A DNA stretch of 64,000 bases from an uncultured Chloroflexota bacterium. GTDB taxonomy: Bacteria > Chloroflexota > Dehalococcoidia > Lucifugimonadales > UBA826. The notes beneath the pieces are model-generated. The model worked only from the letters and a program-made list of their open reading frames with translations, did not search any database and was not told the origin of the DNA. This document shows, piece after piece, positions 1 to 64,000 of the stretch. Numbering within the stretch: the stretch's first letter is position 1; each line of letters starts with the position of its first letter. Made by a program: the position numbers and the translations under genes. The DNA lies in the NCBI GenBank assembly GCA_913048525.1, contig CAJWWP010000004.1:5074-69073 (forward strand). The letters are read 5' to 3'.

Positions 1-770
1 TCTCTGGTATAGGCATATTTCCTATTGGATGAAGTTGGATCTTTATGATCCTTTCCGGCGATGGCTTCAAGTATTAATCCACAATCATCTGCTGACAAAG
101 CCAGTGGCCCAAGCTTGTCTAGAGTCCAAGATAGAGCCATTGCCCCGTATCTGCTTACTCTTCCATAGGTTGGTCTTAATCCGGATATCCCACAATTATT
201 GGCAGGAGAAAGAATAGATCCCCATGTTTCAGATCCAATAGCGAAAGGAACTAAACCACATCCAACCGCAGATCCGGACCCACTTGATGATCCTCCCGCC
301 CATGTGTTTTTGTCCCAGGGGCTTTTACAAGGACCTGTGATAGAGGCATTGGGTTGCCTGTACCCCATACCTCCCGCGAGTTCTACCATTGCTAACTTTG
401 CTATAAGAACAGCGCCAGACTTTCGCAATTTTGAAACTACTGTAGCGTCGTAATTAAAGGTTTGACTTTCGAACAGCTTCGCGCCCCAGGTTGTTGGTAT
501 CCCTCCGGATGTCGCTAGCAGGTCTTTGGCTCCATAGGGGATTCCATGCAGTGGCCCCTTGTATTCACCTTTGAATATTTCATCTTCCGCAGATTTTGCT
601 TGTTTTAATGCAAGGTCAGCAGTTATTGTCACCACGGAGTTATATTCTGGACCGTATTTTCTCAGTCTGTCGAGAAAATGCTTAGTGACCTCTACTGGCG
701 AAATGTCCCTAGATTTAATTCTGAATCCGAGCTCTCTAACTGACTTAAATATGGGAGTTTCACTCATCAT
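1..770 (-). CDS. Amidase-signature (GatA-like) amidase; 3' end runs off the window
   Basis: Absent from the ORF track because it is open to the window edge. My translation of the minus strand from ATG(770) gives MMSETPIFKSVRELGF..GPLHGIPYGAKDLL..WAGGSSSGSGSAVG..FAIGSETWGSI..GLRPTYGRVSRYG, the Gly/Ser-rich amidase signature. The plus-strand ORFs at 29-783 are its shadows. Confidence 0.85.
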   Translation of the reverse strand, partial: MMSETPIFKSVRELGFRIKSRDISPVEVTKHFLDRLRKYGPEYNSVVTITADLALKQAKSAEDEIFKGEYKGPLHGIPYGAKDLLATSGGIPTTWGAKLFESQTFNYDATVVSKLRKSGAVLIAKLAMVELAGGMGYRQPNASITGPCKSPWDKNTWAGGSSSGSGSAVGCGLVPFAIGSETWGSILSPANNCGISGLRPTYGRVSRYGAMALSWTLDKLGPLALSADDCGLILEAIAGKDHKDPTSSNRKYAYTR

Positions 771-984
771 GGATTTCTCCTGAGTCACATTCTGTAGTTT
801 CGGCAAAAGGAGAGAAGACTGAAAATGGCTCCATACCGTTACTTAAGTCAACGTTTCTTAAGGCACGTGCATTGTTAATTATGTCCTTTACAGACTCCTT
901 AACGTGGGCTATCTCATGATCTTCTAAAAAATGTCCGTATTTAGTAATGACCAACTCAGCAAGATGTTTTTCCTCAGGGTTCAT
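760..984 (-). CDS. GatC-like small protein, probable accessory subunit of the downstream amidase
   Basis: The internal Met (MNPEEKHLAELVITKYGHFLEDHEIAHVKESVKDIINNARALRNVDLSNGMEPFSVF) matches the GatC pattern by eye (helical N-terminus, then L..VD....EP). The stop overlaps the amidase ATG by 11 nt, and the start overlaps the mazG stop. The ORF-track start at 1032 lies inside mazG. Confidence 0.55.
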   Translation of the reverse strand: MNPEEKHLAELVITKYGHFLEDHEIAHVKESVKDIINNARALRNVDLSNGMEPFSVFSPFAETTECDSGEIHDE

Positions 985-1801
985 ATAAGCGCTCCTTCTT
1001 AACTTCCTCCCATAGGGAATCTTTTTCCTCAATTGTCAGAATCTTGAATTCTGATCCCCGGGAGGAACTGATTTTTTCCATGGCACGAAAACGACTTTCG
1101 AATTTACGGTTTGAATTTCGAAGGGACTGTTCTGGATCAATACCCATTCTGCGTCCGGCGTTCACTAGACTGAATAAAATGTCCCCAAATTCTTCAATTT
1201 TTTCTTCTTCCGTGTTAGTGTTTGCAAGTTCATCAAATTCTTCTATGACCTTTGCCCGTATATCTTCTTCGCATTCCCAATCAAATCCGGTTTTTGCGGC
1301 TCTTCGTTGTAAAGAATACGAGTGCGTGAGAGATGGCATACTTTTGGGTATACCATCTAGGGCTGACTTTCTGTCTTCTTTTTCATTTCTCTTTATTTCT
1401 TCCCATGTTTCGGCCAACTCCTTCATGCTATTTATCTGTTTGTCTCCAAATACGTGAGGGTGTCTTCGTATATATTTTTGAGTGACCGAGGCGAATATGT
1501 CTTTATCTTTGAAAAAGCCGGTTTTCACACCAATGTTCATTTGAAAGGCCATGTGAAACAGTACATCTCCAATTTCCTCAATGATTTCTTCTACATCATT
1601 GGATTCGATTGCCTCTACTAATTCGTAGCATTCTTCCACCAGCATTGGAATCAGTGTATTCATGGTTTGTGTTTTATCCCAGGGACAACCTCTTGCTCCT
1701 GTGAGTCGCTCAACTAGCTTTTGGACACCCCTAAAAGTGTCAGGAAATGTTGGATTACCCACAGGATTGTCATTTTGCATTTGTTTCTCCGAGTCTGCCA
1801 T
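974..1801 (-). CDS. mazG: Nucleoside triphosphate pyrophosphohydrolase MazG
   Basis: Two MazG repeats: CPWDKTQT..LVEECYELVEAI..EEIGDVLFHM and a second EEFGDILFSLVN. I prefer ATG at 1801 (AGAGGUG about 11 nt upstream) over the GTG at 1843, which abuts the divergent gene. Confidence 0.9.
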   Translation of the reverse strand: MADSEKQMQNDNPVGNPTFPDTFRGVQKLVERLTGARGCPWDKTQTMNTLIPMLVEECYELVEAIESNDVEEIIEEIGDVLFHMAFQMNIGVKTGFFKDKDIFASVTQKYIRRHPHVFGDKQINSMKELAETWEEIKRNEKEDRKSALDGIPKSMPSLTHSYSLQRRAAKTGFDWECEEDIRAKVIEEFDELANTNTEEEKIEEFGDILFSLVNAGRRMGIDPEQSLRNSNRKFESRFRAMEKISSSRGSEFKILTIEEKDSLWEEVKKERLYEP

Positions 1802-1843
1802 GGTGTGTTGACACCTCTTTATTTCTGAAAATAAGCTATTCAC

Positions 1844-2536
1844 ATGATCTTAAGACTTCTTTGTATTCTACGCTCCGCTCTGATCGTATTAATTGTTCCT
1901 TTGTTGTTGGTGACAACTAACGTGCGATTGGTGGTGAATTCTTCCTATGTATATAGCTATGGGTTTCACAAATATGGTATCGAGTCAGTAACAGGAATAG
2001 AGATGAGACAGCTGGAGCTTGCTGGCAAAAAGATAAGAGATTACTTTTCTAATGATCAGGATTTCATAGTTATCAATATCGAACGTCAGGGACAGAATAT
2101 TAAAAACCTTTATAACCAGAGGGAAATTCTGCATATGAAGGATGTAAAGAATCTTGTCCAGTTGACTTACTCGATACAGATATGGGGGTTTCTACTTCTG
2201 TCCTGTTTAATTATTGCCGGGGTTTTATCAAAGAAGCCACGAAATTTGTCAAATGCCGTTGACTTGATCAGCTGGGGTGGAGGACTGACGCTCGTTATCT
2301 TAGCAGTTATAGGGGTCCTATCGCTCTTCGGTTTTCAAAGACTGTTTCTTTTTTTTCACTTGGTTAGTTTTGATAACGACCTTTGGATTCTGGACCCTAG
2401 ACGTGACTACTTGATTATGATGTTTCCCCAGGGATTTTTTTTCGATGCGACCGTAATTATTGTGGTGCTTACTCTTGGGCAGGCTCTTGTATTGTGGGTA
2501 GTTCCTAGGCTAATTAGAAAGTTTCGTAGACTTTAG
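1844..2536 (+). CDS. Integral membrane protein, TIGR01906/DUF1461-like
   Basis: N-terminal TM helix, a central soluble part containing REILHMKDVKNL (the HMxDV motif I associate with DUF1461), then three C-terminal TM helices. Confidence 0.55.
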   Translation: MILRLLCILRSALIVLIVPLLLVTTNVRLVVNSSYVYSYGFHKYGIESVTGIEMRQLELAGKKIRDYFSNDQDFIVINIERQGQNIKNLYNQREILHMKDVKNLVQLTYSIQIWGFLLLSCLIIAGVLSKKPRNLSNAVDLISWGGGLTLVILAVIGVLSLFGFQRLFLFFHLVSFDNDLWILDPRRDYLIMMFPQGFFFDATVIIVVLTLGQALVLWVVPRLIRKFRRL

Positions 2537-2557
2537 AGGGAGGAGTACTTTTAAATA

Positions 2558-3640
2558 ATGCACTACCAAGAAGAACGTAATTACGGGTGTCGGATTTCCG
2601 ATTCATGGACGTACAGAGGATTGAAGACAGTTGTGATGGAAAATGAACTCATACGAATAGTTATTTTGGCGGATAAAGGGGCGGATATTTATCAATTTGT
2701 ATATAAGAAAACTGATACAGATTTCTTATGGCGTTCCCCTTGGGGCGTACGTGACCCATCCAAGTTCATTCCCACTACAGGAGACGGAGTAGGTATGTGG
2801 ATGGACACATATGAGGGGGGATGGCAGACCGTGCTACCGGGGGGTGGGTTTCCTTCTACATATGGGGAAGCCGATATGGGCCTTCATGCCGAAGTTAACA
2901 CACTTCCATGGGATTGCACTATCGTGGAGGATTCAGTCGAAAGGGTTTCAGTAAAATTTTCTGTAAGGACATATAGGACCCCATTTTTTTTTGAAAAATT
3001 ACTTACAATTGAAAAATCTAAACCGGCTTTATTTATAAAACAAACATTGATTAATGAAGGAGCTGAAGCGGTTCACTGTGTATGGGGAGAACACATTGCT
3101 CTTGGCTCACCATTTCTGAATGACAAGTGCCTGATAGATCTTCCTGGAGGGAAAATCATAAATCACCCCAAACAGTTTCACGTGAATAACAAGTTGGAGC
3201 CCGGTGCGGTAACAGATTGGCCTACGACCCGCCTGAAGGATGGTACTGCACATAACCTCAGCAGGGTACCTGGGAAAGATTTTTTCTCCTATGATCAATC
3301 GTACATCACTGAAATGCCCGTTGGCTGGTACGGTATTACGAATAGGGATATAGGGGTGGGATTTGGTGTGGCATTCTCTGACATATACAAATATCTTTGG
3401 TACTGGCAATCTCTGGGTGGAGGAACAGGTTATCCGTGGTACGGACGTACCTATAATATTGGGTTAGAACCATTTACCAGTTATACAAACGAAGGACTTG
3501 GTACCGCCATTGATAATGGTACCGCTTTGTTGGTAGAAGCGGGTCAAGAGGTACAGTCATCCGTTACTGCAGTGGCCTATGAATCCTCAAAAGGAATCGA
3601 AGGGATTTCTCAGTCTGGAGATATAAACCTCAAAAAGTAG
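2558..3640 (+). CDS. Aldose 1-epimerase-like (DUF4432-type) protein
   Basis: 360 aa. The beta-rich sequence has a mutarotase-like layout (ENELIRIVILADKGADIYQF, GGWQTVLPGGG, HAEV, WGEHIALG). Family assignment is from memory only. Confidence 0.5.
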   Translation: MHYQEERNYGCRISDSWTYRGLKTVVMENELIRIVILADKGADIYQFVYKKTDTDFLWRSPWGVRDPSKFIPTTGDGVGMWMDTYEGGWQTVLPGGGFPSTYGEADMGLHAEVNTLPWDCTIVEDSVERVSVKFSVRTYRTPFFFEKLLTIEKSKPALFIKQTLINEGAEAVHCVWGEHIALGSPFLNDKCLIDLPGGKIINHPKQFHVNNKLEPGAVTDWPTTRLKDGTAHNLSRVPGKDFFSYDQSYITEMPVGWYGITNRDIGVGFGVAFSDIYKYLWYWQSLGGGTGYPWYGRTYNIGLEPFTSYTNEGLGTAIDNGTALLVEAGQEVQSSVTAVAYESSKGIEGISQSGDINLKK

Positions 3641-3644
3641 GGTA

Positions 3645-4061
3645 TCAAAGTGTCCCATAAAGTTTTTCCGCTACAATCTTCACACCTACTCGCTCGTCTC
3701 TGATCATTGCCTCATCATAGTCATCCCAGTCAGGGTGATTTTGTCCGCTGGCAGATGTGTATATTTTTCGTAACGTTTGAAGCCATAATTCCTTGTCATG
3801 ATTCCTTTGAGAGAATATTTGGGCGCACCCCTCTAAAACTAGGTAAGGTCTCCATGAAGGCCCAGAAACTAGAATTGAGCAGCGGGGATTTCTTATCAAA
3901 TTACGTAGCTTAGCTCTGTTTTCGGTGGTGGTGAAAGCCACGCCATCTTCCAGAGCTCCAACAGTGACTATACTCATTTGTGCGGCACCATTCCGACGGA
4001 AGGTGGTAAGTACGGCGTCGTGATTATTTCGTAGAAACTCTGCCAGATCACTCGTTTTCAT
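3645..4061 (-). CDS. PPOX-class (pyridoxamine 5'-phosphate oxidase fold) probable F420-dependent enzyme
   Basis: 138 aa. FLRNNHDAVLTTFRRNGAAQMSIVTV..AFTTTENRAKLRNLIRNPRCSILV is typical of the PPOX split-barrel family. Confidence 0.65.
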   Translation of the reverse strand: MKTSDLAEFLRNNHDAVLTTFRRNGAAQMSIVTVGALEDGVAFTTTENRAKLRNLIRNPRCSILVSGPSWRPYLVLEGCAQIFSQRNHDKELWLQTLRKIYTSASGQNHPDWDDYDEAMIRDERVGVKIVAEKLYGTL

Positions 4062-4528
4062 GTTATGCCCTCTGAAAGTTCTGTTTCGTAAAGTAGATAT
4101 TTCGTGTTGTACATCCCAAGGTTTTTATAAACTGATTGTGCAATTTTATTTTCCTTCTCTACGTAGAGTCGGATACCACAGACATTTCCTGCACTAAAGG
4201 ATAGCTTTTTCACCTCTTCATATAGATGGCTATATACTCCTTTTCGACGCCATCTTTTCTTTACATATACGCTTTGTATCCACCAGAACCATCCATTCCG
4301 CCAGTCACTCCACTCATAAGTTATTAGGAGGCTGCCGATGACGTCACCTTCATACTCCCCGATTAAGTATGTACCTTTTTGTTTGTCGCGCATTACCTCG
4401 GTGACACCTAGTTTAATCGATGACTCTAAGAGTGTTTTATTTTCTGTTTCTAGAGCCATTTCTTTTTGAAATTTGACTATAGTTTCTATATCAGAAAATG
4501 TTCCTTCTCTTGTGAGTAATTTGTCCAT
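4058..4528 (-). CDS. GNAT family N-acetyltransferase
   Basis: The acetyl-CoA-binding segment VYVKKRWRRKGVYSHLYEEV (Q/RxxGxG/A-like) and its 156-aa length. It overlaps the downstream gene by 4 nt. Confidence 0.8.
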   Translation of the reverse strand: MDKLLTREGTFSDIETIVKFQKEMALETENKTLLESSIKLGVTEVMRDKQKGTYLIGEYEGDVIGSLLITYEWSDWRNGWFWWIQSVYVKKRWRRKGVYSHLYEEVKKLSFSAGNVCGIRLYVEKENKIAQSVYKNLGMYNTKYLLYETELSEGIT

Positions 4529-4625
4529 ATGACTATGCTCCGTTGGATATCGTAATTTGGAAAGTTTTATTGCACCAAGATATCAATAACTTCATATATA
4601 TCATGAATGGACTTTTAAATCTGGG

Positions 4626-4657
4626 TTGATTCAATCTGAGTTACCCTGACGTATAAT
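4626..4657 (+). promoter_or_regulatory. Candidate sigma70-type promoter for the CoA-transferase operon
   Basis: Perfect TATAAT at 4652-4657. There is a TTGATTCAA -35-like stretch at 4626-4634, but the spacing is ambiguous (17-20 nt). The AAAGGAG RBS lies at 4672-4678. Confidence 0.35.
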
Positions 4658-4681
4658 GTGCGCCGTACTTGAAAAGGAGTT

Positions 4682-5395
4682 ATGAAGTATTTGAACAAAG
4701 TCTATTCATCTTTTAATGAGGCTGTAGCCGATATACCAGACGGTGCCACATTGATGATCGACGGATTTGCTGGTCCTGGAGGCACCTCTCAAAATCTTAT
4801 AAGAGCCCTCAGGGATCAAGGCGCCCGTGACTTAACAATCATAAGTAATACTGCAGGGATAGCTAGCGTTGTTGGCTTCGGCACTATTCCTGGACAAAAA
4901 CCAATAGACATTGGTATTTTGGTTGATAACGGCCAGGTGGGGAAGGTAATAGCATCCTTTCCCGTGTCTCCATCACCTTCACGGCCTACTTCATTTGAGA
5001 AGGCATATCAGAGAGGCGAAGTCGAACTTGAGCTTGTGCCGCAAGGGACACTTGCAGAACGGATTCGTGCTGGTGGGGCTGGAATTCCCGCTTTCTTTAC
5101 CCCTACAGGAATAGGAACATTTGTAACGGAGGAGAAAGAAACTAGGTTCTATGACGGGAAAGAATATGTATTGGAGACTGCCCTCAAGGCGGATTATGCT
5201 CTAATAAGAGGCTACATGGCGGACACTATTGGGAACCTTTGTTTTAGGGGTACTTCGATGAATTTCAACGGAGTTATGGTTACTGCAGCTGTGATTTCTA
5301 TTGTTGAGGTAGACAAAGTCGTCAATGTGGGGGAAATTGATTCGTATAGGATAGATACACCGGGACTCTACGTTAATAGGATAGTTGAGGTCTGA
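4682..5395 (+). CDS. Family-I 3-oxoacid CoA-transferase, subunit A
   Basis: MIDGFAGPGGTSQNLIRAL..ELELVPQGTLAERIRAGGAGIPAFFTPTG is the canonical subunit A core. Confidence 0.9.
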   Translation: MKYLNKVYSSFNEAVADIPDGATLMIDGFAGPGGTSQNLIRALRDQGARDLTIISNTAGIASVVGFGTIPGQKPIDIGILVDNGQVGKVIASFPVSPSPSRPTSFEKAYQRGEVELELVPQGTLAERIRAGGAGIPAFFTPTGIGTFVTEEKETRFYDGKEYVLETALKADYALIRGYMADTIGNLCFRGTSMNFNGVMVTAAVISIVEVDKVVNVGEIDSYRIDTPGLYVNRIVEV

Positions 5396-5397
5396 TT

Positions 5398-6063
5398 TTG
5401 GTTGCTGAAAGACTACCCCGAGAAGTAATTGCTATGCGAGTGGCACAGGAACTCCAAGATGGAAATGTCGTTAATCTAGGCATTGGAATTCCTTCACTGT
5501 GCTCACAATTCGTACCTGAAGGTAGAACGATTTTCTACCATAGTGAAAGTGGAGTTCTAAACTACGGTCCTATGGCGGAGGAAGGTAGAGAAGATCAGGA
5601 TCTCATTAACGCCAGTGGTCAATTTTTAGCCCCGGTGCAGGGGATGTCATTTTTCGATTCAGGTGCAGCATTTGCAATGATTAGAGGAGGACATATAGAT
5701 GTCACAGTACTGGGGGCGCTACAGGTTTCCAGTAAAGGGGATTTAGCTAATTGGATGATTCCCTCACGGGGCATTGGAAATGTAGGTGGTGCGATGGATT
5801 TGGCTGTTGGAGCGAAAAAAGTTATCGTCTCTATGGAACATATTGATCGTGAAGGTAACCCCAAAATTGTCGAAAAGTGTACCTTCCCTCTTACATGTCC
5901 TACCTGTGTTGATATGATAGTGACGGACATTGCTGTCATATCAGTTCAAGATGACGGGTTAGTTTTGCATGAAACCGCTCCCGGTTGGTCCGTTGCGGAT
6001 GTACAGGCAGAGACGGATGCAAAATTAATTATTGCATCTGATGTAAAGAATATTGCGCTCTAG
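5398..6063 (+). CDS. Family-I 3-oxoacid CoA-transferase, subunit B
   Basis: NLGIGIPSL..HSESGVLNYGP contains the catalytic Glu in an S-E-x-G motif. TTG start 2 nt after the subunit A stop. Confidence 0.9.
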   Translation: MVAERLPREVIAMRVAQELQDGNVVNLGIGIPSLCSQFVPEGRTIFYHSESGVLNYGPMAEEGREDQDLINASGQFLAPVQGMSFFDSGAAFAMIRGGHIDVTVLGALQVSSKGDLANWMIPSRGIGNVGGAMDLAVGAKKVIVSMEHIDREGNPKIVEKCTFPLTCPTCVDMIVTDIAVISVQDDGLVLHETAPGWSVADVQAETDAKLIIASDVKNIAL

Positions 6064-8648
6064 GAAAAGACTCCCTCGACCCGGAAAGTGGCTCCATCTT
6101 CGGTTTTTATCACCTCAATTTGTTCCTCAAAACTCTCTTTCATCTGCTCGACATGTGTGATTACTATAATTTTTTCGAACTCTGTCTGCACTGACTGAAT
6201 TGCCTCAGTTAGACGTTCCTGTCCTTTTGAGTCTTGGGAACCAAAACCCTCATCTATGAATAGGATAGGTAATGGGGCACCAGATCTTGAAGCAAGAAGT
6301 TTTGATAACGCAATTCTAAGTGCGAAATCTATGCGAAATGATTCACCTCCACTGAAAGTCTCATAGCTTCTCGTTCCGACTTCATCTGAGACGCGAATGT
6401 CTAACTCCTCAGACGGCACTCCAGTCAATCTATCCAATCTTCCCTCTCGGAGCTCCAATTTTATTGCCATTCTGTTGTCGGTAAGTTTCGATAATAGTTC
6501 ATTTGATATTTCTTGGATCTGCGGAACGGATCTTTCAATCATGAAAGCCTGTATTCCGTTTCGGCCGAAGGCTGCAGTCAACTCATCGTATGAATCTTTT
6601 TCTTGTTTGTGAGAATTAATTGATTTTCTTAATTTCTCAACCTCTGACTCGGTTTGTTCAATGGTTAGTAAGCGGTTTTTCAAAATGTCTCGTTGCGAAA
6701 TTGAGCTTTGTAATTCGCTACGTTTAGATTTGAGGTCTCGTGATACCTCTTGAGACATTTGTGAACTCTCTTGGCTTTGTTGAAGGCGAGTATCAATCTG
6801 TTCAAGTTCTTTATTCCAGATGCCTACCTGTTCTTTTCGATTCTGAATCAAAATCTGATTTGAATCAGAGAATTTATTTATTTCTATTCTTCTGTTCTCG
6901 GCATTTTCAAGCTGACTGCAAAGTTGGCGATACTTTTGATAATTCGTTTCATTGTCTATCAATGATTTATGTGTTTGTTCGTCGTAACCGATTTTCTTGA
7001 TTTGTGATTGAACAAAGTTTAGTTCCTTTCTGTTTTCAACGGAAAAATCATTGGTTACCTTTTTCGATTCTATTGATTTGATCGTATTACGAATAGCGAC
7101 AACTTCCTGTTCTATTTTGTCGAGATGGATGAGCTTAGTTTTTGACGAAATTATGCCAGCGTTGTGGTGATTTTCCTCTTCTTGGAGGAGTTTTCTTTTG
7201 CCTGTAACAATTTCAGATTGGTTAGTGAGGACATCTTGTAATTCAAATATTTTCAGGGAATTAATCTCGTAAGATTTTTTACTTTTCTTTCCAACAAGTT
7301 TCAGTTCATTTTGTAGGTGATCCTTTCCTTTCTCTGCCAAGTTTTGATTACAAACAGGACATGATGCGTCAGATTCTTGGAGAAGATCAAACCTTTTTCT
7401 AGTTTCCGTCATTTGGCTCATCAGGGAAACATTTTCTAAATCGAGCTGATTTTTTTCTTTCTCTAACAAAGATATTTTCGCCTCAATAGATCGAAGTTCC
7501 GTTTCCTGGTTTTTTAGGGTTTTTAATGCATGCTCAAGACTAATTATCCCTTGTTTTATGTCGGGTATCTCTGCGACGGCTGGCAACATCTCTGAATCAA
7601 GACGGGTTTTTAGAATGCCTAATTCCACTGTTATTCTTTCATCTTCTACAGCAATAGCTTGACTGATGGCTGCTGATTTTTTTTCAAGATCCCTTACACT
7701 TCGAAGGTTTTGTTCGACCTTCGCGAGTTCCTTTGAGTTTTGGTCAAGATTTGCCTTGCCTTCGGTAATTTCATCGCTTCGGGAAATTAAATTTTCTAGC
7801 TCTAATAACTCAAGGGATAGCGTAGTTTCTTGTTCTTCGGCCTGTTTGATTTCTTTGACGGCGAGGTTTAAAGACGATTTAAACGTTTCGCTTTGGTTAC
7901 GATCTCTACTGGTGTTTTCGATAATGGCTGATAGTTTGGTTAATTGTTTTTCGAGAACATTCACTTGAGGAGTAATTAGCTCGATGGTAGCGTTAGTTTT
8001 ATTTATAACGTCTGTGACAGATGCCTTATCAGATAATTCTGACGAGTGTATTTCGAGTGCGGTCTCATTTCTGTCTATCTGGCTCTGCAGTTTCCTAGCT
8101 TTTTCCTTGGCTGCTGTTTCTAGTTCTTGGTAATAGTCTAAGGAAAGTACGTCCGCCAAAATTTGTTTGCGGTCCGCTGGATTGCTTTTAGTAAAACGAT
8201 CGGCATCTCCTTGGCGCAAATAAGATGTACTGACAAAGGTGTCGTAATCCATGTGTAGCAGGTTTATAATTTGCTGCTCAGTGTCTCTGATGGTATTTCC
8301 CATTATGGAAGTGGGTTGCTTCCCATTCAGCACTGCCAGGTTGAGTTCGGTTTTTCCTGAACCTGAGCCTCTACTGCGGCTATGAACTCTAGTGACACGG
8401 TATTCTTGATCATTGGCTAAAAAATCTAATTCAACACTCATTGAGGTCTGTCCCTGATGTATCAGTTCCTCTTGAGTTCTGGCTCTCGCTTTTCCCCAAA
8501 GCACCCAGGTGATTGAATCGAGTAGAGCCGTTTTTCCATTTCCGTTGTCACCCGATAGACAGGCTACATGCACATTCTCTAGATTTAGAGTGGGTAATCC
8601 CTGCCGATAGCACATGAAATTCTCAAGTGTGAGCCGGAGCGGTATCAA
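6060..8648 (-). CDS. sbcC: SbcC/Rad50-like SMC ATPase
   Basis: Walker A LSGDNGNGKTALLDSI, a long coiled-coil middle with a CxxC zinc hook (SDASCPVCNQ), the signature FSGGESFR and Walker B LFIDEGFGSQD. GGGAGGA SD 6 nt upstream of the TTG start. Confidence 0.85.
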   Translation of the reverse strand: MIPLRLTLENFMCYRQGLPTLNLENVHVACLSGDNGNGKTALLDSITWVLWGKARARTQEELIHQGQTSMSVELDFLANDQEYRVTRVHSRSRGSGSGKTELNLAVLNGKQPTSIMGNTIRDTEQQIINLLHMDYDTFVSTSYLRQGDADRFTKSNPADRKQILADVLSLDYYQELETAAKEKARKLQSQIDRNETALEIHSSELSDKASVTDVINKTNATIELITPQVNVLEKQLTKLSAIIENTSRDRNQSETFKSSLNLAVKEIKQAEEQETTLSLELLELENLISRSDEITEGKANLDQNSKELAKVEQNLRSVRDLEKKSAAISQAIAVEDERITVELGILKTRLDSEMLPAVAEIPDIKQGIISLEHALKTLKNQETELRSIEAKISLLEKEKNQLDLENVSLMSQMTETRKRFDLLQESDASCPVCNQNLAEKGKDHLQNELKLVGKKSKKSYEINSLKIFELQDVLTNQSEIVTGKRKLLQEEENHHNAGIISSKTKLIHLDKIEQEVVAIRNTIKSIESKKVTNDFSVENRKELNFVQSQIKKIGYDEQTHKSLIDNETNYQKYRQLCSQLENAENRRIEINKFSDSNQILIQNRKEQVGIWNKELEQIDTRLQQSQESSQMSQEVSRDLKSKRSELQSSISQRDILKNRLLTIEQTESEVEKLRKSINSHKQEKDSYDELTAAFGRNGIQAFMIERSVPQIQEISNELLSKLTDNRMAIKLELREGRLDRLTGVPSEELDIRVSDEVGTRSYETFSGGESFRIDFALRIALSKLLASRSGAPLPILFIDEGFGSQDSKGQERLTEAIQSVQTEFEKIIVITHVEQMKESFEEQIEVIKTEDGATFRVEGVFS

Positions 8649-8670
8649 GTTTCAATCCTCCCAACCAAAA

Positions 8671-9180
8671 TCAAGTCACGGATATCTCTTTGCCGTTCAA
8701 AAGACAAGTACTCACAAGAGGGATGGCATTTCTAACTAGACTTTCTGCGAAGCATCCTTGCTTGGCTAGTTTAATCACCTCTTTAACCTTGTCCTCAGTT
8801 TCCTCTGAATCAACCTCGAAATAGCTTCTAACTTCAGTTACCGAATTATTCACTGTGCCCTTGATAACTGAGCCTTGCAGAAAATAATCGAGCTCTACAT
8901 TCACATTGGCTGATTTAATTTCTATTCCCTTCATTGAAGCGTACCGCTTCAGATTCGTGAGAAGTCAAAATCCAATTCCCCCCGCTATGTATGTTAGGGG
9001 CGAAGGGAAATTGTCATCACCCCCTAGTCTTGGCGGCTCGTCAGAGTAGAACGTGAATTTCTCTCGTGTTCCTTTGTGCAACATTTTTTCAATATGTTCA
9101 CACTTCACTGAAACCGTGGATTGGAATTTTCCTTTTGGTAATTCCTTACCCACAACTGACTGGGGAATATCGCTTGGCAT
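8671..9180 (-). CDS. OsmC/Ohr-family protein with in-frame TGA at 8965-8967 (candidate selenocysteine; alternatively a nonsense pseudogene)
   Basis: ORF-track entries 8965-9180 and 8671-8934 share one frame and are joined by TGA plus 10 sense codons: ..FPSPLTYIAGGIGF[TGA]LLTNLKRYASMKGIEIK..LAKQGCFAESLV. The TGA falls where OsmC proteins carry the first conserved Cys. The second Cys motif is retained. Confidence 0.6.
8935..8951 (-). promoter_or_regulatory. SECIS-like hairpin downstream of the in-frame UGA
   Basis: The mRNA reads UGA CUUCUCACGAAUC UGAAGCG-GUA-CGCUUCA. This is a 7-bp perfect stem starting at +17 from the U of UGA, with an apical GGU at +23 to +25. Confidence 0.4.
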
Positions 9181-12100
9181 TTATGACTCTCTTTCTGGAT
9201 GAAGATATTCTTGGATCGTAAGAACGTTATAGTTTGATCCTCCTTTACAAAGACTCTCCACCGCCGCTCTAGCTGTATCAAGTGACGTAAAGCAGGGGAC
9301 TCTCCTATCCACCGCCGCTCTCCTGATATGAAACCCATCCTGCATCACTTCTCTAGCCCCTGTTACTGTATTCACAACTGCATCCACAGTCCCGTTGTTT
9401 ATGATATCCACAACGTTTGGTCCATCATCATCTAATCTCTTCGGCACCATAACTACCGGTATTTCAAGACCATTTATAACGGCCGCTGTTCCTTCCGTAG
9501 CAAAAAATTTGTATCCAGCTTCATGAAGACCTTTTATGAGAGATACGCTATCTGCCTTATCTTCATCAGATATGCTAAGAAGTATTGCCCCATTTTTGGG
9601 AAGCATCAGGTTTGATGCCATTAAAGCTTTAGCCGCTGCTGACTCAAAATTTTTATCCAGGCCCATTACCTCACCGGTGGATTTCATTTCAGGACCAAGA
9701 AAAGTATCTACGCCAGCGAGTTTGGACATAGAGAAAACGGGAGCTTTTACACCGACCAAGTCCTGTTTTTTCCAAAGACCTCCCTCATATCCTAAATTTT
9801 TGAGTTTTTTCCCCAACATTGCTTTTACTGCTAATTTCACCATGGGCACACCAGTTATTTTTGATATGAACGGGATCGTTCGACTGGATCTAGGATTGAC
9901 TTCAATAACGTAAACTTGAGTATCCTCCGTTACTGGTTTTTTATTTCCGGGACTTCTGTAAGAAGATCCTCCGACAATGACGTATTGGATGTTCATTAGG
10001 CCACGTACGTCTAACGCCCTTCCTATTCTTGTTGTGTAGTCAACTACAGTTTTTATTTCGGTATCAGATAATGTCAATCCTGGGTATATTGCCATTGAGT
10101 CTCCGCTGTGCACGCCAGCCCTTTCAACATGTTCCATAATTCCAGGTATCAATACCGTTTCCCCATCACAAACAGCGTCTACTTCTACTTCTCTACCTTC
10201 AAAATACTTATCAATTAGTACGTTTCTTCCACCACCAGCCTCAAAGGCGTTGGTCATATAGCGTGCCAGCTCTGTTGCATTTTGCACTATCTCCATTGCT
10301 CTACCGCCTAGCACATAACTTGGTCTCACTAAAACGGGGTATCCAATCTCTTGAGCTACCTTTAAAGCTCCCTCAAGGTCTATCACGGCAGATCCCGGCG
10401 GATTAGGAATGCCGACCCGTGCCAGAAATTCTTCAAAAAGTTGTCTGTCGGATGCTGTGTCTATCGAAGACGCAGTTGACCCTAGTATGGGTAGTCCAGC
10501 GGCATCTAGTGTTTGGGATAGGTTAATGGCGGTTTGGCCTCCGAACTGAACTATGGTGGGAGGAATATCAATTTGACCGCTGTTATTTTCTAGTCCTTCG
10601 TTTTCCAATATGTCTCGAATACTTTCATCATCAAGAGGCTCAAAATAGAGCCTGTCACTAGTGTCAAAATCGGTGGAAACTGTCTCCGGGTTCGAGTTCA
10701 CCATTATGCTTCCGAGGCCCTCTTCTTGAAGAGCCCATGCGGCGTGAACAGAGCAATAGTCAAATTCAATACCCTGTCCGATCCTGATAGGTCCGCTTCC
10801 GATTACCAGAGATTTTGGGCCAGGTAGTGGCTCTGCTTCGTTTTCCTCTTCATAAGTACTATAAAAATAAGGAGTTAGAGCTTCGAATTCGGCTGCACAG
10901 GTATCGACCATTTTGAAAACTGGTCTAAAACCGTAGCCTTTCCTTAACCGTCTAGTTTCCTCAGTAGTTCTATCGGTTAAGACGGCTATTCGATCATCTG
11001 GAAACCCCATCCTTTTTGCCTGATACATTAAATTTTGGTCAAGATGCTCATGAATGAGCCGGTTTTCCATATTCGTGATTCTTTCGAACGCTCTCAGGAA
11101 CCAAGGATCTATGCCAGTTCTTCTTGAGAGTTCTTCAGGACTCACATTTCTTCTCAAGGCTGATAGAACTGCCCAAAGTCTTTCATCATTCGGCCCTATC
11201 GGTAATGTGCTAAGCACAGGTTGGTCAGGAGTTATCCAGTCTGGGTCCTCCCAGAGGATAGATCTGTTAGTTATTTCTAAGGATCTTACAGCTTTCTGAA
11301 AAGCGGCTTCGAAAGTTCTATCTATTGCCATGACCTCGCCCGTAGCTTTCATCTGCGTGCCGAGTGTTCTGTCACCAGTAGGAAATTTGTCAAATGGCCA
11401 CCTAGGTATCTTTACAACACAGTAATCCAGAGCTGGTTCAAAAGCTGCTACTGTTTTCTCTGTTACTGCGTTAGGAATTTCGTCTAAAGTGCGTCCCACG
11501 GCTATTTTCGCGGCTACACGAGCGATTGGGTATCCTGTAGCCTTACTAGCTAGTGCCGAGCTGCGGCTTACCCGTGGATTAACTTCGATAACGTAGTAGC
11601 CTTCGCCTTCAGTACCCTTATCTGGGAGGGTTTCACCCACGATTTCTCCTGGTGCTAAGGCAAACTGCACGTTGCATCCACCCTCAATCCCCAATTTTCT
11701 AATTATCTTTAGGCTTGCGGTGCGTAATTTTTGATAGTCATTGTCAGATAGCGTCTGGCTTGGGGCTACGACTATGCTGTCCCCTGTGTGTACCCCCATC
11801 GGATCTATATTTTCCATATTGCATATTGTGATGCAGTTGTCTGCACTATCCCGCATTACCTCATATTCGAGTTCTTTCCAGCCAACGATAGATTTCTCAA
11901 TGAGTACCTGACTTATAGGGCTAGCTGATAGTCCTCCCCTGACAATTTCCTCGAACTCCTCTTCGTTAGTTGCGATTCCTCCCCCGGTGCCGCCAAGTGT
12001 ATATGCTGGTCGAACAACTAGTGGGAGGCCAATTTCTAATTTTGCTGAGGCGGCTTCACCCATGTTGTTCACTGTGGAACTTGGAGGTGCCGGTTCGCCT

Positions 12101-12510
12101 ATATCAGCGAGCATTTTTCGGAACAGGTCTCTATCCTCAGCATTTTTGATCGTGTCGATAGAACTTCCGAGTAGCGCCACATTGTGTTTTTTCAGCACTC
12201 CCGCTTCATGCAATTCCATCGCAAGATTGAGACCAGTTTGGCCTCCTAGAGTAGGGAGCAACCCGTCTGGTTTTTCACGCTCCATAATTCTATCTAATAC
12301 AGGAACAGTTAATGGCTCCACGTAAACTCGGTCAGCGACATCAGTGTCTGTCATGATAGTGGCTGGGTTGGAGTTGACGAGAACGGTCTCAATTCCTTCT
12401 TCACGGAGTGATTTGCAAGCCTGTGTTCCCGCGTAATCAAATTCAGCGGCTTGACCTATCACAATCGGGCCGGATCCAATAACTAGTATTTTTCGTAATT
12501 TTTTAGTCAA
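9181..12510 (-). CDS. carB: Carbamoyl-phosphate synthase large subunit
   Basis: 1109 aa with duplicated ATP-grasp halves ([22 protein letters not shown] and [24 protein letters not shown]) and a C-terminal MGS-like domain. Confidence 0.97.
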
Positions 12511-13261
12511 TTAAGTAATCATTCTCCGATAAATAATCTCTTAGTTTGTCGGGAAAATTTATAGTCATACCGTCTACACCACATTTAACAGCCTTCCTCA
12601 TCAGATCTTCGTTAAATACACCATGACATCTGACTTCTAGTCCTCTATTTTGAATTTTATTTACCAGGGCTGGAGTGATTAGTTCCGCCCTGGGACACAG
12701 TTGGTTGAATTTGGCCTCAACAGCTTCATCCACAAGACTGTCATTCCATGGGCTTCCTGGCCCCAATGGGACCAACCAACCAGTTTTGATTTCAGGGGCA
12801 TGTGACTTGGCTTCTTCTACCCATTGTTTCCAAAATGAAGTGATAACAACGTTATTCTCAATTCCATAGTTTCTAACCATATCGCAGGTTTTGCTAGCCA
12901 AACCCGGTACGCTACGGGCTTTTATTTCTATGTGAAAATTTAATTGGCCCCAGTATCTATCTAATACGTCTGTGAGAGTGCTGATCCTCTGCTCTGAAAA
13001 ACCTTTTCCAAACCAAGATCCTGCATCAAGTTTTTTAAGCTGAGCTAAAGTTAGTCCTGAGACATATCCGACCCCGTTAGTTGTTCGTTCGACGGTGTCG
13101 TCATGAATTACCACGATGTAATTATCTTTAGTGAAATGGACATCTAATTCGATGTCAGTCACTCCCATATCTAGTGCCAAGTCAAAGGCAGCCAAAGTGT
13201 TCTCTGGAGCGTAGGAAGAGGCTCCGCGATGGGCTATATTGGTAAGTTGTTTCACGCTCAC
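12503..13261 (-). CDS. Glycerophosphodiester phosphodiesterase (GDPD) family protein
   Basis: [49 protein letters not shown] is the GDPD catalytic core. GTG start overlaps the carA stop (GTGA), and the 3' end overlaps the carB start by 8 nt. Confidence 0.85.
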
Positions 13262-14364
13262 GACTTAGCCTCTCTAACCATATCTAAGAATTGGTTAAAT
13301 ATGTATTCGTTATCCTTTGGACCTGGGGAAGCCTCAGAGTGATATTGGATGCTCATTGCTGGTAAAGATCGATGTCGTATACCTTCGACAGTTTGATCAT
13401 TCATGCTTACATGGCTAACTTCGACTTCTGATGGTAAGGAGTCTGGGTCGATTGAGTAGCCGTGATTTTGGGCGGTGATATATACTCGCCCTGTGGAGAT
13501 GTCCTGTACGGGATGATTTGATCCTCGATGCCCAAATTTAAGTTTATATGTTTTTCCGCCCAGCGCTTGTCCTAGCACCTGATTACCAAGGCATATCCCC
13601 ATTATTGGCACTCGCCCTAGTAAACCCTTAACGGTTTCTACCGTATATTCAAGTAGTTCAGGGTCACCGGGACCTGGTGACAGCATTATGCCATCAGGGT
13701 TTTGTTTCAGAAGCTCTTCAGCTGTTGTGTCAGAGGGAAATACCTCTACAGCACAGCCATTGGATCTAAGTATTCTAAGTATGTTGAATTTAAGTCCAAA
13801 ATCTGATACGAGTATTTTGAGGTCTGGATTTTTTGGGGGGATATTTTTTATGGATTGAGTCCAGTTGTATGGCTCAATGGAACTTACCTGGGTTACGTAA
13901 TTTACCTTTCCATATGCTGGGATATTTTTGAGCTGGGAAAGGGCTTCTTCAGGACTTATATTGATTGCTATTGCCCCCATCATGACTCCACGTGTTCGTA
14001 TTCTCCGGGTGACGGCGCGAGTATCAATTTCGCTGATTCCAGGGATGTCATGTGCAAGTAAAAAGTCGGTCAGTGTGGATGAACTCTCCCGATGGCTGGG
14101 CTCTTGGCATTGTTGTCGCACTACAAATCCTGAGACTTGAATTTCTTTGGACTCATTGTTTTCTTTATTTATTCCATAATTACCTATCATTGGGTAGGTG
14201 GGTACGACAATCTGTCCCGCGTAAGATGGGTCAGTTAGCATTTCTTGATACCCTGTCATGGAGGTATTGAAAACCACTTCACCGTAAGCCTCGTTAACGG
14301 AACTGAACGGGACGCCTCTAAACGTAGATCCATCCTCTAATACTAGATAAGCTGGTTTTGACAA
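13258..14364 (-). CDS. carA: Carbamoyl-phosphate synthase small (glutaminase) subunit
   Basis: N-terminal CPSase small domain (VFNTSMTGYQEMLTDPSYAGQIV) and a class-I GATase (PIMGICLGNQVL, FGHRGSNHPV, QYHSEASPGP). Confidence 0.95.
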   Translation of the reverse strand: MSKPAYLVLEDGSTFRGVPFSSVNEAYGEVVFNTSMTGYQEMLTDPSYAGQIVVPTYPMIGNYGINKENNESKEIQVSGFVVRQQCQEPSHRESSSTLTDFLLAHDIPGISEIDTRAVTRRIRTRGVMMGAIAINISPEEALSQLKNIPAYGKVNYVTQVSSIEPYNWTQSIKNIPPKNPDLKILVSDFGLKFNILRILRSNGCAVEVFPSDTTAEELLKQNPDGIMLSPGPGDPELLEYTVETVKGLLGRVPIMGICLGNQVLGQALGGKTYKLKFGHRGSNHPVQDISTGRVYITAQNHGYSIDPDSLPSEVEVSHVSMNDQTVEGIRHRSLPAMSIQYHSEASPGPKDNEYIFNQFLDMVREAKS

Positions 14365-14401
14365 TTTTAGTTATCCTCTTATTAATTTACTTTACGTTGA
14401 G

Positions 14402-15748
14402 TTAGTCGTTTCGATAGACATATTCCCCACCGTAAAATGTTGCCTTAACTTTCCCAGTTAGTAATGTTCCATCTAGGGGAGTATTTTTCCCTTTGGATAA
14501 AAATAAACTTGAGTTAACTTTCCACTCTTCGTTGAGATCGAAAACTGTCACATCTGCTGGCCTGCCCACTTTCAAGGTGCCGAGGTTGCTTCCAAGAAAG
14601 GCCGCAGGGTCGGCTGTGAGTTTTTTAATAATCGTTCCTAAACCTACTTTTTTGTTGTGGTAAAGGGAGAGTACAGACCCAAGAGCCGTTTCAAAAACAC
14701 TGATTCCAAAAGCTGCCTCTTGGAATGTGCATACCTTATCGACACTACTGTGGGGCGCATGGTCTGTAGCAATAAAGTCTATTGTGCCGTCATTGATTCC
14801 GTTTGCCATAACGGACATATCAGCGACATTTCGTAATGGGGGGTTTACTTTTGCAGTGGTGTTGTAAGCCTTCGGAGTTAAGGCATCAAATACTGAGTTT
14901 TCATCACCAATCGATAGCACAGCTTCATCAGTGAGAGTGAGATGGTGTGGAGTCACCTCGCAGGTTACATTAATGCCTCGTTTTTTTGCGGCCCTAACCA
15001 TATCGAGGGTCCCTGACGTACTTATGTGAGCTAGATGAATTTTTCCTCCAGTGAGTTCAGAAAGAGAGATGTCTCTGGCCACCATCACCTCTTCAGCAGA
15101 ATTGGGCATGCCTTTTAATCCCAGTCTGGTAGCGACCCAGCCTTCATTCATTGATGCCTCGTTCGCTAATTCTGGTACTTCACAGTGGTTGATTATTGGC
15201 AATCCTAGACTGGAACTATACGTCAGGGCTTGCCTCATAATGTTTGCATCAGACACAGGTTTGCCATCATCACTAAATCCAATTACCCCGGCATCAGCGA
15301 GTTCAGACATTTCTGACAGCTCTTTCCCATGACTATTTTTGGTCACACAACCTATCGGTAAAACTCTTATAACCCCTTCCATCAGGGCCTTGGTCTTCAC
15401 GAAATCTACTATTGCCCTTGTGTCAATTGGTGGATTTGTATTTGGCATGGCGCAAACTGTAGTGAATCCACCCGCAGCAGCCGATTTGGTTCCCGTAGCA
15501 ATAGTCTCTTTGTATTCTTCGCCTGGTTCCCGCAGATGGCAGTGGACATCAATAAATCCTGGAGAGACTATCATTCCATCAGCGTCATATACTGCTGTAC
15601 TTTGACTTGCGGAGGTGATCTGACCTATTTTCTCAATTTTCCCATCCACAATTAGTAAATCGGCAACTTCATCTCTGTCAGAAGCAGGATCTATAAGCCT
15701 TCCACTCTTGATAAGGACTGATTTCGACAATGTAATTCTCCGTTTCAT
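14402..15748 (-). CDS. pyrC: Dihydroorotase
   Basis: Metal-binding FIDVHCHLREPG, the later HLAHIS and FIATDHAPH. Confidence 0.92.
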   Translation of the reverse strand: MKRRITLSKSVLIKSGRLIDPASDRDEVADLLIVDGKIEKIGQITSASQSTAVYDADGMIVSPGFIDVHCHLREPGEEYKETIATGTKSAAAGGFTTVCAMPNTNPPIDTRAIVDFVKTKALMEGVIRVLPIGCVTKNSHGKELSEMSELADAGVIGFSDDGKPVSDANIMRQALTYSSSLGLPIINHCEVPELANEASMNEGWVATRLGLKGMPNSAEEVMVARDISLSELTGGKIHLAHISTSGTLDMVRAAKKRGINVTCEVTPHHLTLTDEAVLSIGDENSVFDALTPKAYNTTAKVNPPLRNVADMSVMANGINDGTIDFIATDHAPHSSVDKVCTFQEAAFGISVFETALGSVLSLYHNKKVGLGTIIKKLTADPAAFLGSNLGTLKVGRPADVTVFDLNEEWKVNSSLFLSKGKNTPLDGTLLTGKVKATFYGGEYVYRND

Positions 15749-15754
15749 AAGGTG

Positions 15755-16741
15755 CTAAATTTCTAAGTTTTGACCGGCTGCCATGGAATAAAGTAGTGAC
15801 ATCCGGACTGCTACCCCACTTTTTACTTGCTCTTCTATAACCGATTGAGCGCCATGGGCTATGTCAGTCTCTATCTCAACACCTTCGTTCATTGGTCCAG
15901 GATGCATTACTAACGCCCCATCTTTGGCAATGGCAAGACGTCGAGCATTTATTCCGTAGGTTTGGGAATATTCCCTGAGCGAAGGAAGATGTCCTGCCCT
16001 CTGTCTTTCCAGTTGAAGTCTTAGTGTCATAATCACATCAGCATCTTTCAGTGCAGTGTCCAAGTCGGTTTGCACTTCCACTCCAGCGAAAGGATGGCCT
16101 TCCTCTGTCCGATGACCGTTAAGGAAATCATTTGGGATTAAGGTTTGAGGTCCACAAATTACAACTCGTGCCCCCATTTTAGTGAGTCCCCATAGATTTG
16201 AACGAGCTACTCTGGAATACAAAATATCGCCTACAATAACGATTTTCTTTCCCTCTATGTCTCCAATGTTCTTTCTGATCGTGTATAGGTCTAGGAGACT
16301 TTGTGTGGGGTGTGCGTGAGTGCCATCTCCCGCATTTATAATATTGGACTTCAACTGGCGGGCGAGGAAATGAGGGGCACCTGAGTGAGGGTGTCTTATT
16401 ACGATTATGTCGGCTTGCATCGCCTGTATCGTTAAAGCTGTGTTGTAGAGGGACTCTCCTTTTTTAGCACTACTTCCGCCGCTCGATACATTTATAACAT
16501 CGGCACTTAGAATTTTTGCTGCTTGCTCAAAGGAAACCCTCGTTCTAGTACTAGATTCATAAAATAGCGTAACAACAGTTTTGCCTCTAAGGGCGGGCAC
16601 TTTTCTGATTTCCCGGTCCAAAACCTGTTCCATGGCCACTGTATTGTCCAAAACGTGGGTAATTTCTTGCTTCGTGAAGCTATCCAAATCAAGAACGTGT
16701 TTCTGACCGAAAGAGTGTTTGGAGTCTGTTTCCAAGGTCAA
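15755..16741 (-). CDS. pyrB: Aspartate carbamoyltransferase catalytic subunit
   Basis: [11 protein letters not shown] carbamoyl-phosphate motif, [11 protein letters not shown] and [11 protein letters not shown]. Confidence 0.95.
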
Positions 16742-17298
16742 ATCTCGTCTCCCATACCGTCGCTTTTCGTGGTAATTACTATTTCATCTTCGCCATCTAT
16801 TTCTCGCAGTCTTACCTGTACATCTTCATCCCTGGCAGTTGGAACGTTCTTGCCGACATAGTCAGCCCTAATTGGTAGTTCCCTATGCCCTCTGTCGACT
16901 AGTACTCCTAGTTGCATCTGGCTTGGGCGTCCGAAATCGCTTATGGCATCCATCGCAGCTCTGATAGATCTTCCTGTGTAAAGAACGTCGTCAATAATTA
17001 CTACTGTTTTACCATTGATGTCGGGGGGAATGTCGGTTGGTTTCATGAGAGGACTTCCCTTTTCAGATATGTCATCTCTATACATACCGATGTCTAGTTT
17101 GCCTACAGGAATTCTTACTCCCTCGAAGCGCTCGATGGCTGTAGAAATTCGCTGAGCGAGTGGTACTCCTCTTGAATGCATACCAACTAACACTACATCA
17201 GTAACGCCACCGTTTCTCTCAAGGATTTCATGAGAAATTCGTGTTAAAGCCCTTTCTATTTGGACTGGATTTTGTATGCGTTTCTCAATTAATGGCAC
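16738..17298 (-). CDS. pyrR: Bifunctional pyr operon regulator / uracil phosphoribosyltransferase PyrR
   Basis: [13 protein letters not shown].. and the PRPP-binding loop [20 protein letters not shown] start; overlaps pyrB by 4 nt. Confidence 0.93.
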
Positions 17299-17430
17299 GA
17301 ACGTACCTTAGAGAAGCGAGGGGTAATTCCAAGTTGAATGGGAACCTGGCCAATTCAAACCTCCTGTGTTTCTGGACAAGAGGTGTTTGCAAGTCCCGTC
17401 GAATTAAAGAAAGTTCGACCACTTGCATAT

Positions 17431-17465
17431 CCCTTGCCAGACTCTCTTGGACCGACTTAAAGGGT
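17431..17465 (-). promoter_or_regulatory. Candidate PyrR-binding RNA loop in the pyr leader
   Basis: The minus-strand RNA reads CCCUUUAAGUCGGUCCAAGAGAGUCUGGCAAGGG. It resembles the PyrR binding-loop consensus (UUUAA..UCCAGAGAGGCU..AAGG) with one inserted A. It is followed by nested hairpins (GCAAGU..GUCGAA..UUCGAC..ACUUGC). A TTGAAG-18-TACTAT promoter candidate lies at 17487-17516. Confidence 0.5.
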
Positions 17466-17617
17466 GATGTAAAAATACGCACTTAGATAGTACACGCTCA
17501 TAACAAGATACTTCAACTCTTTCTCACAATATATTGGAGTTTTACATTTTGAAAACAAAGGTGAATCCTTGTAATATCTTGGGTGTAATATTGATCAAAT
17601 CTTGACAAGGAAAAGAG

Positions 17618-18073
17618 ATGACTACGGAAACAATGATTCCTGACCTCGTTTCCGCTGGAGGAGTAGTTTATAAGATTTGTGGTGACTCGCTCCAAGTAGC
17701 GGTCTGTTCTCGAAAACAACCTTTGTCACACAATTTGCCAAAAGGAACACCTGAAGTTGGGGAAACTTTGGAGAATACAGCTTGTCGGGAAGTAGAAGAG
17801 GAAACTGGACTTAGAGTAGAAATATTAGATTACATTGGCTTCATAGAGTACGATTCAACTCATGGTAAGAGTAGTGGAGAAGAGCTAAAAAGAGTGCACT
17901 ACTTTCTTATGTGCTCTGTAGGAGGTGATTTTTCGCTACACGATACAGAGTTTGATGTCGTAGAGTGGATTGAGAGTTCAGGTATTTCATCAATACTTAC
18001 TTATGAAAACGAGGTAGAAATTGTTCAAAAAGGCCTTTCCATGGTCGAGAGAAGATCAAAAGGAACTTCCTGA
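17618..18073 (+). CDS. NUDIX hydrolase
   Basis: Nudix box GTPEVGETLENTACREVEEETGL (Gx5Ex7REUxEExGU). Confidence 0.85.
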   Translation: MTTETMIPDLVSAGGVVYKICGDSLQVAVCSRKQPLSHNLPKGTPEVGETLENTACREVEEETGLRVEILDYIGFIEYDSTHGKSSGEELKRVHYFLMCSVGGDFSLHDTEFDVVEWIESSGISSILTYENEVEIVQKGLSMVERRSKGTS

Positions 18074-18617
18074 AGTAGATATTTCAGGAAGCCTTGTTCG
18101 AATCAGAGAAAAACGAACAGAGGATATTCCTGACGAGTATGCTTGGAGAGTGGATGAAGAACTATCTCGCCTGGATGCCACAAGACCTCTCACTATGTCC
18201 TATGAGGATTTTTTCCGATATACGCGTGAAGAGATTCAATTTCAGAGCTATCGCTCAAAGCGTTTAGCTGTTGATACCTTAGAGGATCTGCATATTGGTA
18301 ACGTTATGTACTATGACTTCAACAAAAAAAATGCTGAGGTCGAGCTTGGAATAATGATTGGGGATAAGGATTATTGGGGCAAGGGTTATGGAACTGACAT
18401 AGTTGTCACGCTTCTGAATTATCTTTTTACAGTTTTGGCAATGAAAAGAGTGTATCTCCATACACTGGCTTGGAATTATCGGGCCCAGGCTTCATTCACG
18501 AAATCAGGGTTTAGAGAAGTGAGACCTGTTAGAAGAGGTGGGCAAGACTTCGTCCTTATGGAGGTTCTCCATACTGACTGGGACCCAGATAAACTACTGG
18601 ACCCGGTCCCAGAGTAA
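18021..18617 (+). CDS. GNAT family N-acetyltransferase (RimJ/RimL-like)
   Basis: IGDKDYWGKGYGTDIVVTLLNYLF matches the acetyl-CoA-binding segment. TTG start with GAGG 6 nt upstream; overlaps the NUDIX gene by 53 nt. Confidence 0.75.
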   Translation: MFKKAFPWSREDQKELPEVDISGSLVRIREKRTEDIPDEYAWRVDEELSRLDATRPLTMSYEDFFRYTREEIQFQSYRSKRLAVDTLEDLHIGNVMYYDFNKKNAEVELGIMIGDKDYWGKGYGTDIVVTLLNYLFTVLAMKRVYLHTLAWNYRAQASFTKSGFREVRPVRRGGQDFVLMEVLHTDWDPDKLLDPVPE

Positions 18618-18645
18618 AAGTGGATTTATAGACACATTGGCCGGA

Positions 18646-19509
18646 CTATAAATTTATGCTCATGAGTTCGTCCGAAAACAGGATTTCCCCGTCGTAAATA
18701 TTCTGAATATCTTTGATGGTCCTCTCCTTCACTTTTTGTTGGGATAAATTGGGTCCTATATGGACTAAAACTAGTTTTTTGACTCCAGCTTCCTGGGCCA
18801 TTGCAGCTGCCCCATCTGTGCCGCATTGACCACCAGATTCCCCTGTTTTGTCCATAACTGACTGTTCATCCCAGCACATACAAAGCATCATGTCAGCATT
18901 TTTTGCGAGAGATGTAACTGAGTTGCAGGGCTGGGTATCCCCGGTAAAAATTATGCTTCCCTCTGTGGTTTCGAATCTGTATGCAAGAGAGTCCAAATAT
19001 GGTTGCACGTGTTCGGCGGGAGCAGCATGAACTTCCCAATCCTTGCCTGCATAAACTTTTCCAGGACCGATATCTTTTGCAGTTACTAAGGGTGGCTTTC
19101 TAGGGAGACTGCCACCTCTGTTGACATGGATTTTTTGACTCAATGGATGGTTTACTCTCGCAATCCAATCGTGGGCGAATATCCCATCCTTTTCATTCAG
19201 GATACCGTGTGTGATCTTTTCGGTAAGCGTTGGTCCGAATACTTTTAAGACATCCTCTTTACCGATGCTTTGATCCCACCTACACAGGAGGAAACAAGGG
19301 TAGTCTATATCGTGATCAAAATGGTGATGGGTGAAGAATAAGTGATTGATATCAGTTGGCCATAATCCGGCCTTGACCAGCTTGTGTGTGGCTGCTGGTC
19401 CGCAGTCAAGCATTATTTGATCATCACCGATTTTTATTGCGAATGAGGATCCGAAACGGTCGGGAGTTGGAGTTGGGGTTCCGGCACCGAGTACGTGTAT
19501 GGATGTCAT
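18646..19509 (-). CDS. MBL-fold metallo-hydrolase
   Basis: HVLGAGTPTP.. and the HxHxDH motif FFTHHHFDHDIDY, with later His/Asp ligands (FTGDTQP, LVLVHIGP). Confidence 0.85.
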   Translation of the reverse strand: MTSIHVLGAGTPTPTPDRFGSSFAIKIGDDQIMLDCGPAATHKLVKAGLWPTDINHLFFTHHHFDHDIDYPCFLLCRWDQSIGKEDVLKVFGPTLTEKITHGILNEKDGIFAHDWIARVNHPLSQKIHVNRGGSLPRKPPLVTAKDIGPGKVYAGKDWEVHAAPAEHVQPYLDSLAYRFETTEGSIIFTGDTQPCNSVTSLAKNADMMLCMCWDEQSVMDKTGESGGQCGTDGAAAMAQEAGVKKLVLVHIGPNLSQQKVKERTIKDIQNIYDGEILFSDELMSINL

Positions 19510-19549
19510 GATCTAGTTCACCTCCAGGTTGTTGGGGTTAAAAATTTGT

Positions 19550-21322
19550 CTAGTTATGTGAATAAATTCGCACGCCACCTGGTTCAGGGATAATTACTAC
19601 AAATTTCCCATTACTGGCTTGGACCCTTTCAGCAATTTCTTCCGTCAAGTCCTCTTTCAGTGCCACACTTTCTGAGCCTGGGTCAACCCATTCGACTGAG
19701 GAGATTTTATAACCTAAGTTTTCCTCAAGAGCAGCTACGAAAAACTCACTGTTGGTGGGTGTGAATACGGTTACATTTTTTATTGGGCCGTCTTTATGTT
19801 GTTCGGGCGATTCCATTAGGCTGGCCCTTTCATTTCTCAGATTTAGCCAATGATATGGCACTATCAGCGAGGAGGCTGCAAGGACCGAAAGAGGAATTCT
19901 AGAGGATCTTATTGCAGAAACGAGTGTGTCTTCCGACAAAAGAAATTTAATAAGGAAAAATATTAATGATGCTAATGAAGGCACAGAAACGAGTATTCCT
20001 ATACCAACGACTCCCGTAAAGAAAACTACCTTAGTTTCCTCTTTGATAGACGCTAGCTTTGGGATTCTGTATCGCCACGTATACCACCATAATGAAGCAC
20101 CCAAGATTAAACTTGATAGACCAAAGGCGGTTGATTCTCTCCAAGAGTTCTCTTCAGTAACTATCTCATTACCACTTCCGGTGACGGAGGTGAGTATGAG
20201 GTTGGTCAGTATGGCTATTCCTGTAGCACCGATAATCAGGGCTATAAAGGAAAATGAATAATCTAAAACCTGAGAACCATTTTGAGCGGATATTTCATGT
20301 CGATTAGGTGACTTAATGATATTGTAGTGGTAGGCAAATAGAACCATTCCCACTATTACCAAGGTTAGTCCACCAGGTATTGGACCAATGTCTCCAGGTT
20401 CATTTTGAACCCCCAAAATAACTGCTAAACACGTGAACAGTAGTAGCAATATTCCAACAAGAAATGTTATCCCTCCCCCAAATATGGTGCAGGCGTATAC
20501 ATAGGCAGATTTCAACCTACTTGTGTGTTTTCGATTGCCTAGTACTAGCCAATGCAGGGCCCACAGAAGTATGCCAGTGATAGCAATAGAGAAGTGATTC
20601 CTCACATTTTCTGAGAAGGTGGCATTTTGGGTTTCAAGCAGTGTCTGTACGCCAGCGATCGAATCATAGGAACTTTCAAAGAGAGAATGAAGAATCGTCC
20701 CAAGGCCATTCGCTGCCATAATTAGGCCAATTAGACTTGTGAGATATATGTAGATATCTCCAATAATTGGTGGGGGAGATGAACTGTTTTTTTGGTCATG
20801 TATGCGCCAATGAAATACCCAAATAAGCGTGAATGGGATTAGGGCAGCCAATTGGTACCAAGAGGATTCTTTTGTGCCTAAGAGGAATTGAATAATTCCA
20901 GTGGCAGAGTGTGCCAAAATGCTAACCGATACAGCCAAAGCCAGAAATTTATAGATTTTCCTTATTTGTGATGAAATTGGCCGAGAACTTTTTTTTATTT
21001 GGTTAGCAAGGATTTTCCAATGAAGGATCCATAGGGGAGCTCCCACCACTACTAGTGCAGTCCCAAGAGCTACTTGGTCAGGACTCGAAGACATAATATT
21101 TTCTGAAAGGAATTCCTGCAGAAGAAATTGGATGAGGATAGTGGAGCCACTACCCACCATGATCAGTGATACGAAAGAGACTAAATAGAAATATAACCGC
21201 TGTAATATTTTCCCAGTTGGTTCGTTAGGGTCTTTATCTCTCTTGCCAAATATGAGGTATAAAGAGGTGCCGGCTACACTGAGCAGTACTACGAATGGCA
21301 GGAGTTCGAAAAAGTCTATCAA
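19550..21322 (-). CDS. Polytopic membrane protein of unknown function with six internal two-helix repeats and a soluble C-terminal domain
   Basis: About 12-13 predicted TM helices. The repeat ends read PLWILHWKIL, LIWVFHWRIH, LLWALHWLVL, VLFAYHYNII, SLWWYTWRYR and LIVPYHWLNL. The last 100 aa or so are hydrophilic. Confidence 0.7.
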   Translation of the reverse strand: MIDFFELLPFVVLLSVAGTSLYLIFGKRDKDPNEPTGKILQRLYFYLVSFVSLIMVGSGSTILIQFLLQEFLSENIMSSSPDQVALGTALVVVGAPLWILHWKILANQIKKSSRPISSQIRKIYKFLALAVSVSILAHSATGIIQFLLGTKESSWYQLAALIPFTLIWVFHWRIHDQKNSSSPPPIIGDIYIYLTSLIGLIMAANGLGTILHSLFESSYDSIAGVQTLLETQNATFSENVRNHFSIAITGILLWALHWLVLGNRKHTSRLKSAYVYACTIFGGGITFLVGILLLLFTCLAVILGVQNEPGDIGPIPGGLTLVIVGMVLFAYHYNIIKSPNRHEISAQNGSQVLDYSFSFIALIIGATGIAILTNLILTSVTGSGNEIVTEENSWRESTAFGLSSLILGASLWWYTWRYRIPKLASIKEETKVVFFTGVVGIGILVSVPSLASLIFFLIKFLLSEDTLVSAIRSSRIPLSVLAASSLIVPYHWLNLRNERASLMESPEQHKDGPIKNVTVFTPTNSEFFVAALEENLGYKISSVEWVDPGSESVALKEDLTEEIAERVQASNGKFVVIIPEPGGVRIYSHN

Positions 21323-21371
21323 TTAAACCACCTCATGATAGAAAAGTTGAGCCTATCACCTATGTTACTTC

Positions 21372-21824
21372 TTAATGTTTTGCACAATAAATTGGGAAAG
21401 ACGTTTCGATAATCTTCCATTCCATATCCTCTTTTACCAAGAGGTATGTCTGCCTATTTTTATACTCTGATGACCCCAAAGGTATTGACGTTTCTATTGT
21501 GGAGGTTTCGACGGTCACAAATGCCTCATCACCAACGATTTCTGACTTGACTAGGGTAATAGTTTGAACTTCGTCAGGGCCATAGGATGAGCCAGACGTA
21601 TTTATGAATTCTGTATAGCCACAATTATCTTGGAGATCTTTTGAAATTAACTCATATGCTTTAAGTGGATTACTGTCCAAGATGTTCTCGATATAGATTT
21701 GTACTGTTCTTTCAGGGCTGCCTTCGATCAAAGGTTCATTTTCTCTAGTTGTGGCTATGTATATACTCACGATCACAAGTGTTACAAGGAAAGCTACTGC
21801 TATGTATCCAAAAGTACTTTTCAT
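21372..21824 (-). CDS. Membrane-anchored hypothetical protein
   Basis: A single N-terminal TM helix (YIAVAFLVTLVIVSIYIA) followed by a 120-aa soluble domain. It sits directly upstream of, and co-directional with, the repeat membrane protein. Confidence 0.55.
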   Translation of the reverse strand: MKSTFGYIAVAFLVTLVIVSIYIATTRENEPLIEGSPERTVQIYIENILDSNPLKAYELISKDLQDNCGYTEFINTSGSSYGPDEVQTITLVKSEIVGDEAFVTVETSTIETSIPLGSSEYKNRQTYLLVKEDMEWKIIETSFPIYCAKH

Positions 21825-21929
21825 GGAATTACACTATTATGACTTGCGAATAATGGACATTTGCTGTCTCTATTTGTAATTGAACTCAATCTATTTCTTA
21901 ACATATACGTGAAAATATGTTTTTTTTGG

Positions 21930-22640
21930 TTACATACTTGCGATTACTTTGTTTTGAACTGAAAATAGGTTTGTAATCCCGAGCTCTGCTACATCTAATA
22001 CTTTATCAAGGGTATTTCTGTCGAACCTACTTTCTTCAGCTCCCCCCTGTATCTCTATAAATTTTCCGTCTTCGGCCATAACAATATTGAAATCCGCTCC
22101 TGCTGTAGAGTCTTCTTCGTAACATAGGTCAAGTAATACTTTGTCGCCGGATGTACCAACACTTGTCGCTGCCACGTTCTTCAGCATAGAGGTATTGGGA
22201 AGTATTTCCTTTCGCACCAGTTCCTGTATGGCAAAGTGAAGTGCTACGTACCCCCCAGTTATTGAGGCTGTTCGTGTACCCCCATCCGCTTGGAGAACAT
22301 CACAGTCTATGGTCACAGTTCGCTCGCCAAGTTTGGGTAAGTCGGCACCTGCACGCAGTGATCTCCCAATTAGTCTTTGAATCTCTTGGGATCTTCCCCT
22401 TCTCCTATTTTCTCTAGAACTGCGTGGGATTGTTGATCCCGGCAACATAGAATATTCTGCAGTTATCCAGCCTTGCCCAGTTCCCGACAAAAAACCGGGA
22501 ACTCTTTCATCTACACTGGCTGAGCACAGTACTTTCGTATTTCCGGTAGATATAATTACACAGCCATCGGCATAATCCATGGGTCCTGGCTGAATGTCGA
22601 CGGTGCGAAGTTCATCATCATTTCTACCATCTATCCTCAT
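21930..22640 (-). CDS. rph: Ribonuclease PH
   Basis: MRIDGRNDDELRTV..ITAEYSMLPGST..RRGRSQEIQRLIGRSLR..VLQADGGTRTASITG. Confidence 0.95.
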   Translation of the reverse strand: MRIDGRNDDELRTVDIQPGPMDYADGCVIISTGNTKVLCSASVDERVPGFLSGTGQGWITAEYSMLPGSTIPRSSRENRRRGRSQEIQRLIGRSLRAGADLPKLGERTVTIDCDVLQADGGTRTASITGGYVALHFAIQELVRKEILPNTSMLKNVAATSVGTSGDKVLLDLCYEEDSTAGADFNIVMAEDGKFIEIQGGAEESRFDRNTLDKVLDVAELGITNLFSVQNKVIASM

Positions 22641-22771
22641 TTGTATATCCTCAATGAATTATTTACCAGTCGCGTCAATGACACTATTATGAATTGTTTG
22701 TTGTAGACTGGTTAGTAGTTTTCCACTTCGATTCCATACGTATTATGTCTTAATATGGATGCCAAATAATC

Positions 22772-23299
22772 ATGAATAACAATGTATATATCACAGGGTT
22801 TTCTGGTTCAGGTAAATCTACGTCAGGTAGAGAATTGGCACTACTTTTAGAAAGAGATTTCGTCGATATGGATTCGGAGATTGAGAAACTGCATAAGCAA
22901 ACTATCCCAGACATATTTGAAGAGCACGGCGAAGTAGTTTTCAGGGGTCTTGAAACCGGTTTGTTAACCCAAATTTCAAGAAAGGATGGCCAGATTGTTT
23001 CGACTGGCGGGGGCGTTCCTACGATTCCTGAAAATGTGAAGATAATGAAGTGTACTGGTAAAATTGTTTGCCTCATGGCGAGTGTTGAAACCCTGTCTAA
23101 ACGTATCTCTCATCATTCAAATACGGCAGGGAACAAAGCAGATAGGCCCATGCTCTATTCCGATGACCAAACTGAAAGAATTCGAGACCTACTAGACATA
23201 AGAAAGAAATCTTATAGTCAGGCTAATTTACTGATTGATACGGAGGATAAATCTCCTAAAATGGTAGCAATTGAAATTGCTGAGGTCCTTGAATTATGA
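22772..23299 (+). CDS. aroK: Shikimate kinase
   Basis: Walker A ITGFSGSGKSTSGRELA, DMDSEIE, FRGLE and STGGG. Confidence 0.9.
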   Translation: MNNNVYITGFSGSGKSTSGRELALLLERDFVDMDSEIEKLHKQTIPDIFEEHGEVVFRGLETGLLTQISRKDGQIVSTGGGVPTIPENVKIMKCTGKIVCLMASVETLSKRISHHSNTAGNKADRPMLYSDDQTERIRDLLDIRKKSYSQANLLIDTEDKSPKMVAIEIAEVLEL

Positions 23300-24438
23300 G
23301 AGCAGAAAAATATAGTGATTTGGCGGCTAGGGTGACGGCTTCGGGTGGGGATCACCCAATCTGGGTGGGCTGGGGAATAATTGAAGAAATCGGGGAGAGG
23401 ATAAAGTCTCTCTTTATGCCACCGGTGGTATATGTCATTTCCGATGACCGTGTTTCGGAACACGCCAGGATGGTTCAAATTGCTTTGGAGGCTGAGGCGA
23501 TTCCTGCTCACATATTCATGATTCCTTCAGGTGAATCAAATAAGAATCTTGAAACTGTTCAGCACGTTTACAAATGGCTTGCTGACCGAAAGGCTGAGAG
23601 AGGGCACATGATTGTAGCCGTTGGTGGAGGAGTAGTAGGAGACTTGGCTGGCTTTGTTGCCGCAACATATCTGCGTGGAATGCCATTTGCCCAGGTGCCT
23701 ACTACTTTGCTAGCAATGATGGATGCCGCAGTAGGAGGTAAAGTGGCTGTAGACTTACCGCAAGGTAAGAATCTCGTAGGGGCATTTTATCAACCTCGAT
23801 TCGTGTTATCCGATGTTAGAACTCTCAGTACTTTACCTGCTCGAGAATTATCATCTGGGTGGGCGGAAGCTATAAAACACGGACTAATATTGGATAAGGA
23901 ATTACTATCCACGTTTGAGAAAAACACGGGAAAAATAAAATCTCTCGACCCAGAGATATCAACCCAAATAATAAGGGATAGTGTTGCGATTAAGGCTAAT
24001 ATTGTCTCGCAGGATGAGAAGGAGACGCTCGGTATTCGAATCTTGCTGAATTATGGGCATACGATTGGCCATGCTATTGAGTCGACTACTGGGTATACCC
24101 AGTATCTTCATGGGGAAGCTGTGAGTGTGGGTATGATGGCTGCTGCGTCCATAAGTCGATCGATGGGTCTGTTAGACGAGTCAGAAGTTAAAAGACAAAG
24201 ATCGGTCCTAGCCAGCTACGGGTTACCTATAAATGCCCATGGCCTCAATTCTACCGACATATTAGAAGCTATGAGGTCTGATAAGAAAACTTCTAGGGGT
24301 CAAATCAATTGGGTGTTGCTCGATGGAATAGGCAACGCCGTTACTAATAATTGTGTTCCTGACTATTATGTCACCGAAGCGTTGGATTCGATACTAACAG
24401 ATAATGGTGAGGCGGATGAGTTAGGACAAGGCTGTTAA
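23296..24438 (+). CDS. aroB: 3-dehydroquinate synthase
   Basis: VAVGGGVVGDLAGFVAATYLRGMPFAQVPTTLLAMMDAAVGGKVAV and NYGHTIGHAIE..HGEAVSVGM. Confidence 0.93.
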   Translation: MRAEKYSDLAARVTASGGDHPIWVGWGIIEEIGERIKSLFMPPVVYVISDDRVSEHARMVQIALEAEAIPAHIFMIPSGESNKNLETVQHVYKWLADRKAERGHMIVAVGGGVVGDLAGFVAATYLRGMPFAQVPTTLLAMMDAAVGGKVAVDLPQGKNLVGAFYQPRFVLSDVRTLSTLPARELSSGWAEAIKHGLILDKELLSTFEKNTGKIKSLDPEISTQIIRDSVAIKANIVSQDEKETLGIRILLNYGHTIGHAIESTTGYTQYLHGEAVSVGMMAAASISRSMGLLDESEVKRQRSVLASYGLPINAHGLNSTDILEAMRSDKKTSRGQINWVLLDGIGNAVTNNCVPDYYVTEALDSILTDNGEADELGQGC

Positions 24439-25344
24439 TTGGATGGTCTATCTGAGGCTATACCATATTTAGTCCTCGGTATTGGTACGGGGCTTTATGG
24501 AATCTTAGTTGGAGCTGGGGGCGGGGTGATTTTAGCGCCTGCTCTGATGATATTCTTTGGGTTAGAACCCACGGTTGCGGCTGGGACATCCCTTGCTTTG
24601 GTGTCAATAAACAGTTTATCAGGCACCGTCGCCTATAAAAGAAGTGGTCTTGTAGATACAAAGAGTGGATGGATATTCGCTTTGTCAGCTGTCCCAGGAT
24701 CAATAATTGCTCCTATGGTTTTGGACTCAGCCTCAACAACACTTTTCAAAATATTATTTGGTTTTCTGTTGCTGTTGTTAGCTCTTATTATTATTCTGAG
24801 GCCACAATACAGAGAAAAGGAATCCGTTTCCAATTTACCTGATTCTAATCAGGAGCCCGATACGATAAATAGGGTTCCATCTTGGTTGGCATTCACTCTC
24901 AGTGATAGGCATATTGTCACAAGAAGAGGGAATACGTTTAAATATCGTTTCAACGAGTCGCTTTCCGTTTTTTTTAATCTGGTGCTGGGATTTATTTCCA
25001 GTTTTTTTGGGACAGGTGGAGGATTTCTTAGAACACCTATTTTGGTATCTGTTTTTGGATTTCCTGTTCGGGTAGCGGTCGCGACATCTATATTTGCCCT
25101 TTCTATTTATGCCACAGTAGGTGCATTGGTTCATATGTATCTCGGTCATATAGATTGGTATCCAGCACTGGTGTGGTCCGGATTGGGCTTGATCATAGGA
25201 GGCCAAATTGGTGCCCGGCTGGTGGAGGTCATTAAGGGAGTAATTATTCTCAGAATATTATTAGTGGTGGTTGTGATAATGGGAATACAGTTAATATTGC
25301 AGGGAGCTTGGCCTTCGACTTTTACTTTTTTGGGAACACACTAA
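24439..25344 (+). CDS. TauE/SafE (TSUP) family anion exporter
   Basis: Duplicated 4-TM halves with GAGGGVILAPALMIFFGLEP..AAGTS and FFGTGGGFLRTPILV. TTG start immediately after the aroB stop. Confidence 0.8.
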   Translation: MDGLSEAIPYLVLGIGTGLYGILVGAGGGVILAPALMIFFGLEPTVAAGTSLALVSINSLSGTVAYKRSGLVDTKSGWIFALSAVPGSIIAPMVLDSASTTLFKILFGFLLLLLALIIILRPQYREKESVSNLPDSNQEPDTINRVPSWLAFTLSDRHIVTRRGNTFKYRFNESLSVFFNLVLGFISSFFGTGGGFLRTPILVSVFGFPVRVAVATSIFALSIYATVGALVHMYLGHIDWYPALVWSGLGLIIGGQIGARLVEVIKGVIILRILLVVVVIMGIQLILQGAWPSTFTFLGTH

Positions 25345-25355
25345 CTTGGCACGAC

Positions 25356-26519
25356 ATGGTTTTTTTTAGAATTAATTCTCATTCAGGGGCTGCTAGATCT
25401 GGTCTTATAAGCACTGCCCATGGCAAAGTAGAAACCCCTGTGTTCATGCCTGTGGCCACTCAAGGTTCCGTTAAAGCCCTAGATCCACAGGATCTGAAAG
25501 AATTGGGTGCCAGAGTGGTATTGGGGAACGCATATCATCTTTACCTGAGACCAGGAGATGAGTTGATACATGGTCTAGGTGGGCTTCATAAGTTTATGGG
25601 TTGGGATAGACCTATTCTGACAGATAGTGGTGGATTCCAGGGCTTTAGTTTGAAACATCTGAGGAATTTACATAAAAATGGAATTACTTTCAGGTCTCAC
25701 ATAGACGGCAGTACACACACGTTGAGTCCGGAATCTATTATGCAAATTCAGGCCAATCTTGGTTCAGATATAGCGATGCCATTGGATGTTTGCCTGCCCT
25801 CCGATGCCACGCATTCTTCTGTATCTGATGGAATAGTGACTACATTCGACTGGGTACAGAGATGTAAGAACGCTTGCCGAGCAGGTAACCAATTTCTTTT
25901 TGGAATTGTTCAAGGAGGGCTCTTTAAGGATCTGCGGAAGGAATCGATTGATCAGATGATATCTTTGGACATGCCAGGTTATTCTATTGGAGGATTAAGC
26001 GTCGGAGAATCAAAAAGCCAGCTATACGAAACAGCTGGATTCACAGCTGATCGATTGCCACAAAACAAGCCTAGATATCTTATGGGTGTGGGGTCCCCGG
26101 AAGATTTGGTCGAATGTGTGGCCAGAGGAGTGGATATGTTTGACTGTGTCCTTCCTAGCCGAGTGGCTCGCAATGGTGCTCTTTATACAAAGATGGGTAG
26201 GTTTAATATCACGTCAGCAAGATTCAAAAATATAGACGACCCATTTGACGTTGACTGTGACTGTTACGCATGTAGTCAGTTTTCCGCTGCTTACATCCAT
26301 CATCTTTTCAGGGCCAAGGAGTATCTTGCCTATCGTTTGGCCACAATACACAATCTAAGGTTTGTGATCAGGTTGATGGAGGAGATGAGGACTGCTATAT
26401 CTACAGGCTCTTTTCCGGCCTACAGGAAGAAATTTTGGGAAAATTATCGCGTGTCAAACGAAATAGTACGTACCAACGAAAGAGAAAAATGGTTGAAATC
26501 ATCCGGGTTAAAAGGATAA
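25356..26519 (+). CDS. tgt: Queuine tRNA-ribosyltransferase
   Basis: GKVETPVFMPVATQGSVK, ILTDSGGFQ, GIVQGG and the zinc site CDCYAC..HHL. I use ATG 25356; the ORF-track start at 25308 overlaps the tauE end. Confidence 0.93.
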   Translation: MVFFRINSHSGAARSGLISTAHGKVETPVFMPVATQGSVKALDPQDLKELGARVVLGNAYHLYLRPGDELIHGLGGLHKFMGWDRPILTDSGGFQGFSLKHLRNLHKNGITFRSHIDGSTHTLSPESIMQIQANLGSDIAMPLDVCLPSDATHSSVSDGIVTTFDWVQRCKNACRAGNQFLFGIVQGGLFKDLRKESIDQMISLDMPGYSIGGLSVGESKSQLYETAGFTADRLPQNKPRYLMGVGSPEDLVECVARGVDMFDCVLPSRVARNGALYTKMGRFNITSARFKNIDDPFDVDCDCYACSQFSAAYIHHLFRAKEYLAYRLATIHNLRFVIRLMEEMRTAISTGSFPAYRKKFWENYRVSNEIVRTNEREKWLKSSGLKG

Positions 26520-26539
26520 CTATTAAGGAAATTTTATAG

Positions 26540-26818
26540 TTAGAATCCGCCCGCCACGGCCGGTACGATGCTGACTTCATCTCCAGAAGCTACTGGGCTG
26601 TTCATTCCGTCCAAAAAACGTACATCTTCACCGTTAATATAGACGTTGACAAAACTTCTCAATTCGCCGTCGTCGTCACATATACGGGCCTTAAGCCCGG
26701 GGAATTGCCCCTCTAGTGACTTCACCACTTCTACCATTGTTCCAGCATCTACAGAGGCTTTATCCTCTCCATTGGTAACCTTACGAAGAGGTGTCGGGAT
26801 CCTGACGATAGCACTCAT
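26540..26818 (-). CDS. CysO/MoaD-type ubiquitin-fold sulfur-carrier protein, C-terminus ..AVAGG-F
   Basis: 92 aa. IVRIPTPLRKVTNGEDKASV..FVNVYINGEDVRFLDG..GDEVSIVPAVAGGF resembles, from memory, M. tuberculosis CysO (..FVNIYVNDEDVRF..ILPAVAGG). One extra residue follows the Gly-Gly. Confidence 0.8.
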   Translation of the reverse strand: MSAIVRIPTPLRKVTNGEDKASVDAGTMVEVVKSLEGQFPGLKARICDDDGELRSFVNVYINGEDVRFLDGMNSPVASGDEVSIVPAVAGGF

Positions 26819-26864
26819 TTTCTTATCCTTTTTATTAAGATCTACGTATCATTGAGATCTAAAA

Positions 26865-27107
26865 CTAACCTTCTATTATGTCCCCACCAACTGGGTCCAC
26901 GCGTACACCGGTTGAAGAGACCCAGTCCAGCCCATTCTTTATGATTTCTTCGTCACCTTCTAATTCTAAAACTACCCAACCCATTGAATCTCGCACATCC
27001 GCTCTTCTTATGTTAGTCACTATTTCAAAATCCATACCCAGTTTGTAGATAACGGGTTCTTTTATCAACTCGGAAGGAAACGTAAATCGCACTCTTTTGG
27101 TAGGCAT
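26865..27107 (-). CDS. NIL-domain protein
   Basis: 80 aa. RVRFTFPSELIKEPVIYKLGMDFEIVTNIRRADV..GWVVLELEGDEE is the NIL ferredoxin-like fold, as in the C-terminus of MetN. Confidence 0.7.
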   Translation of the reverse strand: MPTKRVRFTFPSELIKEPVIYKLGMDFEIVTNIRRADVRDSMGWVVLELEGDEEIIKNGLDWVSSTGVRVDPVGGDIIEG

Positions 27108-27118
27108 TTGGCTATATC

Positions 27119-28351
27119 CTAGATCTTTTGGGCTGCTGCTAGGGCGGTCTGGAAGGTCTCGTAGTCGGGAGTGGTTTCAATAGGTTTTACAAAATCCCCC
27201 ATAGATTCCATGGTTTTCAAACCATTTCCTGTCACATATGCCACGGTAACTTCATCCCTTTTAATTTTTCCATGTTCAACTAGTTTTTTAAGACTGGATA
27301 TAACCACTCCTCCTGCAGTCTCGGTGAATATTCCTTCGGTTTCTGCCAGGAGTTTTATTCCATCTATTATAGTATTTTCCTCGGCGGCAACACCTGTTCC
27401 ATTTGTTTCTTTCAAGACTTCCAGAGAATATGGTCCCGCTGCTGGGTTACCGATTGCTAGTGACTTTGCCAAGGTCTCTGGCCTGACTGGCGTGACTTGA
27501 CCGCTCCCCGTTTTAAAGGCGCTAACAATAGGTGAGCACCCTTCTGGCTGAGCAAGGTGCATTTTTGTTTTGAGGTTCTCTATCAAACCAATGTCGTTAA
27601 ATTCTTGAAGGCCCTTCCATATTTTCGTGTGAAGTTCTCCAGATGCCCCCGGGACTACGCAATGATCAGGAGCCTTCCAACCAAGTTGCTCTGCGACTTC
27701 ATATCCTAGTGTTTTGCTACCTTCAGCATAAAACGGTCTCATATTTATATTTACGAAAGCCCAACGGTGATTGTCTGCGAGTTCACTACAAAATCTATTT
27801 GCGTGGTCATAATTACCTGTGACTGCCACCATCGTAGGCCCATAAACTGCCGCCCCTTGGATTTTTCCCTGTTCTAGGTCAGCAGGATAAAAAACCATGG
27901 TTTTCATACCAGCTTTGGCTCCGTGAGCGGCAACGGATCCCATCAGATTACCTGTAGATACGCATGCAAGCACTTCAAATTCAAATTCTAGAGCCTTAGT
28001 GGTTGTTACGGATACAGGACGATCTTTGAAAGAGTAAGTTGGGTTCACACTATCATTCTTTATATAAAGGTTGTCTAACCCTAACTGTCGTCCCAAGTTT
28101 TTAGCGTGTATCAGAGGAGTAAACCCAGTTGAAATGTCAACTGCTGACTCCTTATCTACAGGAAGAAAGTCATGGTATCTCCACATTGTGTTCGGACCAG
28201 CCGCAATAGATTCTCTACTTACGGCTTTGGAAATAGATTCATAGTCGTACGCGACCTCAAGTGGGCCAAAGCAGAATTCGCAAGCGTTAAGCGGCTCGAT
28301 AGGGTACTCGCTTCCACATTCACGGCACCTTAGACACTTTACGTGTGGCAA
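27119..28351 (-). CDS. Threonine synthase-like PLP enzyme with N-terminal zinc ribbon
   Basis: N-terminal CLRCRECG..CEFCFGPLEV, a PLP lysine region (NPTYSFKDRP) and TGNLMGSVAAHG. TTG start with AGGAG 8 nt upstream. Confidence 0.85.
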   Translation of the reverse strand: MPHVKCLRCRECGSEYPIEPLNACEFCFGPLEVAYDYESISKAVSRESIAAGPNTMWRYHDFLPVDKESAVDISTGFTPLIHAKNLGRQLGLDNLYIKNDSVNPTYSFKDRPVSVTTTKALEFEFEVLACVSTGNLMGSVAAHGAKAGMKTMVFYPADLEQGKIQGAAVYGPTMVAVTGNYDHANRFCSELADNHRWAFVNINMRPFYAEGSKTLGYEVAEQLGWKAPDHCVVPGASGELHTKIWKGLQEFNDIGLIENLKTKMHLAQPEGCSPIVSAFKTGSGQVTPVRPETLAKSLAIGNPAAGPYSLEVLKETNGTGVAAEENTIIDGIKLLAETEGIFTETAGGVVISSLKKLVEHGKIKRDEVTVAYVTGNGLKTMESMGDFVKPIETTPDYETFQTALAAAQKI

Positions 28352-28422
28352 CTAATCGCTCCTATAACTGGAAAGGGACCTTATCTGAATATCGGTTGGA
28401 AATACCCTTTAAATCAGAATAA

Positions 28423-28452
28423 ATTATTGCAATCCGCCAGTAAGAGTGTCAA
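28423..28452 (-). promoter_or_regulatory. Candidate promoter for the thrC-like/NIL/CysO-like operon
   Basis: The minus strand reads TTGACA-18 nt-AATAAT (TGTCAA at 28447-28452, ATTATT at 28423-28428 on the plus strand). It lies just downstream of the M16 peptidase stop. Confidence 0.4.
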
Positions 28453-28465
28453 GGAAGACACTGTG

Positions 28466-29755
28466 TCACTTAATCCCCCATAGGTCATGACACGATTCTG
28501 CAGGGCCAACCACGGCAATATTCATATTCTCTTCTAAGAAATACTCAGAGGCAACATTTCGTATATCCTCTAGACTTACACTGGCAAGGTCTCTCAGGTA
28601 GTCTTTGGTAGATTGGAATCTGTTTTCATTAAGCATTTGATTGCAATTCCAATTTGCTACTGAACGTGTATCTTCCATGTTCAACTTCAGGCGTCCTGTG
28701 AATAGCGACTTCACCTTGTCAAGTTCCTCAATATAAGTATCGGTTTTTATTTTTTGGAGCTCTTTCGATATTAGATATATAGTTTTTTCGTATTTCTTTT
28801 TGTCGACAGCTGCGTATATATCTATCGTTCCGGTGTCAGTATGGTGACTGGTGCCAGCTCCTATGTCATAGGCTAATCCTCTTTTCTCCCGTATTTCTTG
28901 AAATAATCTACTACTCATTCCTTCGCCAAGCATCGCTACGAGAAGATCTAGAGCATGGCGAAGCTCATGGCACCGGCTTGTACCTGGGAAGCCTATCGAT
29001 ATATGTGACTGCTCCACTCTTCTTTCCTCGCCCATAAATCGTGACTTATTTTTCACGTAATTCACGTTATTAAAGGTGTTAGCCTCGCCACAATTTAGAG
29101 ATTCCGCTAGCGGTTGTACGAAGTCAATTATTTCATCGTGATTCAGTTTCCCTGCTACGCTTATTACTAAGTTGTTGGAACTGTATTTATTTTGCATGAA
29201 TTCAACGAGAGATTCATGAGATATTTTTGACACTGACTTAATAGTTCCGGCGATATCCCTTCCCAGTGAAGTTCCGGGCCACATAAGTTCATCAAGCATT
29301 ACTTCCGCTCGTGAATTTGGGTAATCACTAACGCTGTTAATCTCTTCAATAATGACTTGGCGTTCTAACTCTATGTCTGCAGGTCTAAGCAGAGGTTCTG
29401 TGATCAACTGCAAAAGTAGTTGAATACTTTCTTGTGTTTTTTCTGCTAGGGTTCGACACCAATATGCGGTGGTTTCATAATCCGTGACTGCGTTAAGCGA
29501 TCCTCCATTTATTTCGATTGTTTCGCTTATTTTTGAAGGATCTGGGATGCTTTTGGTTCCCTTGAACAACATGTGCTCAATTAAGTGAGCTATCCCTTCT
29601 AGTCCAGGAGGCTCATGTCTTGATCCACACCTGACTCCCACATTTATGGCAATCGATGCCGCGTATGGAATCTCCTCTGTGATGATCGTTAATCCATTAA
29701 CGAGGGTGTCCGTCTGGACATTTCTTTTCAGCTTGTCTTCCTTAGAATTAGTCAA
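28466..29755 (-). CDS. M16 (pitrilysin/insulinase) family zinc peptidase
   Basis: Inverted zinc motif GIAHLIEHMLFKGT (HxxEH). The 429-aa length fits two M16 half-domains. Confidence 0.85.
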   Translation of the reverse strand: MTNSKEDKLKRNVQTDTLVNGLTIITEEIPYAASIAINVGVRCGSRHEPPGLEGIAHLIEHMLFKGTKSIPDPSKISETIEINGGSLNAVTDYETTAYWCRTLAEKTQESIQLLLQLITEPLLRPADIELERQVIIEEINSVSDYPNSRAEVMLDELMWPGTSLGRDIAGTIKSVSKISHESLVEFMQNKYSSNNLVISVAGKLNHDEIIDFVQPLAESLNCGEANTFNNVNYVKNKSRFMGEERRVEQSHISIGFPGTSRCHELRHALDLLVAMLGEGMSSRLFQEIREKRGLAYDIGAGTSHHTDTGTIDIYAAVDKKKYEKTIYLISKELQKIKTDTYIEELDKVKSLFTGRLKLNMEDTRSVANWNCNQMLNENRFQSTKDYLRDLASVSLEDIRNVASEYFLEENMNIAVVGPAESCHDLWGIK

Positions 29756-30638
29756 CTTTTCTAATTTCTACACCTGCGCGTTCTTCTTGCAACTTAGCAA
29801 TCGCTGTTGTTGATTGCCCTCCCCATCCTCTGTTTTGTGCTTCAACATATTTTTGGTGGATTAGATTTGATACATCCATTGGAACTCTTAAGCTTCTGCC
29901 CAAATTCGTGGCTAGCCCGACATCTTTCGAACCTAGATCTAGTTTGAAACCAGGCGAAAAATCGCCTTCGAATAAACCGGTCGGAAATGTGTGCATTTGC
30001 CTTGTTTCTCCAGAGCTCATTGAAACAGCATTGTAGAGCGTCATTGGGTCTACTCCGGCCTTTACCCCTAGACTGAAAGCCTCTGACAAAACAACTCCAA
30101 GAGTCATACCGATTAAGTTGTTAACAATTTTGCAGACAGCGCCTGCACCTAAATTTCCGCAATAAACAACCTGGTTTCCAATAAGGTCTAGTACAGACTT
30201 ATATCTATCATAGTTATTTTTATCCCCTCCCACCATTACACATAATGTTCCTTGCTCAGCACCGATTGTTCCGCCACTCACGGGGGCATCAAGGACATTT
30301 ATTCCTCTTTGTGAAGCTGAGTTAGAAATGCGGGTTATTGTTTCAGGATCGGTGGTACTTAAATCGAAAAGCGTTGTTCCTTCTAATGCACCAGCCAATA
30401 TTCCTCCCTCTCCCAGCACTACTTGCTCCACATCTTGTGGTGTGGGAAGAGATGTGAATATGACTTCACTGACAGCAGCAACTTCACTAGGGCTGGATAG
30501 CGATTTAGCCCCTGCTTTAACTAAGTTTTTAGCGGCAGTTTCGGAGATATCGTAAATAGTGAGATCATGTCCTCCATCCAGGATGTGTTTAGCCATATGC
30601 TGTCCCATGAAGCCCACGCCAATAAAACCGACTTTCAT
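29748..30638 (-). CDS. NAD(P)-dependent 3-hydroxyisobutyrate dehydrogenase-family oxidoreductase
   Basis: MKVGFIGVGFMGQHMAKHI Rossmann motif, DAPVSGG and KIVNN. Confidence 0.85.
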   Translation of the reverse strand: MKVGFIGVGFMGQHMAKHILDGGHDLTIYDISETAAKNLVKAGAKSLSSPSEVAAVSEVIFTSLPTPQDVEQVVLGEGGILAGALEGTTLFDLSTTDPETITRISNSASQRGINVLDAPVSGGTIGAEQGTLCVMVGGDKNNYDRYKSVLDLIGNQVVYCGNLGAGAVCKIVNNLIGMTLGVVLSEAFSLGVKAGVDPMTLYNAVSMSSGETRQMHTFPTGLFEGDFSPGFKLDLGSKDVGLATNLGRSLRVPMDVSNLIHQKYVEAQNRGWGGQSTTAIAKLQEERAGVEIRKVD

Positions 30639-30842
30639 ATTTTTTTTCTCCAGTCCAATGATTTAGTATTTAAGCAGCCAATTAGACTCTAAAACTTTAC
30701 TTCACTTGAGATATTATTGCTCATATGAAGTAAATTGCAGGGAGACAGCAAAATTCGCTCACTGGGTTTTTACCCTATATATCCAAAAAGGGAAGATTTA
30801 AAATTGTGTTTTGAATTGTAATTGAGGTTGTATATTCCAGCT

Positions 30843-31142
30843 ATGTCATTTGCCGATTTCATTTTGTTTCCATTTATAAAATTTGTCCAATTAATGATTT
30901 CATTTGTGGACTCATGTCCCCCTTATATTTACATAGAGGGACTTTTAGAGGGCAAGGAAGTATTGAATGACGATGAAAAGGCCGATGAAAAAACTGTTAT
31001 TTATATTTCATCAAAACGAGTAGAAGTGGATCCTTACACTTTTGGTATTTTGATGATAGGGGAAAACTTGAGAATAAGATCTACTAGGAGCTATAGGGCT
31101 GTTAGCATAGACAGGATTATTCCAGAACAAGGCCCTGTATAA
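30843..31142 (+). CDS. Hypothetical small protein (weak call)
   Basis: The only ORF in a 517-bp gap. It has a hydrophobic N-terminus (FADFILFPFIKFVQLMISFV), no convincing RBS and no recognisable motif. Confidence 0.3.
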   Translation: MSFADFILFPFIKFVQLMISFVDSCPPYIYIEGLLEGKEVLNDDEKADEKTVIYISSKRVEVDPYTFGILMIGENLRIRSTRSYRAVSIDRIIPEQGPV

Positions 31143-31155
31143 ACACCTAGATGAG

Positions 31156-34056
31156 CTAGATATATTCTGATAGCAGCTCAACAAGGTGTTTGGTTTCTCT
31201 CTTTGTGCCCTGTTGAATCTGTTGTCTGCAGGAAACGCCTTCACTCACAATGATTACGTCTTTCGATTCACTTCTGATTGCTGGGAAAAGGGTGTCTTCC
31301 CCGATTTGCATGGAGATGTCAAAGTGATCTTTATAAAATCCGAATGAACCTGCCATTCCGCAACAGCCTGATTTTATTTCCACAGATTCCAGACCTGGAA
31401 TTGTTTTCAACACCTCCATCGCGGATGTTGTTCCCACGAGAGCTTTTTGATGACAGTGACCATGAAATACGACTTTCTGTTCTTGTGGGGGATTGGAGAA
31501 CCGGAATTGATCTTCTTTTTTTACCGCATATAGAAAAAAGTCTTCTATTAACATAGTGTTTCTGGATATCTCTTTTGCTTTTTCCGGCTCCGAGGCCAGG
31601 TCAGGGAAGTCACTGATAAAGCCAAGGACACAGCTGGGTTCTATTCCTACCAGCTTGGCTCCCATTTCTATGTAGGGGTAAATAGAGGATATGTTGAAAT
31701 CTACATTTGCTTTTGCATGAGACATCATTCCATTGGATAGCATTGGTCTTCCACAGCAACGGGAGTCTGGCAGGATCACTTTGTATCCTAGCTTTTCGAT
31801 AATATTTACCGTGGCAATGCCTAGTTCTGGGTGATTGTAATTAGTTGTCGTATCTGGGAATAGAACGACAGAGCCTTTGGGATTTTTCGGGATTGTTGTG
31901 TCGTCCCTTGACCTGAACCATTGTTGAAAAGTTTGTGGAGCAAAGTTGGGTAAACGTCTTCTTTTATCTATCCCAACTGTTCTCTCTAATACTTGTTTGG
32001 AAAAAGATGTGTTCATGATCCAGTTCGAAATCGGCGCAAAAAAAGATCCGATTTTACTTAGAAAATCCACATTCCCAAAAAACCTGTTGTTTAGCCCGTA
32101 CCCATTTTCGGAATGATAGATATTCAAAAACTCGTACTTCAATTTGGCCATGTCTACATTTGAAGGGCATTCTGCTTTGCAGGCCTTACATTCAAGGCAT
32201 AAGTCCATAACCTGGTGGAGTCTGTCGCTAGTTAACATGTCGGTGGGAATAGCGCCAGACATAGCGGCTCTCAAAGCGTTTGCACGCCCCCTTGTGGAGT
32301 GTTCTTCATCGCGAGTTGCCATGTATGAGGGGCACATCGTACCGCCATGTACTTTCCTGCAAGCGCCTTGGCCATTGCACATCTCTATTGCTGTCGCAAA
32401 ATTTCCTTCCTCTGAGAATGTAAAACCTGTCGGAGGAGACAAGGTTTCGTATGTTGTGCCATAGCGGAGATTTTCGGTCATCGGTGGTGAGTCGACTATC
32501 TTCCCGGGGTTCATTATTCTCTTGGGATCGAAAGTGGTTTTAACATCCCTGAAGGCTTGATAGATTTGACTTCCGAACATTTTCTCGTTGTAGCCACTTC
32601 GGACTAAACCATCGCCATGTTCTCCACTCATCGATCCGCCAAATTCTAGGACTAGGTCACTTATTTCATCAGAAATTGCGACCATACGATCTATACCTTC
32701 TTGGTTTTTTAGATTGATGAGTGGTCGAATATGGAGGCATCCTACGCTAGCGTGACCGTAGTATCCTGCCTCCGTGCCATGCTTTCTGACTATTGAGTCG
32801 AATCTTCTGACAAATTCAGGGAGCACATGTGGTGACACGGCCGTGTCTTCAACGAATGGGAGAGGCTTTGCATCGCCTGGAACATTCATCATCAAACCAA
32901 GACCAGCTTTTCTCACATCCCATACCTTTTCTTGGTCTGAGGGATCAGTCATCCAGACCAGAGAATATCCCCAACCACCCCCATTTATCTTCTCCTTGAG
33001 TAAATCAAATTTGTGTGCCAATTCTTTTTCTGAATCAGCAACTAATTCGATTGCTAATAAGGCTTCAGGTTGACCTTCAATAAAATCCGTAATCCTAGAA
33101 TAGGAGAGATTAGATTGAGCCTGACGAATAATCATGCTTCCTATTAGTTCGATTGCAGATGGGTTTATGTCCAAAGCCGCCACAGTGGCTTCCATCGACT
33201 CTATCAACTCTAGACAGTGTAGAACGGCCAGTCCTTTATATCTTGGGGTTGGAACGACTCTTAATTTAGCTTCAGTAATCGTGACCAGTGTACCTTCTGA
33301 ACCGACTACAAACCTGGCCATATTGAAATTGTTTCCACCTACAAATTCATCCAAATTGTAACCAGAGACACGTCTTTGTATTTTTGGATATCGTGAAAGA
33401 ACCTCGTCCCTGTTATCTTCTCCAATTTCAAAGAGTGATCTGTATATGTCACCTTCAAAAGTGCTTCCGCGCATCTTGGCTTCAAGAGAATCTCCATTTA
33501 GTTGGCCAAATGTTGCCGTATCACCATTGGAGAGAATAACGTCAAGCTCATGAACATTATCTACCGTTTTTCCCCACATAATTGAGTGGGCTCCACACGA
33601 GTTATTCCCTAGCGCCCCACCCACATTTCCTCTGCTACTTGTACTCGGGTCAGGCGCAAAGAGAACGTTATGTGGAGCAAGTATTTGGTTCAGTTCATCA
33701 AGAATAATGCCTGGTTGTGTACGTACCCAACCCTCATCTGCGTTGATTTCGATAACATCTCTCATGTACCTTGAAAAATCTAAAATTATAGATTCTCCCA
33801 CTGTTTGGCCGGCTAGGCTGGTACCGCCTCCTCGCGGTAGCACCGAAACTCCATACTTATGAGCAGTTTCTAGTACCGCGATAATGTCGTCATTGGATTT
33901 TGGTAGTACAACGCCTACTGGTTCAATCTGGTAAATACTCGCGTCTGTACTCCAAAGAGCCCTAGACATTTTGTCAAATCTTACTTCTCCTTGAACATGT
34001 GAACTGAGTTCTTCAACTAATTGTTGAGTATCTGAGGCGTTGGCTTGAACGGTCAT
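31156..34056 (-). CDS. FAD-linked oxidase fused to an Fe-S/CCG domain (YdiJ / GlcD-GlcF fusion type)
   Basis: 966 aa. PCMH-type FAD domain (LPRGGGTSLAGQ), a central ferredoxin-like CLECKACKAECP, and C-terminal Cys-rich CCG-type repeats (CCGRPM, CCGMAGSFG). Confidence 0.9.
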   Translation of the reverse strand: MTVQANASDTQQLVEELSSHVQGEVRFDKMSRALWSTDASIYQIEPVGVVLPKSNDDIIAVLETAHKYGVSVLPRGGGTSLAGQTVGESIILDFSRYMRDVIEINADEGWVRTQPGIILDELNQILAPHNVLFAPDPSTSSRGNVGGALGNNSCGAHSIMWGKTVDNVHELDVILSNGDTATFGQLNGDSLEAKMRGSTFEGDIYRSLFEIGEDNRDEVLSRYPKIQRRVSGYNLDEFVGGNNFNMARFVVGSEGTLVTITEAKLRVVPTPRYKGLAVLHCLELIESMEATVAALDINPSAIELIGSMIIRQAQSNLSYSRITDFIEGQPEALLAIELVADSEKELAHKFDLLKEKINGGGWGYSLVWMTDPSDQEKVWDVRKAGLGLMMNVPGDAKPLPFVEDTAVSPHVLPEFVRRFDSIVRKHGTEAGYYGHASVGCLHIRPLINLKNQEGIDRMVAISDEISDLVLEFGGSMSGEHGDGLVRSGYNEKMFGSQIYQAFRDVKTTFDPKRIMNPGKIVDSPPMTENLRYGTTYETLSPPTGFTFSEEGNFATAIEMCNGQGACRKVHGGTMCPSYMATRDEEHSTRGRANALRAAMSGAIPTDMLTSDRLHQVMDLCLECKACKAECPSNVDMAKLKYEFLNIYHSENGYGLNNRFFGNVDFLSKIGSFFAPISNWIMNTSFSKQVLERTVGIDKRRRLPNFAPQTFQQWFRSRDDTTIPKNPKGSVVLFPDTTTNYNHPELGIATVNIIEKLGYKVILPDSRCCGRPMLSNGMMSHAKANVDFNISSIYPYIEMGAKLVGIEPSCVLGFISDFPDLASEPEKAKEISRNTMLIEDFFLYAVKKEDQFRFSNPPQEQKVVFHGHCHQKALVGTTSAMEVLKTIPGLESVEIKSGCCGMAGSFGFYKDHFDISMQIGEDTLFPAIRSESKDVIIVSEGVSCRQQIQQGTKRETKHLVELLSEYI

Positions 34057-34086
34057 AGTTAGGGTCTACTTCTCCAATAATATGAC

Positions 34087-34116
34087 AACTGTATGAGTCT
34101 AAACTGTATGAGTCTA
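34087..34116. repeat. Perfect 15-bp tandem direct repeat (AACTGTATGAGTCTA x2)
   Basis: Read directly: 34087-34101 and 34102-34116 are identical. The repeat lies 31-60 nt upstream of the YdiJ-like start codon on the minus strand. Confidence 0.95.
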
Positions 34117-34243
34117 AGTGGCCTAAAGAGTAGCATAGTCATATCACTGTGATTGGGTCAGAACTATGAAAATATCTGTTGAAATTGGAACGTGTCCGCG
34201 TTGTTCTATGGGCCGGGATCGAAGTAAGACTACACAAGTATAA

Positions 34244-35083
34244 TTACGATATATCTATTATTTTGAAAGTTGTGTTTCCTTTTGGGGTATCAGCAACTGC
34301 CAACTGTCCTGCTCTCTTGCCGATAAACGCTTTGCCCAAAGGGGAGGCGTCAGATATTTTCCCTTCTAGGGGATTGGCTTCTGATGGACTAACCAAAGTG
34401 TATTTTGTTTTTTTCTTTTTGGAAACTTCCTCTACCCTTATGGTTGTTCCTACACGAACGCTTTTTGTGCCCTTTCCCGATCCGTCCACAATAATTGCCG
34501 TGCGAAGCATTGAGTCAATTTCTTTAATTCTCGCTTCTTCACGTCCCTGCTGTTCTCTCGCTGCTTCCAGAGGAGCATTTTCCCTCACATCACCATCGGA
34601 AGCAGCTCGATGAATCGCTTCGCTGATGGAAACTCGATTAGATTCCAAACCCGACTTTTCGGTTATCAGTTGGTTGTAGCCTTCTTGAGTCATCTGCTGA
34701 CCACGGTTGAGTCCCTCATCTCCCTTGGAGTCTAGCGAAGTCCTTGGTCTTCTAATTCGAAAATGAGTCGATAGATTTACTTGTGTGGCCTCCTGGTCAT
34801 AGGCAAATTTTAAAAACTTTCTGACAGCCTGAAGTCCTTCTAGAGCCTCTGGGGCGCTACTATTTTTACACGCATCCTCAGCGTACGAGCCAATTTGAGA
34901 AGGACTTATTGCTGGCAGGTCAATTTCTAGTTCCCGAAAATGTTTAACGAATCTGTCTAATTCTCTCGCGGCCTCTGGGGTTTTATCTTTTGGCCTCATG
35001 GTGCCTGGGTTCTTGTTCTCTTTGTCAGGTGATGTGTAGACTCCGACAAGGGCCATAAGTTTTATTGTTTCGTCGTTAGCCAA
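34244..35083 (-). CDS. greA: GreA/GreB-family transcript cleavage factor with a 130-aa N-terminal extension
   Basis: The C-terminal 150 aa match GreA (DGDVRENAPLEAAREQQG..RIKEI.. and ..KISDASPLGKAFIGKRAG). The frame stays open 130 codons upstream to a TTG preceded by GGGAGGA at 6 nt. Confidence 0.8.
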   Translation of the reverse strand: MANDETIKLMALVGVYTSPDKENKNPGTMRPKDKTPEAARELDRFVKHFRELEIDLPAISPSQIGSYAEDACKNSSAPEALEGLQAVRKFLKFAYDQEATQVNLSTHFRIRRPRTSLDSKGDEGLNRGQQMTQEGYNQLITEKSGLESNRVSISEAIHRAASDGDVRENAPLEAAREQQGREEARIKEIDSMLRTAIIVDGSGKGTKSVRVGTTIRVEEVSKKKKTKYTLVSPSEANPLEGKISDASPLGKAFIGKRAGQLAVADTPKGNTTFKIIDIS

Positions 35084-35372
35084 GACAGATCCTCCCTAAT
35101 TGAACGTTAATTCGACAACCATGTTAGCAAAGCAGGCTGGTTCCCTGTCAACGACCAGCTTGGTGAATAGGGTATAACAAACTGGAATGTCAGGCTTTAC
35201 TTAAATGTTTACATCAGGTTAATCAGATGGGTTATGATCAGTTTTTATGATAGGTTCTCGCTAGGCGGGGGAAAAATTGCTGTCAGATAATGGGTAAGCG
35301 AGAAACGTGGCGATACTTCTTGACAGATGTTAAATTACTCGTTGGATTATATGAGGGGAGTTTTACTCAGGG

Positions 35373-36935
35373 ATGAATACATCTGAGTTTCTAAATATAA
35401 CGTCTTTAATCGTTCCGGATCGAACTGCGATTATTTTTGATGGTAAGAGAATTACCTATTCTGATCTAGCATTAAGAGTGGCTAGACTTGCAAATGCACT
35501 TCGGGACCTAGGTGTAAATAGTGGTGACCGAATTGCCACTATGGAGGTCAATTGCAATGAACACATTGAGGCATATTTTGCCGCCGCTAAGTTAGACGCG
35601 ATATACGTCCCGGTAAATTTTAGGGCCACTGAGTCAGAGCTCGAATATATGCTGAAAGATTCGTCTCCTACTGTCTTACTTGCTGGATCCCGGTATACGG
35701 ATATGATTGAGCTTATATCGGCTAAAGTCGAGAGCTTAAAAGCGTTGATTGTGATAGATGGAACTGCCGACGGGTGGCATACATACGACCAGATAGTTAG
35801 CTCAGCTCTTGACGACGAAATGTTTCCGGAGTCAGATGATGATGATTTGACAATGCTAATGTTCACAGCTGGGACTACTGGCTTTCCCAAGGGTGTGATG
35901 TTGAGCCATGATAGCTTTTCCTCTTATATCCTCAGCAACGTTTCACCACCTGACATGGATGTGGAGGAGAAAAATATATTAACCGTTCCTCTTTACCACA
36001 TAGCAGGGGTACAGGCAGTAATGGCGGCTGTCTATGGTGGAAGAACTCTGATTATTCAAAGACAGTTTGAACCTGTTGAATGGATGACTTTGGTTGAACA
36101 GGAAAAAGCCAATAGGGCAATGATGGTACCTACTATGTTGAAGATGATTTTAGATCATCAGGAATTTCAAAACCATGACTTATCAAGTCTCGAAGTTATT
36201 ACCTATGGGGCAGCCCCAATGCCATTAGAAGTTATACGTCGTGCGATAGCGATGTTGCCTGGGACATTTTTTATAAATGCCTTCGGACAAACTGAAACGG
36301 CCGCCACTATAACTATGTTGCCTCCCGAGGACCATATCTTGGAGGGCTCTGATGAAGAAATAGAAGTGAAATTAAAGAGGTTAACTTCTATTGGAAAACC
36401 ATTAGAGGATGTGGAAGTTAGGATTGTGAGCGATGAGGGGAACCAGGTTGGCCTAGGCGAAACAGGGGAAATCGTCGCGAGAGGGTCACGATTGATGAAG
36501 GGGTATTGGAAGCAAGAGCAGGCCACGGCAGAAGCTCTCAGGGGAGGATGGCTTTATACAGGAGACCTCGGGTACTTTGACGAAGATGGCTATATATTCT
36601 TATCTGGCAGGGCTAAAGACTTTATCAAGAGGGGAGGAGAAATGGTTTCCCCAGAGGAAGTGGAGCAAGTTTTACATTCTCATCCAGCTATAGACGAGGC
36701 AGCTATTATTGGCGTACCTGATATCGACTGGGGAGAACGAGTGCGCGCGATTGTGGTGGCTAAGGAAGGGGAGACAATAGACGGTCCTGAAGTGATTGAA
36801 TATTGCAGATCTCGTCTTTCCAGCTTTAAGAAACCTGAGTCAGTTGTAGTTGTGGATAAGCTACCTAGAAATCCTCTTGGTAAGGTTTTGAAGAGAATTT
36901 TGAGAGAGGATTTTAACCACCCAATAGTTGAATGA
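35373..36935 (+). CDS. Acyl-CoA synthetase (AMP-forming adenylating enzyme)
   Basis: AMP-binding motif MFTAGTTGFPKGVMLSH, YGAAP, GQTET, YTGDLGYFDEDGY and the terminal GKVLKR. Confidence 0.9.
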   Translation: MNTSEFLNITSLIVPDRTAIIFDGKRITYSDLALRVARLANALRDLGVNSGDRIATMEVNCNEHIEAYFAAAKLDAIYVPVNFRATESELEYMLKDSSPTVLLAGSRYTDMIELISAKVESLKALIVIDGTADGWHTYDQIVSSALDDEMFPESDDDDLTMLMFTAGTTGFPKGVMLSHDSFSSYILSNVSPPDMDVEEKNILTVPLYHIAGVQAVMAAVYGGRTLIIQRQFEPVEWMTLVEQEKANRAMMVPTMLKMILDHQEFQNHDLSSLEVITYGAAPMPLEVIRRAIAMLPGTFFINAFGQTETAATITMLPPEDHILEGSDEEIEVKLKRLTSIGKPLEDVEVRIVSDEGNQVGLGETGEIVARGSRLMKGYWKQEQATAEALRGGWLYTGDLGYFDEDGYIFLSGRAKDFIKRGGEMVSPEEVEQVLHSHPAIDEAAIIGVPDIDWGERVRAIVVAKEGETIDGPEVIEYCRSRLSSFKKPESVVVVDKLPRNPLGKVLKRILREDFNHPIVE

Positions 36936-36975
36936 ATAATCATCTTTAATTGGTAAATTTTGAAGGATGTTGTAA

Positions 36976-38214
36976 ATGAAAATCACTAACATTGAAAATT
37001 TTATAGTTGATGCCGGATGGAGACCCTGGGGGTTTGTCAAAGTCGAGACAGACGAGGGTATAACCGGTTGGGGCGAGTGTAGCGATGGGCGTTCGCCAAA
37101 TGGAGTTGCAGGCACCATCGAGGACTTGAAACCTGTCCTGATAGGCACTGACCCTCGGGAATTTGAGATGAGATTTTGGGATATGTTTAGAGCCACCCGG
37201 CAAAGCCCGGGAGGGATTGCGGCAAAGGCTCTTGCAGGGTTGGACTGCGCCTTCATAGATATCAAAGCCAAAAGCCTTGGAATTTCAGTTCCAGAACTTT
37301 TTGGGGGTCCAACTCGTGAAAGAGTACGTGTGTACTGGTCTCACTGCGGCACATCTCGAGTTGGCAATAATGAACTTATTGGAGTACCTGCTCTTAGGAC
37401 GTGGGATGATATTACTAATTTAGGTAAAGAAGTAGTGGAACGAGGATTTACAGCTCTAAAAACGAATATCATTGGTCCTGGTGATACCCCCGTACATTTT
37501 GGTGGCGGATTTGGAGGTGGCAAAGGGAGTACGGATCAGGTGGTCACGAAAGGTGTCCTTCGCCATGTGGAGAAGTTGATCGGTACATTTAGAGATGCAG
37601 TTGGTCCAGACGTTGATATAAACCTCGATATTAACTTCAATTTTAAAACTGAGGCGTGTCTCAGAATAGCTCAAGTATTGGAACAGTTCGATATGCTCTG
37701 GTTAGAGATAGATATGTATCAACCTGAGAGTATAAGACAAATAAAGGACTCAACTACTACCAGGATATGTACAGGTGAAAATCTTTTTTACATGAGGGAT
37801 TATTTACCTTATTTTCAACAACACGCTGCGGATATGTTCATGATTGACGTGCCCTGGAATGGGTTCAGCCAATCCAAGAAAGTGGGAGATTTGGCCGAGG
37901 TTTTTCAGCATAACGTGGCTCCTCACAATTACTATAGCCATCTATCTACTTTTGTGAGTGCTTCTCTTTGTGCCTCTTTACCCAATATTCGAATTATGGA
38001 AATTGACATAGACGATGTGCCATGGAAAGACGAATTGACAACTTCTAAGCCCGAGATTATTGATGGCTATATGACGGTTCCAGCTGGACCAGGCTGGGGG
38101 GCAGATATAAATGAGGAAGTTGCAAGAGCCCATCCATGGAAAGGTACCAGGGTTGGATATAGTTCTAGGGGAAACACCCCGTCAGAATTGTCATATGGGT
38201 TACCTTCCATCTAA
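36976..38214 (+). CDS. Enolase-superfamily enzyme (mandelate racemase / acid-sugar dehydratase-like)
   Basis: MKITNIENFIVDAGWRPWGFVKVETDEGITGWGE capping domain. Barrel with LKTNI, DINLDINF, LWLEID and TGEN metal-ligand positions. Confidence 0.87.
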   Translation: MKITNIENFIVDAGWRPWGFVKVETDEGITGWGECSDGRSPNGVAGTIEDLKPVLIGTDPREFEMRFWDMFRATRQSPGGIAAKALAGLDCAFIDIKAKSLGISVPELFGGPTRERVRVYWSHCGTSRVGNNELIGVPALRTWDDITNLGKEVVERGFTALKTNIIGPGDTPVHFGGGFGGGKGSTDQVVTKGVLRHVEKLIGTFRDAVGPDVDINLDINFNFKTEACLRIAQVLEQFDMLWLEIDMYQPESIRQIKDSTTTRICTGENLFYMRDYLPYFQQHAADMFMIDVPWNGFSQSKKVGDLAEVFQHNVAPHNYYSHLSTFVSASLCASLPNIRIMEIDIDDVPWKDELTTSKPEIIDGYMTVPAGPGWGADINEEVARAHPWKGTRVGYSSRGNTPSELSYGLPSI

Positions 38215-39065
38215 ATTTCTTCTGGAATAGGTTGTCCAGATTGAAGGGTTTTTATAAGAGTAGCGGCTGCCTGTGGACGCTCCATATACATGTTGTGGCC
38301 AGTGTTCATGACAGTGCAGAAGTGAATATTGTTTTTAATCCGTGAGAGTTCCTTGACAGGTTGAAAGATGCTTTGTCTATCCTCACTGGCCATAAAAAGT
38401 GTTGGAACCTCTAATTTTTGGAGAGTCGGGAGCAAGTCAAAGTAGTCACCATCTCGATCTTTCCAACTCAGAGTCTGCGTTGCCCATTTCATGTCAAGCC
38501 GGCCATCTTCATTTATAAACGTCTCATGCTCAACGACATCCCTGATCACCTCCGCTGTCCATTTTTTTGTTACCTTGTGCCTTGATAAAAGTTGGGTGAG
38601 CTCTTCCTTATCTGACCATGTGGTCCTGGGTCGAGTTTCCCGAGCTGAAACCATTCGTTGAAATTTTTCATCCACGGTTATCATTGGTTCCAATAGAACA
38701 ATGAAATTAAAGGCACTCGGTTTCCGAGCAGCGTAAAGTGCTAAGGCAATTCCTCCTGTGGAGTGGGCTACTACTGCGTCAGCATGTCCGTCAAAAACAG
38801 TAGTCATAAAATTTTCGATGTTATACGACCGTTCGACAAATCTATAGCCAGAAAATGGCCAATCGCTGTTGCCATGCCCGAAAAGATCCATTGCTGTTAC
38901 GGTATGGGTTGAAGCTAATTTACGCGATAATGCATCGAAGCTTCTAGAGGTTCTCATGTCGCCATGTATTAGAAGTACTGTGGTATTTCCGGTTCCCATC
39001 TGCACATAATGCGACTTGAGTCCTTCTAGTTCCACAAAATGACTCTTGGGTTTCATCGGTTGCAT
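38211..39065 (-). CDS. Alpha/beta hydrolase
   Basis: VLLIHGD oxyanion region, the nucleophile elbow VVAHSTGG and a C-terminal GHNMY His. Confidence 0.8.
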   Translation of the reverse strand: MQPMKPKSHFVELEGLKSHYVQMGTGNTTVLLIHGDMRTSRSFDALSRKLASTHTVTAMDLFGHGNSDWPFSGYRFVERSYNIENFMTTVFDGHADAVVAHSTGGIALALYAARKPSAFNFIVLLEPMITVDEKFQRMVSARETRPRTTWSDKEELTQLLSRHKVTKKWTAEVIRDVVEHETFINEDGRLDMKWATQTLSWKDRDGDYFDLLPTLQKLEVPTLFMASEDRQSIFQPVKELSRIKNNIHFCTVMNTGHNMYMERPQAAATLIKTLQSGQPIPEEI

Positions 39066-39155
39066 GCCCGGTATTTCAGTTTTATCACCTTAGAGCGACT
39101 ATAAGAGCCAGCTCCGCAGTGTTCTAGGACTGACCTCTTAATCGAGAAGGTCGGT

Positions 39156-39422
39156 TCATCTCCCACCAGATATGGCTGGGAGAAAGTGAACTTCACTGTC
39201 TACCGAAACTTTCTCTATCATGCCTAAAGGAGTTATTTCCCCGTCAATTGCCACAGCTATATTAGGTTTCACCCTTCCCTCTTCAACTAGGCGTTTTTTA
39301 AAACCTGGGAACATGGAGTCGAGATTATCAATTACCTGTCTTACATTACCACCCTCCACTGACACCCTTTGCTCCCCATTGGAGAGATTCTGCATCAGTG
39401 AAGGTATGAAAACAAGTGCCAT
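39156..39422 (-). CDS. MoaD/CysO-type ubiquitin-fold protein, C-terminus ..ISGG-R
   Basis: 88 aa. VFIPSLMQNLSNGEQRVSVEG..IAVAIDGE..DSEVHFLPAISGGR has the same architecture as the CysO-like protein at 26540. One residue follows the Gly-Gly. Confidence 0.75.
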   Translation of the reverse strand: MALVFIPSLMQNLSNGEQRVSVEGGNVRQVIDNLDSMFPGFKKRLVEEGRVKPNIAVAIDGEITPLGMIEKVSVDSEVHFLPAISGGR

Positions 39423-39435
39423 TAGAGACCTAGAT

Positions 39436-41682
39436 TTATTCTGGGCTTGCGGATTGTATAGCCCCAGGACTCATCGGCAACTCTGTCATGCGCTTTCCAG
39501 TTGCATCGTATATAGCATTTGCAATTGTGGGTGTCGGTGGGACTATGTTAGCCTCTCCAACCCCTCTGACTCCGAATGGGTGTCCGGGGTTTGCGACTTC
39601 TACTATAACTGTATCAATCATTGGAAGATCGAGAGATGTTGGCATTCTGTAGTCAAGTAGACTGGAGTTTGTCATCGTTCCCTCGTCGTTCATGAAGTAT
39701 TCTTCATTCAAGGCCCAACCAATACCTTGGACGCTTCCCCCTTGCATTTGGCCTTCCACGTAACTTGGATGGATAGCCTTCCCTACGTCCTGAACGCATG
39801 TGAATCTTTCCACAGTGGCTTTACCGGTTTCGGGGTCTATTGAAACATCAGCGATATTACCTGCAAATGAGCCACCCACACCCGAGGGGTTGACTGAGGC
39901 TGAACCCGAAATACCACCTCCAGTGTCACTAAGCTGTTCCGCCAATTCTTTGAAGGTCATCTTGAGTTCGGAATCACTCTGAGAACTTATAACGCCATCT
40001 TCCATCTGAAGGTTATTGGCATCAACATCCCATATTTTTGCGGCTCTCTCAATGCATTGTTGTTTCACATCTTGGGCCGCTTCATACGCTGCCCATCCTG
40101 TAGCAAATGTTGTTCTACTGCCTCCGGTCACTGCGGTGAAACCGATTGTGTCCGTGTCTACAACGGTAGGCCTAACGTCTTCTACAGGAATTCCCAGAAC
40201 CTCTGCTGCATGCATTGCTATAGAGGTTCTCGATCCACCGATATCTGTGGAGCCCTCTGTCAGATTGATTGAACCATCTTTGTTGACTGCTATGTTGCAC
40301 GCCGAGTCAAACCCTATGTTGAACCAAAACCCTATCGATACTCCTCTTCCGGTTCCTTCTGCTTTTGCAGACTGGTAATGAGGATGATCACGCATGGCTT
40401 CGAGCACTTCCTTTGCTCCAATCCTGCCAAACACTGGTCCATCAGGTCTTCTGGTTCCTTCTGTAGCAACATTTTTAAGTCGGAGTTCTATTGGGTCCAT
40501 CCCAAGTTTTTCGGCCAATTCATTGACGGCTTGCTCAGCACCAAACGCCGCGTTTGGAGCTCCAGGAGCTCTGTAGGCCGCTGTTTTTGGTTTGTTAACG
40601 ACCACGTCAAACCCATCAATTGTGGAGTTTTCAATATCATACGTGGAGAACACGCATTGAACCGCCGCTCCTACCGGAGACCCTGGGTATGCTCCAGCCT
40701 CCATTGCCATCCAGGCATATGCGGCAGTCATTGTACCGTCGTGTTTAGCCCCTATTTTAATTTTTATTTGGGAGCCCGGTGTAGGCCCTGATGCCTCAAA
40801 AGTTTCTTTTCTGCTCATTACTATTTTCACAGGTGCCCCAGTTTTGCGGGAGAGTAGGGCAGCTACAGGCTCTAAATAAATCGGAATTTTCCCTCCGAAT
40901 CCGCCTCCAATTTCAGTTGGGGTTACCCTGACCATTGAAACGGGCATGTCAAGTAACTCAGCCACGCTGTCCCTGACGACAAAAGACCCTTGTGTGCTGC
41001 ACCAAATGTGCAGCCTTCCGTCATGACTCCATAGAGCAGTAGCGTTATGAGGTTCTATATATCCTTGGTGTACTGTTTTTGTGTTGTATTCACGCTCGAC
41101 TATTACGTCGGCTTCTTCAAAGCCTTTTGCTATATCACCTTTCACATGTTGGGAATGAGAGGCAATGTTACTTACGACTCCTGTATCTTCTCCGAGCTCT
41201 TCAGTGGTTAAAGATTCGTGTAATATCGAGGCGTTTGATGCCATAGCCTCTTGGGTTGTCAATACTGGTGTGAGTACTTCGTATTCTACGTCGATGAGGC
41301 TGAGAGCTGATTCTGCAACGTGGGGATTAGAGGCCGCCACTCCAGCGATTGCCTGGCCCGCGTATAGGACCTTGTCACTCGCCAGTATATTGTCCTTTAA
41401 CCATTTGTTACCGGCTTGGGGAAAATCTTTTGAAGTAACGACAGCCTTAACGCCGTCTAGCTTTTCCGCTTTGCTAGTGTCAATTGAAATTATTTTGGCG
41501 TGGGCATGTGGGCTTCTTAGAATTTTCCCCTGAAGTAACCCCGCTGCGTCAAAGTCAGCTCCATAGATTGCTCTGCCGGTTACTTTGTCTGCACCGTCAT
41601 GGCGGACTGGTCTTGTGCCTATCACCTTGTAATCAGTATCGGTAGCCAGAACCATATTTCTTTCATAGTCGGCCGTTGTCAT
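39436..41682 (-). CDS. Xanthine dehydrogenase/aldehyde oxidase-family molybdopterin-binding large subunit
   Basis: 748 aa. Motifs VTGRAIYGADF, GGGFGGK, AAYRAPGAPNAAFG and the C-terminal GVGE. It lacks the CODH loops (AYxCSFR / AYRGAGR). Confidence 0.92.
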   Translation of the reverse strand: MTTADYERNMVLATDTDYKVIGTRPVRHDGADKVTGRAIYGADFDAAGLLQGKILRSPHAHAKIISIDTSKAEKLDGVKAVVTSKDFPQAGNKWLKDNILASDKVLYAGQAIAGVAASNPHVAESALSLIDVEYEVLTPVLTTQEAMASNASILHESLTTEELGEDTGVVSNIASHSQHVKGDIAKGFEEADVIVEREYNTKTVHQGYIEPHNATALWSHDGRLHIWCSTQGSFVVRDSVAELLDMPVSMVRVTPTEIGGGFGGKIPIYLEPVAALLSRKTGAPVKIVMSRKETFEASGPTPGSQIKIKIGAKHDGTMTAAYAWMAMEAGAYPGSPVGAAVQCVFSTYDIENSTIDGFDVVVNKPKTAAYRAPGAPNAAFGAEQAVNELAEKLGMDPIELRLKNVATEGTRRPDGPVFGRIGAKEVLEAMRDHPHYQSAKAEGTGRGVSIGFWFNIGFDSACNIAVNKDGSINLTEGSTDIGGSRTSIAMHAAEVLGIPVEDVRPTVVDTDTIGFTAVTGGSRTTFATGWAAYEAAQDVKQQCIERAAKIWDVDANNLQMEDGVISSQSDSELKMTFKELAEQLSDTGGGISGSASVNPSGVGGSFAGNIADVSIDPETGKATVERFTCVQDVGKAIHPSYVEGQMQGGSVQGIGWALNEEYFMNDEGTMTNSSLLDYRMPTSLDLPMIDTVIVEVANPGHPFGVRGVGEANIVPPTPTIANAIYDATGKRMTELPMSPGAIQSASPE

Positions 41683-41687
41683 ACTCT

Positions 41688-42167
41688 TTACGCCTCCTGT
41701 AGTCTCTTGGCAGCGTCTTGGACTGCTCTAACGATTTTGTCATAGCCTGTGCACCGGCATAAGTTATTGGCGAGCCAAAACCTTATCTCGTGTTCAGTTG
41801 GGTTCGGATTTTGTTCTAGCAGTGCCTTGGATGAAATTATGAAACCTGGGGTGCAAATCCCACACTGCAAAGCTGCATTTTCTAGAAACGCTAGTTGCAG
41901 TGGATGGAGATTGCTCCCGTCCGCAACACCTTCGATAGTTTCTATGTTTGCCCCTTCTGCTTCTACACCAAGTACAAGGCAAGCGGTGACTATGCGTCCG
42001 TCTATGTTGACGGTGCAAGCTCCACAGTTCCCATCGTTACAGCCCTCTTTGGTACCTGTTAGGCCTATCTCATCCCTAAGGCATTCAAGTAGGCTTTGTC
42101 TAGGTTCACACAGGAAATCGACGTGTTCCCCATTTATAGTTGTTTGTACGTATGTTTTTGCTGGCAT
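41688..42167 (-). CDS. (2Fe-2S)-binding small subunit of the Mo hydroxylase
   Basis: CNDGNCGACTV and CGICTPG..CRCTGY cluster motifs. Confidence 0.93.
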   Translation of the reverse strand: MPAKTYVQTTINGEHVDFLCEPRQSLLECLRDEIGLTGTKEGCNDGNCGACTVNIDGRIVTACLVLGVEAEGANIETIEGVADGSNLHPLQLAFLENAALQCGICTPGFIISSKALLEQNPNPTEHEIRFWLANNLCRCTGYDKIVRAVQDAAKRLQEA

Positions 42168-43046
42168 TTAGCTCGCTCCCTGTGCTCTCTCTACTGCTGT
42201 GTTAAGGGCACGTCTTGTCAGAACATCACAGAGATGTTTACGGTAGTCCGCGGTGCCTCTCATATCGGATATTGGTTTTGCTGCAGCCTTAGCGAGATCT
42301 GCAGCCTTCTGAATTACTCCTTCGCTGACTGTTTGCCCAACGAGAGCCTCCCCTGCCTCCTCTACCAAGAGTGGAGTGGGTGCCACTGAGGCCAAGCTTA
42401 CTCTCGCAGATGTAAATTTGCCGTCCTCAATAGTTACTGAGGCACCTACTCCCGCTACCGCAATATCCATCTCATTTCTGGGAATGAATCTAATGTAATT
42501 AGCTCCAAATCCGGCGCCATTGCTGGGAAAGTTAATAGATACCAGTAGTTCGTCGCTCCCAATGCATGATTGTCCAGGACCGGTGCATATATCTTCTACA
42601 GGGACTTCTCTTGTGCCAGAAGGACCTGCGATTGTCGCTACCGCTCTGTGTGCAATCATATTTGGGATTGAATCTCCGCTAGGAGCCGCGTTACAAAGGT
42701 TCCCACCGAATGAGGCACGCCCTTGAATCTGGGTGCCACCTATGAGGGTGGCAGAGTCGTTCAAAGCAGAGAAATGGCTGTTTACATTGTCGTCGCCATA
42801 AATCTTGTAGCATTCAACTGCTGCTCCTACAGTCAACCCTTTGTTGGCGTCATAACTGAGTTCGTTAAGTTCCGGAATGCTCTTTATGTCTACCACCACG
42901 TCAGGATTGATCCGAGGGTGTCCTGCTCTTAATTGAACTATCAGGTCCGTTCCCCCTGCCATAGCCCTAGCGGTTCCACCTGAATCTGAAAGAAGTTTGA
43001 CAGCATCTTCTACCGTATTGGGTTTCTCAAAATCTATCCACTTCAA
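42168..43046 (-). CDS. FAD-binding medium subunit of the Mo hydroxylase (CoxM/XdhB-like)
   Basis: AMAGGTDLIVQLR, GGNLCNA and C-terminal DMRGTADYR. The stop abuts the small-subunit start. Confidence 0.9.
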   Translation of the reverse strand: MKWIDFEKPNTVEDAVKLLSDSGGTARAMAGGTDLIVQLRAGHPRINPDVVVDIKSIPELNELSYDANKGLTVGAAVECYKIYGDDNVNSHFSALNDSATLIGGTQIQGRASFGGNLCNAAPSGDSIPNMIAHRAVATIAGPSGTREVPVEDICTGPGQSCIGSDELLVSINFPSNGAGFGANYIRFIPRNEMDIAVAGVGASVTIEDGKFTSARVSLASVAPTPLLVEEAGEALVGQTVSEGVIQKAADLAKAAAKPISDMRGTADYRKHLCDVLTRRALNTAVERAQGAS

Positions 43047-43295
43047 AAGCCTTCCTCCTTATACTGCATCTGCAAGTTTTGTCACAAACACAAAGTTATC
43101 CATTTTTAACTTCTATTACCTTTATGATGTACATACATGAACAAAAGAACCGGACCAACGCCAATGTGACAGCCCGATTTGCGGGATCAGTCTAACATAT
43201 GGATTAAAGGGGAACAATAAACCGGATTAGTCACTATCTGTACAGAGGAAAAGATGGCTAAACTATATGTCTCTTGATGCCCAAAATACTTGGTG

Positions 43296-46196
43296 TTAGT
43301 CGGCCACAGCGCCCATTTGTATATCGGATAGCAAAGTGTTTAGATATGAACCTGTGTGAGAGCCTTCAACTTTGGCTACATCCTCAGGGGTCCCCACGCA
43401 AACTATCTGCCCCCCCCTGTCTCCTGCACCCGGTCCCATGTCAATTAGCCAGTCCGCATTCTTGATTAGATCTAGATGATGTTCTATTAGTACTACCGAG
43501 TTACCGGAATCAACCAAGCGGTGCATAACTTTTAATAGCTGTGCGCAATCTTCAAATGATAATCCAGTCGTTGGTTCATCCAATATGTACAGCGTTTGTC
43601 CCGTTGCTCTTTTTGAGAGTTCGGTGGCAAGCTTGACTCTCTGCGCCTCTCCGCCACTTAGTTGAGTCGCTGGTTGTCCCAGCCTTATGTAACCCAATCC
43701 AACATCTTTTAGCGTCTGCAACTTGTTGCTGATTCTTGGGATGTTTGAGAATAAATCTACTGCTTCAGTCACGGTCATGGAGAGTACGTCAGCTATGCTA
43801 TGACCCCTATAAAGTATTTCAAGGGCTTCCCTGTTATATCTATTCCCGCCACATTCTTCACAAGGTACGCTGACGTCAGGAAGGAATTGCATTTCGATAT
43901 TTATCTGCCCATCTCCTGAGCATGCCTCACACCTTCCTCCTTTGACATTAAAGGAAAATCTGCCAGGTTTATATCCTCTACTTCTCGCTTCAGGGACTTG
44001 TGCAAAAAGTTCTCTGATAGGAGTAAAAGTACCGGTATAGGTGGCAGGGTTACTCCTTGGAGTTCTACCAATTGGAGATTGATCAATGTTCACAACCTTA
44101 TCCAGGTTGTCTATCCCGCGAATTTCTTTGAAGGATCCCGGACGGTCTCTAGAACGATAAAAGTGCTGGGCTAGCCTTTTGTAGAGTATCTCATTTATTA
44201 GAGTGCTTTTACCGGAACCAGATACACCAGTTACGCAAACAAATATACCTAGCGGGATGTCGACATCTATGTTTTTGAGGTTGTTTTGGGTCGCTCCAAT
44301 GATATTGAGACAGGATCCGTTGGCGGTTCTCCTACTGGTGGGAATGTCGATCTTCTTTTTGCCTGATAAGTATTGTCCTGTAAGTGATCTAGGGTTGGAC
44401 ATCACTTTTTTGGGTGTTCCTGATGCAACTATGTGCCCCCCGTGTTCCCCGGCTCCTGGACCTAAATCTACAATATGGTCTGCGGCCCTCATAATTGCTT
44501 CATCATGCTCAACTATAAGTACAGTGTTTCCAACATCCCTAAGACCTTTTAAGGTGTTGATTAGTCGAGCATCGTCGGCTGGATGAAGACCTATAGAAGG
44601 TTCATCACACACATATAGGACTCCCATCAGTCCTGAGCCTATTTGAGTGGCTAGTCTGATCCTTTGTGCCTCTCCTCCGCTCAATGTTGAGGCTGTTCTG
44701 CTGAGAGTCAGATAGTCCAGACCTATGTTTAAAAGGAATTCGAGCCGAGACGCGATTTCTTTTAGGATCTGGGATCCTATTGAAATTTGTCTTTCAGTCA
44801 GTACGTCTTTATTACTCAGGTTGGTTGTCCATTCATAGCATGCTCTTACTGACAGGTCAGTTACGTCCATTATGGTGCTTTGGTTAACAATGACTGCGAG
44901 AGCTTCAGGCCTCAGTCGTTTTCCCTGACAACTTTGGCAGGGAAGTGAGGTCATATAACGTTCGATGTCTTTTCTAACACTTTCGGATTCTGTCTCGGTA
45001 TGTCGTCTCTCAAGATTATTAATCACTCCCTCGAATTTCGTCTTCCAACGGTAAGTTCTTCCCCTTCTTGTTTTGTGATTCACTTGGATTCTTTTGCCGC
45101 CCGTACCAAGGAGTATGGTGTTGAGTTCATCATCAGTTAGTTCATCTATTGGAAGGTTAGGATTAAATCCTATCGCTTCGGCTAGTGACAGTAATTGGCT
45201 TGAATACCATGGGGACATGGATCCAGAACGCGCCCAACCCACGATGCCACCGTCTGTGATTGATCGGGATTTATCTGGTATGACCAGATCTGGATCCACG
45301 ATTAGCTTGTATCCTAGGCCAGAACAAATATTGCAAGCACCGTGGGGATTGTTGAAGCTAAAAGTGCGTGGTTCTAATTCCCCCAGGTTCACATTGCAGT
45401 GCACGCATGCAAAGTCTTCAGAAAACATCATCTCATCTCCACCCTGGACATCTACCATCACGAGACCTTCAGATTGAGATAGTGCCGCCTCTGCACTCTC
45501 TGTTACCCTTCCCTGATCAACCGATCGATTAATAATTAATCTGTCTACAACCACATCTATGTTGTGCCATTTTTGTTTGTCTAAGTCGAATTTCTCCGAC
45601 AAATCATGTGTTTCCCCGTTAACTCGAACTCTAACGAAACCAGCGCGTCTCGCTGACTCAAAAACATCCCGATGCTCACCCTTTCTTCTCCTTACCACCG
45701 GTGCAAGTATTTGTATCCTGCTTTCATCGGGCAGCGACAGGATTGAATCGGCTATTTGTTGCACTGTTTGTTTTTGGATCACGCGCCCACACTTGAAGCA
45801 ATGTGGTGTGCCTATACGAGCAAACAAAAGTCTGAGATAGTCGTAAATTTCGGTGACTGTACCGACTGTGGATCTAGGGTTGTGTGATGTTCCTTTTTGG
45901 TCAATTGAAATAGCTGGAGAAAGGCCCTCTATGTAATCCACTTCAGGCTTGTCCATCCGTCCTAGGAACTGTCGGGCATAGGAGGAAAGCGATTCTACAT
46001 ATCTTCGCTGGCCTTCAGCGTAAATCGTGTCAAAAGCCAGAGAGCTTTTGCCCGAACCGGATACTCCCGTAATAACAACCAACTTGTTTCTGGGTATTGT
46101 CACGTCAACGTTTTTGAGGTTGTGTTCCCTCGCACCTTTGACAATTATGTTTTTAGCCAACCCATTTGATGCCAAAATTGCCGCCTCTAAGACCAT
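43296..46196 (-). CDS. uvrA: Excinuclease ABC subunit A
   Basis: Two ABC modules ([27 protein letters not shown]; LSGGEAQR twice) and zinc-finger Cys pairs. Confidence 0.97.
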
Positions 46197-46323
46197 AGCT
46201 AGTGAGCACGATGCTCAATGTGATTCTATCATTCAAATCTATGTTCTAAACCTTGATGAATGTTGTGATATGGATATAGAATCCATCGGATATCCACGAT
46301 ATTTATTATGCAAGGAGATATTC

Positions 46324-47517
46324 ATGGCACTCGACTTCCGTTCACTTCTCGCTGAACACATTCCTGCTGGAGGAAGAGGAGCCCGTCCCCGAAGAGGTAA
46401 GTACGACTTTGCAGTCGCATACCCGGACCCTGCCTCTTTGCCCCATGACAAAATAATGGAATGCCTTAGCGAGGCTCTGTCAGAAACAGGGGATGACTTA
46501 GCTGTTTATCCCCATCCTCAAGGCAACACTCCTCTGAGAGAATATGTGGCTGAGAAAATTAAGCGTGAAAGAGATATAAACGTAACTGCGGATGACATCA
46601 TCCTTGGAAATGGATCCGGTCAGCCCATAGACATGATATCAGCCATTTTAGTCAACCCGGGGGACGTAGTTATAACCGATGAATGGGTATATGGGGGTAC
46701 TCTCAACACTTTGAGAAGACACTCTGCGGATATTCGTGGTGTATCTGCTGATGAAGAAGGAATGGACCCAGACGCTCTGAATTTTGAGATTTCAAAGGCC
46801 ATACAAGAAGGTAAGAGACCAAAATATGTGTACCTTATCGCTACTTTTCAAAACCCACAGGGATTCACGATTACCAGAAGGCGTAGAGAGCAGTTATTGG
46901 AAGTGACTCATAGGCATGGAGTACCTATTCTTGAGGACGATTGTTACGCTGATAATCGATATGGTGGGGATCAAGTCACGTCGATGTATAACCTAGACGA
47001 TCAGAATAGCGTGATGTATGTAGGATCATTCTCAAAAATTATTGCTCCCGGGATGAGCTTAGGATATATGACAGGGCCTGGTGACGTTTTGGATCGTGCA
47101 ATGACTGTTAAAAGTGGGAGGATAAGTGAATTTACCGCTATGGCAGTTGAAAAATATGCACGAAGATATCTAGACGCCCATGTCGAGGAGATCAACAATA
47201 TACAGCGTGTTAAGCGTGATGCGATGCTGGCCTCACTCGGCGAAAATTTCGGAACTGGGGCTGAATGGAGCGATCCAGATGGAGGACTGTATATATGGAT
47301 GAAACTGAATGATGATGCGGATATGGTTTCACTAAGTTCAAAAGCTCTAGAAGAAATAGACGTCGGTTTTCATCCAGGTACCAACTATTCTCCGGATGGT
47401 TCTAGCGGAAGGAATTACATAAGATTATGCTATGGCTATAATCAACCAGAGGAAATAGAGGAAGGGATAGGGAAGCTAGGCGCTTTTCTTGCCAAAGAGG
47501 GAGCCTTGAAATCCTAA
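46324..47517 (+). CDS. PLP-dependent aminotransferase (class I/II fold)
   Basis: NPQG and the PLP-lysine motif GSFSKIIAPGMSLGY. I use ATG 46324 (AAGGAG 7 nt upstream). The ORF-track start at 46027 lies antisense inside uvrA. Confidence 0.85.
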   Translation: MALDFRSLLAEHIPAGGRGARPRRGKYDFAVAYPDPASLPHDKIMECLSEALSETGDDLAVYPHPQGNTPLREYVAEKIKRERDINVTADDIILGNGSGQPIDMISAILVNPGDVVITDEWVYGGTLNTLRRHSADIRGVSADEEGMDPDALNFEISKAIQEGKRPKYVYLIATFQNPQGFTITRRRREQLLEVTHRHGVPILEDDCYADNRYGGDQVTSMYNLDDQNSVMYVGSFSKIIAPGMSLGYMTGPGDVLDRAMTVKSGRISEFTAMAVEKYARRYLDAHVEEINNIQRVKRDAMLASLGENFGTGAEWSDPDGGLYIWMKLNDDADMVSLSSKALEEIDVGFHPGTNYSPDGSSGRNYIRLCYGYNQPEEIEEGIGKLGAFLAKEGALKS

Positions 47518-47525
47518 GAGACTTC

Positions 47526-48176
47526 TTAATGCCTACTGAATCTGAGTTTCACTTCTAATCCTGTTTGAGCCGAAAGGTTGGTATTAGCTCTTTCCAGATG
47601 GTTTTTACATGTGGTTAGGCGTTCGCGGCATGAAGTGTTCCCTAGGATGTCTTGCTTCTTGGCCAAATCTATCTGAAGTAGTTGGGCGAGGAAGTAGGAT
47701 AGTTCAACTGGGTTCGATGGGGTTCGAGCATGGGCTACCCAGCCTCCCCTTATACTCAAAAGATGTTTAACGTGTGCAGATGCTGCCTCTTTGATTAATG
47801 ACATTTCACTTTCAGGAATGTATGGGTTTTCATCTGGTTCTCCCACCTCAACCGCTGCAATTAGGTATGGGGTATCCTGCTCAATCTCTGTTATTTGGAA
47901 ACGCTCTGTACCTAGCGCACTAATGTATATTCGCCCACCCGAAACCTCTCTCAAATTTGTTATTTTTGCAACAGTCCCAACTCTGTGTGGAATTGATGGC
48001 TCCCCTACCTCTTCACCCTCCTTGATCAAGACCACTCCGAACATGGAGTCAGCTTCCCGACAGTCATTGATCATTTGCTTATATCGATCTTCAAATATAT
48101 TCAGAGGTATAGTTGATCCTGGGAAGAGTACTGTGTGAAGAGGGAACAGAGGTAGCTTTCTTATTTCTATTGTCAT
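47526..48176 (-). CDS. LON substrate-binding (LON N-terminal) domain protein
   Basis: LPLFPLHTVLFPGSTIPLNIFEDRYKQMI is the characteristic start of the Lon N domain. There is no AAA or protease domain. Confidence 0.8.
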   Translation of the reverse strand: MTIEIRKLPLFPLHTVLFPGSTIPLNIFEDRYKQMINDCREADSMFGVVLIKEGEEVGEPSIPHRVGTVAKITNLREVSGGRIYISALGTERFQITEIEQDTPYLIAAVEVGEPDENPYIPESEMSLIKEAASAHVKHLLSIRGGWVAHARTPSNPVELSYFLAQLLQIDLAKKQDILGNTSCRERLTTCKNHLERANTNLSAQTGLEVKLRFSRH

Positions 48177-48359
48177 TGTCGACTAAGCCCTCTGTCAGTG
48201 AATGTAATTAATAGGTTCAATCTAGGTCACTAACGTCCAAAATATGAAATCCAAGTTTGACAGTAATTTATCACTTGATACCCTAGATATGAAGGATGAG
48301 TATCTAAAGCATATCTGAACGAAGTGTCATGCAGCCTAGGTCAGTTGGGAGTTAACCTT

Positions 48360-49514
48360 ATGAAAGAGGTATTTGAAGACGCTGTAGAAAAGCTTGGTAA
48401 AGGTGAACCTGTAGTAGTTGCTACTGTTATTAGAACGAAAGGATCCACACCTCAGAAGCCCGGAGCCAAGCTTTTGGTAAGACAGGATGGATCTGGTATA
48501 GGTACACTGGGCGGTGGGTGTGTGGAAGGAGACATATGGTTTGCAGCCAAGCAACTTATGCAGAGGGGTGGGGCAGCGGAATATAAAGAATACGAACTTA
48601 ATGAGGAACTTGCCGCAGAGGATGGTCTCGTCTGTGGGGGAACTATGTATTTTCTAATTGATCCCGTTTACAGCCCCGAGGATTATCTTCCCTATGCTGA
48701 GGAGATCTCAGGCGCTTATCAGGGCGAAGGATCTGTTGCTTTAGCCACGGTTATTAAATCGGGTGATGATGGGATTTCAGTGATAGGTGACAAATTGTTC
48801 ATTCGCGAAAACGGAGAGATTGAGGGATCTCTGGGAAGCGAGGATATAGATGTAGCGGCTATTGACAAAGCTTTCGAACTTATGGTGCATGGGCGTAATG
48901 AATACGTAATTACAGCTACCGGGGCCGAATACTTTATTGAGGCTTATACGACTCCACCACAACTTGTGATTTGCGGCGGCGGGCATGTGTCCAGAGCTTT
49001 AGCTTCGTTGGCCAAACCTTTGGAATTTCGATTGTTTATAACGGATGACAGAGAAGAATTTGCCAACCAAAATAGATTTCCTGAAGCGGACATTGTTGTG
49101 AATGAAAAACCCGAGGATGCGTTGCCTAGCCTCCCCATTAATCCCAACACATTTATTGTCGTAGCGACCAGAGGCCACAGATATGACAACACGGCTCTCC
49201 TTGCTGCAGCTAAGACTTCTGCTAAGTATGTCGGTTTAATGGGTAGCAAGAGAAAAACAATTCTAATTTATGAAGATTTGATGAGGGGTGAATTGAGTCT
49301 AGAAAGAATTAGGGAAATTCGTTCACCGATTGGTCTTGATATCAGGGCGAGAACACCTGAAGAGATAGCCATCAGCATAATGTCGGAAATACTGATGTTC
49401 CGACTTGGTGGTAGCGGCTCACCAATGAAATTAGATGACTCTCAACTTGAAAGAATTGAAAAAAAGGTGGCAGAAACACCTAATCAGCCTTCTGGGCAGC
49501 CAATAAACCTTTAG
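48360..49514 (+). CDS. XdhC/CoxI-family molybdenum-cofactor insertion chaperone
   Basis: VVATVIRTKGSTPQKPGAKLLV..GGCVEGD N-terminal domain and a Rossmann-like LVICGGGHVSRALA C-terminal domain. Confidence 0.85.
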   Translation: MKEVFEDAVEKLGKGEPVVVATVIRTKGSTPQKPGAKLLVRQDGSGIGTLGGGCVEGDIWFAAKQLMQRGGAAEYKEYELNEELAAEDGLVCGGTMYFLIDPVYSPEDYLPYAEEISGAYQGEGSVALATVIKSGDDGISVIGDKLFIRENGEIEGSLGSEDIDVAAIDKAFELMVHGRNEYVITATGAEYFIEAYTTPPQLVICGGGHVSRALASLAKPLEFRLFITDDREEFANQNRFPEADIVVNEKPEDALPSLPINPNTFIVVATRGHRYDNTALLAAAKTSAKYVGLMGSKRKTILIYEDLMRGELSLERIREIRSPIGLDIRARTPEEIAISIMSEILMFRLGGSGSPMKLDDSQLERIEKKVAETPNQPSGQPINL

Positions 49515-49520
49515 TCAAAA

Positions 49521-50117
49521 GTGTTTCATGCTACAGCTATATTAACCGCTGCTGGATACTCAAGTAGAATGGGTCGCTCAAAGCCCCTTTTACCTTGGAA
49601 CGGAACTACCCTAATCAAACATCAAGTCCGTTCACTCCGTCAGGGTGGCTGCAGCGAGGTTGTGGTTGTTCTTGGTCATCAGTCGGATGAGCTTAGTGGT
49701 GAGCTTGGTGGGATGGATGTCATTCTGGCAGAAAATACTGACTACGAGACGGGGCGGATTTCCTCCATTAAGTGTGGGGTCAAGACAGCGTCATCAGAGG
49801 CTGATTGTTATGTTTTGCTGGGTGTGGATCAACCCAGACATTTTTCTATAGTAGACACTTTAATAAAAAGTCACGTGAGAGCAAAATCACTTATAACGTC
49901 TCCAAGATTTGAGGAAAAAGGCGGACACCCAGTCATTTTTTCTTCCAAATTAAGGAAAGACATTCTTGCTCTTGAAGAGGGGGATGGAGGCTTGCGCAAG
50001 GTGTTTAATGAATACAGAGATGTGGTGAATGAAGTTAAATTCTCTGGCCCAGAAATACATCTTGACCTTAATACATTGGAAGAATACCAAACAGCTTTAT
50101 CTCAATATTCCAGATAA
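49521..50117 (+). CDS. MobA/MocA-like molybdenum cofactor nucleotidyltransferase
   Basis: ILTAAGYSSRMGRSKPLLPW.. and ..LLGVDQP match the NTP-transferase-3 pattern. Confidence 0.78.
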   Translation: MFHATAILTAAGYSSRMGRSKPLLPWNGTTLIKHQVRSLRQGGCSEVVVVLGHQSDELSGELGGMDVILAENTDYETGRISSIKCGVKTASSEADCYVLLGVDQPRHFSIVDTLIKSHVRAKSLITSPRFEEKGGHPVIFSSKLRKDILALEEGDGGLRKVFNEYRDVVNEVKFSGPEIHLDLNTLEEYQTALSQYSR

Positions 50118-50127
50118 GTTACTTCGC

Positions 50128-52035
50128 TTAATTTACCCACTGATCTAAGGCATTCTGTAATTCCTCGTTAAGTGCGCTGTGTTCAATTCCGAGATCTCTA
50201 ATTCGTTCTAGGTCAGCGTCTCCAGTGGATGCAGACAGCTCTATCTCAATTTCTTGAACCCTCTTTTCAAGCTTGTCTATTATCTCTTCTCTGTTAGGTT
50301 TCGTATTGTGCTTGTTTGATTTGATCCTATTTTTGGGTCGTTGTTTCTTTTGTTTTTTACCTTTACCAGGGATTTGTATTTTCTGGTCTTGCAATTTGGA
50401 TTCGGAGGGAGGGGGAGTGGAGATTTTCTGACTGTTGTTTTCCTGCCATTCTTTATATGTTCCGTCGAATGTATCAACTTTCCCGTCGTGGATAATCCAT
50501 AAATTGTTAGCTAGCAGGGAAATTAGATGTCTATCGTGGGTTACAAATAAAATAGTACCTCTAAAATCAGTGAGCATTTCCTCTAAAGCTTCTCTACTCT
50601 GAATATCCAAGTGTGTAGTAGGTTCGTCTAAAATCAGGACGTTTGGTTCTAGGATCAGTAACCGTGCCAGAGCGAGTCTGCCTCTCTCTCCCCCACTGAG
50701 AGAGGAAACTTTCTCGAATATTTCTTCACCTCTAAAAAGAAAACGTGCCAAAAACCCGCGGGCCTCTCCTATTGGGAGGTTTTTTATTTGGAGCAAAGCT
50801 TCCATAACTGTTAGATTTGGAGGGATTTCGTCAGAGCCTTGCCGAAAGTACCCTGTTTTCACATTATGGCCTAGAGATGACTTTCCTTCGAGAGCAGGTA
50901 TGTCGCTGAGTAATGTTTTTAGAAGAGTTGTCTTTCCTATTCCGTTATTACCTATAATTGCGGTCGTTGTTCCCCTATGGATCACCGTATCAGGCACTTC
51001 GAATAAGGTTATTTTTCCTCCTTCACTGTCGGTAAAACCTACTTCGAGGTCTGTTGTTCTGAGGACAATTTCACCCGTTCTAGTCGCTTCGGATGATCGG
51101 ATGGCTACAGTTTCTTCTACGGCCGGAGCATCAATCATATTAATCTTATCTAGCCTTTTCGCTCTACCTCTGGCCTGTTGATGGCGTTGGCCTGCGTGAT
51201 AGCGCGCTATGAAATATTCCTCCCTGCGTATATGCTCCTGTTGCTTTCGATATTCTTTTGAAAGTCGTTCATTTTCCTCAGCTTTCAAAATTTTATATTT
51301 TGAGTAATTACCTGGAAAAGTCTTCATTCTAGCCCTGTCGATTTCCCATATTTCAGTTACTACGCGGTCTAAAAAATACCTGTCATGGGAGACCACAATG
51401 AAAGCATTACGGAATGTTGAAAGAAACCCTTCAAGCCACTCTAGACCATTGAAGTCCAGATAGTTTGTTGGCTCGTCTAGAACCAATATATCTGGATCTC
51501 CAAGTAAGGCTGTTGCCAAAGCTGCTCGAGTTCGCTCTCCGCCACTTGCATCTATGGTGAGTGTGTCCAGTATTTCTTCAGATAAGCCAACACCAGCTAC
51601 CACACGTTCTATTGCGTTGTGATAATCGTATCCGCCCTCTGACTCATATCTGTCAACGAGGGAAGAGTATCTTCTTTCTGCTCTTTTGCGCTCAGATCCT
51701 TGGGTCTGTTGAATTTCCAGAGCACTTTCAACCATTTGCTTTTCTAGGTCTATTAAATGACGAAAAGTTTCTGTTATTTGTTCTCGTAACGTACCTGAAC
51801 CTGATTGCATCGCGGTCTGAGGTACGTAACCGATTCGAAGTTGTTCAGGACGAAATATTGTCCCGGTATCATAGTCTTGTTCGCCTAGGAGAACTCTCAG
51901 TAAAGATGTCTTGCCACTACCATTGGGTCCAACGATCCCTATTCGAGCCTTCTCATTTACTTGCAGAGTTATATGGCTGAAAATTTCCATTTCAGCGTAG
52001 TGCAGCCCAAGTTGTGAAGCGCCTATTACAGCCAT
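50128..52035 (-). CDS. ABC-F family ATPase (no TM domain)
   Basis: Two NBDs (GPNGSGKTSLLR / GNNGIGKTTLLK; LSGGERTR / LSGGERGR), an inter-domain linker, and a Lys-rich C-terminal tail with a coiled coil. Confidence 0.92.
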   Translation of the reverse strand: MAVIGASQLGLHYAEMEIFSHITLQVNEKARIGIVGPNGSGKTSLLRVLLGEQDYDTGTIFRPEQLRIGYVPQTAMQSGSGTLREQITETFRHLIDLEKQMVESALEIQQTQGSERKRAERRYSSLVDRYESEGGYDYHNAIERVVAGVGLSEEILDTLTIDASGGERTRAALATALLGDPDILVLDEPTNYLDFNGLEWLEGFLSTFRNAFIVVSHDRYFLDRVVTEIWEIDRARMKTFPGNYSKYKILKAEENERLSKEYRKQQEHIRREEYFIARYHAGQRHQQARGRAKRLDKINMIDAPAVEETVAIRSSEATRTGEIVLRTTDLEVGFTDSEGGKITLFEVPDTVIHRGTTTAIIGNNGIGKTTLLKTLLSDIPALEGKSSLGHNVKTGYFRQGSDEIPPNLTVMEALLQIKNLPIGEARGFLARFLFRGEEIFEKVSSLSGGERGRLALARLLILEPNVLILDEPTTHLDIQSREALEEMLTDFRGTILFVTHDRHLISLLANNLWIIHDGKVDTFDGTYKEWQENNSQKISTPPPSESKLQDQKIQIPGKGKKQKKQRPKNRIKSNKHNTKPNREEIIDKLEKRVQEIEIELSASTGDADLERIRDLGIEHSALNEELQNALDQWVN

Positions 52036-52163
52036 TTTGTTAGTACTATATTATTCCAGTGGGGTTCAATAAATTTTACCAAAGCTTTTATGCCAGTACG
52101 TTTTTATTAAAATGATCAAGCATTTAATAACAACGATGCTGTTACTTTTTGGAGGTTTTTAAT

Positions 52164-52361
52164 TTGCTCGGGTTTCTACTTAATTTTCCTCTGCATCACT
52201 CTGAAGCGGCTGATCCTGATCTCATGGTTTGGATAATTGACAAAGTGACCCATTTATTTGGGGGAGATTTGGCAACAATCTCAATAGCTTTATTAATACT
52301 AATTGTTTTAATTCCCTTAGTAATAGTTATTTCGAGGAGGCTATTCAATACCTTTGATTAG
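52164..52361 (+). CDS. Hypothetical small membrane protein (weak call)
   Basis: TTG with GGAGG 8 nt upstream. One clear TM helix (ISIALLILIVLIPLVIVI). The stop overlaps the convergent gene by 4 nt. Confidence 0.3.
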   Translation: MLGFLLNFPLHHSEAADPDLMVWIIDKVTHLFGGDLATISIALLILIVLIPLVIVISRRLFNTFD

Positions 52362-52942
52362 AATGGTGCGTCCCACAAGGCAAACCAGTTTTCTGGCGTT
52401 TCTACCGGTAACCCACTCGATCTAAATAATTGTCCCAGCGTTATTTCTTTTTCATGATTCCTTCCTCGAGATGCTGGAGCCATGCTGTCATCTTCGTTTG
52501 ATTCAGTCTTTTTTTCGGGAATAAAAGGATAAAACCTGGCTGTTCTGTAGTTACATATCCAGTACGATTCCTCTTTTTCGAAGGTACCTTTAAATATTGC
52601 CGCGATTATGCGGTCTCCTGTTTCCTGTACCCAAATTGCTGCACTAATATCATCTATTGCCGTGACCAAATCACGAAACGGCGCCTTTTCTAAAATAATC
52701 CATTTTGTGCCATGATCATCTGACCCTAACTTGAATTGTGGAGGATTCTTAATTTGGTCCATCAAACGGATCACAGTGTTACGAAAATCCCTGAAAAATT
52801 CTCGGTCGTCAGGACTTAATAGTATGGCTGCTTTTGTGTGTGGAGTTACGGCTTCAAGTTCGGCAAATAAAGAGATTTTCTTAAGTATTTCAGAAGCTGT
52901 AAGCTTGGGGGTTCTGGAGAACAAGGATCGCAAAAAAAACAT
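52358..52942 (-). CDS. Hypothetical protein downstream of htpX
   Basis: 194 aa with coding-like composition, 26 nt downstream of htpX on the same strand. I recognise no motif. Confidence 0.55.
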   Translation of the reverse strand: MFFLRSLFSRTPKLTASEILKKISLFAELEAVTPHTKAAILLSPDDREFFRDFRNTVIRLMDQIKNPPQFKLGSDDHGTKWIILEKAPFRDLVTAIDDISAAIWVQETGDRIIAAIFKGTFEKEESYWICNYRTARFYPFIPEKKTESNEDDSMAPASRGRNHEKEITLGQLFRSSGLPVETPENWFALWDAPF

Positions 52943-52968
52943 AAACTTTTACTCAATATGCCTTCAGT

Positions 52969-53904
52969 TTATCTTGAAAGTATGTGCCAGTTATTTCGCT
53001 GGATTTCCATAAGACGTTCTACTCGGCTTTCGGTTGACGGATGGCTGGACATCATTGAAGCTATCGACATACCTTGCAATGCTGGCACTATAAAAAACGC
53101 GTTAGCATGTTCAACTTTTCGCAGGTCTTTTTCAGGGATTATGGCTATTTGGCCACTGATTTTTTGGAGTGCTGAGGCAAGTGCTTGCGGTGTTCCAGTG
53201 ATTATTGCTCCGTCTCTGTCAGCAGCGTACTCGCGGTATCGTGACAATGCCATTGTTAGCATTTGACTCACAAAATATACGATTATTATCCCTATATATG
53301 CCATCATTATCATAGCCCAAATTTGGCCCCCACCTTCTCTTCTATGCCCTCCACCAAATCCTCCAAACAGACTCATCCAGAACATCATTTGCATGAGGTA
53401 CCCAGATACAACGACAATCAGGCTGGCCCATGTCATTACTGCAACATCCCTATTTTTGACGTGTGCTAATTCATGTCCAAGAACTGCCTCCAATTCTTCT
53501 TCATTTAATCTATTTAGCAGTCCTCTGGTTACGGCTACCGTAGCTTGCTTTGGACTTCGGCCTGTTGCAAATGCATTTGGTACCTCAACCTCCATAATAG
53601 CTATGTTCTTTGGTTTTGGTATTCTTGCCTCCACCGACAAGCGCCCTATTATTTCGTGAAGTTTGGGTTCTTCGGTATTGGTTACAATCTTTGCTCCAGT
53701 AGTTTTGAGAACCAATTTGTCTGAGAAAAAGTACTGAAAAAACACCATCCCGATGCCCATAATAATCACAAGTTCAAAGGGCAACCCTGTGAAAAGTAAA
53801 ATACCAAACAATGCGACGTAGGTGAGCGCGAGGAGGAAACCAGTGAATATCATTCTAATAGTAAGTCCATAGTCCTTACCTATAGCTTTACCACGTTCAT
53901 TCAT
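52969..53904 (-). CDS. htpX: M48 zinc metalloprotease HtpX
   Basis: Four TM helices plus HELAHVKNRD (HExxH) and a later EYAADRDGA Glu ligand region. Confidence 0.9.
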   Translation of the reverse strand: MNERGKAIGKDYGLTIRMIFTGFLLALTYVALFGILLFTGLPFELVIIMGIGMVFFQYFFSDKLVLKTTGAKIVTNTEEPKLHEIIGRLSVEARIPKPKNIAIMEVEVPNAFATGRSPKQATVAVTRGLLNRLNEEELEAVLGHELAHVKNRDVAVMTWASLIVVVSGYLMQMMFWMSLFGGFGGGHRREGGGQIWAMIMMAYIGIIIVYFVSQMLTMALSRYREYAADRDGAIITGTPQALASALQKISGQIAIIPEKDLRKVEHANAFFIVPALQGMSIASMMSSHPSTESRVERLMEIQRNNWHILSR

Positions 53905-54065
53905 AAAACTTACTCACATTGAGAATTAAACAGGATCTTATGGGTTTTTGATCCAATTTATTATTCATTATAACTTGCTATAACGGGAAGTTTTGTATGG
54001 TAATTTCACCGCCTCTGTTAACATTTATTTAATTTCTCTATCCACACTCATACCAATGGGAAATA

Positions 54066-55112
54066 ATGAAGAATAGGAACTGGACCACCATAGGCCATGA
54101 GCAGATCCTCGAAATACTGGGCAAGGCTGTAGAACTGGATCGTATGTCTCACTCCTTTCTGATCACTGGGATTGAAAGTGTTGGGAAGATGACCGTCGCA
54201 CTTGATATTGCCAAAGCAGCAAATTGTGAAATCTCAAATACGGAACAGCGACCTTGTGGCGAGTGCTCTCAATGTCAACGAATTCAGTCCGGGTATCACA
54301 CTGACGTCTTTACATATGATTTAGAAATTAAAGATGGTACGAATGGGCAATTATCCACCACAATAACAATGGAGCAACTTAGAGAAGATTTTCTGAAACA
54401 GATACACAGAAAACCATTTGAAGGGAAAACCAGAGTATTTATTATCGCTTCCGCTGACCTCATGAGGTCAGAACAGTCAAACATATTGCTCAAAACTTTA
54501 GAAGAACCTCCAGACGACACGATAATAATTCTCCTTGCCACCGGGACGGAAAATTTACTTGAGACAATCGTTTCCAGATGCCAGCTTTTGCAATTAAAAC
54601 CGGCTAGTACTGAGAAAATAATGGAAGTTATATCCGATAGCGATTTTCATACTGAAATTGAAAAAAAGAAAATTGCGAGACTTGCCAGAGGTAGGATTGG
54701 TTGGGCTATTCGAGTTTCAGGCGACTCCACTGTTATGACGGATTTAGAAAAATATCTTGATTCGGTTGAATCTGCGGTTACAGGTTCCTTGGAAGATAGG
54801 TTTGAATTTTCTCGTGTCCTGGCAATGAGATTTCGTGAGGATACTAGAATCGGAATGTACGATATGGATTTAATGCTGACTTGGTGGAGAGATCTATTGA
54901 TGTTGAGTATTGATAGTGACATGGAAATAATTAATATTTCTAGGAGAACTACCATGGAGGACATATTGAAGTCCTTGACCACGGTGGAGATCGTAAAAGC
55001 AATATCTCAAGTAAGAATAGCGCTTGATAATATTCAAAAAAATCTGAATCCGCGACTCGTTTGTGACAACATGATGCTCAAGTTTCCGGTGACTACTATC
55101 TCATCAAGTTAG
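54066..55112 (+). CDS. holB: DNA polymerase III subunit delta'
   Basis: GHEQILEIL..SHSFLITGIESVGKMTVA, zinc module CGECSQCQRI, LKTLEEPP and SRCQ. Confidence 0.85.
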   Translation: MKNRNWTTIGHEQILEILGKAVELDRMSHSFLITGIESVGKMTVALDIAKAANCEISNTEQRPCGECSQCQRIQSGYHTDVFTYDLEIKDGTNGQLSTTITMEQLREDFLKQIHRKPFEGKTRVFIIASADLMRSEQSNILLKTLEEPPDDTIIILLATGTENLLETIVSRCQLLQLKPASTEKIMEVISDSDFHTEIEKKKIARLARGRIGWAIRVSGDSTVMTDLEKYLDSVESAVTGSLEDRFEFSRVLAMRFREDTRIGMYDMDLMLTWWRDLLMLSIDSDMEIINISRRTTMEDILKSLTTVEIVKAISQVRIALDNIQKNLNPRLVCDNMMLKFPVTTISSS

Positions 55113-55122
55113 TGATTGCTCA

Positions 55123-55656
55123 TTAATTTTCCCAAGGTATGAATTGGCGCCATTCATCCTCTAGTTTCCTATGGTAAAAAATGTAATAGGGATTGGGCCT
55201 GGGGGCTCTAGGGTTTGTTCGAAGCCTCATACTGGCTTCTTTGGGCGTTAAACCAGCTTTTTTATGGTTGCATCTGCTGCAGGCACTGACCACATTCTCC
55301 CATATATGTTTTCCACCCTTGCACCTAGGCTGAATGTGGTCAACCGTTAATTTTTTTGTTCCCTTACCACAATATTGGCACGTAAAGTTATCTCTGTAAA
55401 AAAGTGCTTGCCTAGATAGCTTTCTTTTGACCAATGGTTTTTTAACCATGTAAAACAGGCGAACAACTGAGGGAAGTGGAAATATGTCAGCTACGCTACG
55501 TACTTCTCCAGCCCCATTTATTATTGATTCTGCTTTTCCCCGCCCCATTAGAATTAATGCGCGACGAGCGCTGCAAATATTCAGCGGCTGGTAGTTTTGA
55601 TTTAATACCAACACTGGTGAATCAATTGTACCCATAGCTGAAGTCGCCATATTCAC
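55123..55656 (-). CDS. HNH endonuclease-domain protein
   Basis: CQYCGKGTKKLTVDHIQPRCKGGKHIWENVVSACSRCNHKK. Confidence 0.85.
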   Translation of the reverse strand: MNMATSAMGTIDSPVLVLNQNYQPLNICSARRALILMGRGKAESIINGAGEVRSVADIFPLPSVVRLFYMVKKPLVKRKLSRQALFYRDNFTCQYCGKGTKKLTVDHIQPRCKGGKHIWENVVSACSRCNHKKAGLTPKEASMRLRTNPRAPRPNPYYIFYHRKLEDEWRQFIPWEN

Positions 55657-55658
55657 TT

Positions 55659-56282
55659 CTACCGTCTTGAATCCATTATTTCCAGGGCTGCCATAAAGTC
55701 CCCAGGCAAAAACCCTAGTGCATTGCCTGGAAGTTTTTTGAATACTTTGACGTATGCCGATGCAATGGTGGAGCTAGTTAAACCTTCATCTGTGAGTTTT
55801 TTGGTGTTTTCTACACTTGCCACCACGGAACCGGTGTTAACAATGAATGATGTGGGGCCGGGGACTACACCTTGAATCGATTCATGTAAATCAAATTCAT
55901 AGGTGAACCTCGCCATAACTATGACTAGGACAGCACTTATAATTATTCCTGTTAACAGTCCAAGAATTAGACCTGCCAATCTATTAATTCCTAAAGTTGC
56001 GATATCGACAACCGTAGTGACAGGTTTGATCAATTTAACTGCTGAACGCGTAAGCACGATTGAGATGCTTATGACCAGTAAATAGGTCAACACGGTTATG
56101 CTTGAATCCATACTTCTAGAAAGTTTCAGAGAATCTCCAACTATCTCGGAAACTCTTCCCGCAATAAACCATCCAATCAGAATCCCGAGGAAAAATAATG
56201 AAGTCCCCAATAAGCCGTTGCGCATACCCCAAAAAACGGATATTGCGATACATATAATTATAATTACATCAAGCCAATTCAT
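55659..56282 (-). CDS. cvpA: CvpA-family membrane protein
   Basis: MNWLDVIIIICIAISVFWGMRNGLL is a typical CvpA N-terminus. Four TM helices. Confidence 0.78.
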   Translation of the reverse strand: MNWLDVIIIICIAISVFWGMRNGLLGTSLFFLGILIGWFIAGRVSEIVGDSLKLSRSMDSSITVLTYLLVISISIVLTRSAVKLIKPVTTVVDIATLGINRLAGLILGLLTGIIISAVLVIVMARFTYEFDLHESIQGVVPGPTSFIVNTGSVVASVENTKKLTDEGLTSSTIASAYVKVFKKLPGNALGFLPGDFMAALEIMDSRR

Positions 56283-56366
56283 AGTAGCCAGAGTCTAGCA
56301 CAGGTTCACTTCTGTCTAGTTATACTTCTTGTCTATATTTTCACCTTGTAAACAGGTTAAAGATGA

Positions 56367-57308
56367 CTAACTTCTTGGTTGTTCCGTCGGGACAGGATTG
56401 ATCAGTCCGTCTGCGAGAGAAAATGGGATTAGGTCATCCAATTCATCCAGAGTCCATCTTCCGTTTTTATGGATGCTTTTTATAACGTGCCTCGGTGAGT
56501 AAAGTGAAAGTGCCCAACCACTCGTACCAAATACCTGCCCGGAGATACCCTCCGCAGCCTCGGAAGATAAGTAGACGACTTTCGGTGCGTTGTTTGCAGG
56601 GTCTCTACTTTCTTCTGGGAGTTCAGTGGGGCTAGGTTGCGGAGCAAGCCCAGATGCCGCCCTCTGCACTTGTCTCAATTCTGTTGTACTTTGAGGGACC
56701 GTATCAGTCATTCTGGTAGCTCCGCCTGGATATACCGCATTTACCATAATGCCGTACGGATGCAATTCTTTAGCTACCGCTCTCGTGAAACCTACCATTC
56801 CTTCTTTGGCAGCAGCATAGTTGGCTTGCCCTGAAGCGCCTAATCCAGAGCCGGATGAAAAGAGAACGATTCGGCCATAATTTTGGTTTATCATGTATGG
56901 GGACACACTCCTAACCATATTGAAGGCTCCATAGAGGTGCACTTGGAGTACGGCGTCCCATTCTGCCTCAGTCATGTTGAATATCATCCGATCCCTTAAA
57001 ATTCCGGCAGGATGACAAAGAATATCTATTCTCCCAAAGTTATCAATGGCTGTTTTGACAATGCTTTGAGCTCCCTCATAATCTGCAACGGAGTCATAGC
57101 ATGCAACAGCGTCTCCTCCTAGCGCCTTTATTTCTTCCACCACCTGATCTGCGGGGGTTGCTGAATCACCACTTCCGTCGACCGCCGCTCCTAGATCATT
57201 GACGACTATTTTTGCTCCGTCTCTAGCCAGCCATAAAGCTACCTCTCGCCCAATGCCTCTTCCAGAACCCGTTACTATAGCGACTCTTTCTTTTACTCTG
57301 TCTCCCAT
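56367..57308 (-). CDS. SDR oxidoreductase, MFE-2/HSD17B4-type (3R)-hydroxyacyl-CoA dehydrogenase-like
   Basis: VAIVTGSGRGIGR, VVNDLGAAVDGSGDS..PADQVVEEIKALGGDAVACYDSV (the MFE-2 hallmark insert) and an intact SSGSG..ANYAAAK catalytic set. Confidence 0.87.
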   Translation of the reverse strand: MGDRVKERVAIVTGSGRGIGREVALWLARDGAKIVVNDLGAAVDGSGDSATPADQVVEEIKALGGDAVACYDSVADYEGAQSIVKTAIDNFGRIDILCHPAGILRDRMIFNMTEAEWDAVLQVHLYGAFNMVRSVSPYMINQNYGRIVLFSSGSGLGASGQANYAAAKEGMVGFTRAVAKELHPYGIMVNAVYPGGATRMTDTVPQSTTELRQVQRAASGLAPQPSPTELPEESRDPANNAPKVVYLSSEAAEGISGQVFGTSGWALSLYSPRHVIKSIHKNGRWTLDELDDLIPFSLADGLINPVPTEQPRS

Positions 57309-57373
57309 GGTATTTCTCTCCGTAGTTCGTTCTTTATATCGGAACTGCTCATGAACATTTAATTGTGTTTGAA

Positions 57374-58297
57374 TCAGAAACCAGTCCCCATCATTTTAGG
57401 AAATAATGTGTCCATTTCTTCCATGCTGAAGTTGCCCCATTTATTGACAACCTTTTCGATTTGAGGATTGGAATAAACGTAAAGACTTCCGCCTCTGACC
57501 CCCAGCACGTAGCCATTTATATTAGGAGATCTGTCCGTACAGAGGTAGACGGCTAGTGGAGCCACATTGTCTGGATGGTCTAGATAACCCTCTCCATCCC
57601 ACGTTTCAATTTCAGGAGAGGGCCCTATGCCCGCTCTTTGGTCCCTCGTTGGTCCCAAAACCTCGCTTATTCGTTTCTCTTCAACTGATCCCGTATAGAG
57701 ACGTGTTTCGGCGAGAGGAGATATAGCGTTAGCAGTGACTCCATATTTCCCGAGGTCTTTGGCAGTAGTCCTTGTCAGCCCGATAATTGCTTCCGAAGCG
57801 GCTGCATAGTTTGAACGTCCAACATCTCCTAGTCCCGAGTCGGCAGTCATGTTTACAATTCTGCCCCCTCTCTGTTGTCTGAACAAAATGGCCGCAAATT
57901 TAGTCGTTGTGAATGCGCTTTTGGCATTATTTGTTACAACGGAATCAAAATCGGTTGCTGTCATCTGGTAAATCATCCGGTCTCTTAGCGAACCAGCAGA
58001 GTTAACAAGAATATTTACGCTTCCAAAAGCATCGACGGCATTCTGTACCACTGATTCCCCTCCCTCCATTAACGAAACGTCGTCGTAATTGGCAACTGCG
58101 GTGCCCCCATTCGATTTTATTTCCTCCACTACCATGTCAGCAGGTTCCTTGGACGATCCTGTCCCGTCAACCTCTGTACCTTTATCGTTAACTACGACGG
58201 CAGCTCCCTCTTCAGAGAGAAGTTTGGCTATACCCTTTCCTATGCCCCTGCCACCCCCAGTCACGATGGCTACCTTGCCTTCCAGCCTGTTTCCCAT
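57374..58297 (-). CDS. SDR paralog of the MFE-2-like type with Y-x-x-x-S instead of Y-x-x-x-K
   Basis: VAIVTGGGRGIGK, VVNDKGTEVDGTGSSKEPADMVVEEIKSNGGTAVANYDDV. The catalytic region reads TADSG..SNYAAASEAI. Confidence 0.85.
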   Translation of the reverse strand: MGNRLEGKVAIVTGGGRGIGKGIAKLLSEEGAAVVVNDKGTEVDGTGSSKEPADMVVEEIKSNGGTAVANYDDVSLMEGGESVVQNAVDAFGSVNILVNSAGSLRDRMIYQMTATDFDSVVTNNAKSAFTTTKFAAILFRQQRGGRIVNMTADSGLGDVGRSNYAAASEAIIGLTRTTAKDLGKYGVTANAISPLAETRLYTGSVEEKRISEVLGPTRDQRAGIGPSPEIETWDGEGYLDHPDNVAPLAVYLCTDRSPNINGYVLGVRGGSLYVYSNPQIEKVVNKWGNFSMEEMDTLFPKMMGTGF

Positions 58298-58435
58298 TTT
58301 TAAACTTCTCCTTGTTTATACTAAACATTTGCAAAGCCTGTGTTCTCGCGCGAAGAACGCCCAATTTTCTGATTCGTTATTATAGGGGGACAATGCCCTT
58401 TTTTTTCAAGTCATAATCTCAGGAGTATAAATTAT

Positions 58436-59128
58436 ATGATTCACCAAAATTTCCATTGTGACTTCTTTTTTATTCGGCACGGCGAGTCCGAGTCTAACGC
58501 TACACCAGGTATGGCAGCTGGTGCTAATTATGACGCTCCTCTTACCCCTCTTGGTCAGGAACAAGCTCTTCTTCTAGGAAAAAGAATCAAGCTAGAAGAA
58601 TGGAATTTTGATCGTATTTATAGTTCTAGTCTTACCAGAACCGTACAGACTACAGAGTTAATGCTTGAAGGAATGGGACAAAAAGGCCGATCTTTTACCA
58701 AGGTTGACGCTATTATCGAACAACAGGTTCCGGGTTGGAGGGGAAAACCAATATCCGAGGTGATGACGGATGAGACTAAATTATATATGGCCACAAAAGG
58801 AAGAGATTTTGTGGGCCCGGACGGAGAATCCATTCGGGAAGTACAGCGCAGGGCCACCAACTGGTTGGAGGACGAGTTAGTCTACAATCGGGAATTAAGT
58901 TCACAACCTCTTTCTTTGAAAGTTGCCATAATAGGACACGGGAATACAAGCAGGTCAATATTTCAATATATTATGGGCTTCGATGACAGATTGATTTATA
59001 GGTTGGGAATAGACAATACTTCAATCTCACGATTCATGTTCGACAAAAATGGATGGTCTATATCATTTCTTAATGACAGATCTCATTTACAGGGTTGGAC
59101 GGACGGCAATTTCGAAGTCAGAAATTGA
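58436..59128 (+). CDS. Histidine phosphatase (phosphoglycerate mutase-like) family protein
   Basis: FFFIRHGESESN (RHG motif) and a later IIGHGNTSR. Confidence 0.85.
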   Translation: MIHQNFHCDFFFIRHGESESNATPGMAAGANYDAPLTPLGQEQALLLGKRIKLEEWNFDRIYSSSLTRTVQTTELMLEGMGQKGRSFTKVDAIIEQQVPGWRGKPISEVMTDETKLYMATKGRDFVGPDGESIREVQRRATNWLEDELVYNRELSSQPLSLKVAIIGHGNTSRSIFQYIMGFDDRLIYRLGIDNTSISRFMFDKNGWSISFLNDRSHLQGWTDGNFEVRN

Positions 59129-59159
59129 AATTTATGTAATGTCCTCTTGCGCAATAGGG

Positions 59160-61802
59160 TCAAACAGGATTTCCATAAAAGTCGCAAATTGTTATTGGTG
59201 ATTGAACTTCAGATAGCCCATTTTCTATAGTTGCCTTATCTCCAACTACTACGATTACCAGATTTCCCGGATTCACGTGTGTTTTGGCAGCATCCAATAT
59301 ATCGTTTCTCTGGAGCGATTTAATGGATTCAAGGCTGTGTCGAAAGTAGTCGTCCTGAAGGTCATGGGCTGCTATGCCTACAAGTGAAGACATCATTTGA
59401 GAATTAGTTTCAAAATTTGAGGGCATGCCTTTCAGTATTCCCTCCTTTGCTCGATCAAATTCATCTTCCCCGATAGGCCTGTCTGAATGCAGTTTGGCAA
59501 ACTCATCTATGATTTCTTTTACAGCTTCTTGAGTCACGTCAGTTTGCACACTGCCCCTAGCAAGCCATATTGAATTTTCTTGAAGCCAATCAATTCTAGA
59601 ATAAAACCCGTAACTATAACCTTTATCTTGTCTCAAGTTCAGATTGAGACGACTGGTGTAGTCACCTCCCAATACATAATTTACAAAAGAAAGAGCAAAA
59701 AAGTCTTTATGAGTTCTTGGCACCGTTAAATGTCCCGCGCGTATGACTGACTGAGGTGCTCCAGGTCTGTCAATGATGTATATTCCAGGCTTACCGTATA
59801 CGGCAGCATTCTCCGGGGTATGAGTGGGGGTATGTTTTTCTTCATTATTAAAAGATGTCTCGATCTTAGCTATAATTTTTTCTAGTTTTTCACTACCAAC
59901 AGCCACAAAAAACTTGGGATTTTCTAGAATATTTTTTTGATAATGGTCCAGGAGTCCCTGTCTGGTTATAAGCGATAGAGACTCTTCTGATCCAGACATC
60001 GAATGTCCGTAGGTTGAGGTCTGACCAAATAATATTCCTGCGCTTGCTATATCAGCTATTAAATCAGCATTATCTTTGAAGGTACTAAGATCAGCCATTT
60101 TTTCATTGCGTACTCTTGCCAACTCGTTGTCGGGGAACTCTGAGTTAGTGACTATATCGGCCAGTATTTCAATTCCCGTTTCTATATGGTTTGATAGGCC
60201 ACTAACTGAGGCAATTGAGTATTCTCGAGTCGTGCGATGAGAAAGACTGGAACCCAGAAATTCGATCTCTTCCGCTATTTGCGAACTGGTTCTTACCTTA
60301 GTTCCTTCCCCGAGCATTGTTGTAGTAAACCTAGTGAGACCTGGTATGTTTTGTGGATCACCGACTCCTCCAGTACCGAGAAGTATCGCAATACTTGTAA
60401 TGGGTAGTTGTGGATTGTTTAAATAAAGAATTTTGTTGCCATTCGAGAGTTCCACTCGTTCGGGTTTAGGTGGCGTGAAAGATACAGACCCGGATTCTTT
60501 CGGCATCTTACTTCTATCCAGACTGGGAATAGAGACGGTTTTATCTATTCTCGGGACGACTACCATTCTCACCATATCTTTTCCGAGTGAGTGCGCGACT
60601 TTTGAAACCTCTTCAGCCGTCACCGACCTGTAGCGTTCTATATCTTTGTTTATAAGTTCTGGATCGCCTCCAAGAACGTTATAAAAATTTAACTGATCCG
60701 CTCTACCTCCAAATCCTCCAATTTTTTCAAGTTGCTGAATGTGGTAGCTCTCAATTCTATTTCGTGCTCGTTCAATTTCATTTTGACTTGGAGGTGTTAT
60801 AGAGATATTTTGGACCTGATCCAAAATATCAACTTCAATAGACTCAAGTTCTATGCCGGGTGCTGCTGTTACCGTTAGATGAAATTCTCCAGCTATTTCC
60901 TGGCCGTGATTGAATGCACTAACGTCATAGGCTTTTTGAGTTTCATACACTAACTCTTTTTCAAGCCTGGAACTTCTTCCATCCGCGAGTATGACCGATA
61001 ATACGTCATAGGCGGCTTGCTCCTTAGTAAAATCAGGTGGGGTAGGCCAGGCCAAATATAATCGTGGAAGCTGAACTGAATCATCTAGTGTCACAGAAGT
61101 AGTGCCAGTAAGGGGAGAACCCATTTGATGAAGCCTAGGTACACTTTCGCCTGGACCAATATCACCGAAGTATTTCTCGGCACTACTGAAGGCTTCTTCG
61201 GGATCCACATCTCCAGCTATCGCTAGGCTCGCATTCGATGGATGATAATACCGACGGAAGAAATCCTTAACATCACTTAGACTTGCGGCGTCTAGGTCTT
61301 TCTGAGAACCAATAACTGGCCAGTTGTATGGATGAGGGGCTGGGAAAAGTAATTCTTGAAGTTTGAGTGATGCTAGGCCGTATGGTCTATTTTCATAACT
61401 TTGTCTCCGTTCATTTTTTACAACATCGCGTTGTAAATCGAACCTTTCCTGATCGAGTGCGTCTAGTAAGAAACCCATTCGGTCAGATTCCAACCAGAGT
61501 GCGAGATCCATGTAGTTGGAAGGAAGTGTTTCCCAGTAGTTGGTTCGGTCACTGGTCGTAGAACCATTTATGTTCGCACCTATTTTTTGAAGGGGCTCAA
61601 AGTAGTCCTTATTGTGATTCTTTGAACCTTCGAACATAACATGTTCAAAAAGATGGGCGAATCCGGTTTTTCCTGGTTCTTCATTTTTTGCCCCGACGTG
61701 GTACCACACATTTATTGCGACCATGGGGACTGAATGGTCTCTGTGGACTATTACGTCAAGTCCGTTTGAAAGGGTGCGCTTTTCGAATTGTATAGAGGTC
61801 AT
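59160..61802 (-). CDS. Double-length M16 family zinc peptidase
   Basis: GFAHLFEHVMFEGS (HxxEH) in the first unit, and a second M16-like unit after about residue 450. I use ATG 61802 (MTSIQFEK). The ORF-track start at 61853 overlaps the upstream MaoC gene. Confidence 0.87.
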   Translation of the reverse strand: MTSIQFEKRTLSNGLDVIVHRDHSVPMVAINVWYHVGAKNEEPGKTGFAHLFEHVMFEGSKNHNKDYFEPLQKIGANINGSTTSDRTNYWETLPSNYMDLALWLESDRMGFLLDALDQERFDLQRDVVKNERRQSYENRPYGLASLKLQELLFPAPHPYNWPVIGSQKDLDAASLSDVKDFFRRYYHPSNASLAIAGDVDPEEAFSSAEKYFGDIGPGESVPRLHQMGSPLTGTTSVTLDDSVQLPRLYLAWPTPPDFTKEQAAYDVLSVILADGRSSRLEKELVYETQKAYDVSAFNHGQEIAGEFHLTVTAAPGIELESIEVDILDQVQNISITPPSQNEIERARNRIESYHIQQLEKIGGFGGRADQLNFYNVLGGDPELINKDIERYRSVTAEEVSKVAHSLGKDMVRMVVVPRIDKTVSIPSLDRSKMPKESGSVSFTPPKPERVELSNGNKILYLNNPQLPITSIAILLGTGGVGDPQNIPGLTRFTTTMLGEGTKVRTSSQIAEEIEFLGSSLSHRTTREYSIASVSGLSNHIETGIEILADIVTNSEFPDNELARVRNEKMADLSTFKDNADLIADIASAGILFGQTSTYGHSMSGSEESLSLITRQGLLDHYQKNILENPKFFVAVGSEKLEKIIAKIETSFNNEEKHTPTHTPENAAVYGKPGIYIIDRPGAPQSVIRAGHLTVPRTHKDFFALSFVNYVLGGDYTSRLNLNLRQDKGYSYGFYSRIDWLQENSIWLARGSVQTDVTQEAVKEIIDEFAKLHSDRPIGEDEFDRAKEGILKGMPSNFETNSQMMSSLVGIAAHDLQDDYFRHSLESIKSLQRNDILDAAKTHVNPGNLVIVVVGDKATIENGLSEVQSPITICDFYGNPV

Positions 61803-61821
61803 GTGGGAATCGTAACCGAGT

Positions 61822-62259
61822 TTATGGTTTGGTGGGAAGAGCAAACTCAGCATGGCCTATAACAAGCCTGACACCTTCTTGGTTTTCCATAATAATATCG
61901 CATTCAAGATCAGTACTGTTTCCAGAATCGTCTTTATCTGTAACTAACCCGCTGAAAGTTAGAGGTTTCTCATGGGGTACCATTCCCCTAAAGACAACAT
62001 CTATTTTTTTGAGGCAAACGGTTGGAGACCAGTCAGTAAGAATCTGTGACATTAAAGCTATATTCATTGCTCCGGGCACTATTGCATTTGGAAGCCCTTC
62101 CTCTTTAGCAGCCTCTTCAGAAGTGAATCGTGATGGCTTTGGGTCAGATTCTCTAAGTGAGACAAATTCAAGTACTTGATCACTTTCTACCGTTCTTGTG
62201 ATGGGCCCTATGTCGTCACCGAGTTCAACGTCTTCGAAATAAACTATGTTTGTGTTCAC
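61822..62259 (-). CDS. MaoC-like (hot-dog fold) dehydratase subunit
   Basis: VESDQVLEFVSLRESDPKPSRFTSEEAAKEEGLPNAIVPGAMN fits the MaoC dehydratase layout. The start overlaps the upstream paralog stop by 4 nt. Confidence 0.82.
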   Translation of the reverse strand: MNTNIVYFEDVELGDDIGPITRTVESDQVLEFVSLRESDPKPSRFTSEEAAKEEGLPNAIVPGAMNIALMSQILTDWSPTVCLKKIDVVFRGMVPHEKPLTFSGLVTDKDDSGNSTDLECDIIMENQEGVRLVIGHAEFALPTKP

Positions 62260-62708
62260 TTGCTACGATTCCTCCTGACAAATGACTCATTGACGAGTGC
62301 TACAGTGTCATCTTTCTGGTTTGTAAAGGTTGTGCGCCAGACAGCAAAAACCATTTTTCCCGATCTTCCGGTTTTTGCATAAACTTCTTCCAGTCTCGTG
62401 GTGGCAGAAAGAGTATCCCCGGGCTTTATTTCTGATTTGCATTCTATGGATTGGCCAGCGAAAAAGCTTAAATCTCCGAATTCCAGACTTATGTCAGGCC
62501 TGGATACTCCGTTTACGAATATATTACATATCGTTGAAGGAGCAACAACTTCTCCAGTGCCGTCAGGTTTCCCGACATATTTTTGATCGGTCTCTCCAGT
62601 TGACCTGGCAAATCCCACTACCATCTCTCTGGTAACACTGAATGTACCGATGGGATGCTCTACTCCTAAAAGACTTCTGTCATACTTTATACCTTCATCA
62701 GTTGTCAT
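62256..62708 (-). CDS. MaoC N-terminal-like (FAS1/HadA-type hot-dog) subunit
   Basis: VTREMVVGFARSTGETDQKYV..VAPSTICNIF..GDLSFFAGQSIE matches the N-terminal MaoC-like dehydratase pattern. Confidence 0.78.
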   Translation of the reverse strand: MTTDEGIKYDRSLLGVEHPIGTFSVTREMVVGFARSTGETDQKYVGKPDGTGEVVAPSTICNIFVNGVSRPDISLEFGDLSFFAGQSIECKSEIKPGDTLSATTRLEEVYAKTGRSGKMVFAVWRTTFTNQKDDTVALVNESFVRRNRSK

Positions 62709-62741
62709 ATCTCATTCCTTTTTTATAGATATTGTTGCTGA

Positions 62742-63392
62742 TTATTTAATGGTTTCTTCTAGGCGCACAGGTCTAAACGTGCCTTTTCGCAGCTTTTCCA
62801 CGAGATCAACCTCATCTCTGATATCTTCGTTGAAGCTAGTCATGCAAGTACCTATTGCACTAACAATATGGGCATCACTTCCACCGGTCGCCTTATACCC
62901 TTTGTCTTTGATTAAGTCTTGTGCTTTTTCTCCTTCCCCCGGACGATTGGAGCCATTTAGTCCCTCAACTATTTTGATTGAGTCAAATCCTGTACGTCCG
63001 GCAGCGAGATATTCCGCAAATCCTATGCCACTTCTTCCGGGATGAGCTGGTATTGCTATTGCCCCCATATGGTCACAAATGTCGACAAGCTTTTCTGCTT
63101 CCATATTCACATTCGAAAAATCTATTTTTGAAGTGATCTCTTCAGTAACTCCGTAAACTAAAAAGTGACCGCAATCTGTATCTAATTCGGCCCCCTTAAG
63201 GATTAGGATCTGATTCTCCGCAGATAATGCTGAGTAATCAATATCGTGGTTAAACTGCCTGTGTTCGGTAAGGACGAAACCGTCTATGGTGTTTCCCTTC
63301 TTACGTAGTACCCCTGCCCAACGAACGTACTGTTCGACAGTGGCTCTGGAGTCGTCTGAAGCGATGGAATGAGTGTGGAGATCCAAGAACAT
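62742..63392 (-). CDS. PHP-domain metal-dependent phosphoesterase
   Basis: MFLDLHTHSIASDD.. (HxH), a later AIPAHPGR and GGSDAH. Confidence 0.85.
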   Translation of the reverse strand: MFLDLHTHSIASDDSRATVEQYVRWAGVLRKKGNTIDGFVLTEHRQFNHDIDYSALSAENQILILKGAELDTDCGHFLVYGVTEEITSKIDFSNVNMEAEKLVDICDHMGAIAIPAHPGRSGIGFAEYLAAGRTGFDSIKIVEGLNGSNRPGEGEKAQDLIKDKGYKATGGSDAHIVSAIGTCMTSFNEDIRDEVDLVEKLRKGTFRPVRLEETIK

Positions 63393-63586
63393 ATGGCTAT
63401 GAATACTAGGTTAGTACCTTTATTCAGTCAAGAAAAAAGTCATGTAAAAAAACCCCGAGAATTTCAGGAATTTAGGTCATGGTGGAATTTCTCTGGAGAA
63501 AAAGAAAGTTGATTCTTGGATATAAAGGCCCTATCAGATAGACTCGGGGTGATGGATATTATTTCCAATATTAAGGAGAGAATCAA

Positions 63587-64000
63587 ATGGATCTAGGTAT
63601 AACCGGCAAAGTTGCACTGATTACTGGGGGTAGCAGAGGGCTTGGGAGGCAGAGTGCTTTGGCACTGGCTAGTGAAGGGGTAAATGTGGCGATTTGCGGA
63701 AGAACAAATTCCTCACTGGACTCCACCGTAAAAGAAATTGAAAAATTTGGGGTAGATGTTGTTGGAATTCTCGCGGACGTGACTGAGTTAGATGACATAC
63801 GATCTTTGCATAGCGAAGTGTGTAATTCACTTGGGGCTGTGGATATACTCGTTAATAATGCCGGAGGATCCCTATCACGAGAGGATATTCAAGGCACAAG
63901 TTTAGACGATTTCAAAAAGACCTTCGACCTTAATCTGTTTGGGGGATTTGAGTTGATGAAACTCGCTATCCCTCACATGAAACAAAACAAGTGGGGGAGA
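63587..64000 (+). CDS. SDR family oxidoreductase (FabG-like); 3' end runs off the window
   Basis: My translation from ATG 63587 (AAGGAGAG upstream) gives MDLGITGKVALITGGSRGLGRQSALALASEG..ILVNNAGG. Confidence 0.85.
   Translation, partial: MDLGITGKVALITGGSRGLGRQSALALASEGVNVAICGRTNSSLDSTVKEIEKFGVDVVGILADVTELDDIRSLHSEVCNSLGAVDILVNNAGGSLSREDIQGTSLDDFKKTFDLNLFGGFELMKLAIPHMKQNKWGR

What the first reader, a model, noticed from the sequence alone, without database searches (positions are those of the whole stretch)
8671..9180. OsmC-family gene with an in-frame TGA on the first conserved cysteine plus a SECIS-like hairpin: candidate selenoprotein
- The ORF track splits this gene into 8965-9180 and 8671-8934. 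Both pieces share one frame and are separated only by TGA (8965-8967) and 10 sense codons.
- The joined product reads ..DDNFPSPLTYIAGGIGF-[UGA]-LLTNLKRYASMKGIEIK..IKLAKQGCFAESLV.
- I aligned it by eye to E. coli OsmC (..NPEELIGAAHAACFSMAL.. and ..KAKAGCPVSQVL). The UGA lies 11 residues after the conserved Pro, as the first conserved Cys does in OsmC. The second Cys motif is intact.
- Downstream mRNA forms a perfect 7-bp hairpin, UGAAGCG-GUA-CGCUUCA, spanning +17 to +33 from the UGA. Its apical GGU at +23 to +25 is close to the position of the essential G23/U24 loop of the E. coli fdhF SECIS.
- A Cys-to-Sec swap at a redox-active Cys with a correctly spaced hairpin is the classic bacterial selenoprotein signature.
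- I recall OsmC-like selenoproteins being predicted from marine metagenomes, but I cannot verify that here.
- The gene is translationally abutted to carB: the carB TAA is immediately followed by the OsmC ATG.
Basis: partly seen in the sequence, partly recalled or inferred. Interest (0 to 1): 0.75.

Follow-up and report, generated by a model that had tools for sequence, protein, structure and literature searches.

The report
Known OsmC-like selenoprotein gene in SAR202
This is a real selenocysteine-encoding gene for an OsmC-type peroxide-defence protein in a marine SAR202 bacterium, but its family was described in 2005 and has a curated NCBI model, so it is an ordinary member and not a discovery.

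Summary
A 169-codon minus-strand gene (9180..8671) abuts the carB stop codon. It has an in-frame TGA at 8967..8965 and a perfect 7-bp hairpin at +17..+33.

The selenoprotein reading is strongly supported:
- All 71 intact relatives (42-92% identical; SAR202/Dehalococcoidia and Nitrospinota) carry TGA at this column.
- 50 more distant full-length homologues and four solved OsmC-like structures carry Cys there.
- The four codons after the TGA vary mainly at synonymous sites, so they are translated.
- The hairpin codons are the most synonymously frozen in the gene (normalised entropy 0.21 against 0.87).
- Four of the eight tested stem pairs (the 7-bp stem plus one outer pair) show compensatory changes.
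- The in-register hairpin is absent from genes that encode Cys.
- The hairpin meets every constraint of the published bacterial SECIS model.

The finding is not new. The motif U-L-L-T matches the "OsmC-like protein, UxxT" selenoprotein family of Zhang et al. 2005. NCBIfam NF041052 "OsmC-related (seleno)protein" matches at E=4.7e-46, above its cut-off.

Sec machinery could not be checked, because none of it lies in the 64-kb window. The only practical value is annotation: public SAR202 records call this gene as two hypothetical proteins.

The parts
8671..9180 (-). Complete coding sequence of an OsmC-like selenoprotein: 169 codons including Sec72, with terminator TGA at 8673..8671.
   Evidence: Translation. 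Pfam OsmC E=8.7e-14. NCBIfam NF041052 'OsmC-related (seleno)protein' E=4.7e-46, 156.3 bits against a cut-off of 95. A close relative (P0001) gives an OsmC/Ohr fold model with pLDDT 92.6; the best PDB matches are 2opl, 2onf and 3cje.
8965..8967 (-). In-frame UGA, read as selenocysteine (codon 72). It is the first residue of the U-L-L-T (UxxT) motif.
   Evidence: TGA sits at the same column in 71/71 intact relatives. Cys sits there in 50 more distant full-length homologues and in 2opl, 3cje, 2onf and 9wo1. In the model the column lies in the long central helix 61-83.
8935..8951 (-). Bacterial SECIS hairpin. The 5' arm is 8951..8945, the GUA loop is 8944..8942 and the 3' arm is 8941..8935 (+17..+33 from the UGA). 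A further U-A pair at +16/+34 forms in many relatives.
   Evidence: Fold of -10.9 kcal/mol. 84.5% of cells are paired, against 19-55% for slid controls, and 4 of 8 pairs show compensatory changes. Synonymous entropy is 0.21 against 0.87 elsewhere. In-register pairs number 6.16/7 in Sec genes against 3.5/7 in Cys genes. All four constraints of the bSECIS model in PMC13188914 are met.
8956..8964 (-). Codons 73-75 (L-L-T) directly after the UGA. Thr75 completes the UxxT motif.
   Evidence: The amino acids are conserved across 69 genes (Leu73 and Leu74 in all 69, Thr75 in 68), while synonymous codons vary widely: 5, 6 and 4 different codons. This shows that the codons are translated past the UGA.
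8752..8754 (-). Codon for Cys143 (motif AKxGC). This is the second conserved OsmC cysteine and the presumed resolving residue.
   Evidence: It is invariant in 54/54 aligned Sec and Cys homologues. It aligns with Cys in 3cje and 2onf.
9181..12510 (-). carB (large subunit of carbamoyl-phosphate synthase), the upstream neighbour. Its TAA stop codon abuts the selenoprotein ATG.
   Evidence: The carB-osmC(Sec)-sbcC order is kept in about 23 SAR202 loci.
6060..8648 (-). sbcC/Rad50-type ATPase gene, the downstream neighbour. It starts 22 nt after the selenoprotein stop codon.
   Evidence: NCBIfam TIGR00618 sbcC E=3.2e-76. Synteny is shown.

Best explanation
The gene encodes a selenocysteine-containing member of the OsmC/Ohr superfamily: the known 'OsmC-like protein, UxxT' selenoprotein family (NCBIfam NF041052). 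The host is a marine SAR202 (Chloroflexota, Dehalococcoidia) bacterium.

How the recoding works. During translation, UGA72 is not read as stop. The 7-bp hairpin with a G-GUA-C apex lies 13 nt downstream of the UGA, inside the coding sequence, and acts as a bacterial SECIS. It recruits SelB-GTP-Sec-tRNA(Sec) to the ribosome, so that Sec is inserted. The second UGA (8673..8671) has no such hairpin after it and terminates translation.

How the protein works. Sec72 sits on the central helix, where OsmC/Ohr proteins carry their peroxidatic cysteine. It most likely attacks hydroperoxides and is oxidised to a selenenic acid. It then forms a selenenylsulfide with Cys143, and a thiol donor reduces that bond.

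Shown here: the conserved UGA, the Sec/Cys pairing, translation past the UGA, the conserved and covarying hairpin, and the OsmC fold.

Inferred: SelB-dependent decoding, peroxidase chemistry, and the identity of the reductant.
For: - TGA at the column in 71/71 intact relatives that are 42-92% identical to the window protein.
- Cys at the column, together with CxxT and an invariant Cys143, in 50 full-length homologues and in PDB 2opl, 3cje, 2onf and 9wo1.
- Codons 73-76 vary mainly at synonymous sites, while codons 77-83 are the most synonymously frozen in the gene: normalised entropy 0.21 against 0.87+-0.11. All 67 Arg79 codons are CGG.
- In the hairpin, 84.5% of cells are paired against 19-55% for slid controls. 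Compensatory changes occur at 4 of 8 pairs: GAAGC/GCUUC, GAGGC/GCCUC, UGCGC/GCGCA and UGGGC/GCCCA, plus a closing G-C to A-U change.
- Genes that encode Cys lack the in-register hairpin: 3.5/7 pairs against 6.16/7.
- The bSECIS model constraints are met: 3-nt loop, 7-bp stem, apex G-G-U-A-C fitting N1-G-[G|U]-N-N2, 20 nt between the UGA and the loop, and -10.9 kcal/mol (criteria from PMC13188914).
- NF041052 matches at E=4.7e-46, above its cut-off.
- The family is published with the motif UxxT (PMC1088965, PMC2398784).
- TGA is an ordinary stop codon in this window, ending 8 of 42 long ORFs.
- Related lineages are known to be rich in selenoproteins. The genome of L070 is listed with 54 selenoprotein genes, and Dehalococcoidia MAGs with 46-49 (PMC13326102).
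Against: - No selA, selB, selD or tRNA-Sec lies in the 64-kb window. None was found in 1.44 Mb of related loci either. Use of Sec by this particular genome is therefore inferred, not shown.
- The window hairpin alone is only modestly more stable than shuffled sequence (z=-2.05).
- A large Dehalococcoidia clade carries an A.A mismatch in the stem (26 of 62 sequences).
- The compensatory changes trace back to a handful of lineages, so the number of independent events is small.
- No Rfam family matched the region.
- There is no biochemical evidence for selenium incorporation or for peroxidase activity.
Confidence: 0.92

Rival explanations
1. The gene is a pseudogene, or the TGA is an assembly or sequencing error in an ordinary OsmC gene that encodes Cys.
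For: A single in-frame stop codon is the commonest signature of a pseudogene. Three relatives do look damaged: L073 and L076 are frameshifted, and L092 has TTA at the column.
Against: The same TGA occurs in 71/71 intact relatives from independent assemblies, single-cell genomes and closed chromosomes, down to 42% identity. Reading frames are intact and amino-acid conservation holds on both sides. TGA is one base away from TGY, yet no close relative has TGY.
Confidence: 0.01
2. Translation stops at UGA72, and the C-terminal part is made separately from the ATG at 8934. This would give a two-piece OsmC protein, which is how public annotation calls the gene.
For: Met83 and its AUG are nearly invariant directly after the hairpin (68/69). 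Public records annotate a 71-aa protein and an 87-aa protein side by side.
Against: - Codons 73-82 lie between the UGA and the AUG. They show protein-type conservation, with free synonymous change at codons 73-76.
- They include Thr75 of the UxxT/CxxT motif, which is conserved in 53/54 homologues.
- Met83 is equally conserved in single-piece homologues that encode Cys, so its conservation reflects the protein.
- The break would cut the central helix 61-83 and remove the catalytic residue.
Confidence: 0.03
3. UGA72 is read through as a standard amino acid (Trp, Cys or Gly). The cause would be a reassigned genetic code or near-cognate suppression stimulated by the hairpin, without selenium.
For: Some gene callers translated the codon as Trp under genetic code 4 (P0001, P0002). 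No Sec machinery has been seen in the data available.
Against: TGA ends 8 of 42 long ORFs in the window, including this gene itself, and interrupts no other gene. The column is the catalytic Cys of homologues, which is the classic position for a Sec/Cys exchange. The hairpin fits the SelB-type SECIS model in spacing and in its G-G-U apex. Related genomes hold dozens of selenoprotein genes.
Confidence: 0.04

Closest known systems
OsmC-like protein selenoprotein family (UxxT): Zhang, Fomenko & Gladyshev 2005, Sargasso Sea (PMC1088965); GOS 2008 (PMC2398784); NCBIfam NF041052 'OsmC-related (seleno)protein'
   Same: OsmC domain (PF02566/COG1765), Sec in a UxxT motif, a stem-loop with a G in the apical loop directly downstream of the UGA, marine origin, and Cys homologues. 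The window protein scores 156 bits against the NF041052 cut-off of 95.
   Different: Nothing essential differs. Three details were added here: the carriers are SAR202/Dehalococcoidia and Nitrospinota-labelled genomes; every one of 71 intact close relatives uses Sec; and the hairpin covaries. I could not retrieve the original Sargasso sequences (AACY01145085) for a direct alignment.
GSU2788 of Geobacter sulfurreducens (PDB 2opl) and other solved OsmC-like proteins (3cje, 2onf, 1lql, 1vla)
   Same: The fold is the same: Foldseek E=2e-09 and TM 0.73 for the model of the 69%-identical relative P0001. The sequences are related: phmmer E=9e-11. The catalytic Cys lies at the Sec column, 11 residues after the conserved Pro.
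   Different: These proteins carry Cys, not Sec, and their genes need no recoding signal. 2opl also lacks the second Cys at the position of Cys143 (alignment).
Ohr/OsmC thiol-dependent hydroperoxide reductases (for example Xylella and Pseudomonas Ohr, E. coli OsmC)
   Same: The superfamily and fold are shared (ranks 13-49). Both have two conserved redox residues, one on the central helix and one near the C-terminal helices. From established knowledge of the family, these act as the peroxidatic and resolving residues.
   Different: Sequence identity is only 12-19%. The window protein has an extra N-terminal segment of about 35 residues. Sec replaces the peroxidatic Cys. Activity and reductant are untested.
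E. coli fdhF SECIS, the reference bacterial Sec insertion element
   Same: It is a hairpin inside the coding sequence just 3' of the UGA, with a G-U step in the apical loop at about +23 to +25 (my own knowledge for fdhF; consensus model in PMC13188914).
   Different: The element here is much shorter: a 7-8 bp stem and a 3-nt loop, with 13 unpaired nt after the UGA, against a roughly 40-nt structure in fdhF. It has no bulged U. There is no sequence similarity and no Rfam match.

Membership tests
OsmC-like (UxxT) selenoprotein family / NCBIfam NF041052 | Match to the curated family model above its cut-off | tested here: met
   NF041052.1 OsmC_like_Se: E=4.7e-46, 156.3 bits against a cut-off of 95, covering residues 23-163.
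OsmC-like (UxxT) selenoprotein family / NCBIfam NF041052 | In-frame UGA aligned with a conserved Cys of homologues (Sec/Cys pair), also found in TGA-containing homologues from other organisms | tested here: met
   TGA in 71/71 intact relatives. Cys in 50 full-length homologues and four PDB chains.
OsmC-like (UxxT) selenoprotein family / NCBIfam NF041052 | Redox motif UxxT | tested here: met
   The window reads U72-L-L-T75. Thr occupies this position in 53/54 homologues. The motif is listed in PMC1088965 and PMC2398784.
OsmC-like (UxxT) selenoprotein family / NCBIfam NF041052 | Sec-decoding machinery (selA, selB, selC, selD) in the same genome | not testable with these tools
   None lies in the 64-kb window or in 1.44 Mb of related loci. 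The rest of the genome is not available. Related genomes are reported as rich in selenoproteins (PMC13326102).
OsmC-like (UxxT) selenoprotein family / NCBIfam NF041052 | Selenium actually incorporated at the UGA | not testable with these tools
   This needs 75Se labelling or mass spectrometry.
Bacterial SECIS consensus model (bSECISearch model as given in PMC13188914, Fig. 2A legend) | Apical loop of 3-9 nt on an upper stem of 4-16 bp | tested here: met
   GUA loop (3 nt) on a perfect 7-bp stem. The stem is supported by covariation.
Bacterial SECIS consensus model (bSECISearch model as given in PMC13188914, Fig. 2A legend) | G in the first two loop positions; pattern N1-G-[G|U]-N-N2 with N1 and N2 paired | tested here: met
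   The apex is G23-G24-U25-A26-C27. G24, U25 and A26 are invariant in 62 distinct sequences.
Bacterial SECIS consensus model (bSECISearch model as given in PMC13188914, Fig. 2A legend) | [quoted passage not shown] | tested here: met
   20 nt (+4..+23) lie between the UGA and the loop.
Bacterial SECIS consensus model (bSECISearch model as given in PMC13188914, Fig. 2A legend) | Minimum free energy of -7.5 kcal/mol or lower | tested here: met
   -10.9 kcal/mol for +1..+53. For the 26-nt core alone, the 68 Sec genes average -6.9 with a range of -2.4 to -11.8, so some relatives are near or above the limit.
Bacterial SECIS consensus model (bSECISearch model as given in PMC13188914, Fig. 2A legend) | Binding by SelB and dependence of read-through on the hairpin | not testable with these tools
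   This needs a reporter or binding assay.
OsmC/Ohr superfamily (Pfam PF02566) | Domain match above the gathering score, and the OsmC fold | tested here: met
   PF02566 E=8.7e-14, 52.2 bits against 27.5. The model of relative P0001 has pLDDT 92.6. All 48 PDB matches with E<=0.001 are OsmC/Ohr entries. The window protein itself could not be submitted for modelling.
OsmC/Ohr superfamily (Pfam PF02566) | Two conserved redox residues: one on the central helix, one near the C-terminal helices | tested here: met
   Sec72 lies in helix 61-83. Cys143 lies between helices 129-141 and 144-150. Both columns are conserved.
OsmC/Ohr superfamily (Pfam PF02566) | Thiol-dependent hydroperoxide reductase activity | not testable with these tools
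   This needs an enzyme assay.
Reassigned genetic code (TGA as a sense codon; tables 4 and 25) | TGA used as a sense codon throughout the genes and not as a stop codon | tested here: not met
   TGA ends 8 of 42 long ORFs. No other real gene is interrupted by TGA.

The most novel reading that the evidence does not exclude
The most novel reading still open has two parts.

First, the very compact hairpin (7-8 bp, with an invariant G-GUA-C apex) could define a lineage-specific minimal SECIS class. It is shared by SAR202/Dehalococcoidia and Nitrospinota-labelled genomes, and these lineages never revert to Cys (71/71).

Second, the conserved abutment of the gene to carB in SAR202 could reflect translational coupling of a selenium-dependent peroxidase to the pyrimidine operon, and not mere adjacency.

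Both parts are refinements of a known system. Neither would be a new kind of system.
Probability: 0.08. Interest if true: 0.3.

Novelty: already known. Interest (0 to 1): 0.15.

Why it matters
The finding matters little as a discovery. OsmC-like selenoproteins with a UxxT motif were reported from the Sargasso Sea in 2005 and confirmed in the GOS data. They are listed in the 2022 and 2026 reviews and are captured by a curated NCBI model.

The practical point is annotation. In public SAR202 and Chloroflexota records, this exact gene is called as two adjacent hypothetical proteins of 71 and 87 residues. The 71-residue fragment was seen on 112 contigs and the nearly identical 87-residue fragment on 56. 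Elsewhere it is read through as Trp under the wrong genetic code. The catalytic residue is therefore lost from catalogues.

The finding also adds one data point that abundant deep-ocean SAR202 bacteria spend selenium on peroxide defence. The set of 62 distinct Sec-type hairpin sequences and 10 Cys-type controls is a clean small example of how a bacterial SECIS constrains synonymous sites.

Tried and rejected
- Rfam at gathering score on the whole window, and at E<=10 on 8850..9050, gave only chance snoRNA and lncRNA matches.
- ARAGORN found no tRNA at all in the window. It found no tRNA-Sec among 12 tRNAs in 1.44 Mb of related loci.
- A tblastn search with an E. coli SelD sequence written from memory found nothing in the window or the loci.
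- NCBIfam and Pfam scans of 50 window proteins found housekeeping genes and no sel genes.
- Literature searches for SAR202 together with selenium terms found nothing relevant.
I modelled the 69%-identical relative P0001 instead.
- Comparing raw folding energies of Sec-type and Cys-type genes was uninformative (-6.9 against -5.9 kcal/mol), because the Cys genes come from GC-rich soil genomes. I replaced that comparison with a count of in-register pairs.
- RNAalifold kept only the inner four pairs. The outer pairs rest on my explicit pair count.
- A conserved AUG after the hairpin might have been a re-initiation signal. I rejected this because Met83 is equally conserved in homologues that encode Cys.
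- A search for further TGA-split genes or CxxU/UxxC contexts in the window found none.
- Looking up the full-length protein with the letter U in the protein collection was not accepted by the tool.

Full report
**Observation**

On the minus strand an ATG at 9180 directly follows the TAA stop codon of carB (9183..9181). The frame runs 71 codons to a TGA at 8967..8965 and continues through ten sense codons to the ATG at 8934. It ends at a second TGA at 8673..8671. The sequence 13 nt after the first TGA is UGAAGCG-GUA-CGCUUCA, a perfect 7-bp hairpin at +17..+33 (window 8951..8935).

With Cys placed at the TGA, the joined product matches Pfam OsmC across the junction (E=8.7e-14, residues 54-155).

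**Is TGA simply a sense codon here?**

No. The window (43% G+C) is densely coding, and TGA ends 8 of 42 long ORFs. No other real gene is split by an in-frame TGA. Nor does any gene have a short TGA-bounded extension with a redox motif. The selenoprotein gene itself terminates on TGA.

**Relatives**

A first protein search returned only four hits, and their form was telling:
- two full-length proteins with Trp at the column;
- one fragment starting at Met83;
- one fragment ending at residue 71.

The DNA behind all of them has TGA at the column. The Trp is therefore an artefact of gene callers that switch to genetic code 4.

A scan of one genome per species found 68 loci with 42-92% amino-acid identity. 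They come from SAR202, other Dehalococcoidia and Nitrospinota-labelled genomes. The closest is SAR202 cluster bacterium AC-647-P02 (92%), which places the window in SAR202.
- All 71 intact genes, counting the window and the metagenome copies, have TGA at the column.
- Two loci (L073, L076) are frameshifted.

More distant relatives have Cys at the column:
- twelve weak matches from Actinomycetes and other bacteria;
- 50 full-length homologues at 32-46% identity, with CxxT in 53 of 54 aligned sequences and the second cysteine invariant;
- the solved OsmC-like proteins 2opl, 3cje, 2onf and 9wo1.

This is a textbook Sec/Cys pair at the catalytic position.

**Are the codons after the UGA translated?**

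I made a codon alignment of 69 distinct genes.
- Codons 73-76 (L-L-T-N/Q) keep their amino acids but use 5, 6, 4 and 2 different synonymous codons. This is the signature of selection on a translated protein.
- Codons 77-83 are the most synonymously frozen in the whole gene. Normalised synonymous entropy is 0.21, against 0.87+-0.11 for 106 other codons. All 67 Arg79 codons are CGG, 60 of 61 Lys78 codons are AAG, and 68 of 69 Tyr80 codons are UAC.

The frozen stretch coincides exactly with the hairpin.

**The hairpin as a structure**

I tested an 8-pair structure (+16..+23 with +27..+34) on 62 distinct sequences.
- 84.5% of cells form a standard pair, against 19-55% when the 3' arm is slid by 1-3 columns.
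- Four of the eight pairs show changes on both sides that keep the pair.
- The stem is GAAGC/GCUUC in SAR202 and GAGGC/GCCUC in L068, where the closing G-C becomes A-U.
- In the Nitrospinota-labelled genomes the stem is UGCGC/GCGCA or UGGGC/GCCCA.
- L092 adds GACGC/GCGUC.
- The G-U-A loop is invariant.

There are weaknesses. A large Dehalococcoidia clade has an A.A mismatch at one pair. The compensatory events trace to few lineages. RNAalifold retains only the four inner pairs. The window hairpin alone has z=-2.05.

As a control I fetched DNA of ten distinct Cys-type genes. They conserve R-Y-A at the protein level but use varied codons. They form only 3.5 of 7 in-register pairs, against 6.16 of 7 in Sec-type genes, and never more than three consecutive pairs from the loop. 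The hairpin therefore goes with the UGA and not with the protein.

**Fit to the bacterial SECIS model**

The model is given in PMC13188914. It requires:
- a 3-9 nt loop on a 4-16 bp stem;
- a G in the first two loop positions, with the pattern N1-G-[G|U]-N-N2;
- 16-37 nt between the UGA and the loop;
- a free energy of -7.5 kcal/mol or lower.

The window has a 3-nt loop on 7 bp, the apex G-G-U-A-C, 20 nt of spacing and -10.9 kcal/mol. All four constraints are met.

**The protein**

The tool did not accept the window protein with Cys at residue 72. I therefore modelled the 69%-identical relative P0001 with a 52-sequence alignment. The model has pLDDT 92.6. All 48 PDB matches with E<=0.001 are OsmC/Ohr entries, led by 2opl (E=2e-09, TM 0.73).

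Residue 72 lies in the long central helix 61-83. Cys143 lies between the two C-terminal helices. By established knowledge of Ohr and OsmC, these are the positions of the peroxidatic and resolving cysteines.

The likely chemistry is attack of Sec72 on a hydroperoxide, formation of a selenenylsulfide with Cys143, and reduction by a thiol donor. This chemistry is inferred and was not tested.

**Comparison with what is known**

- The Sargasso Sea selenoproteome paper of 2005 lists "OsmC-like protein", COG1765, motif UxxT, with a predicted SECIS (PMC1088965).
- The GOS analysis lists it again, under pfam02566 with motif UxxT (PMC2398784).
- The reviews of 2022 and 2026 carry it with example accessions.
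- NCBIfam has a dedicated model, NF041052 "OsmC-related (seleno)protein". The window protein matches it at E=4.7e-46 and 156 bits, against a cut-off of 95.
- The window motif is U-L-L-T.

The gene is therefore a member of a family that is already described and curated.

**Sec machinery**

- None of selA, selB, selD or tRNA-Sec is in the window.
- No tRNA-Sec and no selD-like sequence turned up in 1.44 Mb of related loci.
- With only a 64-kb window, this absence says nothing either way.
- Indirect support comes from the BSepDB paper. It lists FO_M_Nitrospinota_01, the genome of L070, with 54 selenoprotein genes. It lists Dehalococcoidia MAGs with 46-49 (PMC13326102).

**Context**

The gene is the last of a minus-strand run: pyrR, pyrB, pyrC, carA, a glycerophosphodiesterase gene, carB, then the selenoprotein gene, followed by sbcC. 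The order carB-osmC(Sec)-sbcC is kept in about 23 SAR202 loci, but not in the other Dehalococcoidia or Nitrospinota loci.

**Verdict**

- The finding is already known.
- Confidence in the selenoprotein reading is about 0.92.
- The rivals each score 0.01-0.04: pseudogene or error, a two-piece protein, and read-through without selenium.
- Interest is low (0.15). The main use is to correct public annotation, which calls the gene as two hypothetical proteins on many contigs.

Noticed in passing
window 8671-8673 (minus strand): The gene's true terminator is also TGA. One mRNA therefore carries two UGA codons: the first is read as Sec and has the hairpin after it, the second is read as stop. After the second comes a GGAGG ribosome-binding site and the TTG start codon of sbcC at 8648.
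   Followed up: partly
public protein records P0122 (71 aa; MAP37951.1, MBE43385.1, MQG01326.1), P0100 (87 aa; MAP37950.1), P0092, P0001, P0002: Public records call this gene in one of two wrong ways. Most show two adjacent 'hypothetical proteins' in SAR202/Chloroflexota MAGs. The window's exact 71-aa fragment is on 112 contigs, and the 98%-identical 87-aa fragment P0100 is on 56. Others show a read-through product with Trp at the Sec position, produced by gene callers using genetic code 4 on short contigs.
   Followed up: yes
L092 912-1490 (NCBI JAGELI010017923.1): One relative has TTA (Leu) instead of TGA at the Sec column. It keeps a perfect hairpin, GACGC-GGUAC-GCGUC. This is either a one-base sequencing error or a recent inactivating mutation.
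   Followed up: partly
L073 8355-8845 and L076 10001-10505: Two SAR202/Dehalococcoidia MAG copies of the gene are frameshifted, one before and one after the Sec codon. These are assembly errors or pseudogenes.
   Followed up: no
window 12503-17298 (minus strand): The pyrimidine gene run is pyrR, pyrB, pyrC, carA, carB, with a glycerophosphodiester phosphodiesterase gene (12503..13261) inserted between carA and carB. Its ends overlap both neighbours by a few bases.
   Followed up: no
window 39436-43046 and 48324-50117: A CoxL/M/S-type molybdenum hydroxylase gene set is present: a 748-aa Mo-binding subunit, a 2Fe-2S subunit and an FAD subunit. XdhC-type and MobA-like maturation genes lie a few kb away. 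The substrate is unknown.
   Followed up: no
window 31156-34056 (minus strand): A 966-aa fusion of FAD-linked oxidase domains with a cysteine-rich CCG domain, resembling a glycolate or D-lactate oxidase fused to its iron-sulfur partner.
   Followed up: no
window 34244-35083 (minus strand): A GreA/GreB homologue of 279 aa. The GreA domains occupy only residues 130-279, leaving an N-terminal extension of about 125 residues with no family match.
   Followed up: no
window 19550-21322 and 2558-3640: Two sizeable ORFs (590 aa and 360 aa) had no NCBIfam match at E<=1e-5.
   Followed up: no
N-terminal segment of the selenoprotein, window 9076-9180: Residues 1-35 precede the OsmC domain. They contain a CEHxEKMLH motif whose Cys27 is conserved in most SAR202/Dehalococcoidia copies. 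The Nitrospinota-type copies and L057/L067 lack it. Its role is unknown.
   Followed up: no

What the first reader, a model, noticed from the sequence alone, without database searches (positions are those of the whole stretch)
26540..28351. ThrC-like PLP enzyme + NIL-domain protein + CysO-like Ubl ending GG-F: putative protein-thiocarboxylate sulfur amino acid pathway
- Three co-directional genes follow a TTGACA-18-AATAAT promoter, with 11-nt and 46-nt gaps. They are a 410-aa threonine-synthase-like enzyme with an N-terminal Cys4 zinc ribbon, an 80-aa stand-alone NIL domain, and a 92-aa protein.
- The 92-aa protein strongly resembles the sulfur carrier CysO (..FVNVYINGEDVRF..SIVPAVAGG) but carries one extra residue (Phe) after the Gly-Gly.
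- Established precedents exist. In M. tuberculosis, CysO-thiocarboxylate and the PLP enzyme CysM make cysteine from O-phosphoserine, with the JAMM protease Mec.
- In Wolinella, HcyS is made with a C-terminal cap that a metalloprotease removes before thiocarboxylation, for homocysteine synthesis.
- NIL-domain proteins are genetically tied to homocysteine synthesis in methanogens and to methionine sensing in MetN.
- The natural substrate of ThrC is O-phosphohomoserine, so the simplest inference is O-phosphohomoserine + Ubl-COSH giving homocysteine.
- I recall a recent report of such an O-phosphohomoserine route (metM/metO) but cannot confirm the details.
- The role of the NIL protein and the identity of the capping protease and E1 are open. 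Neither a JAMM protease nor a MoeB/MoeZ-like gene is in this window.
Basis: partly seen in the sequence, partly recalled or inferred. Interest (0 to 1): 0.65.

Follow-up and report, generated by a model that had tools for sequence, protein, structure and literature searches.

The report
Homocysteine synthase operon with NIL partner
A marine SAR202 bacterium carries a three-gene operon that most likely makes the methionine precursor homocysteine from O-phosphohomoserine using a sulfur-carrying mini-protein (the MetM/MetO route described in 2024), together with a small, widely co-conserved 'NIL' protein whose role in this route I could not find described.

Summary
On the minus strand lie a 410-aa ThrC-like PLP enzyme with an N-terminal Cys4 ribbon (27119-28351), an 80-aa NIL protein (26865-27107) and a 92-aa CysO-like Ubl ending GG-F (26540-26818). 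A conserved promoter precedes them.

The enzyme sits in a clade apart from canonical ThrC. In 23 related loci from several phyla its gene follows a SAM riboswitch. A CysO-like Ubl lies directly downstream in 65 of 80 genome loci. Other phyla add ThiF/MoeZ-type E1, a JAMM protease, a HomK-type homoserine kinase and a separate canonical ThrC. This matches the published MetM/MetO pathway (Hasebe 2024), so the core is a new member of a known kind.

The NIL protein appears to be the new part:
- It is in 42 of 80 loci, before or after the Ubl, or fused to the Ubl C-terminus in five phyla.
- It has no cysteine.
- Its model matches the methionine-binding C2 domain of MetN and keeps the Met-binding Asn.

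I infer a Met/homocysteine-sensing accessory subunit; this is untested. One-residue to whole-domain caps after GG are common in this Ubl family, which implies proteolytic maturation. No E1, JAMM or second ThrC lies in the 64-kb window, and the rest of the genome could not be examined.

The parts
28423..28452 (-). Sigma-70-type promoter: TTGACA (28452-28447), 18-nt spacer, TG-extended AATAAT (28428-23)
   Evidence: 11 of 12 consensus match. Both hexamers are conserved in L007, L010 and L012 while surrounding bases vary. This is a consensus match only; no transcript data.
28352..28422 (-). 5' leader with RBS AGGAG (28363-28359); no riboswitch
   Evidence: No Rfam family at gathering score or at E<=10. 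No hit with my SAM-riboswitch model R1. Folding z-score 0.41.
27119..28351 (-). MetM-like ThrC-family PLP enzyme, 410 aa; putative O-phosphohomoserine-dependent homocysteine synthase
   Evidence: PALP 223.8 bits. Only about 190 bits to solved canonical ThrCs, and only from residue 53 on. Sits in the clade that holds the SAM-riboswitch-controlled homologues. AF2 pLDDT 83; ThrC fold.
28253..28333 (-). N-terminal Cys4 ribbon, residues 7-33: L.C.EC...C..CFGPLEV
   Evidence: Conserved at >=93% in 84 MetM-like sequences and absent from canonical ThrC. Invariant Cys residues. No structural precedent among PDB hits.
28025..28027 (-). Codon of Lys109, in the SFKDR motif (PLP Schiff-base lysine)
   Evidence: Aligns with the SFKDR motif of the solved ThrCs and is invariant. 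That the lysine of this motif carries the PLP is from my knowledge of ThrC.
26865..27107 (-). Stand-alone NIL protein, 80 aa, no cysteine; putative Met/homocysteine-binding accessory subunit
   Evidence: PF09383 at 50.7 bits. AF2 gives a beta-alpha-beta-beta-alpha-beta fold. Foldseek top hits are the MetNI C2 domains, TM 0.80-0.83. N32 aligns with MetN N295 and A36 with A299. Directly downstream of the MetM-like gene in 42 of 80 loci.
26540..26818 (-). MetO/CysO-like sulfur-carrier Ubl, 92 aa
   Evidence: ThiS family. 72 bits to Mtb CysO 3dwg_C and 71.6 bits to the ThiS/MoaD-family chain 4n6e_B. Adjacent to the MetM-like gene in 65 of 80 loci.
26543..26551 (-). Codons Gly90-Gly91-Phe92: di-glycine followed by a one-residue cap
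   Evidence: Sequence GGC GGA TTC TAA. Relatives carry R, K, F or V, or no cap.

Best explanation
The three genes form one operon for protein-thiocarboxylate-dependent homocysteine synthesis of the MetM/MetO type.

**Proposed mechanism**
- The 92-aa Ubl is made with a one-residue cap (Phe). A protease encoded elsewhere, most likely a JAMM/Mec-type enzyme, must remove it.
- The exposed Gly-Gly carboxylate is adenylated and thiocarboxylated by a ThiF/MoeZ-type E1 encoded elsewhere.
- The ThrC-like PLP enzyme eliminates phosphate from O-phosphohomoserine and adds the Ubl-COSH sulfur at C-gamma. Homocysteine is then released, possibly through a Ubl-homocysteine adduct cleaved by the same JAMM enzyme, as with CysO-Cys and Mec.
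- The 80-aa NIL protein is a non-catalytic accessory subunit. It is a free-standing copy of the methionine-binding C2 domain of MetN. I propose that it binds methionine or homocysteine and tunes MetM or the carrier.

**Shown here**
- Gene content and family membership.
- Clade placement of the enzyme.
- The regulon link (SAM riboswitch) and the neighbourhood links.
- The fold of the NIL protein and its conserved Asn.

**Inferred**
- Substrate and product.
- Cap removal.
- Identity of the E1 and the protease in this genome.
- The function of the NIL protein.

Confidence is about 0.78 for the core pathway and about 0.35 for the sensor role of NIL.
For: **1. The pathway is published.**
- The MetM, MetO, MoeZ and Mec steps are listed in GapMind 2026 Appendix 4.
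- S. albulus metM has an upstream SAM riboswitch.

**2. The window enzyme is not a canonical ThrC.**
- It scores 192 bits to Aquifex ThrC 2zsj. The canonical ThrC encoded next to a MetM-like gene in L057 scores 520 bits.
- An NJ tree puts the window, all 80 genome loci and the riboswitch-bearing Micromonosporaceae genes in one clade apart from canonical ThrC.
- Clade signatures: STGN-L136 where canonical ThrC has STGN-T, plus R205, Y208, K296-S297, G306 and the Cys4 ribbon.

**3. Methionine regulon.**
- Rfam SAM riboswitch RF00162 (51-96 bits, gathering score 44.4) lies directly upstream of the homologue in 23 loci.
- These come from Actinomycetota, Dormiibacterota, Chloroflexota, Sumerlaeota and a deltaproteobacterium.
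- Four are ThrC-NIL-Ubl triads like the window's: L037, L038, L039 and L041.

**4. Pathway partners cluster with the homologue elsewhere.**
- L054: CysK-like, ThiF, MetM-like, Ubl, NIL, ThiF, JAB.
- L081: JAB, MetM-like, Ubl, NIL, ThiF-rhodanese (481.7 bits to the MoeZ model, below its 647-bit cutoff).
- L057, L062, L069: MetM-like, Ubl, NIL, canonical ThrC, HomK (TIGR02535 at 578 bits against a cutoff of 446), aspartate kinase.

**5. The Ubl.**
- CysO-like.
- Caps after GG occur in 32 of 66 family members, from one residue to whole domains.

**6. The NIL protein.**
- Present in 42 of 80 loci and tightly coupled to the gene upstream of it.
- Ubl::NIL fusions occur in five phyla. JAMM lies nearby in all four fusion loci with enough flanking sequence.
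- The fold matches MetN C2.
- N32 aligns with N295, whose N295A mutation abolishes L-Met binding (PMC6233128).
- The protein has no Cys, so it cannot act as a persulfide carrier or bind an Fe-S cluster through cysteines.
Against: - No enzyme assay exists for any member of the Chloroflexota branch.
- I could not obtain the S. albulus MetM sequence or read Hasebe 2024. The link to the characterised enzyme is therefore indirect: 49-51% identity to Micromonosporaceae homologues that are SAM-riboswitch controlled.
- The window has no riboswitch, E1, JAMM or homoserine kinase.
- The cyanobacterial homologue was reported to show threonine synthase and threonine deaminase activity in vitro, with no clear MetM activity when sulfide was the sulfur source.
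- NCBIfam TIGR00260 (thrC) is passed: 269.8 bits against a cutoff of 167.1.
- For NIL, no ligand or partner has been shown.
- NIL is absent from cyanobacterial loci, from all but one (L091) of the Actinomycetota loci, and from some Dehalococcoidia loci.
- NIL co-occurs with SAM riboswitches, so it is not simply an alternative regulator.
Confidence: 0.75

Rival explanations
1. The 410-aa protein is the cell's real, or a bifunctional, threonine synthase. The Ubl and NIL genes are neighbours with a regulatory or unrelated role.
For: - TIGR00260 thrC is passed, at 269.8 bits against a cutoff of 167.1.
- All database names say 'threonine synthase'.
- The phosphate- and PLP-binding residues shared with ThrC are kept.
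- The Microcystis homologue showed weak threonine synthase activity in vitro.
- No second ThrC lies in the window.
Against: - It scores only about 190 bits to solved ThrCs, against 450-520 bits for a canonical ThrC.
- A canonical ThrC is encoded in the same locus as a MetM-like gene in L035, L057, L062 and L069.
- Cyanobacteria keep two copies.
- A SAM riboswitch, not a threonine signal, controls 23 homologues.
- The STGN-T residue is invariantly replaced by Leu.
Confidence: 0.1
2. The system makes cysteine from O-phosphoserine (a CysM/CysO-type reaction), or another thiol metabolite, rather than homocysteine.
For: - The Ubl's best solved relatives are Mtb CysO (3dwg_C) and the ThiS/MoaD-family chain 4n6e_B.
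- Several clusters also hold a CysK/CysM-like enzyme, so the carrier may be shared.
Against: - The PLP enzyme belongs to the ThrC branch, not the CysK/CysM branch. CysM models are not among its best 25 NCBIfam hits.
- The clusters carry a separate CysK-like gene for cysteine.
- The links point to homoserine and methionine: SAM riboswitches, HomK, aspartate kinase and canonical ThrC.
- Housekeeping context and wide conservation argue against a natural-product role.
Confidence: 0.06
3. The Ubl is mainly a SAMP/Urm1-like protein modifier, or a carrier for molybdopterin or tRNA thiolation. Its position next to the ThrC-like gene does not reflect sulfur delivery to that enzyme.
For: - NCBIfam SAMP1 (NF041918) is passed, at 67.1 bits against a cutoff of 60; a MoaD-family model also matches.
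- The window encodes Mo-enzyme genes (CoxLSM-like, XdhC, MobA).
Against: - Adjacency to the MetM-like gene holds in 65 of 80 loci across about ten phyla, mostly with 4-nt overlaps or short gaps.
- The sequence is closest to CysO.
- No MoaE or MoeB lies nearby.
Confidence: 0.04

Closest known systems
MetM/MetO O-phosphohomoserine route to homocysteine (Streptomyces albulus; Hasebe et al. 2024, as cited in GapMind 2026 and PMC12172450)
   Same: - A ThrC-like PLP enzyme plus a ThiS/CysO-type carrier.
- Homologues under a SAM riboswitch.
- A carrier that needs maturation, and a MoeZ-type E1.
   Different: - No riboswitch here.
- An extra, conserved NIL gene sits between enzyme and carrier.
- The E1 and protease are not in the window.
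- Identity to the characterised enzyme was not measured; it is about 50% to riboswitch-controlled actinobacterial homologues.
CysM/CysO/Mec/MoeZ cysteine pathway of Mycobacterium tuberculosis
   Same: - The carrier is about 45% identical over its full length (72 bits).
- The logic is the same: O-phospho-amino acid plus protein thiocarboxylate.
- A JAMM hydrolase and a ThiF-rhodanese E1 occur in related clusters.
   Different: - The PLP enzyme is of the ThrC branch, not the CysM branch.
- The substrate is inferred to be O-phosphohomoserine.
- Mtb CysO ends in a free GG.
HcyS/HcyD/HcyF/MetY of Wolinella succinogenes and QbsE/QbsD of Pseudomonas (recalled from memory)
   Same: The carrier is made with a C-terminal cap after GG that a JAMM protease removes. 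L041 has the same 'CF' cap as QbsE.
   Different: HcyS feeds an O-acetylhomoserine sulfhydrylase (a fold-type I enzyme), not a ThrC-like enzyme. No NIL partner is known for either system.
C2 (NIL) regulatory domain of the methionine importer MetN
   Same: - Pfam NIL.
- Model TM-score 0.80-0.83 to 3TUZ/3TUI.
- The L-Met-binding Asn (N295) and A299 align with N32 and A36.
   Different: - Free-standing and not fused to an ABC ATPase.
- About 18% identity.
- Ligand and partner unknown.
DUF39 (MA1821) with NIL-ferredoxin (MA1822) homocysteine pathway of methanogens, Desulfovibrio and Dehalococcoides
   Same: A NIL domain genetically tied to homocysteine synthesis, with its function still unknown (PMC5764234).
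   Different: - No ferredoxin domain and no cysteine here.
- The partner is a PLP enzyme using O-phosphohomoserine, not DUF39 acting on aspartate semialdehyde.
Canonical threonine synthase (ThrC; 2ZSJ, 1UIM, 2D1F, 6CGQ)
   Same: Fold, PLP lysine, most substrate-phosphate residues, and the inferred substrate.
   Different: - 32-34% identity.
- An extra Cys4 ribbon.
- STGN-L instead of STGN-T, and about 30 further clade-specific residues.
- Different regulon and neighbours.

Membership tests
MetM (ThrC-like homocysteine synthase) | Fold-type II, ThrC-type PLP enzyme with the catalytic lysine | tested here: met
   PALP 223.8 bits. SFKDR with K109 invariant. AF2 model matches ThrC structures at E of 1e-27.
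MetM (ThrC-like homocysteine synthase) | Paralogue distinct from canonical ThrC, in the clade whose genes are under SAM-riboswitch control | tested here: met
   NJ tree. Bit-score contrast of 192 against 520. Riboswitch in 23 loci. Same NCBIfam score pattern as riboswitch-controlled L005.
MetM (ThrC-like homocysteine synthase) | Direct orthology to the characterised S. albulus MetM | not tested
   The sequence and the paper (PMC11497804) are not held. No Streptomyces protein was retrieved.
MetM (ThrC-like homocysteine synthase) | Converts O-phosphohomoserine plus MetO-COSH to homocysteine | not testable with these tools
   Needs biochemistry.
MetM/MetO system | MoeZ/ThiF-type E1 and Mec/JAMM hydrolase in the same genome | tested here: inconclusive
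   Absent from the 64-kb window. Present beside homologues in 16 loci (ThiF) and 14 loci (JAMM).
MetO/CysO sulfur-carrier Ubl | ThiS/MoaD beta-grasp family with a C-terminal Gly-Gly | tested here: met
   PF02597 at 52.4 bits. Aligned to CysO up to GG.
MetO/CysO sulfur-carrier Ubl | Free GG carboxylate in the primary translation product | tested here: not met
   One extra residue, Phe92. 32 of 66 relatives are also capped, so processing is implied rather than exclusion from the family.
NIL domain / MetN C2-like | Pfam NIL match, ferredoxin-like fold, conserved Asn of the N-I-x motif | tested here: met
   (50.7 bits against 24). (TM 0.80-0.83). (N32 aligns with N295).
NIL domain / MetN C2-like | Binds L-methionine and transmits inhibition | not testable with these tools
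   Needs ITC or DSF, and activity assays.
Canonical threonine synthase | Passes the thrC model; STGNT phosphate loop; no N-terminal ribbon; sole ThrC of the genome | tested here: inconclusive
   The HMM cutoff is passed. The loop is STGNL, a ribbon is present, and the clade is separate. Whether it is the sole ThrC of this genome is unknown.
CysM (O-phosphoserine sulfhydrylase) | CysK/CysM branch of PALP enzymes | tested here: not met
   The best NCBIfam hits are all ThrC models, and no CysM or CysK model is among the best 25.
DUF39 / NIL-ferredoxin pathway | NIL fused to a 4Fe-4S ferredoxin, with a DUF39 partner | tested here: not met
   80 aa, a NIL domain only, no Cys. No DUF39 was found among the window ORFs scanned.

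The most novel reading that the evidence does not exclude
The NIL protein is a previously unrecognised third component of MetM/MetO-type homocysteine synthesis. It would be a free-standing, MetN-C2-like methionine or homocysteine sensor that binds MetM or the carrier.

In the lineages where it is fused behind the carrier's Gly-Gly, it would gate JAMM-dependent maturation of the carrier. End-product feedback would then act on the sulfur carrier itself.

This would also give the first functional handle on the NIL domain of the DUF39/NIL-ferredoxin homocysteine pathway.
Probability: 0.3. Interest if true: 0.65.

Novelty: new variant of a known kind. Interest (0 to 1): 0.5.

Why it matters
- **Marine methionine synthesis.** SAR202 is one of the most abundant deep-ocean bacterial groups (from my own knowledge). 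The operon suggests how it makes homocysteine. It also shows that 'threonine synthase', 'SAMP1' and 'FeS-binding protein' are misleading names for these three genes in many metagenomes.
- **A possible third component.** The NIL protein travels with MetM in Chloroflexota, Nitrospirota, a syntrophaceaen, a deltaproteobacterium, Planctomycetia, Omnitrophota, Sumerlaeota, Elusimicrobia, Methylomirabilota, a Caldimicrobium and one Actinomycetota locus. It is sometimes fused to the carrier.
- **An open question becomes testable.** This points to a component, or a control step, that the searchable literature does not mention. It offers a tractable 80-aa soluble protein for asking what NIL domains do in homocysteine synthesis, open since the DUF39/NIL-ferredoxin work.

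Tried and rejected
1. **NIL as a replacement for the SAM riboswitch.** Rejected. Both occur together in L037, L038, L039, L041, L073 and L080.
2. **The upstream M16 peptidase (28466-29755) as the de-capping protease.** Rejected.
   - It is adjacent only in the marine SAR202 sub-lineage.
   - Capped Ubls in L016, L017, L020, L021 and L024 have no M16 neighbour.
   - The L040 hit is on the opposite strand, at 47 bits.
3. **ThrC::Ubl (P0238, P0260) and ThrC::NIL (P0189) 'fusions' among the representatives.** Rejected as read-through or frameshift artefacts. They have Arg-rich junk linkers, and the downstream gene's own start is retained. They show adjacency only.
4. **A known riboswitch or structured leader in the window.** None found.
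5. **Reading Hasebe 2024.** Not held.
6. **Retrieving a Streptomyces MetM.** Searches gave Micromonosporaceae or unnamed proteins only.
8. **Literature linking NIL to MetM/MetO, or SAR202 to methionine synthesis.** Nothing found.
9. **A persulfide or Fe-S role for NIL.** Rejected, because the protein has no cysteine.
10. **The TauE/SafE and TGT genes downstream.** Conserved synteny within Dehalococcoidia only, and convergent in orientation. I treat them as neighbours, not parts.
Full report
**What is there**

Three co-directional minus-strand ORFs are present as described:
- a 410-aa protein at 27119-28351, with a TTG start and the RBS AGGAG;
- an 80-aa protein at 26865-27107;
- a 92-aa protein at 26540-26818.

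The gaps between them are 11 and 46 nt. Pfam assigns PALP, NIL and ThiS.

The large protein starts with a Cys4 motif (C9, C12, C24, C27). This motif is invariant or nearly so in its homologues.

The small protein aligns end to end with M. tuberculosis CysO (3dwg_C, 72 bits). It then carries one more residue, Phe, after Gly-Gly.

A TTGACA-18-AATAAT promoter with a TG-extended -10 lies 72 nt upstream. Its hexamers, the RBS and the TTG start are conserved in relatives while the rest of the spacer drifts.

The leader has no Rfam match and no unusual folding.

Names attached to close homologues place the window in the SAR202 / Dehalococcoidia group of Chloroflexota.

**What the large enzyme is**

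By HMM cutoffs it would be called threonine synthase: TIGR00260 gives 269.8 bits against a cutoff of 167.1. Several lines show it is a paralogue.
- Solved canonical ThrCs match it at only 168-193 bits, and only from residue 53 on.
- A canonical ThrC encoded beside a homologue (L057, 375 aa) matches the same structures at 452-520 bits.
- In a neighbour-joining tree, the window protein, 80 genome homologues and the actinobacterial homologues form one clade apart from canonical ThrC. This tree is crude.
- The clade has its own signature:
  - the N-terminal L.C.EC..C..CFGPLEV ribbon;
  - Leu in place of the Thr of the STGNT loop, in 100% of 84 sequences;
  - R205, Y208, S212, K296-S297, G306, G347-G348 and T380.
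- The PLP lysine and most other shared active-site residues are kept.
- The AF2 model (pLDDT 83) has the ThrC fold. No solved structure shares the ribbon.
- That the STGNT Thr contacts the substrate phosphate is from my own knowledge of ThrC. What the Leu substitution does is inference.

**Link to methionine**

The homologue gene is immediately preceded by a SAM riboswitch (RF00162, 51-96 bits, gathering score 44.4) in 23 loci. A covariance model of my own found the same sites and none in the window. The loci are:
- Micromonospora and Actinoplanes (L005, L006);
- ten other Actinomycetota loci;
- a Dormiibacterota locus;
- eight Chloroflexota loci;
- a Sumerlaeota locus;
- a deltaproteobacterium.

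This is the feature reported for S. albulus metM. The published pathway is summarised in GapMind 2026: carrier MetO, Mec hydrolase needed for MetO maturation, MoeZ ligase, and MetM, 'often misannotated' as threonine synthase. I could not read the primary paper.

**Neighbourhoods**

A scan of one genome per species returned 80 loci from about a dozen phyla. I called ORFs and searched them with profiles built from the window proteins.
- A CysO-like Ubl lies directly downstream of the enzyme gene in 65 of 80 loci.
- A NIL gene lies directly downstream in 42 of 80 loci.

| Arrangement | Loci | Main taxa |
|---|---|---|
| enzyme-Ubl | 27 | cyanobacteria, Actinomycetota, some Dehalococcoidia |
| enzyme-NIL-Ubl | 18 | all Chloroflexota, like the window |
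| enzyme-Ubl-NIL | 15 | mostly Nitrospirota |
| enzyme-[Ubl::NIL fusion] | 5 | five phyla |
| enzyme-NIL | 4 | Chloroflexota |
| enzyme alone | 11 | mixed; two are at contig ends |

Other phyla show the complete system side by side.
- **L054:** CysK-like, ThiF, enzyme, Ubl, NIL, ThiF, Prok-JAB.
- **L081:** JAB, enzyme, Ubl, NIL, ThiF-rhodanese (481.7 bits to the MoeZ model, below its 647-bit cutoff).
- **L055:** Rrf2, enzyme, Ubl::NIL, rhodanese-ThiF, JAB.
- **L057, L062, L069:** enzyme, Ubl, NIL, canonical ThrC, HomK (TIGR02535 at 578 bits against a cutoff of 446), aspartate kinase.

The last arrangement places the enzyme beside the producer of O-phosphohomoserine and beside the real ThrC. 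Cyanobacteria also keep both copies.

Within close SAR202 relatives the triad keeps its order while the flanks change.

**The cap**

Close relatives end GG-R, GG-K or GG-F. Deeper relatives end GG. Across 66 Ubls:
- 34 are uncapped;
- 11 have one extra residue;
- 14 have two to seven, including 'CF';
- 7 continue into a whole domain: five NIL, one ThiF, one AhpD-like.

A variable cap at a fixed position implies removal. JAMM genes lie within 6 kb in 14 loci. That includes all four Ubl::NIL loci with enough flanking sequence.

The M16 peptidase upstream of the window operon is only lineage synteny.

**The NIL protein**

- **Conservation.** Mean column identity is 86% among SAR202. P18, A36, V38, G43, E48, G51 and G67 are invariant across phyla, and N32-I33-R34 are nearly so.
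- **No cysteine.** The 'FeS-binding protein' label given by some sources is therefore doubtful.
- **Fold.** The AF2 model (pLDDT 74) is a beta-alpha-beta-beta-alpha-beta domain. Its best structural matches are the C2 domains of the MetNI methionine importer, at TM 0.80-0.83 and rmsd 1.4-1.5 Å. ACT domains follow.
- **Key residues.** A profile of 23 NIL proteins aligns N32 with MetN N295 and A36 with A299.
  - N295A abolishes L-Met binding.
  - A299 lies on the strand whose register shift locks the C2 dimer (PMC6233128).
- **Gene coupling.** The NIL gene follows its upstream gene closely in either order. The median gap is about 12 nt after the enzyme gene and about 1 nt after the Ubl gene.
- **Dispensability.** NIL has been lost inside NIL-bearing clades (L021, L025, L026). 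This suggests an accessory rather than a catalytic role.
- **Not a riboswitch substitute.** It co-occurs with the riboswitch in six loci.

My best reading is a methionine- or homocysteine-binding accessory subunit. A docking or adaptor role, or a cap-domain role, is not excluded. NIL is also the unexplained partner in the DUF39 homocysteine pathway, which Dehalococcoides appears to use (PMC5764234).

**Limits**

- Only 64 kb of the genome is available. It holds no E1, no JAMM, no second PALP enzyme and no conventional met genes.
- The 80 loci were chosen by similarity to the window enzyme. They cannot show whether this NIL subfamily also occurs elsewhere.
- ORF calls, the tree and the counts are my own quick analyses.
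- I found no paper tying NIL to MetM/MetO, but I could not check the primary MetM paper.

**Verdict**

- The core is a new member of the known MetM/MetO pathway, in an abundant marine lineage.
- The conserved NIL partner and the Ubl::NIL fusions make it a new variant worth a bench test.

Noticed in passing
L055:7288-7803, L058:3041-3475, L065:6334-6906, L073:7611-8144, L080:7275-7790: Single ORFs encode the CysO-like Ubl, a short linker after Gly-Gly, and then a full NIL domain. They come from five different phyla. The carrier's GG is therefore internal and must be cleaved free. JAMM genes lie nearby in four of the five loci; the L058 contig is too short to tell.
   Followed up: partly
L091 (ORF directly downstream of the MetM-like gene) and L039: In L091 the Ubl is fused at its C-terminus to a ThiF-type E1. 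In L039 it is fused to a 164-aa AhpD/CMD-like domain with a CxxC motif. These are further examples of whole-domain 'caps' after GG.
   Followed up: no
L035:7116-7542: A T-box leader (RF00230, 104 bits) lies downstream of the MetM-like/Ubl pair in a Chloroflexi contig. The same contig also carries a canonical ThrC (2594-3694) and an aspartate kinase.
   Followed up: no
representatives P0183, P0204, P0221, P0237, P0241, P0244, P0263, P0269; P0190, P0201, P0265: More distant ribbon-bearing ThrC-like proteins (35-40% identity) carry a C-terminal PadR-like winged-helix domain (about 490 aa in total). Others carry a roughly 200-aa C-terminal extension (about 615 aa). These may be enzyme-regulator fusions.
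   Followed up: no
window 26540-28351: Annotation traps. NCBIfam cutoffs would name the enzyme 'threonine synthase' and the Ubl 'SAMP1'. Some sources name the cysteine-free NIL protein 'FeS-binding protein' or 'ABC-type methionine transport ATPase'.
   Followed up: yes
window 22772-26519: Shikimate kinase, DHQ synthase, a TauE/SafE-family permease and tRNA-guanine transglycosylase run convergent to the operon. The TGT-TauE-DHQS block stays next to the triad in 11-15 Dehalococcoidia loci. I judge this to be lineage synteny; a sulfur link for TauE was not tested.
   Followed up: partly
window 28466-29755 and 59160-61853: There are two M16 (insulinase-family) peptidases. One, of 429 aa, lies directly upstream of the operon on the same strand. 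The other is a double-length protein of 897 aa. The first is adjacent only in the marine SAR202 sub-lineage.
   Followed up: partly
window 39436-43046, 48324-50117, 31156-34056, 9181-17298: - A CoxLSM-like molybdenum hydroxylase with XdhC and MobA.
- A 966-aa FAD-oxidase / Fe-S / CCG fusion.
- A pyrR-pyrB-pyrC-carA-carB operon.
   Followed up: no
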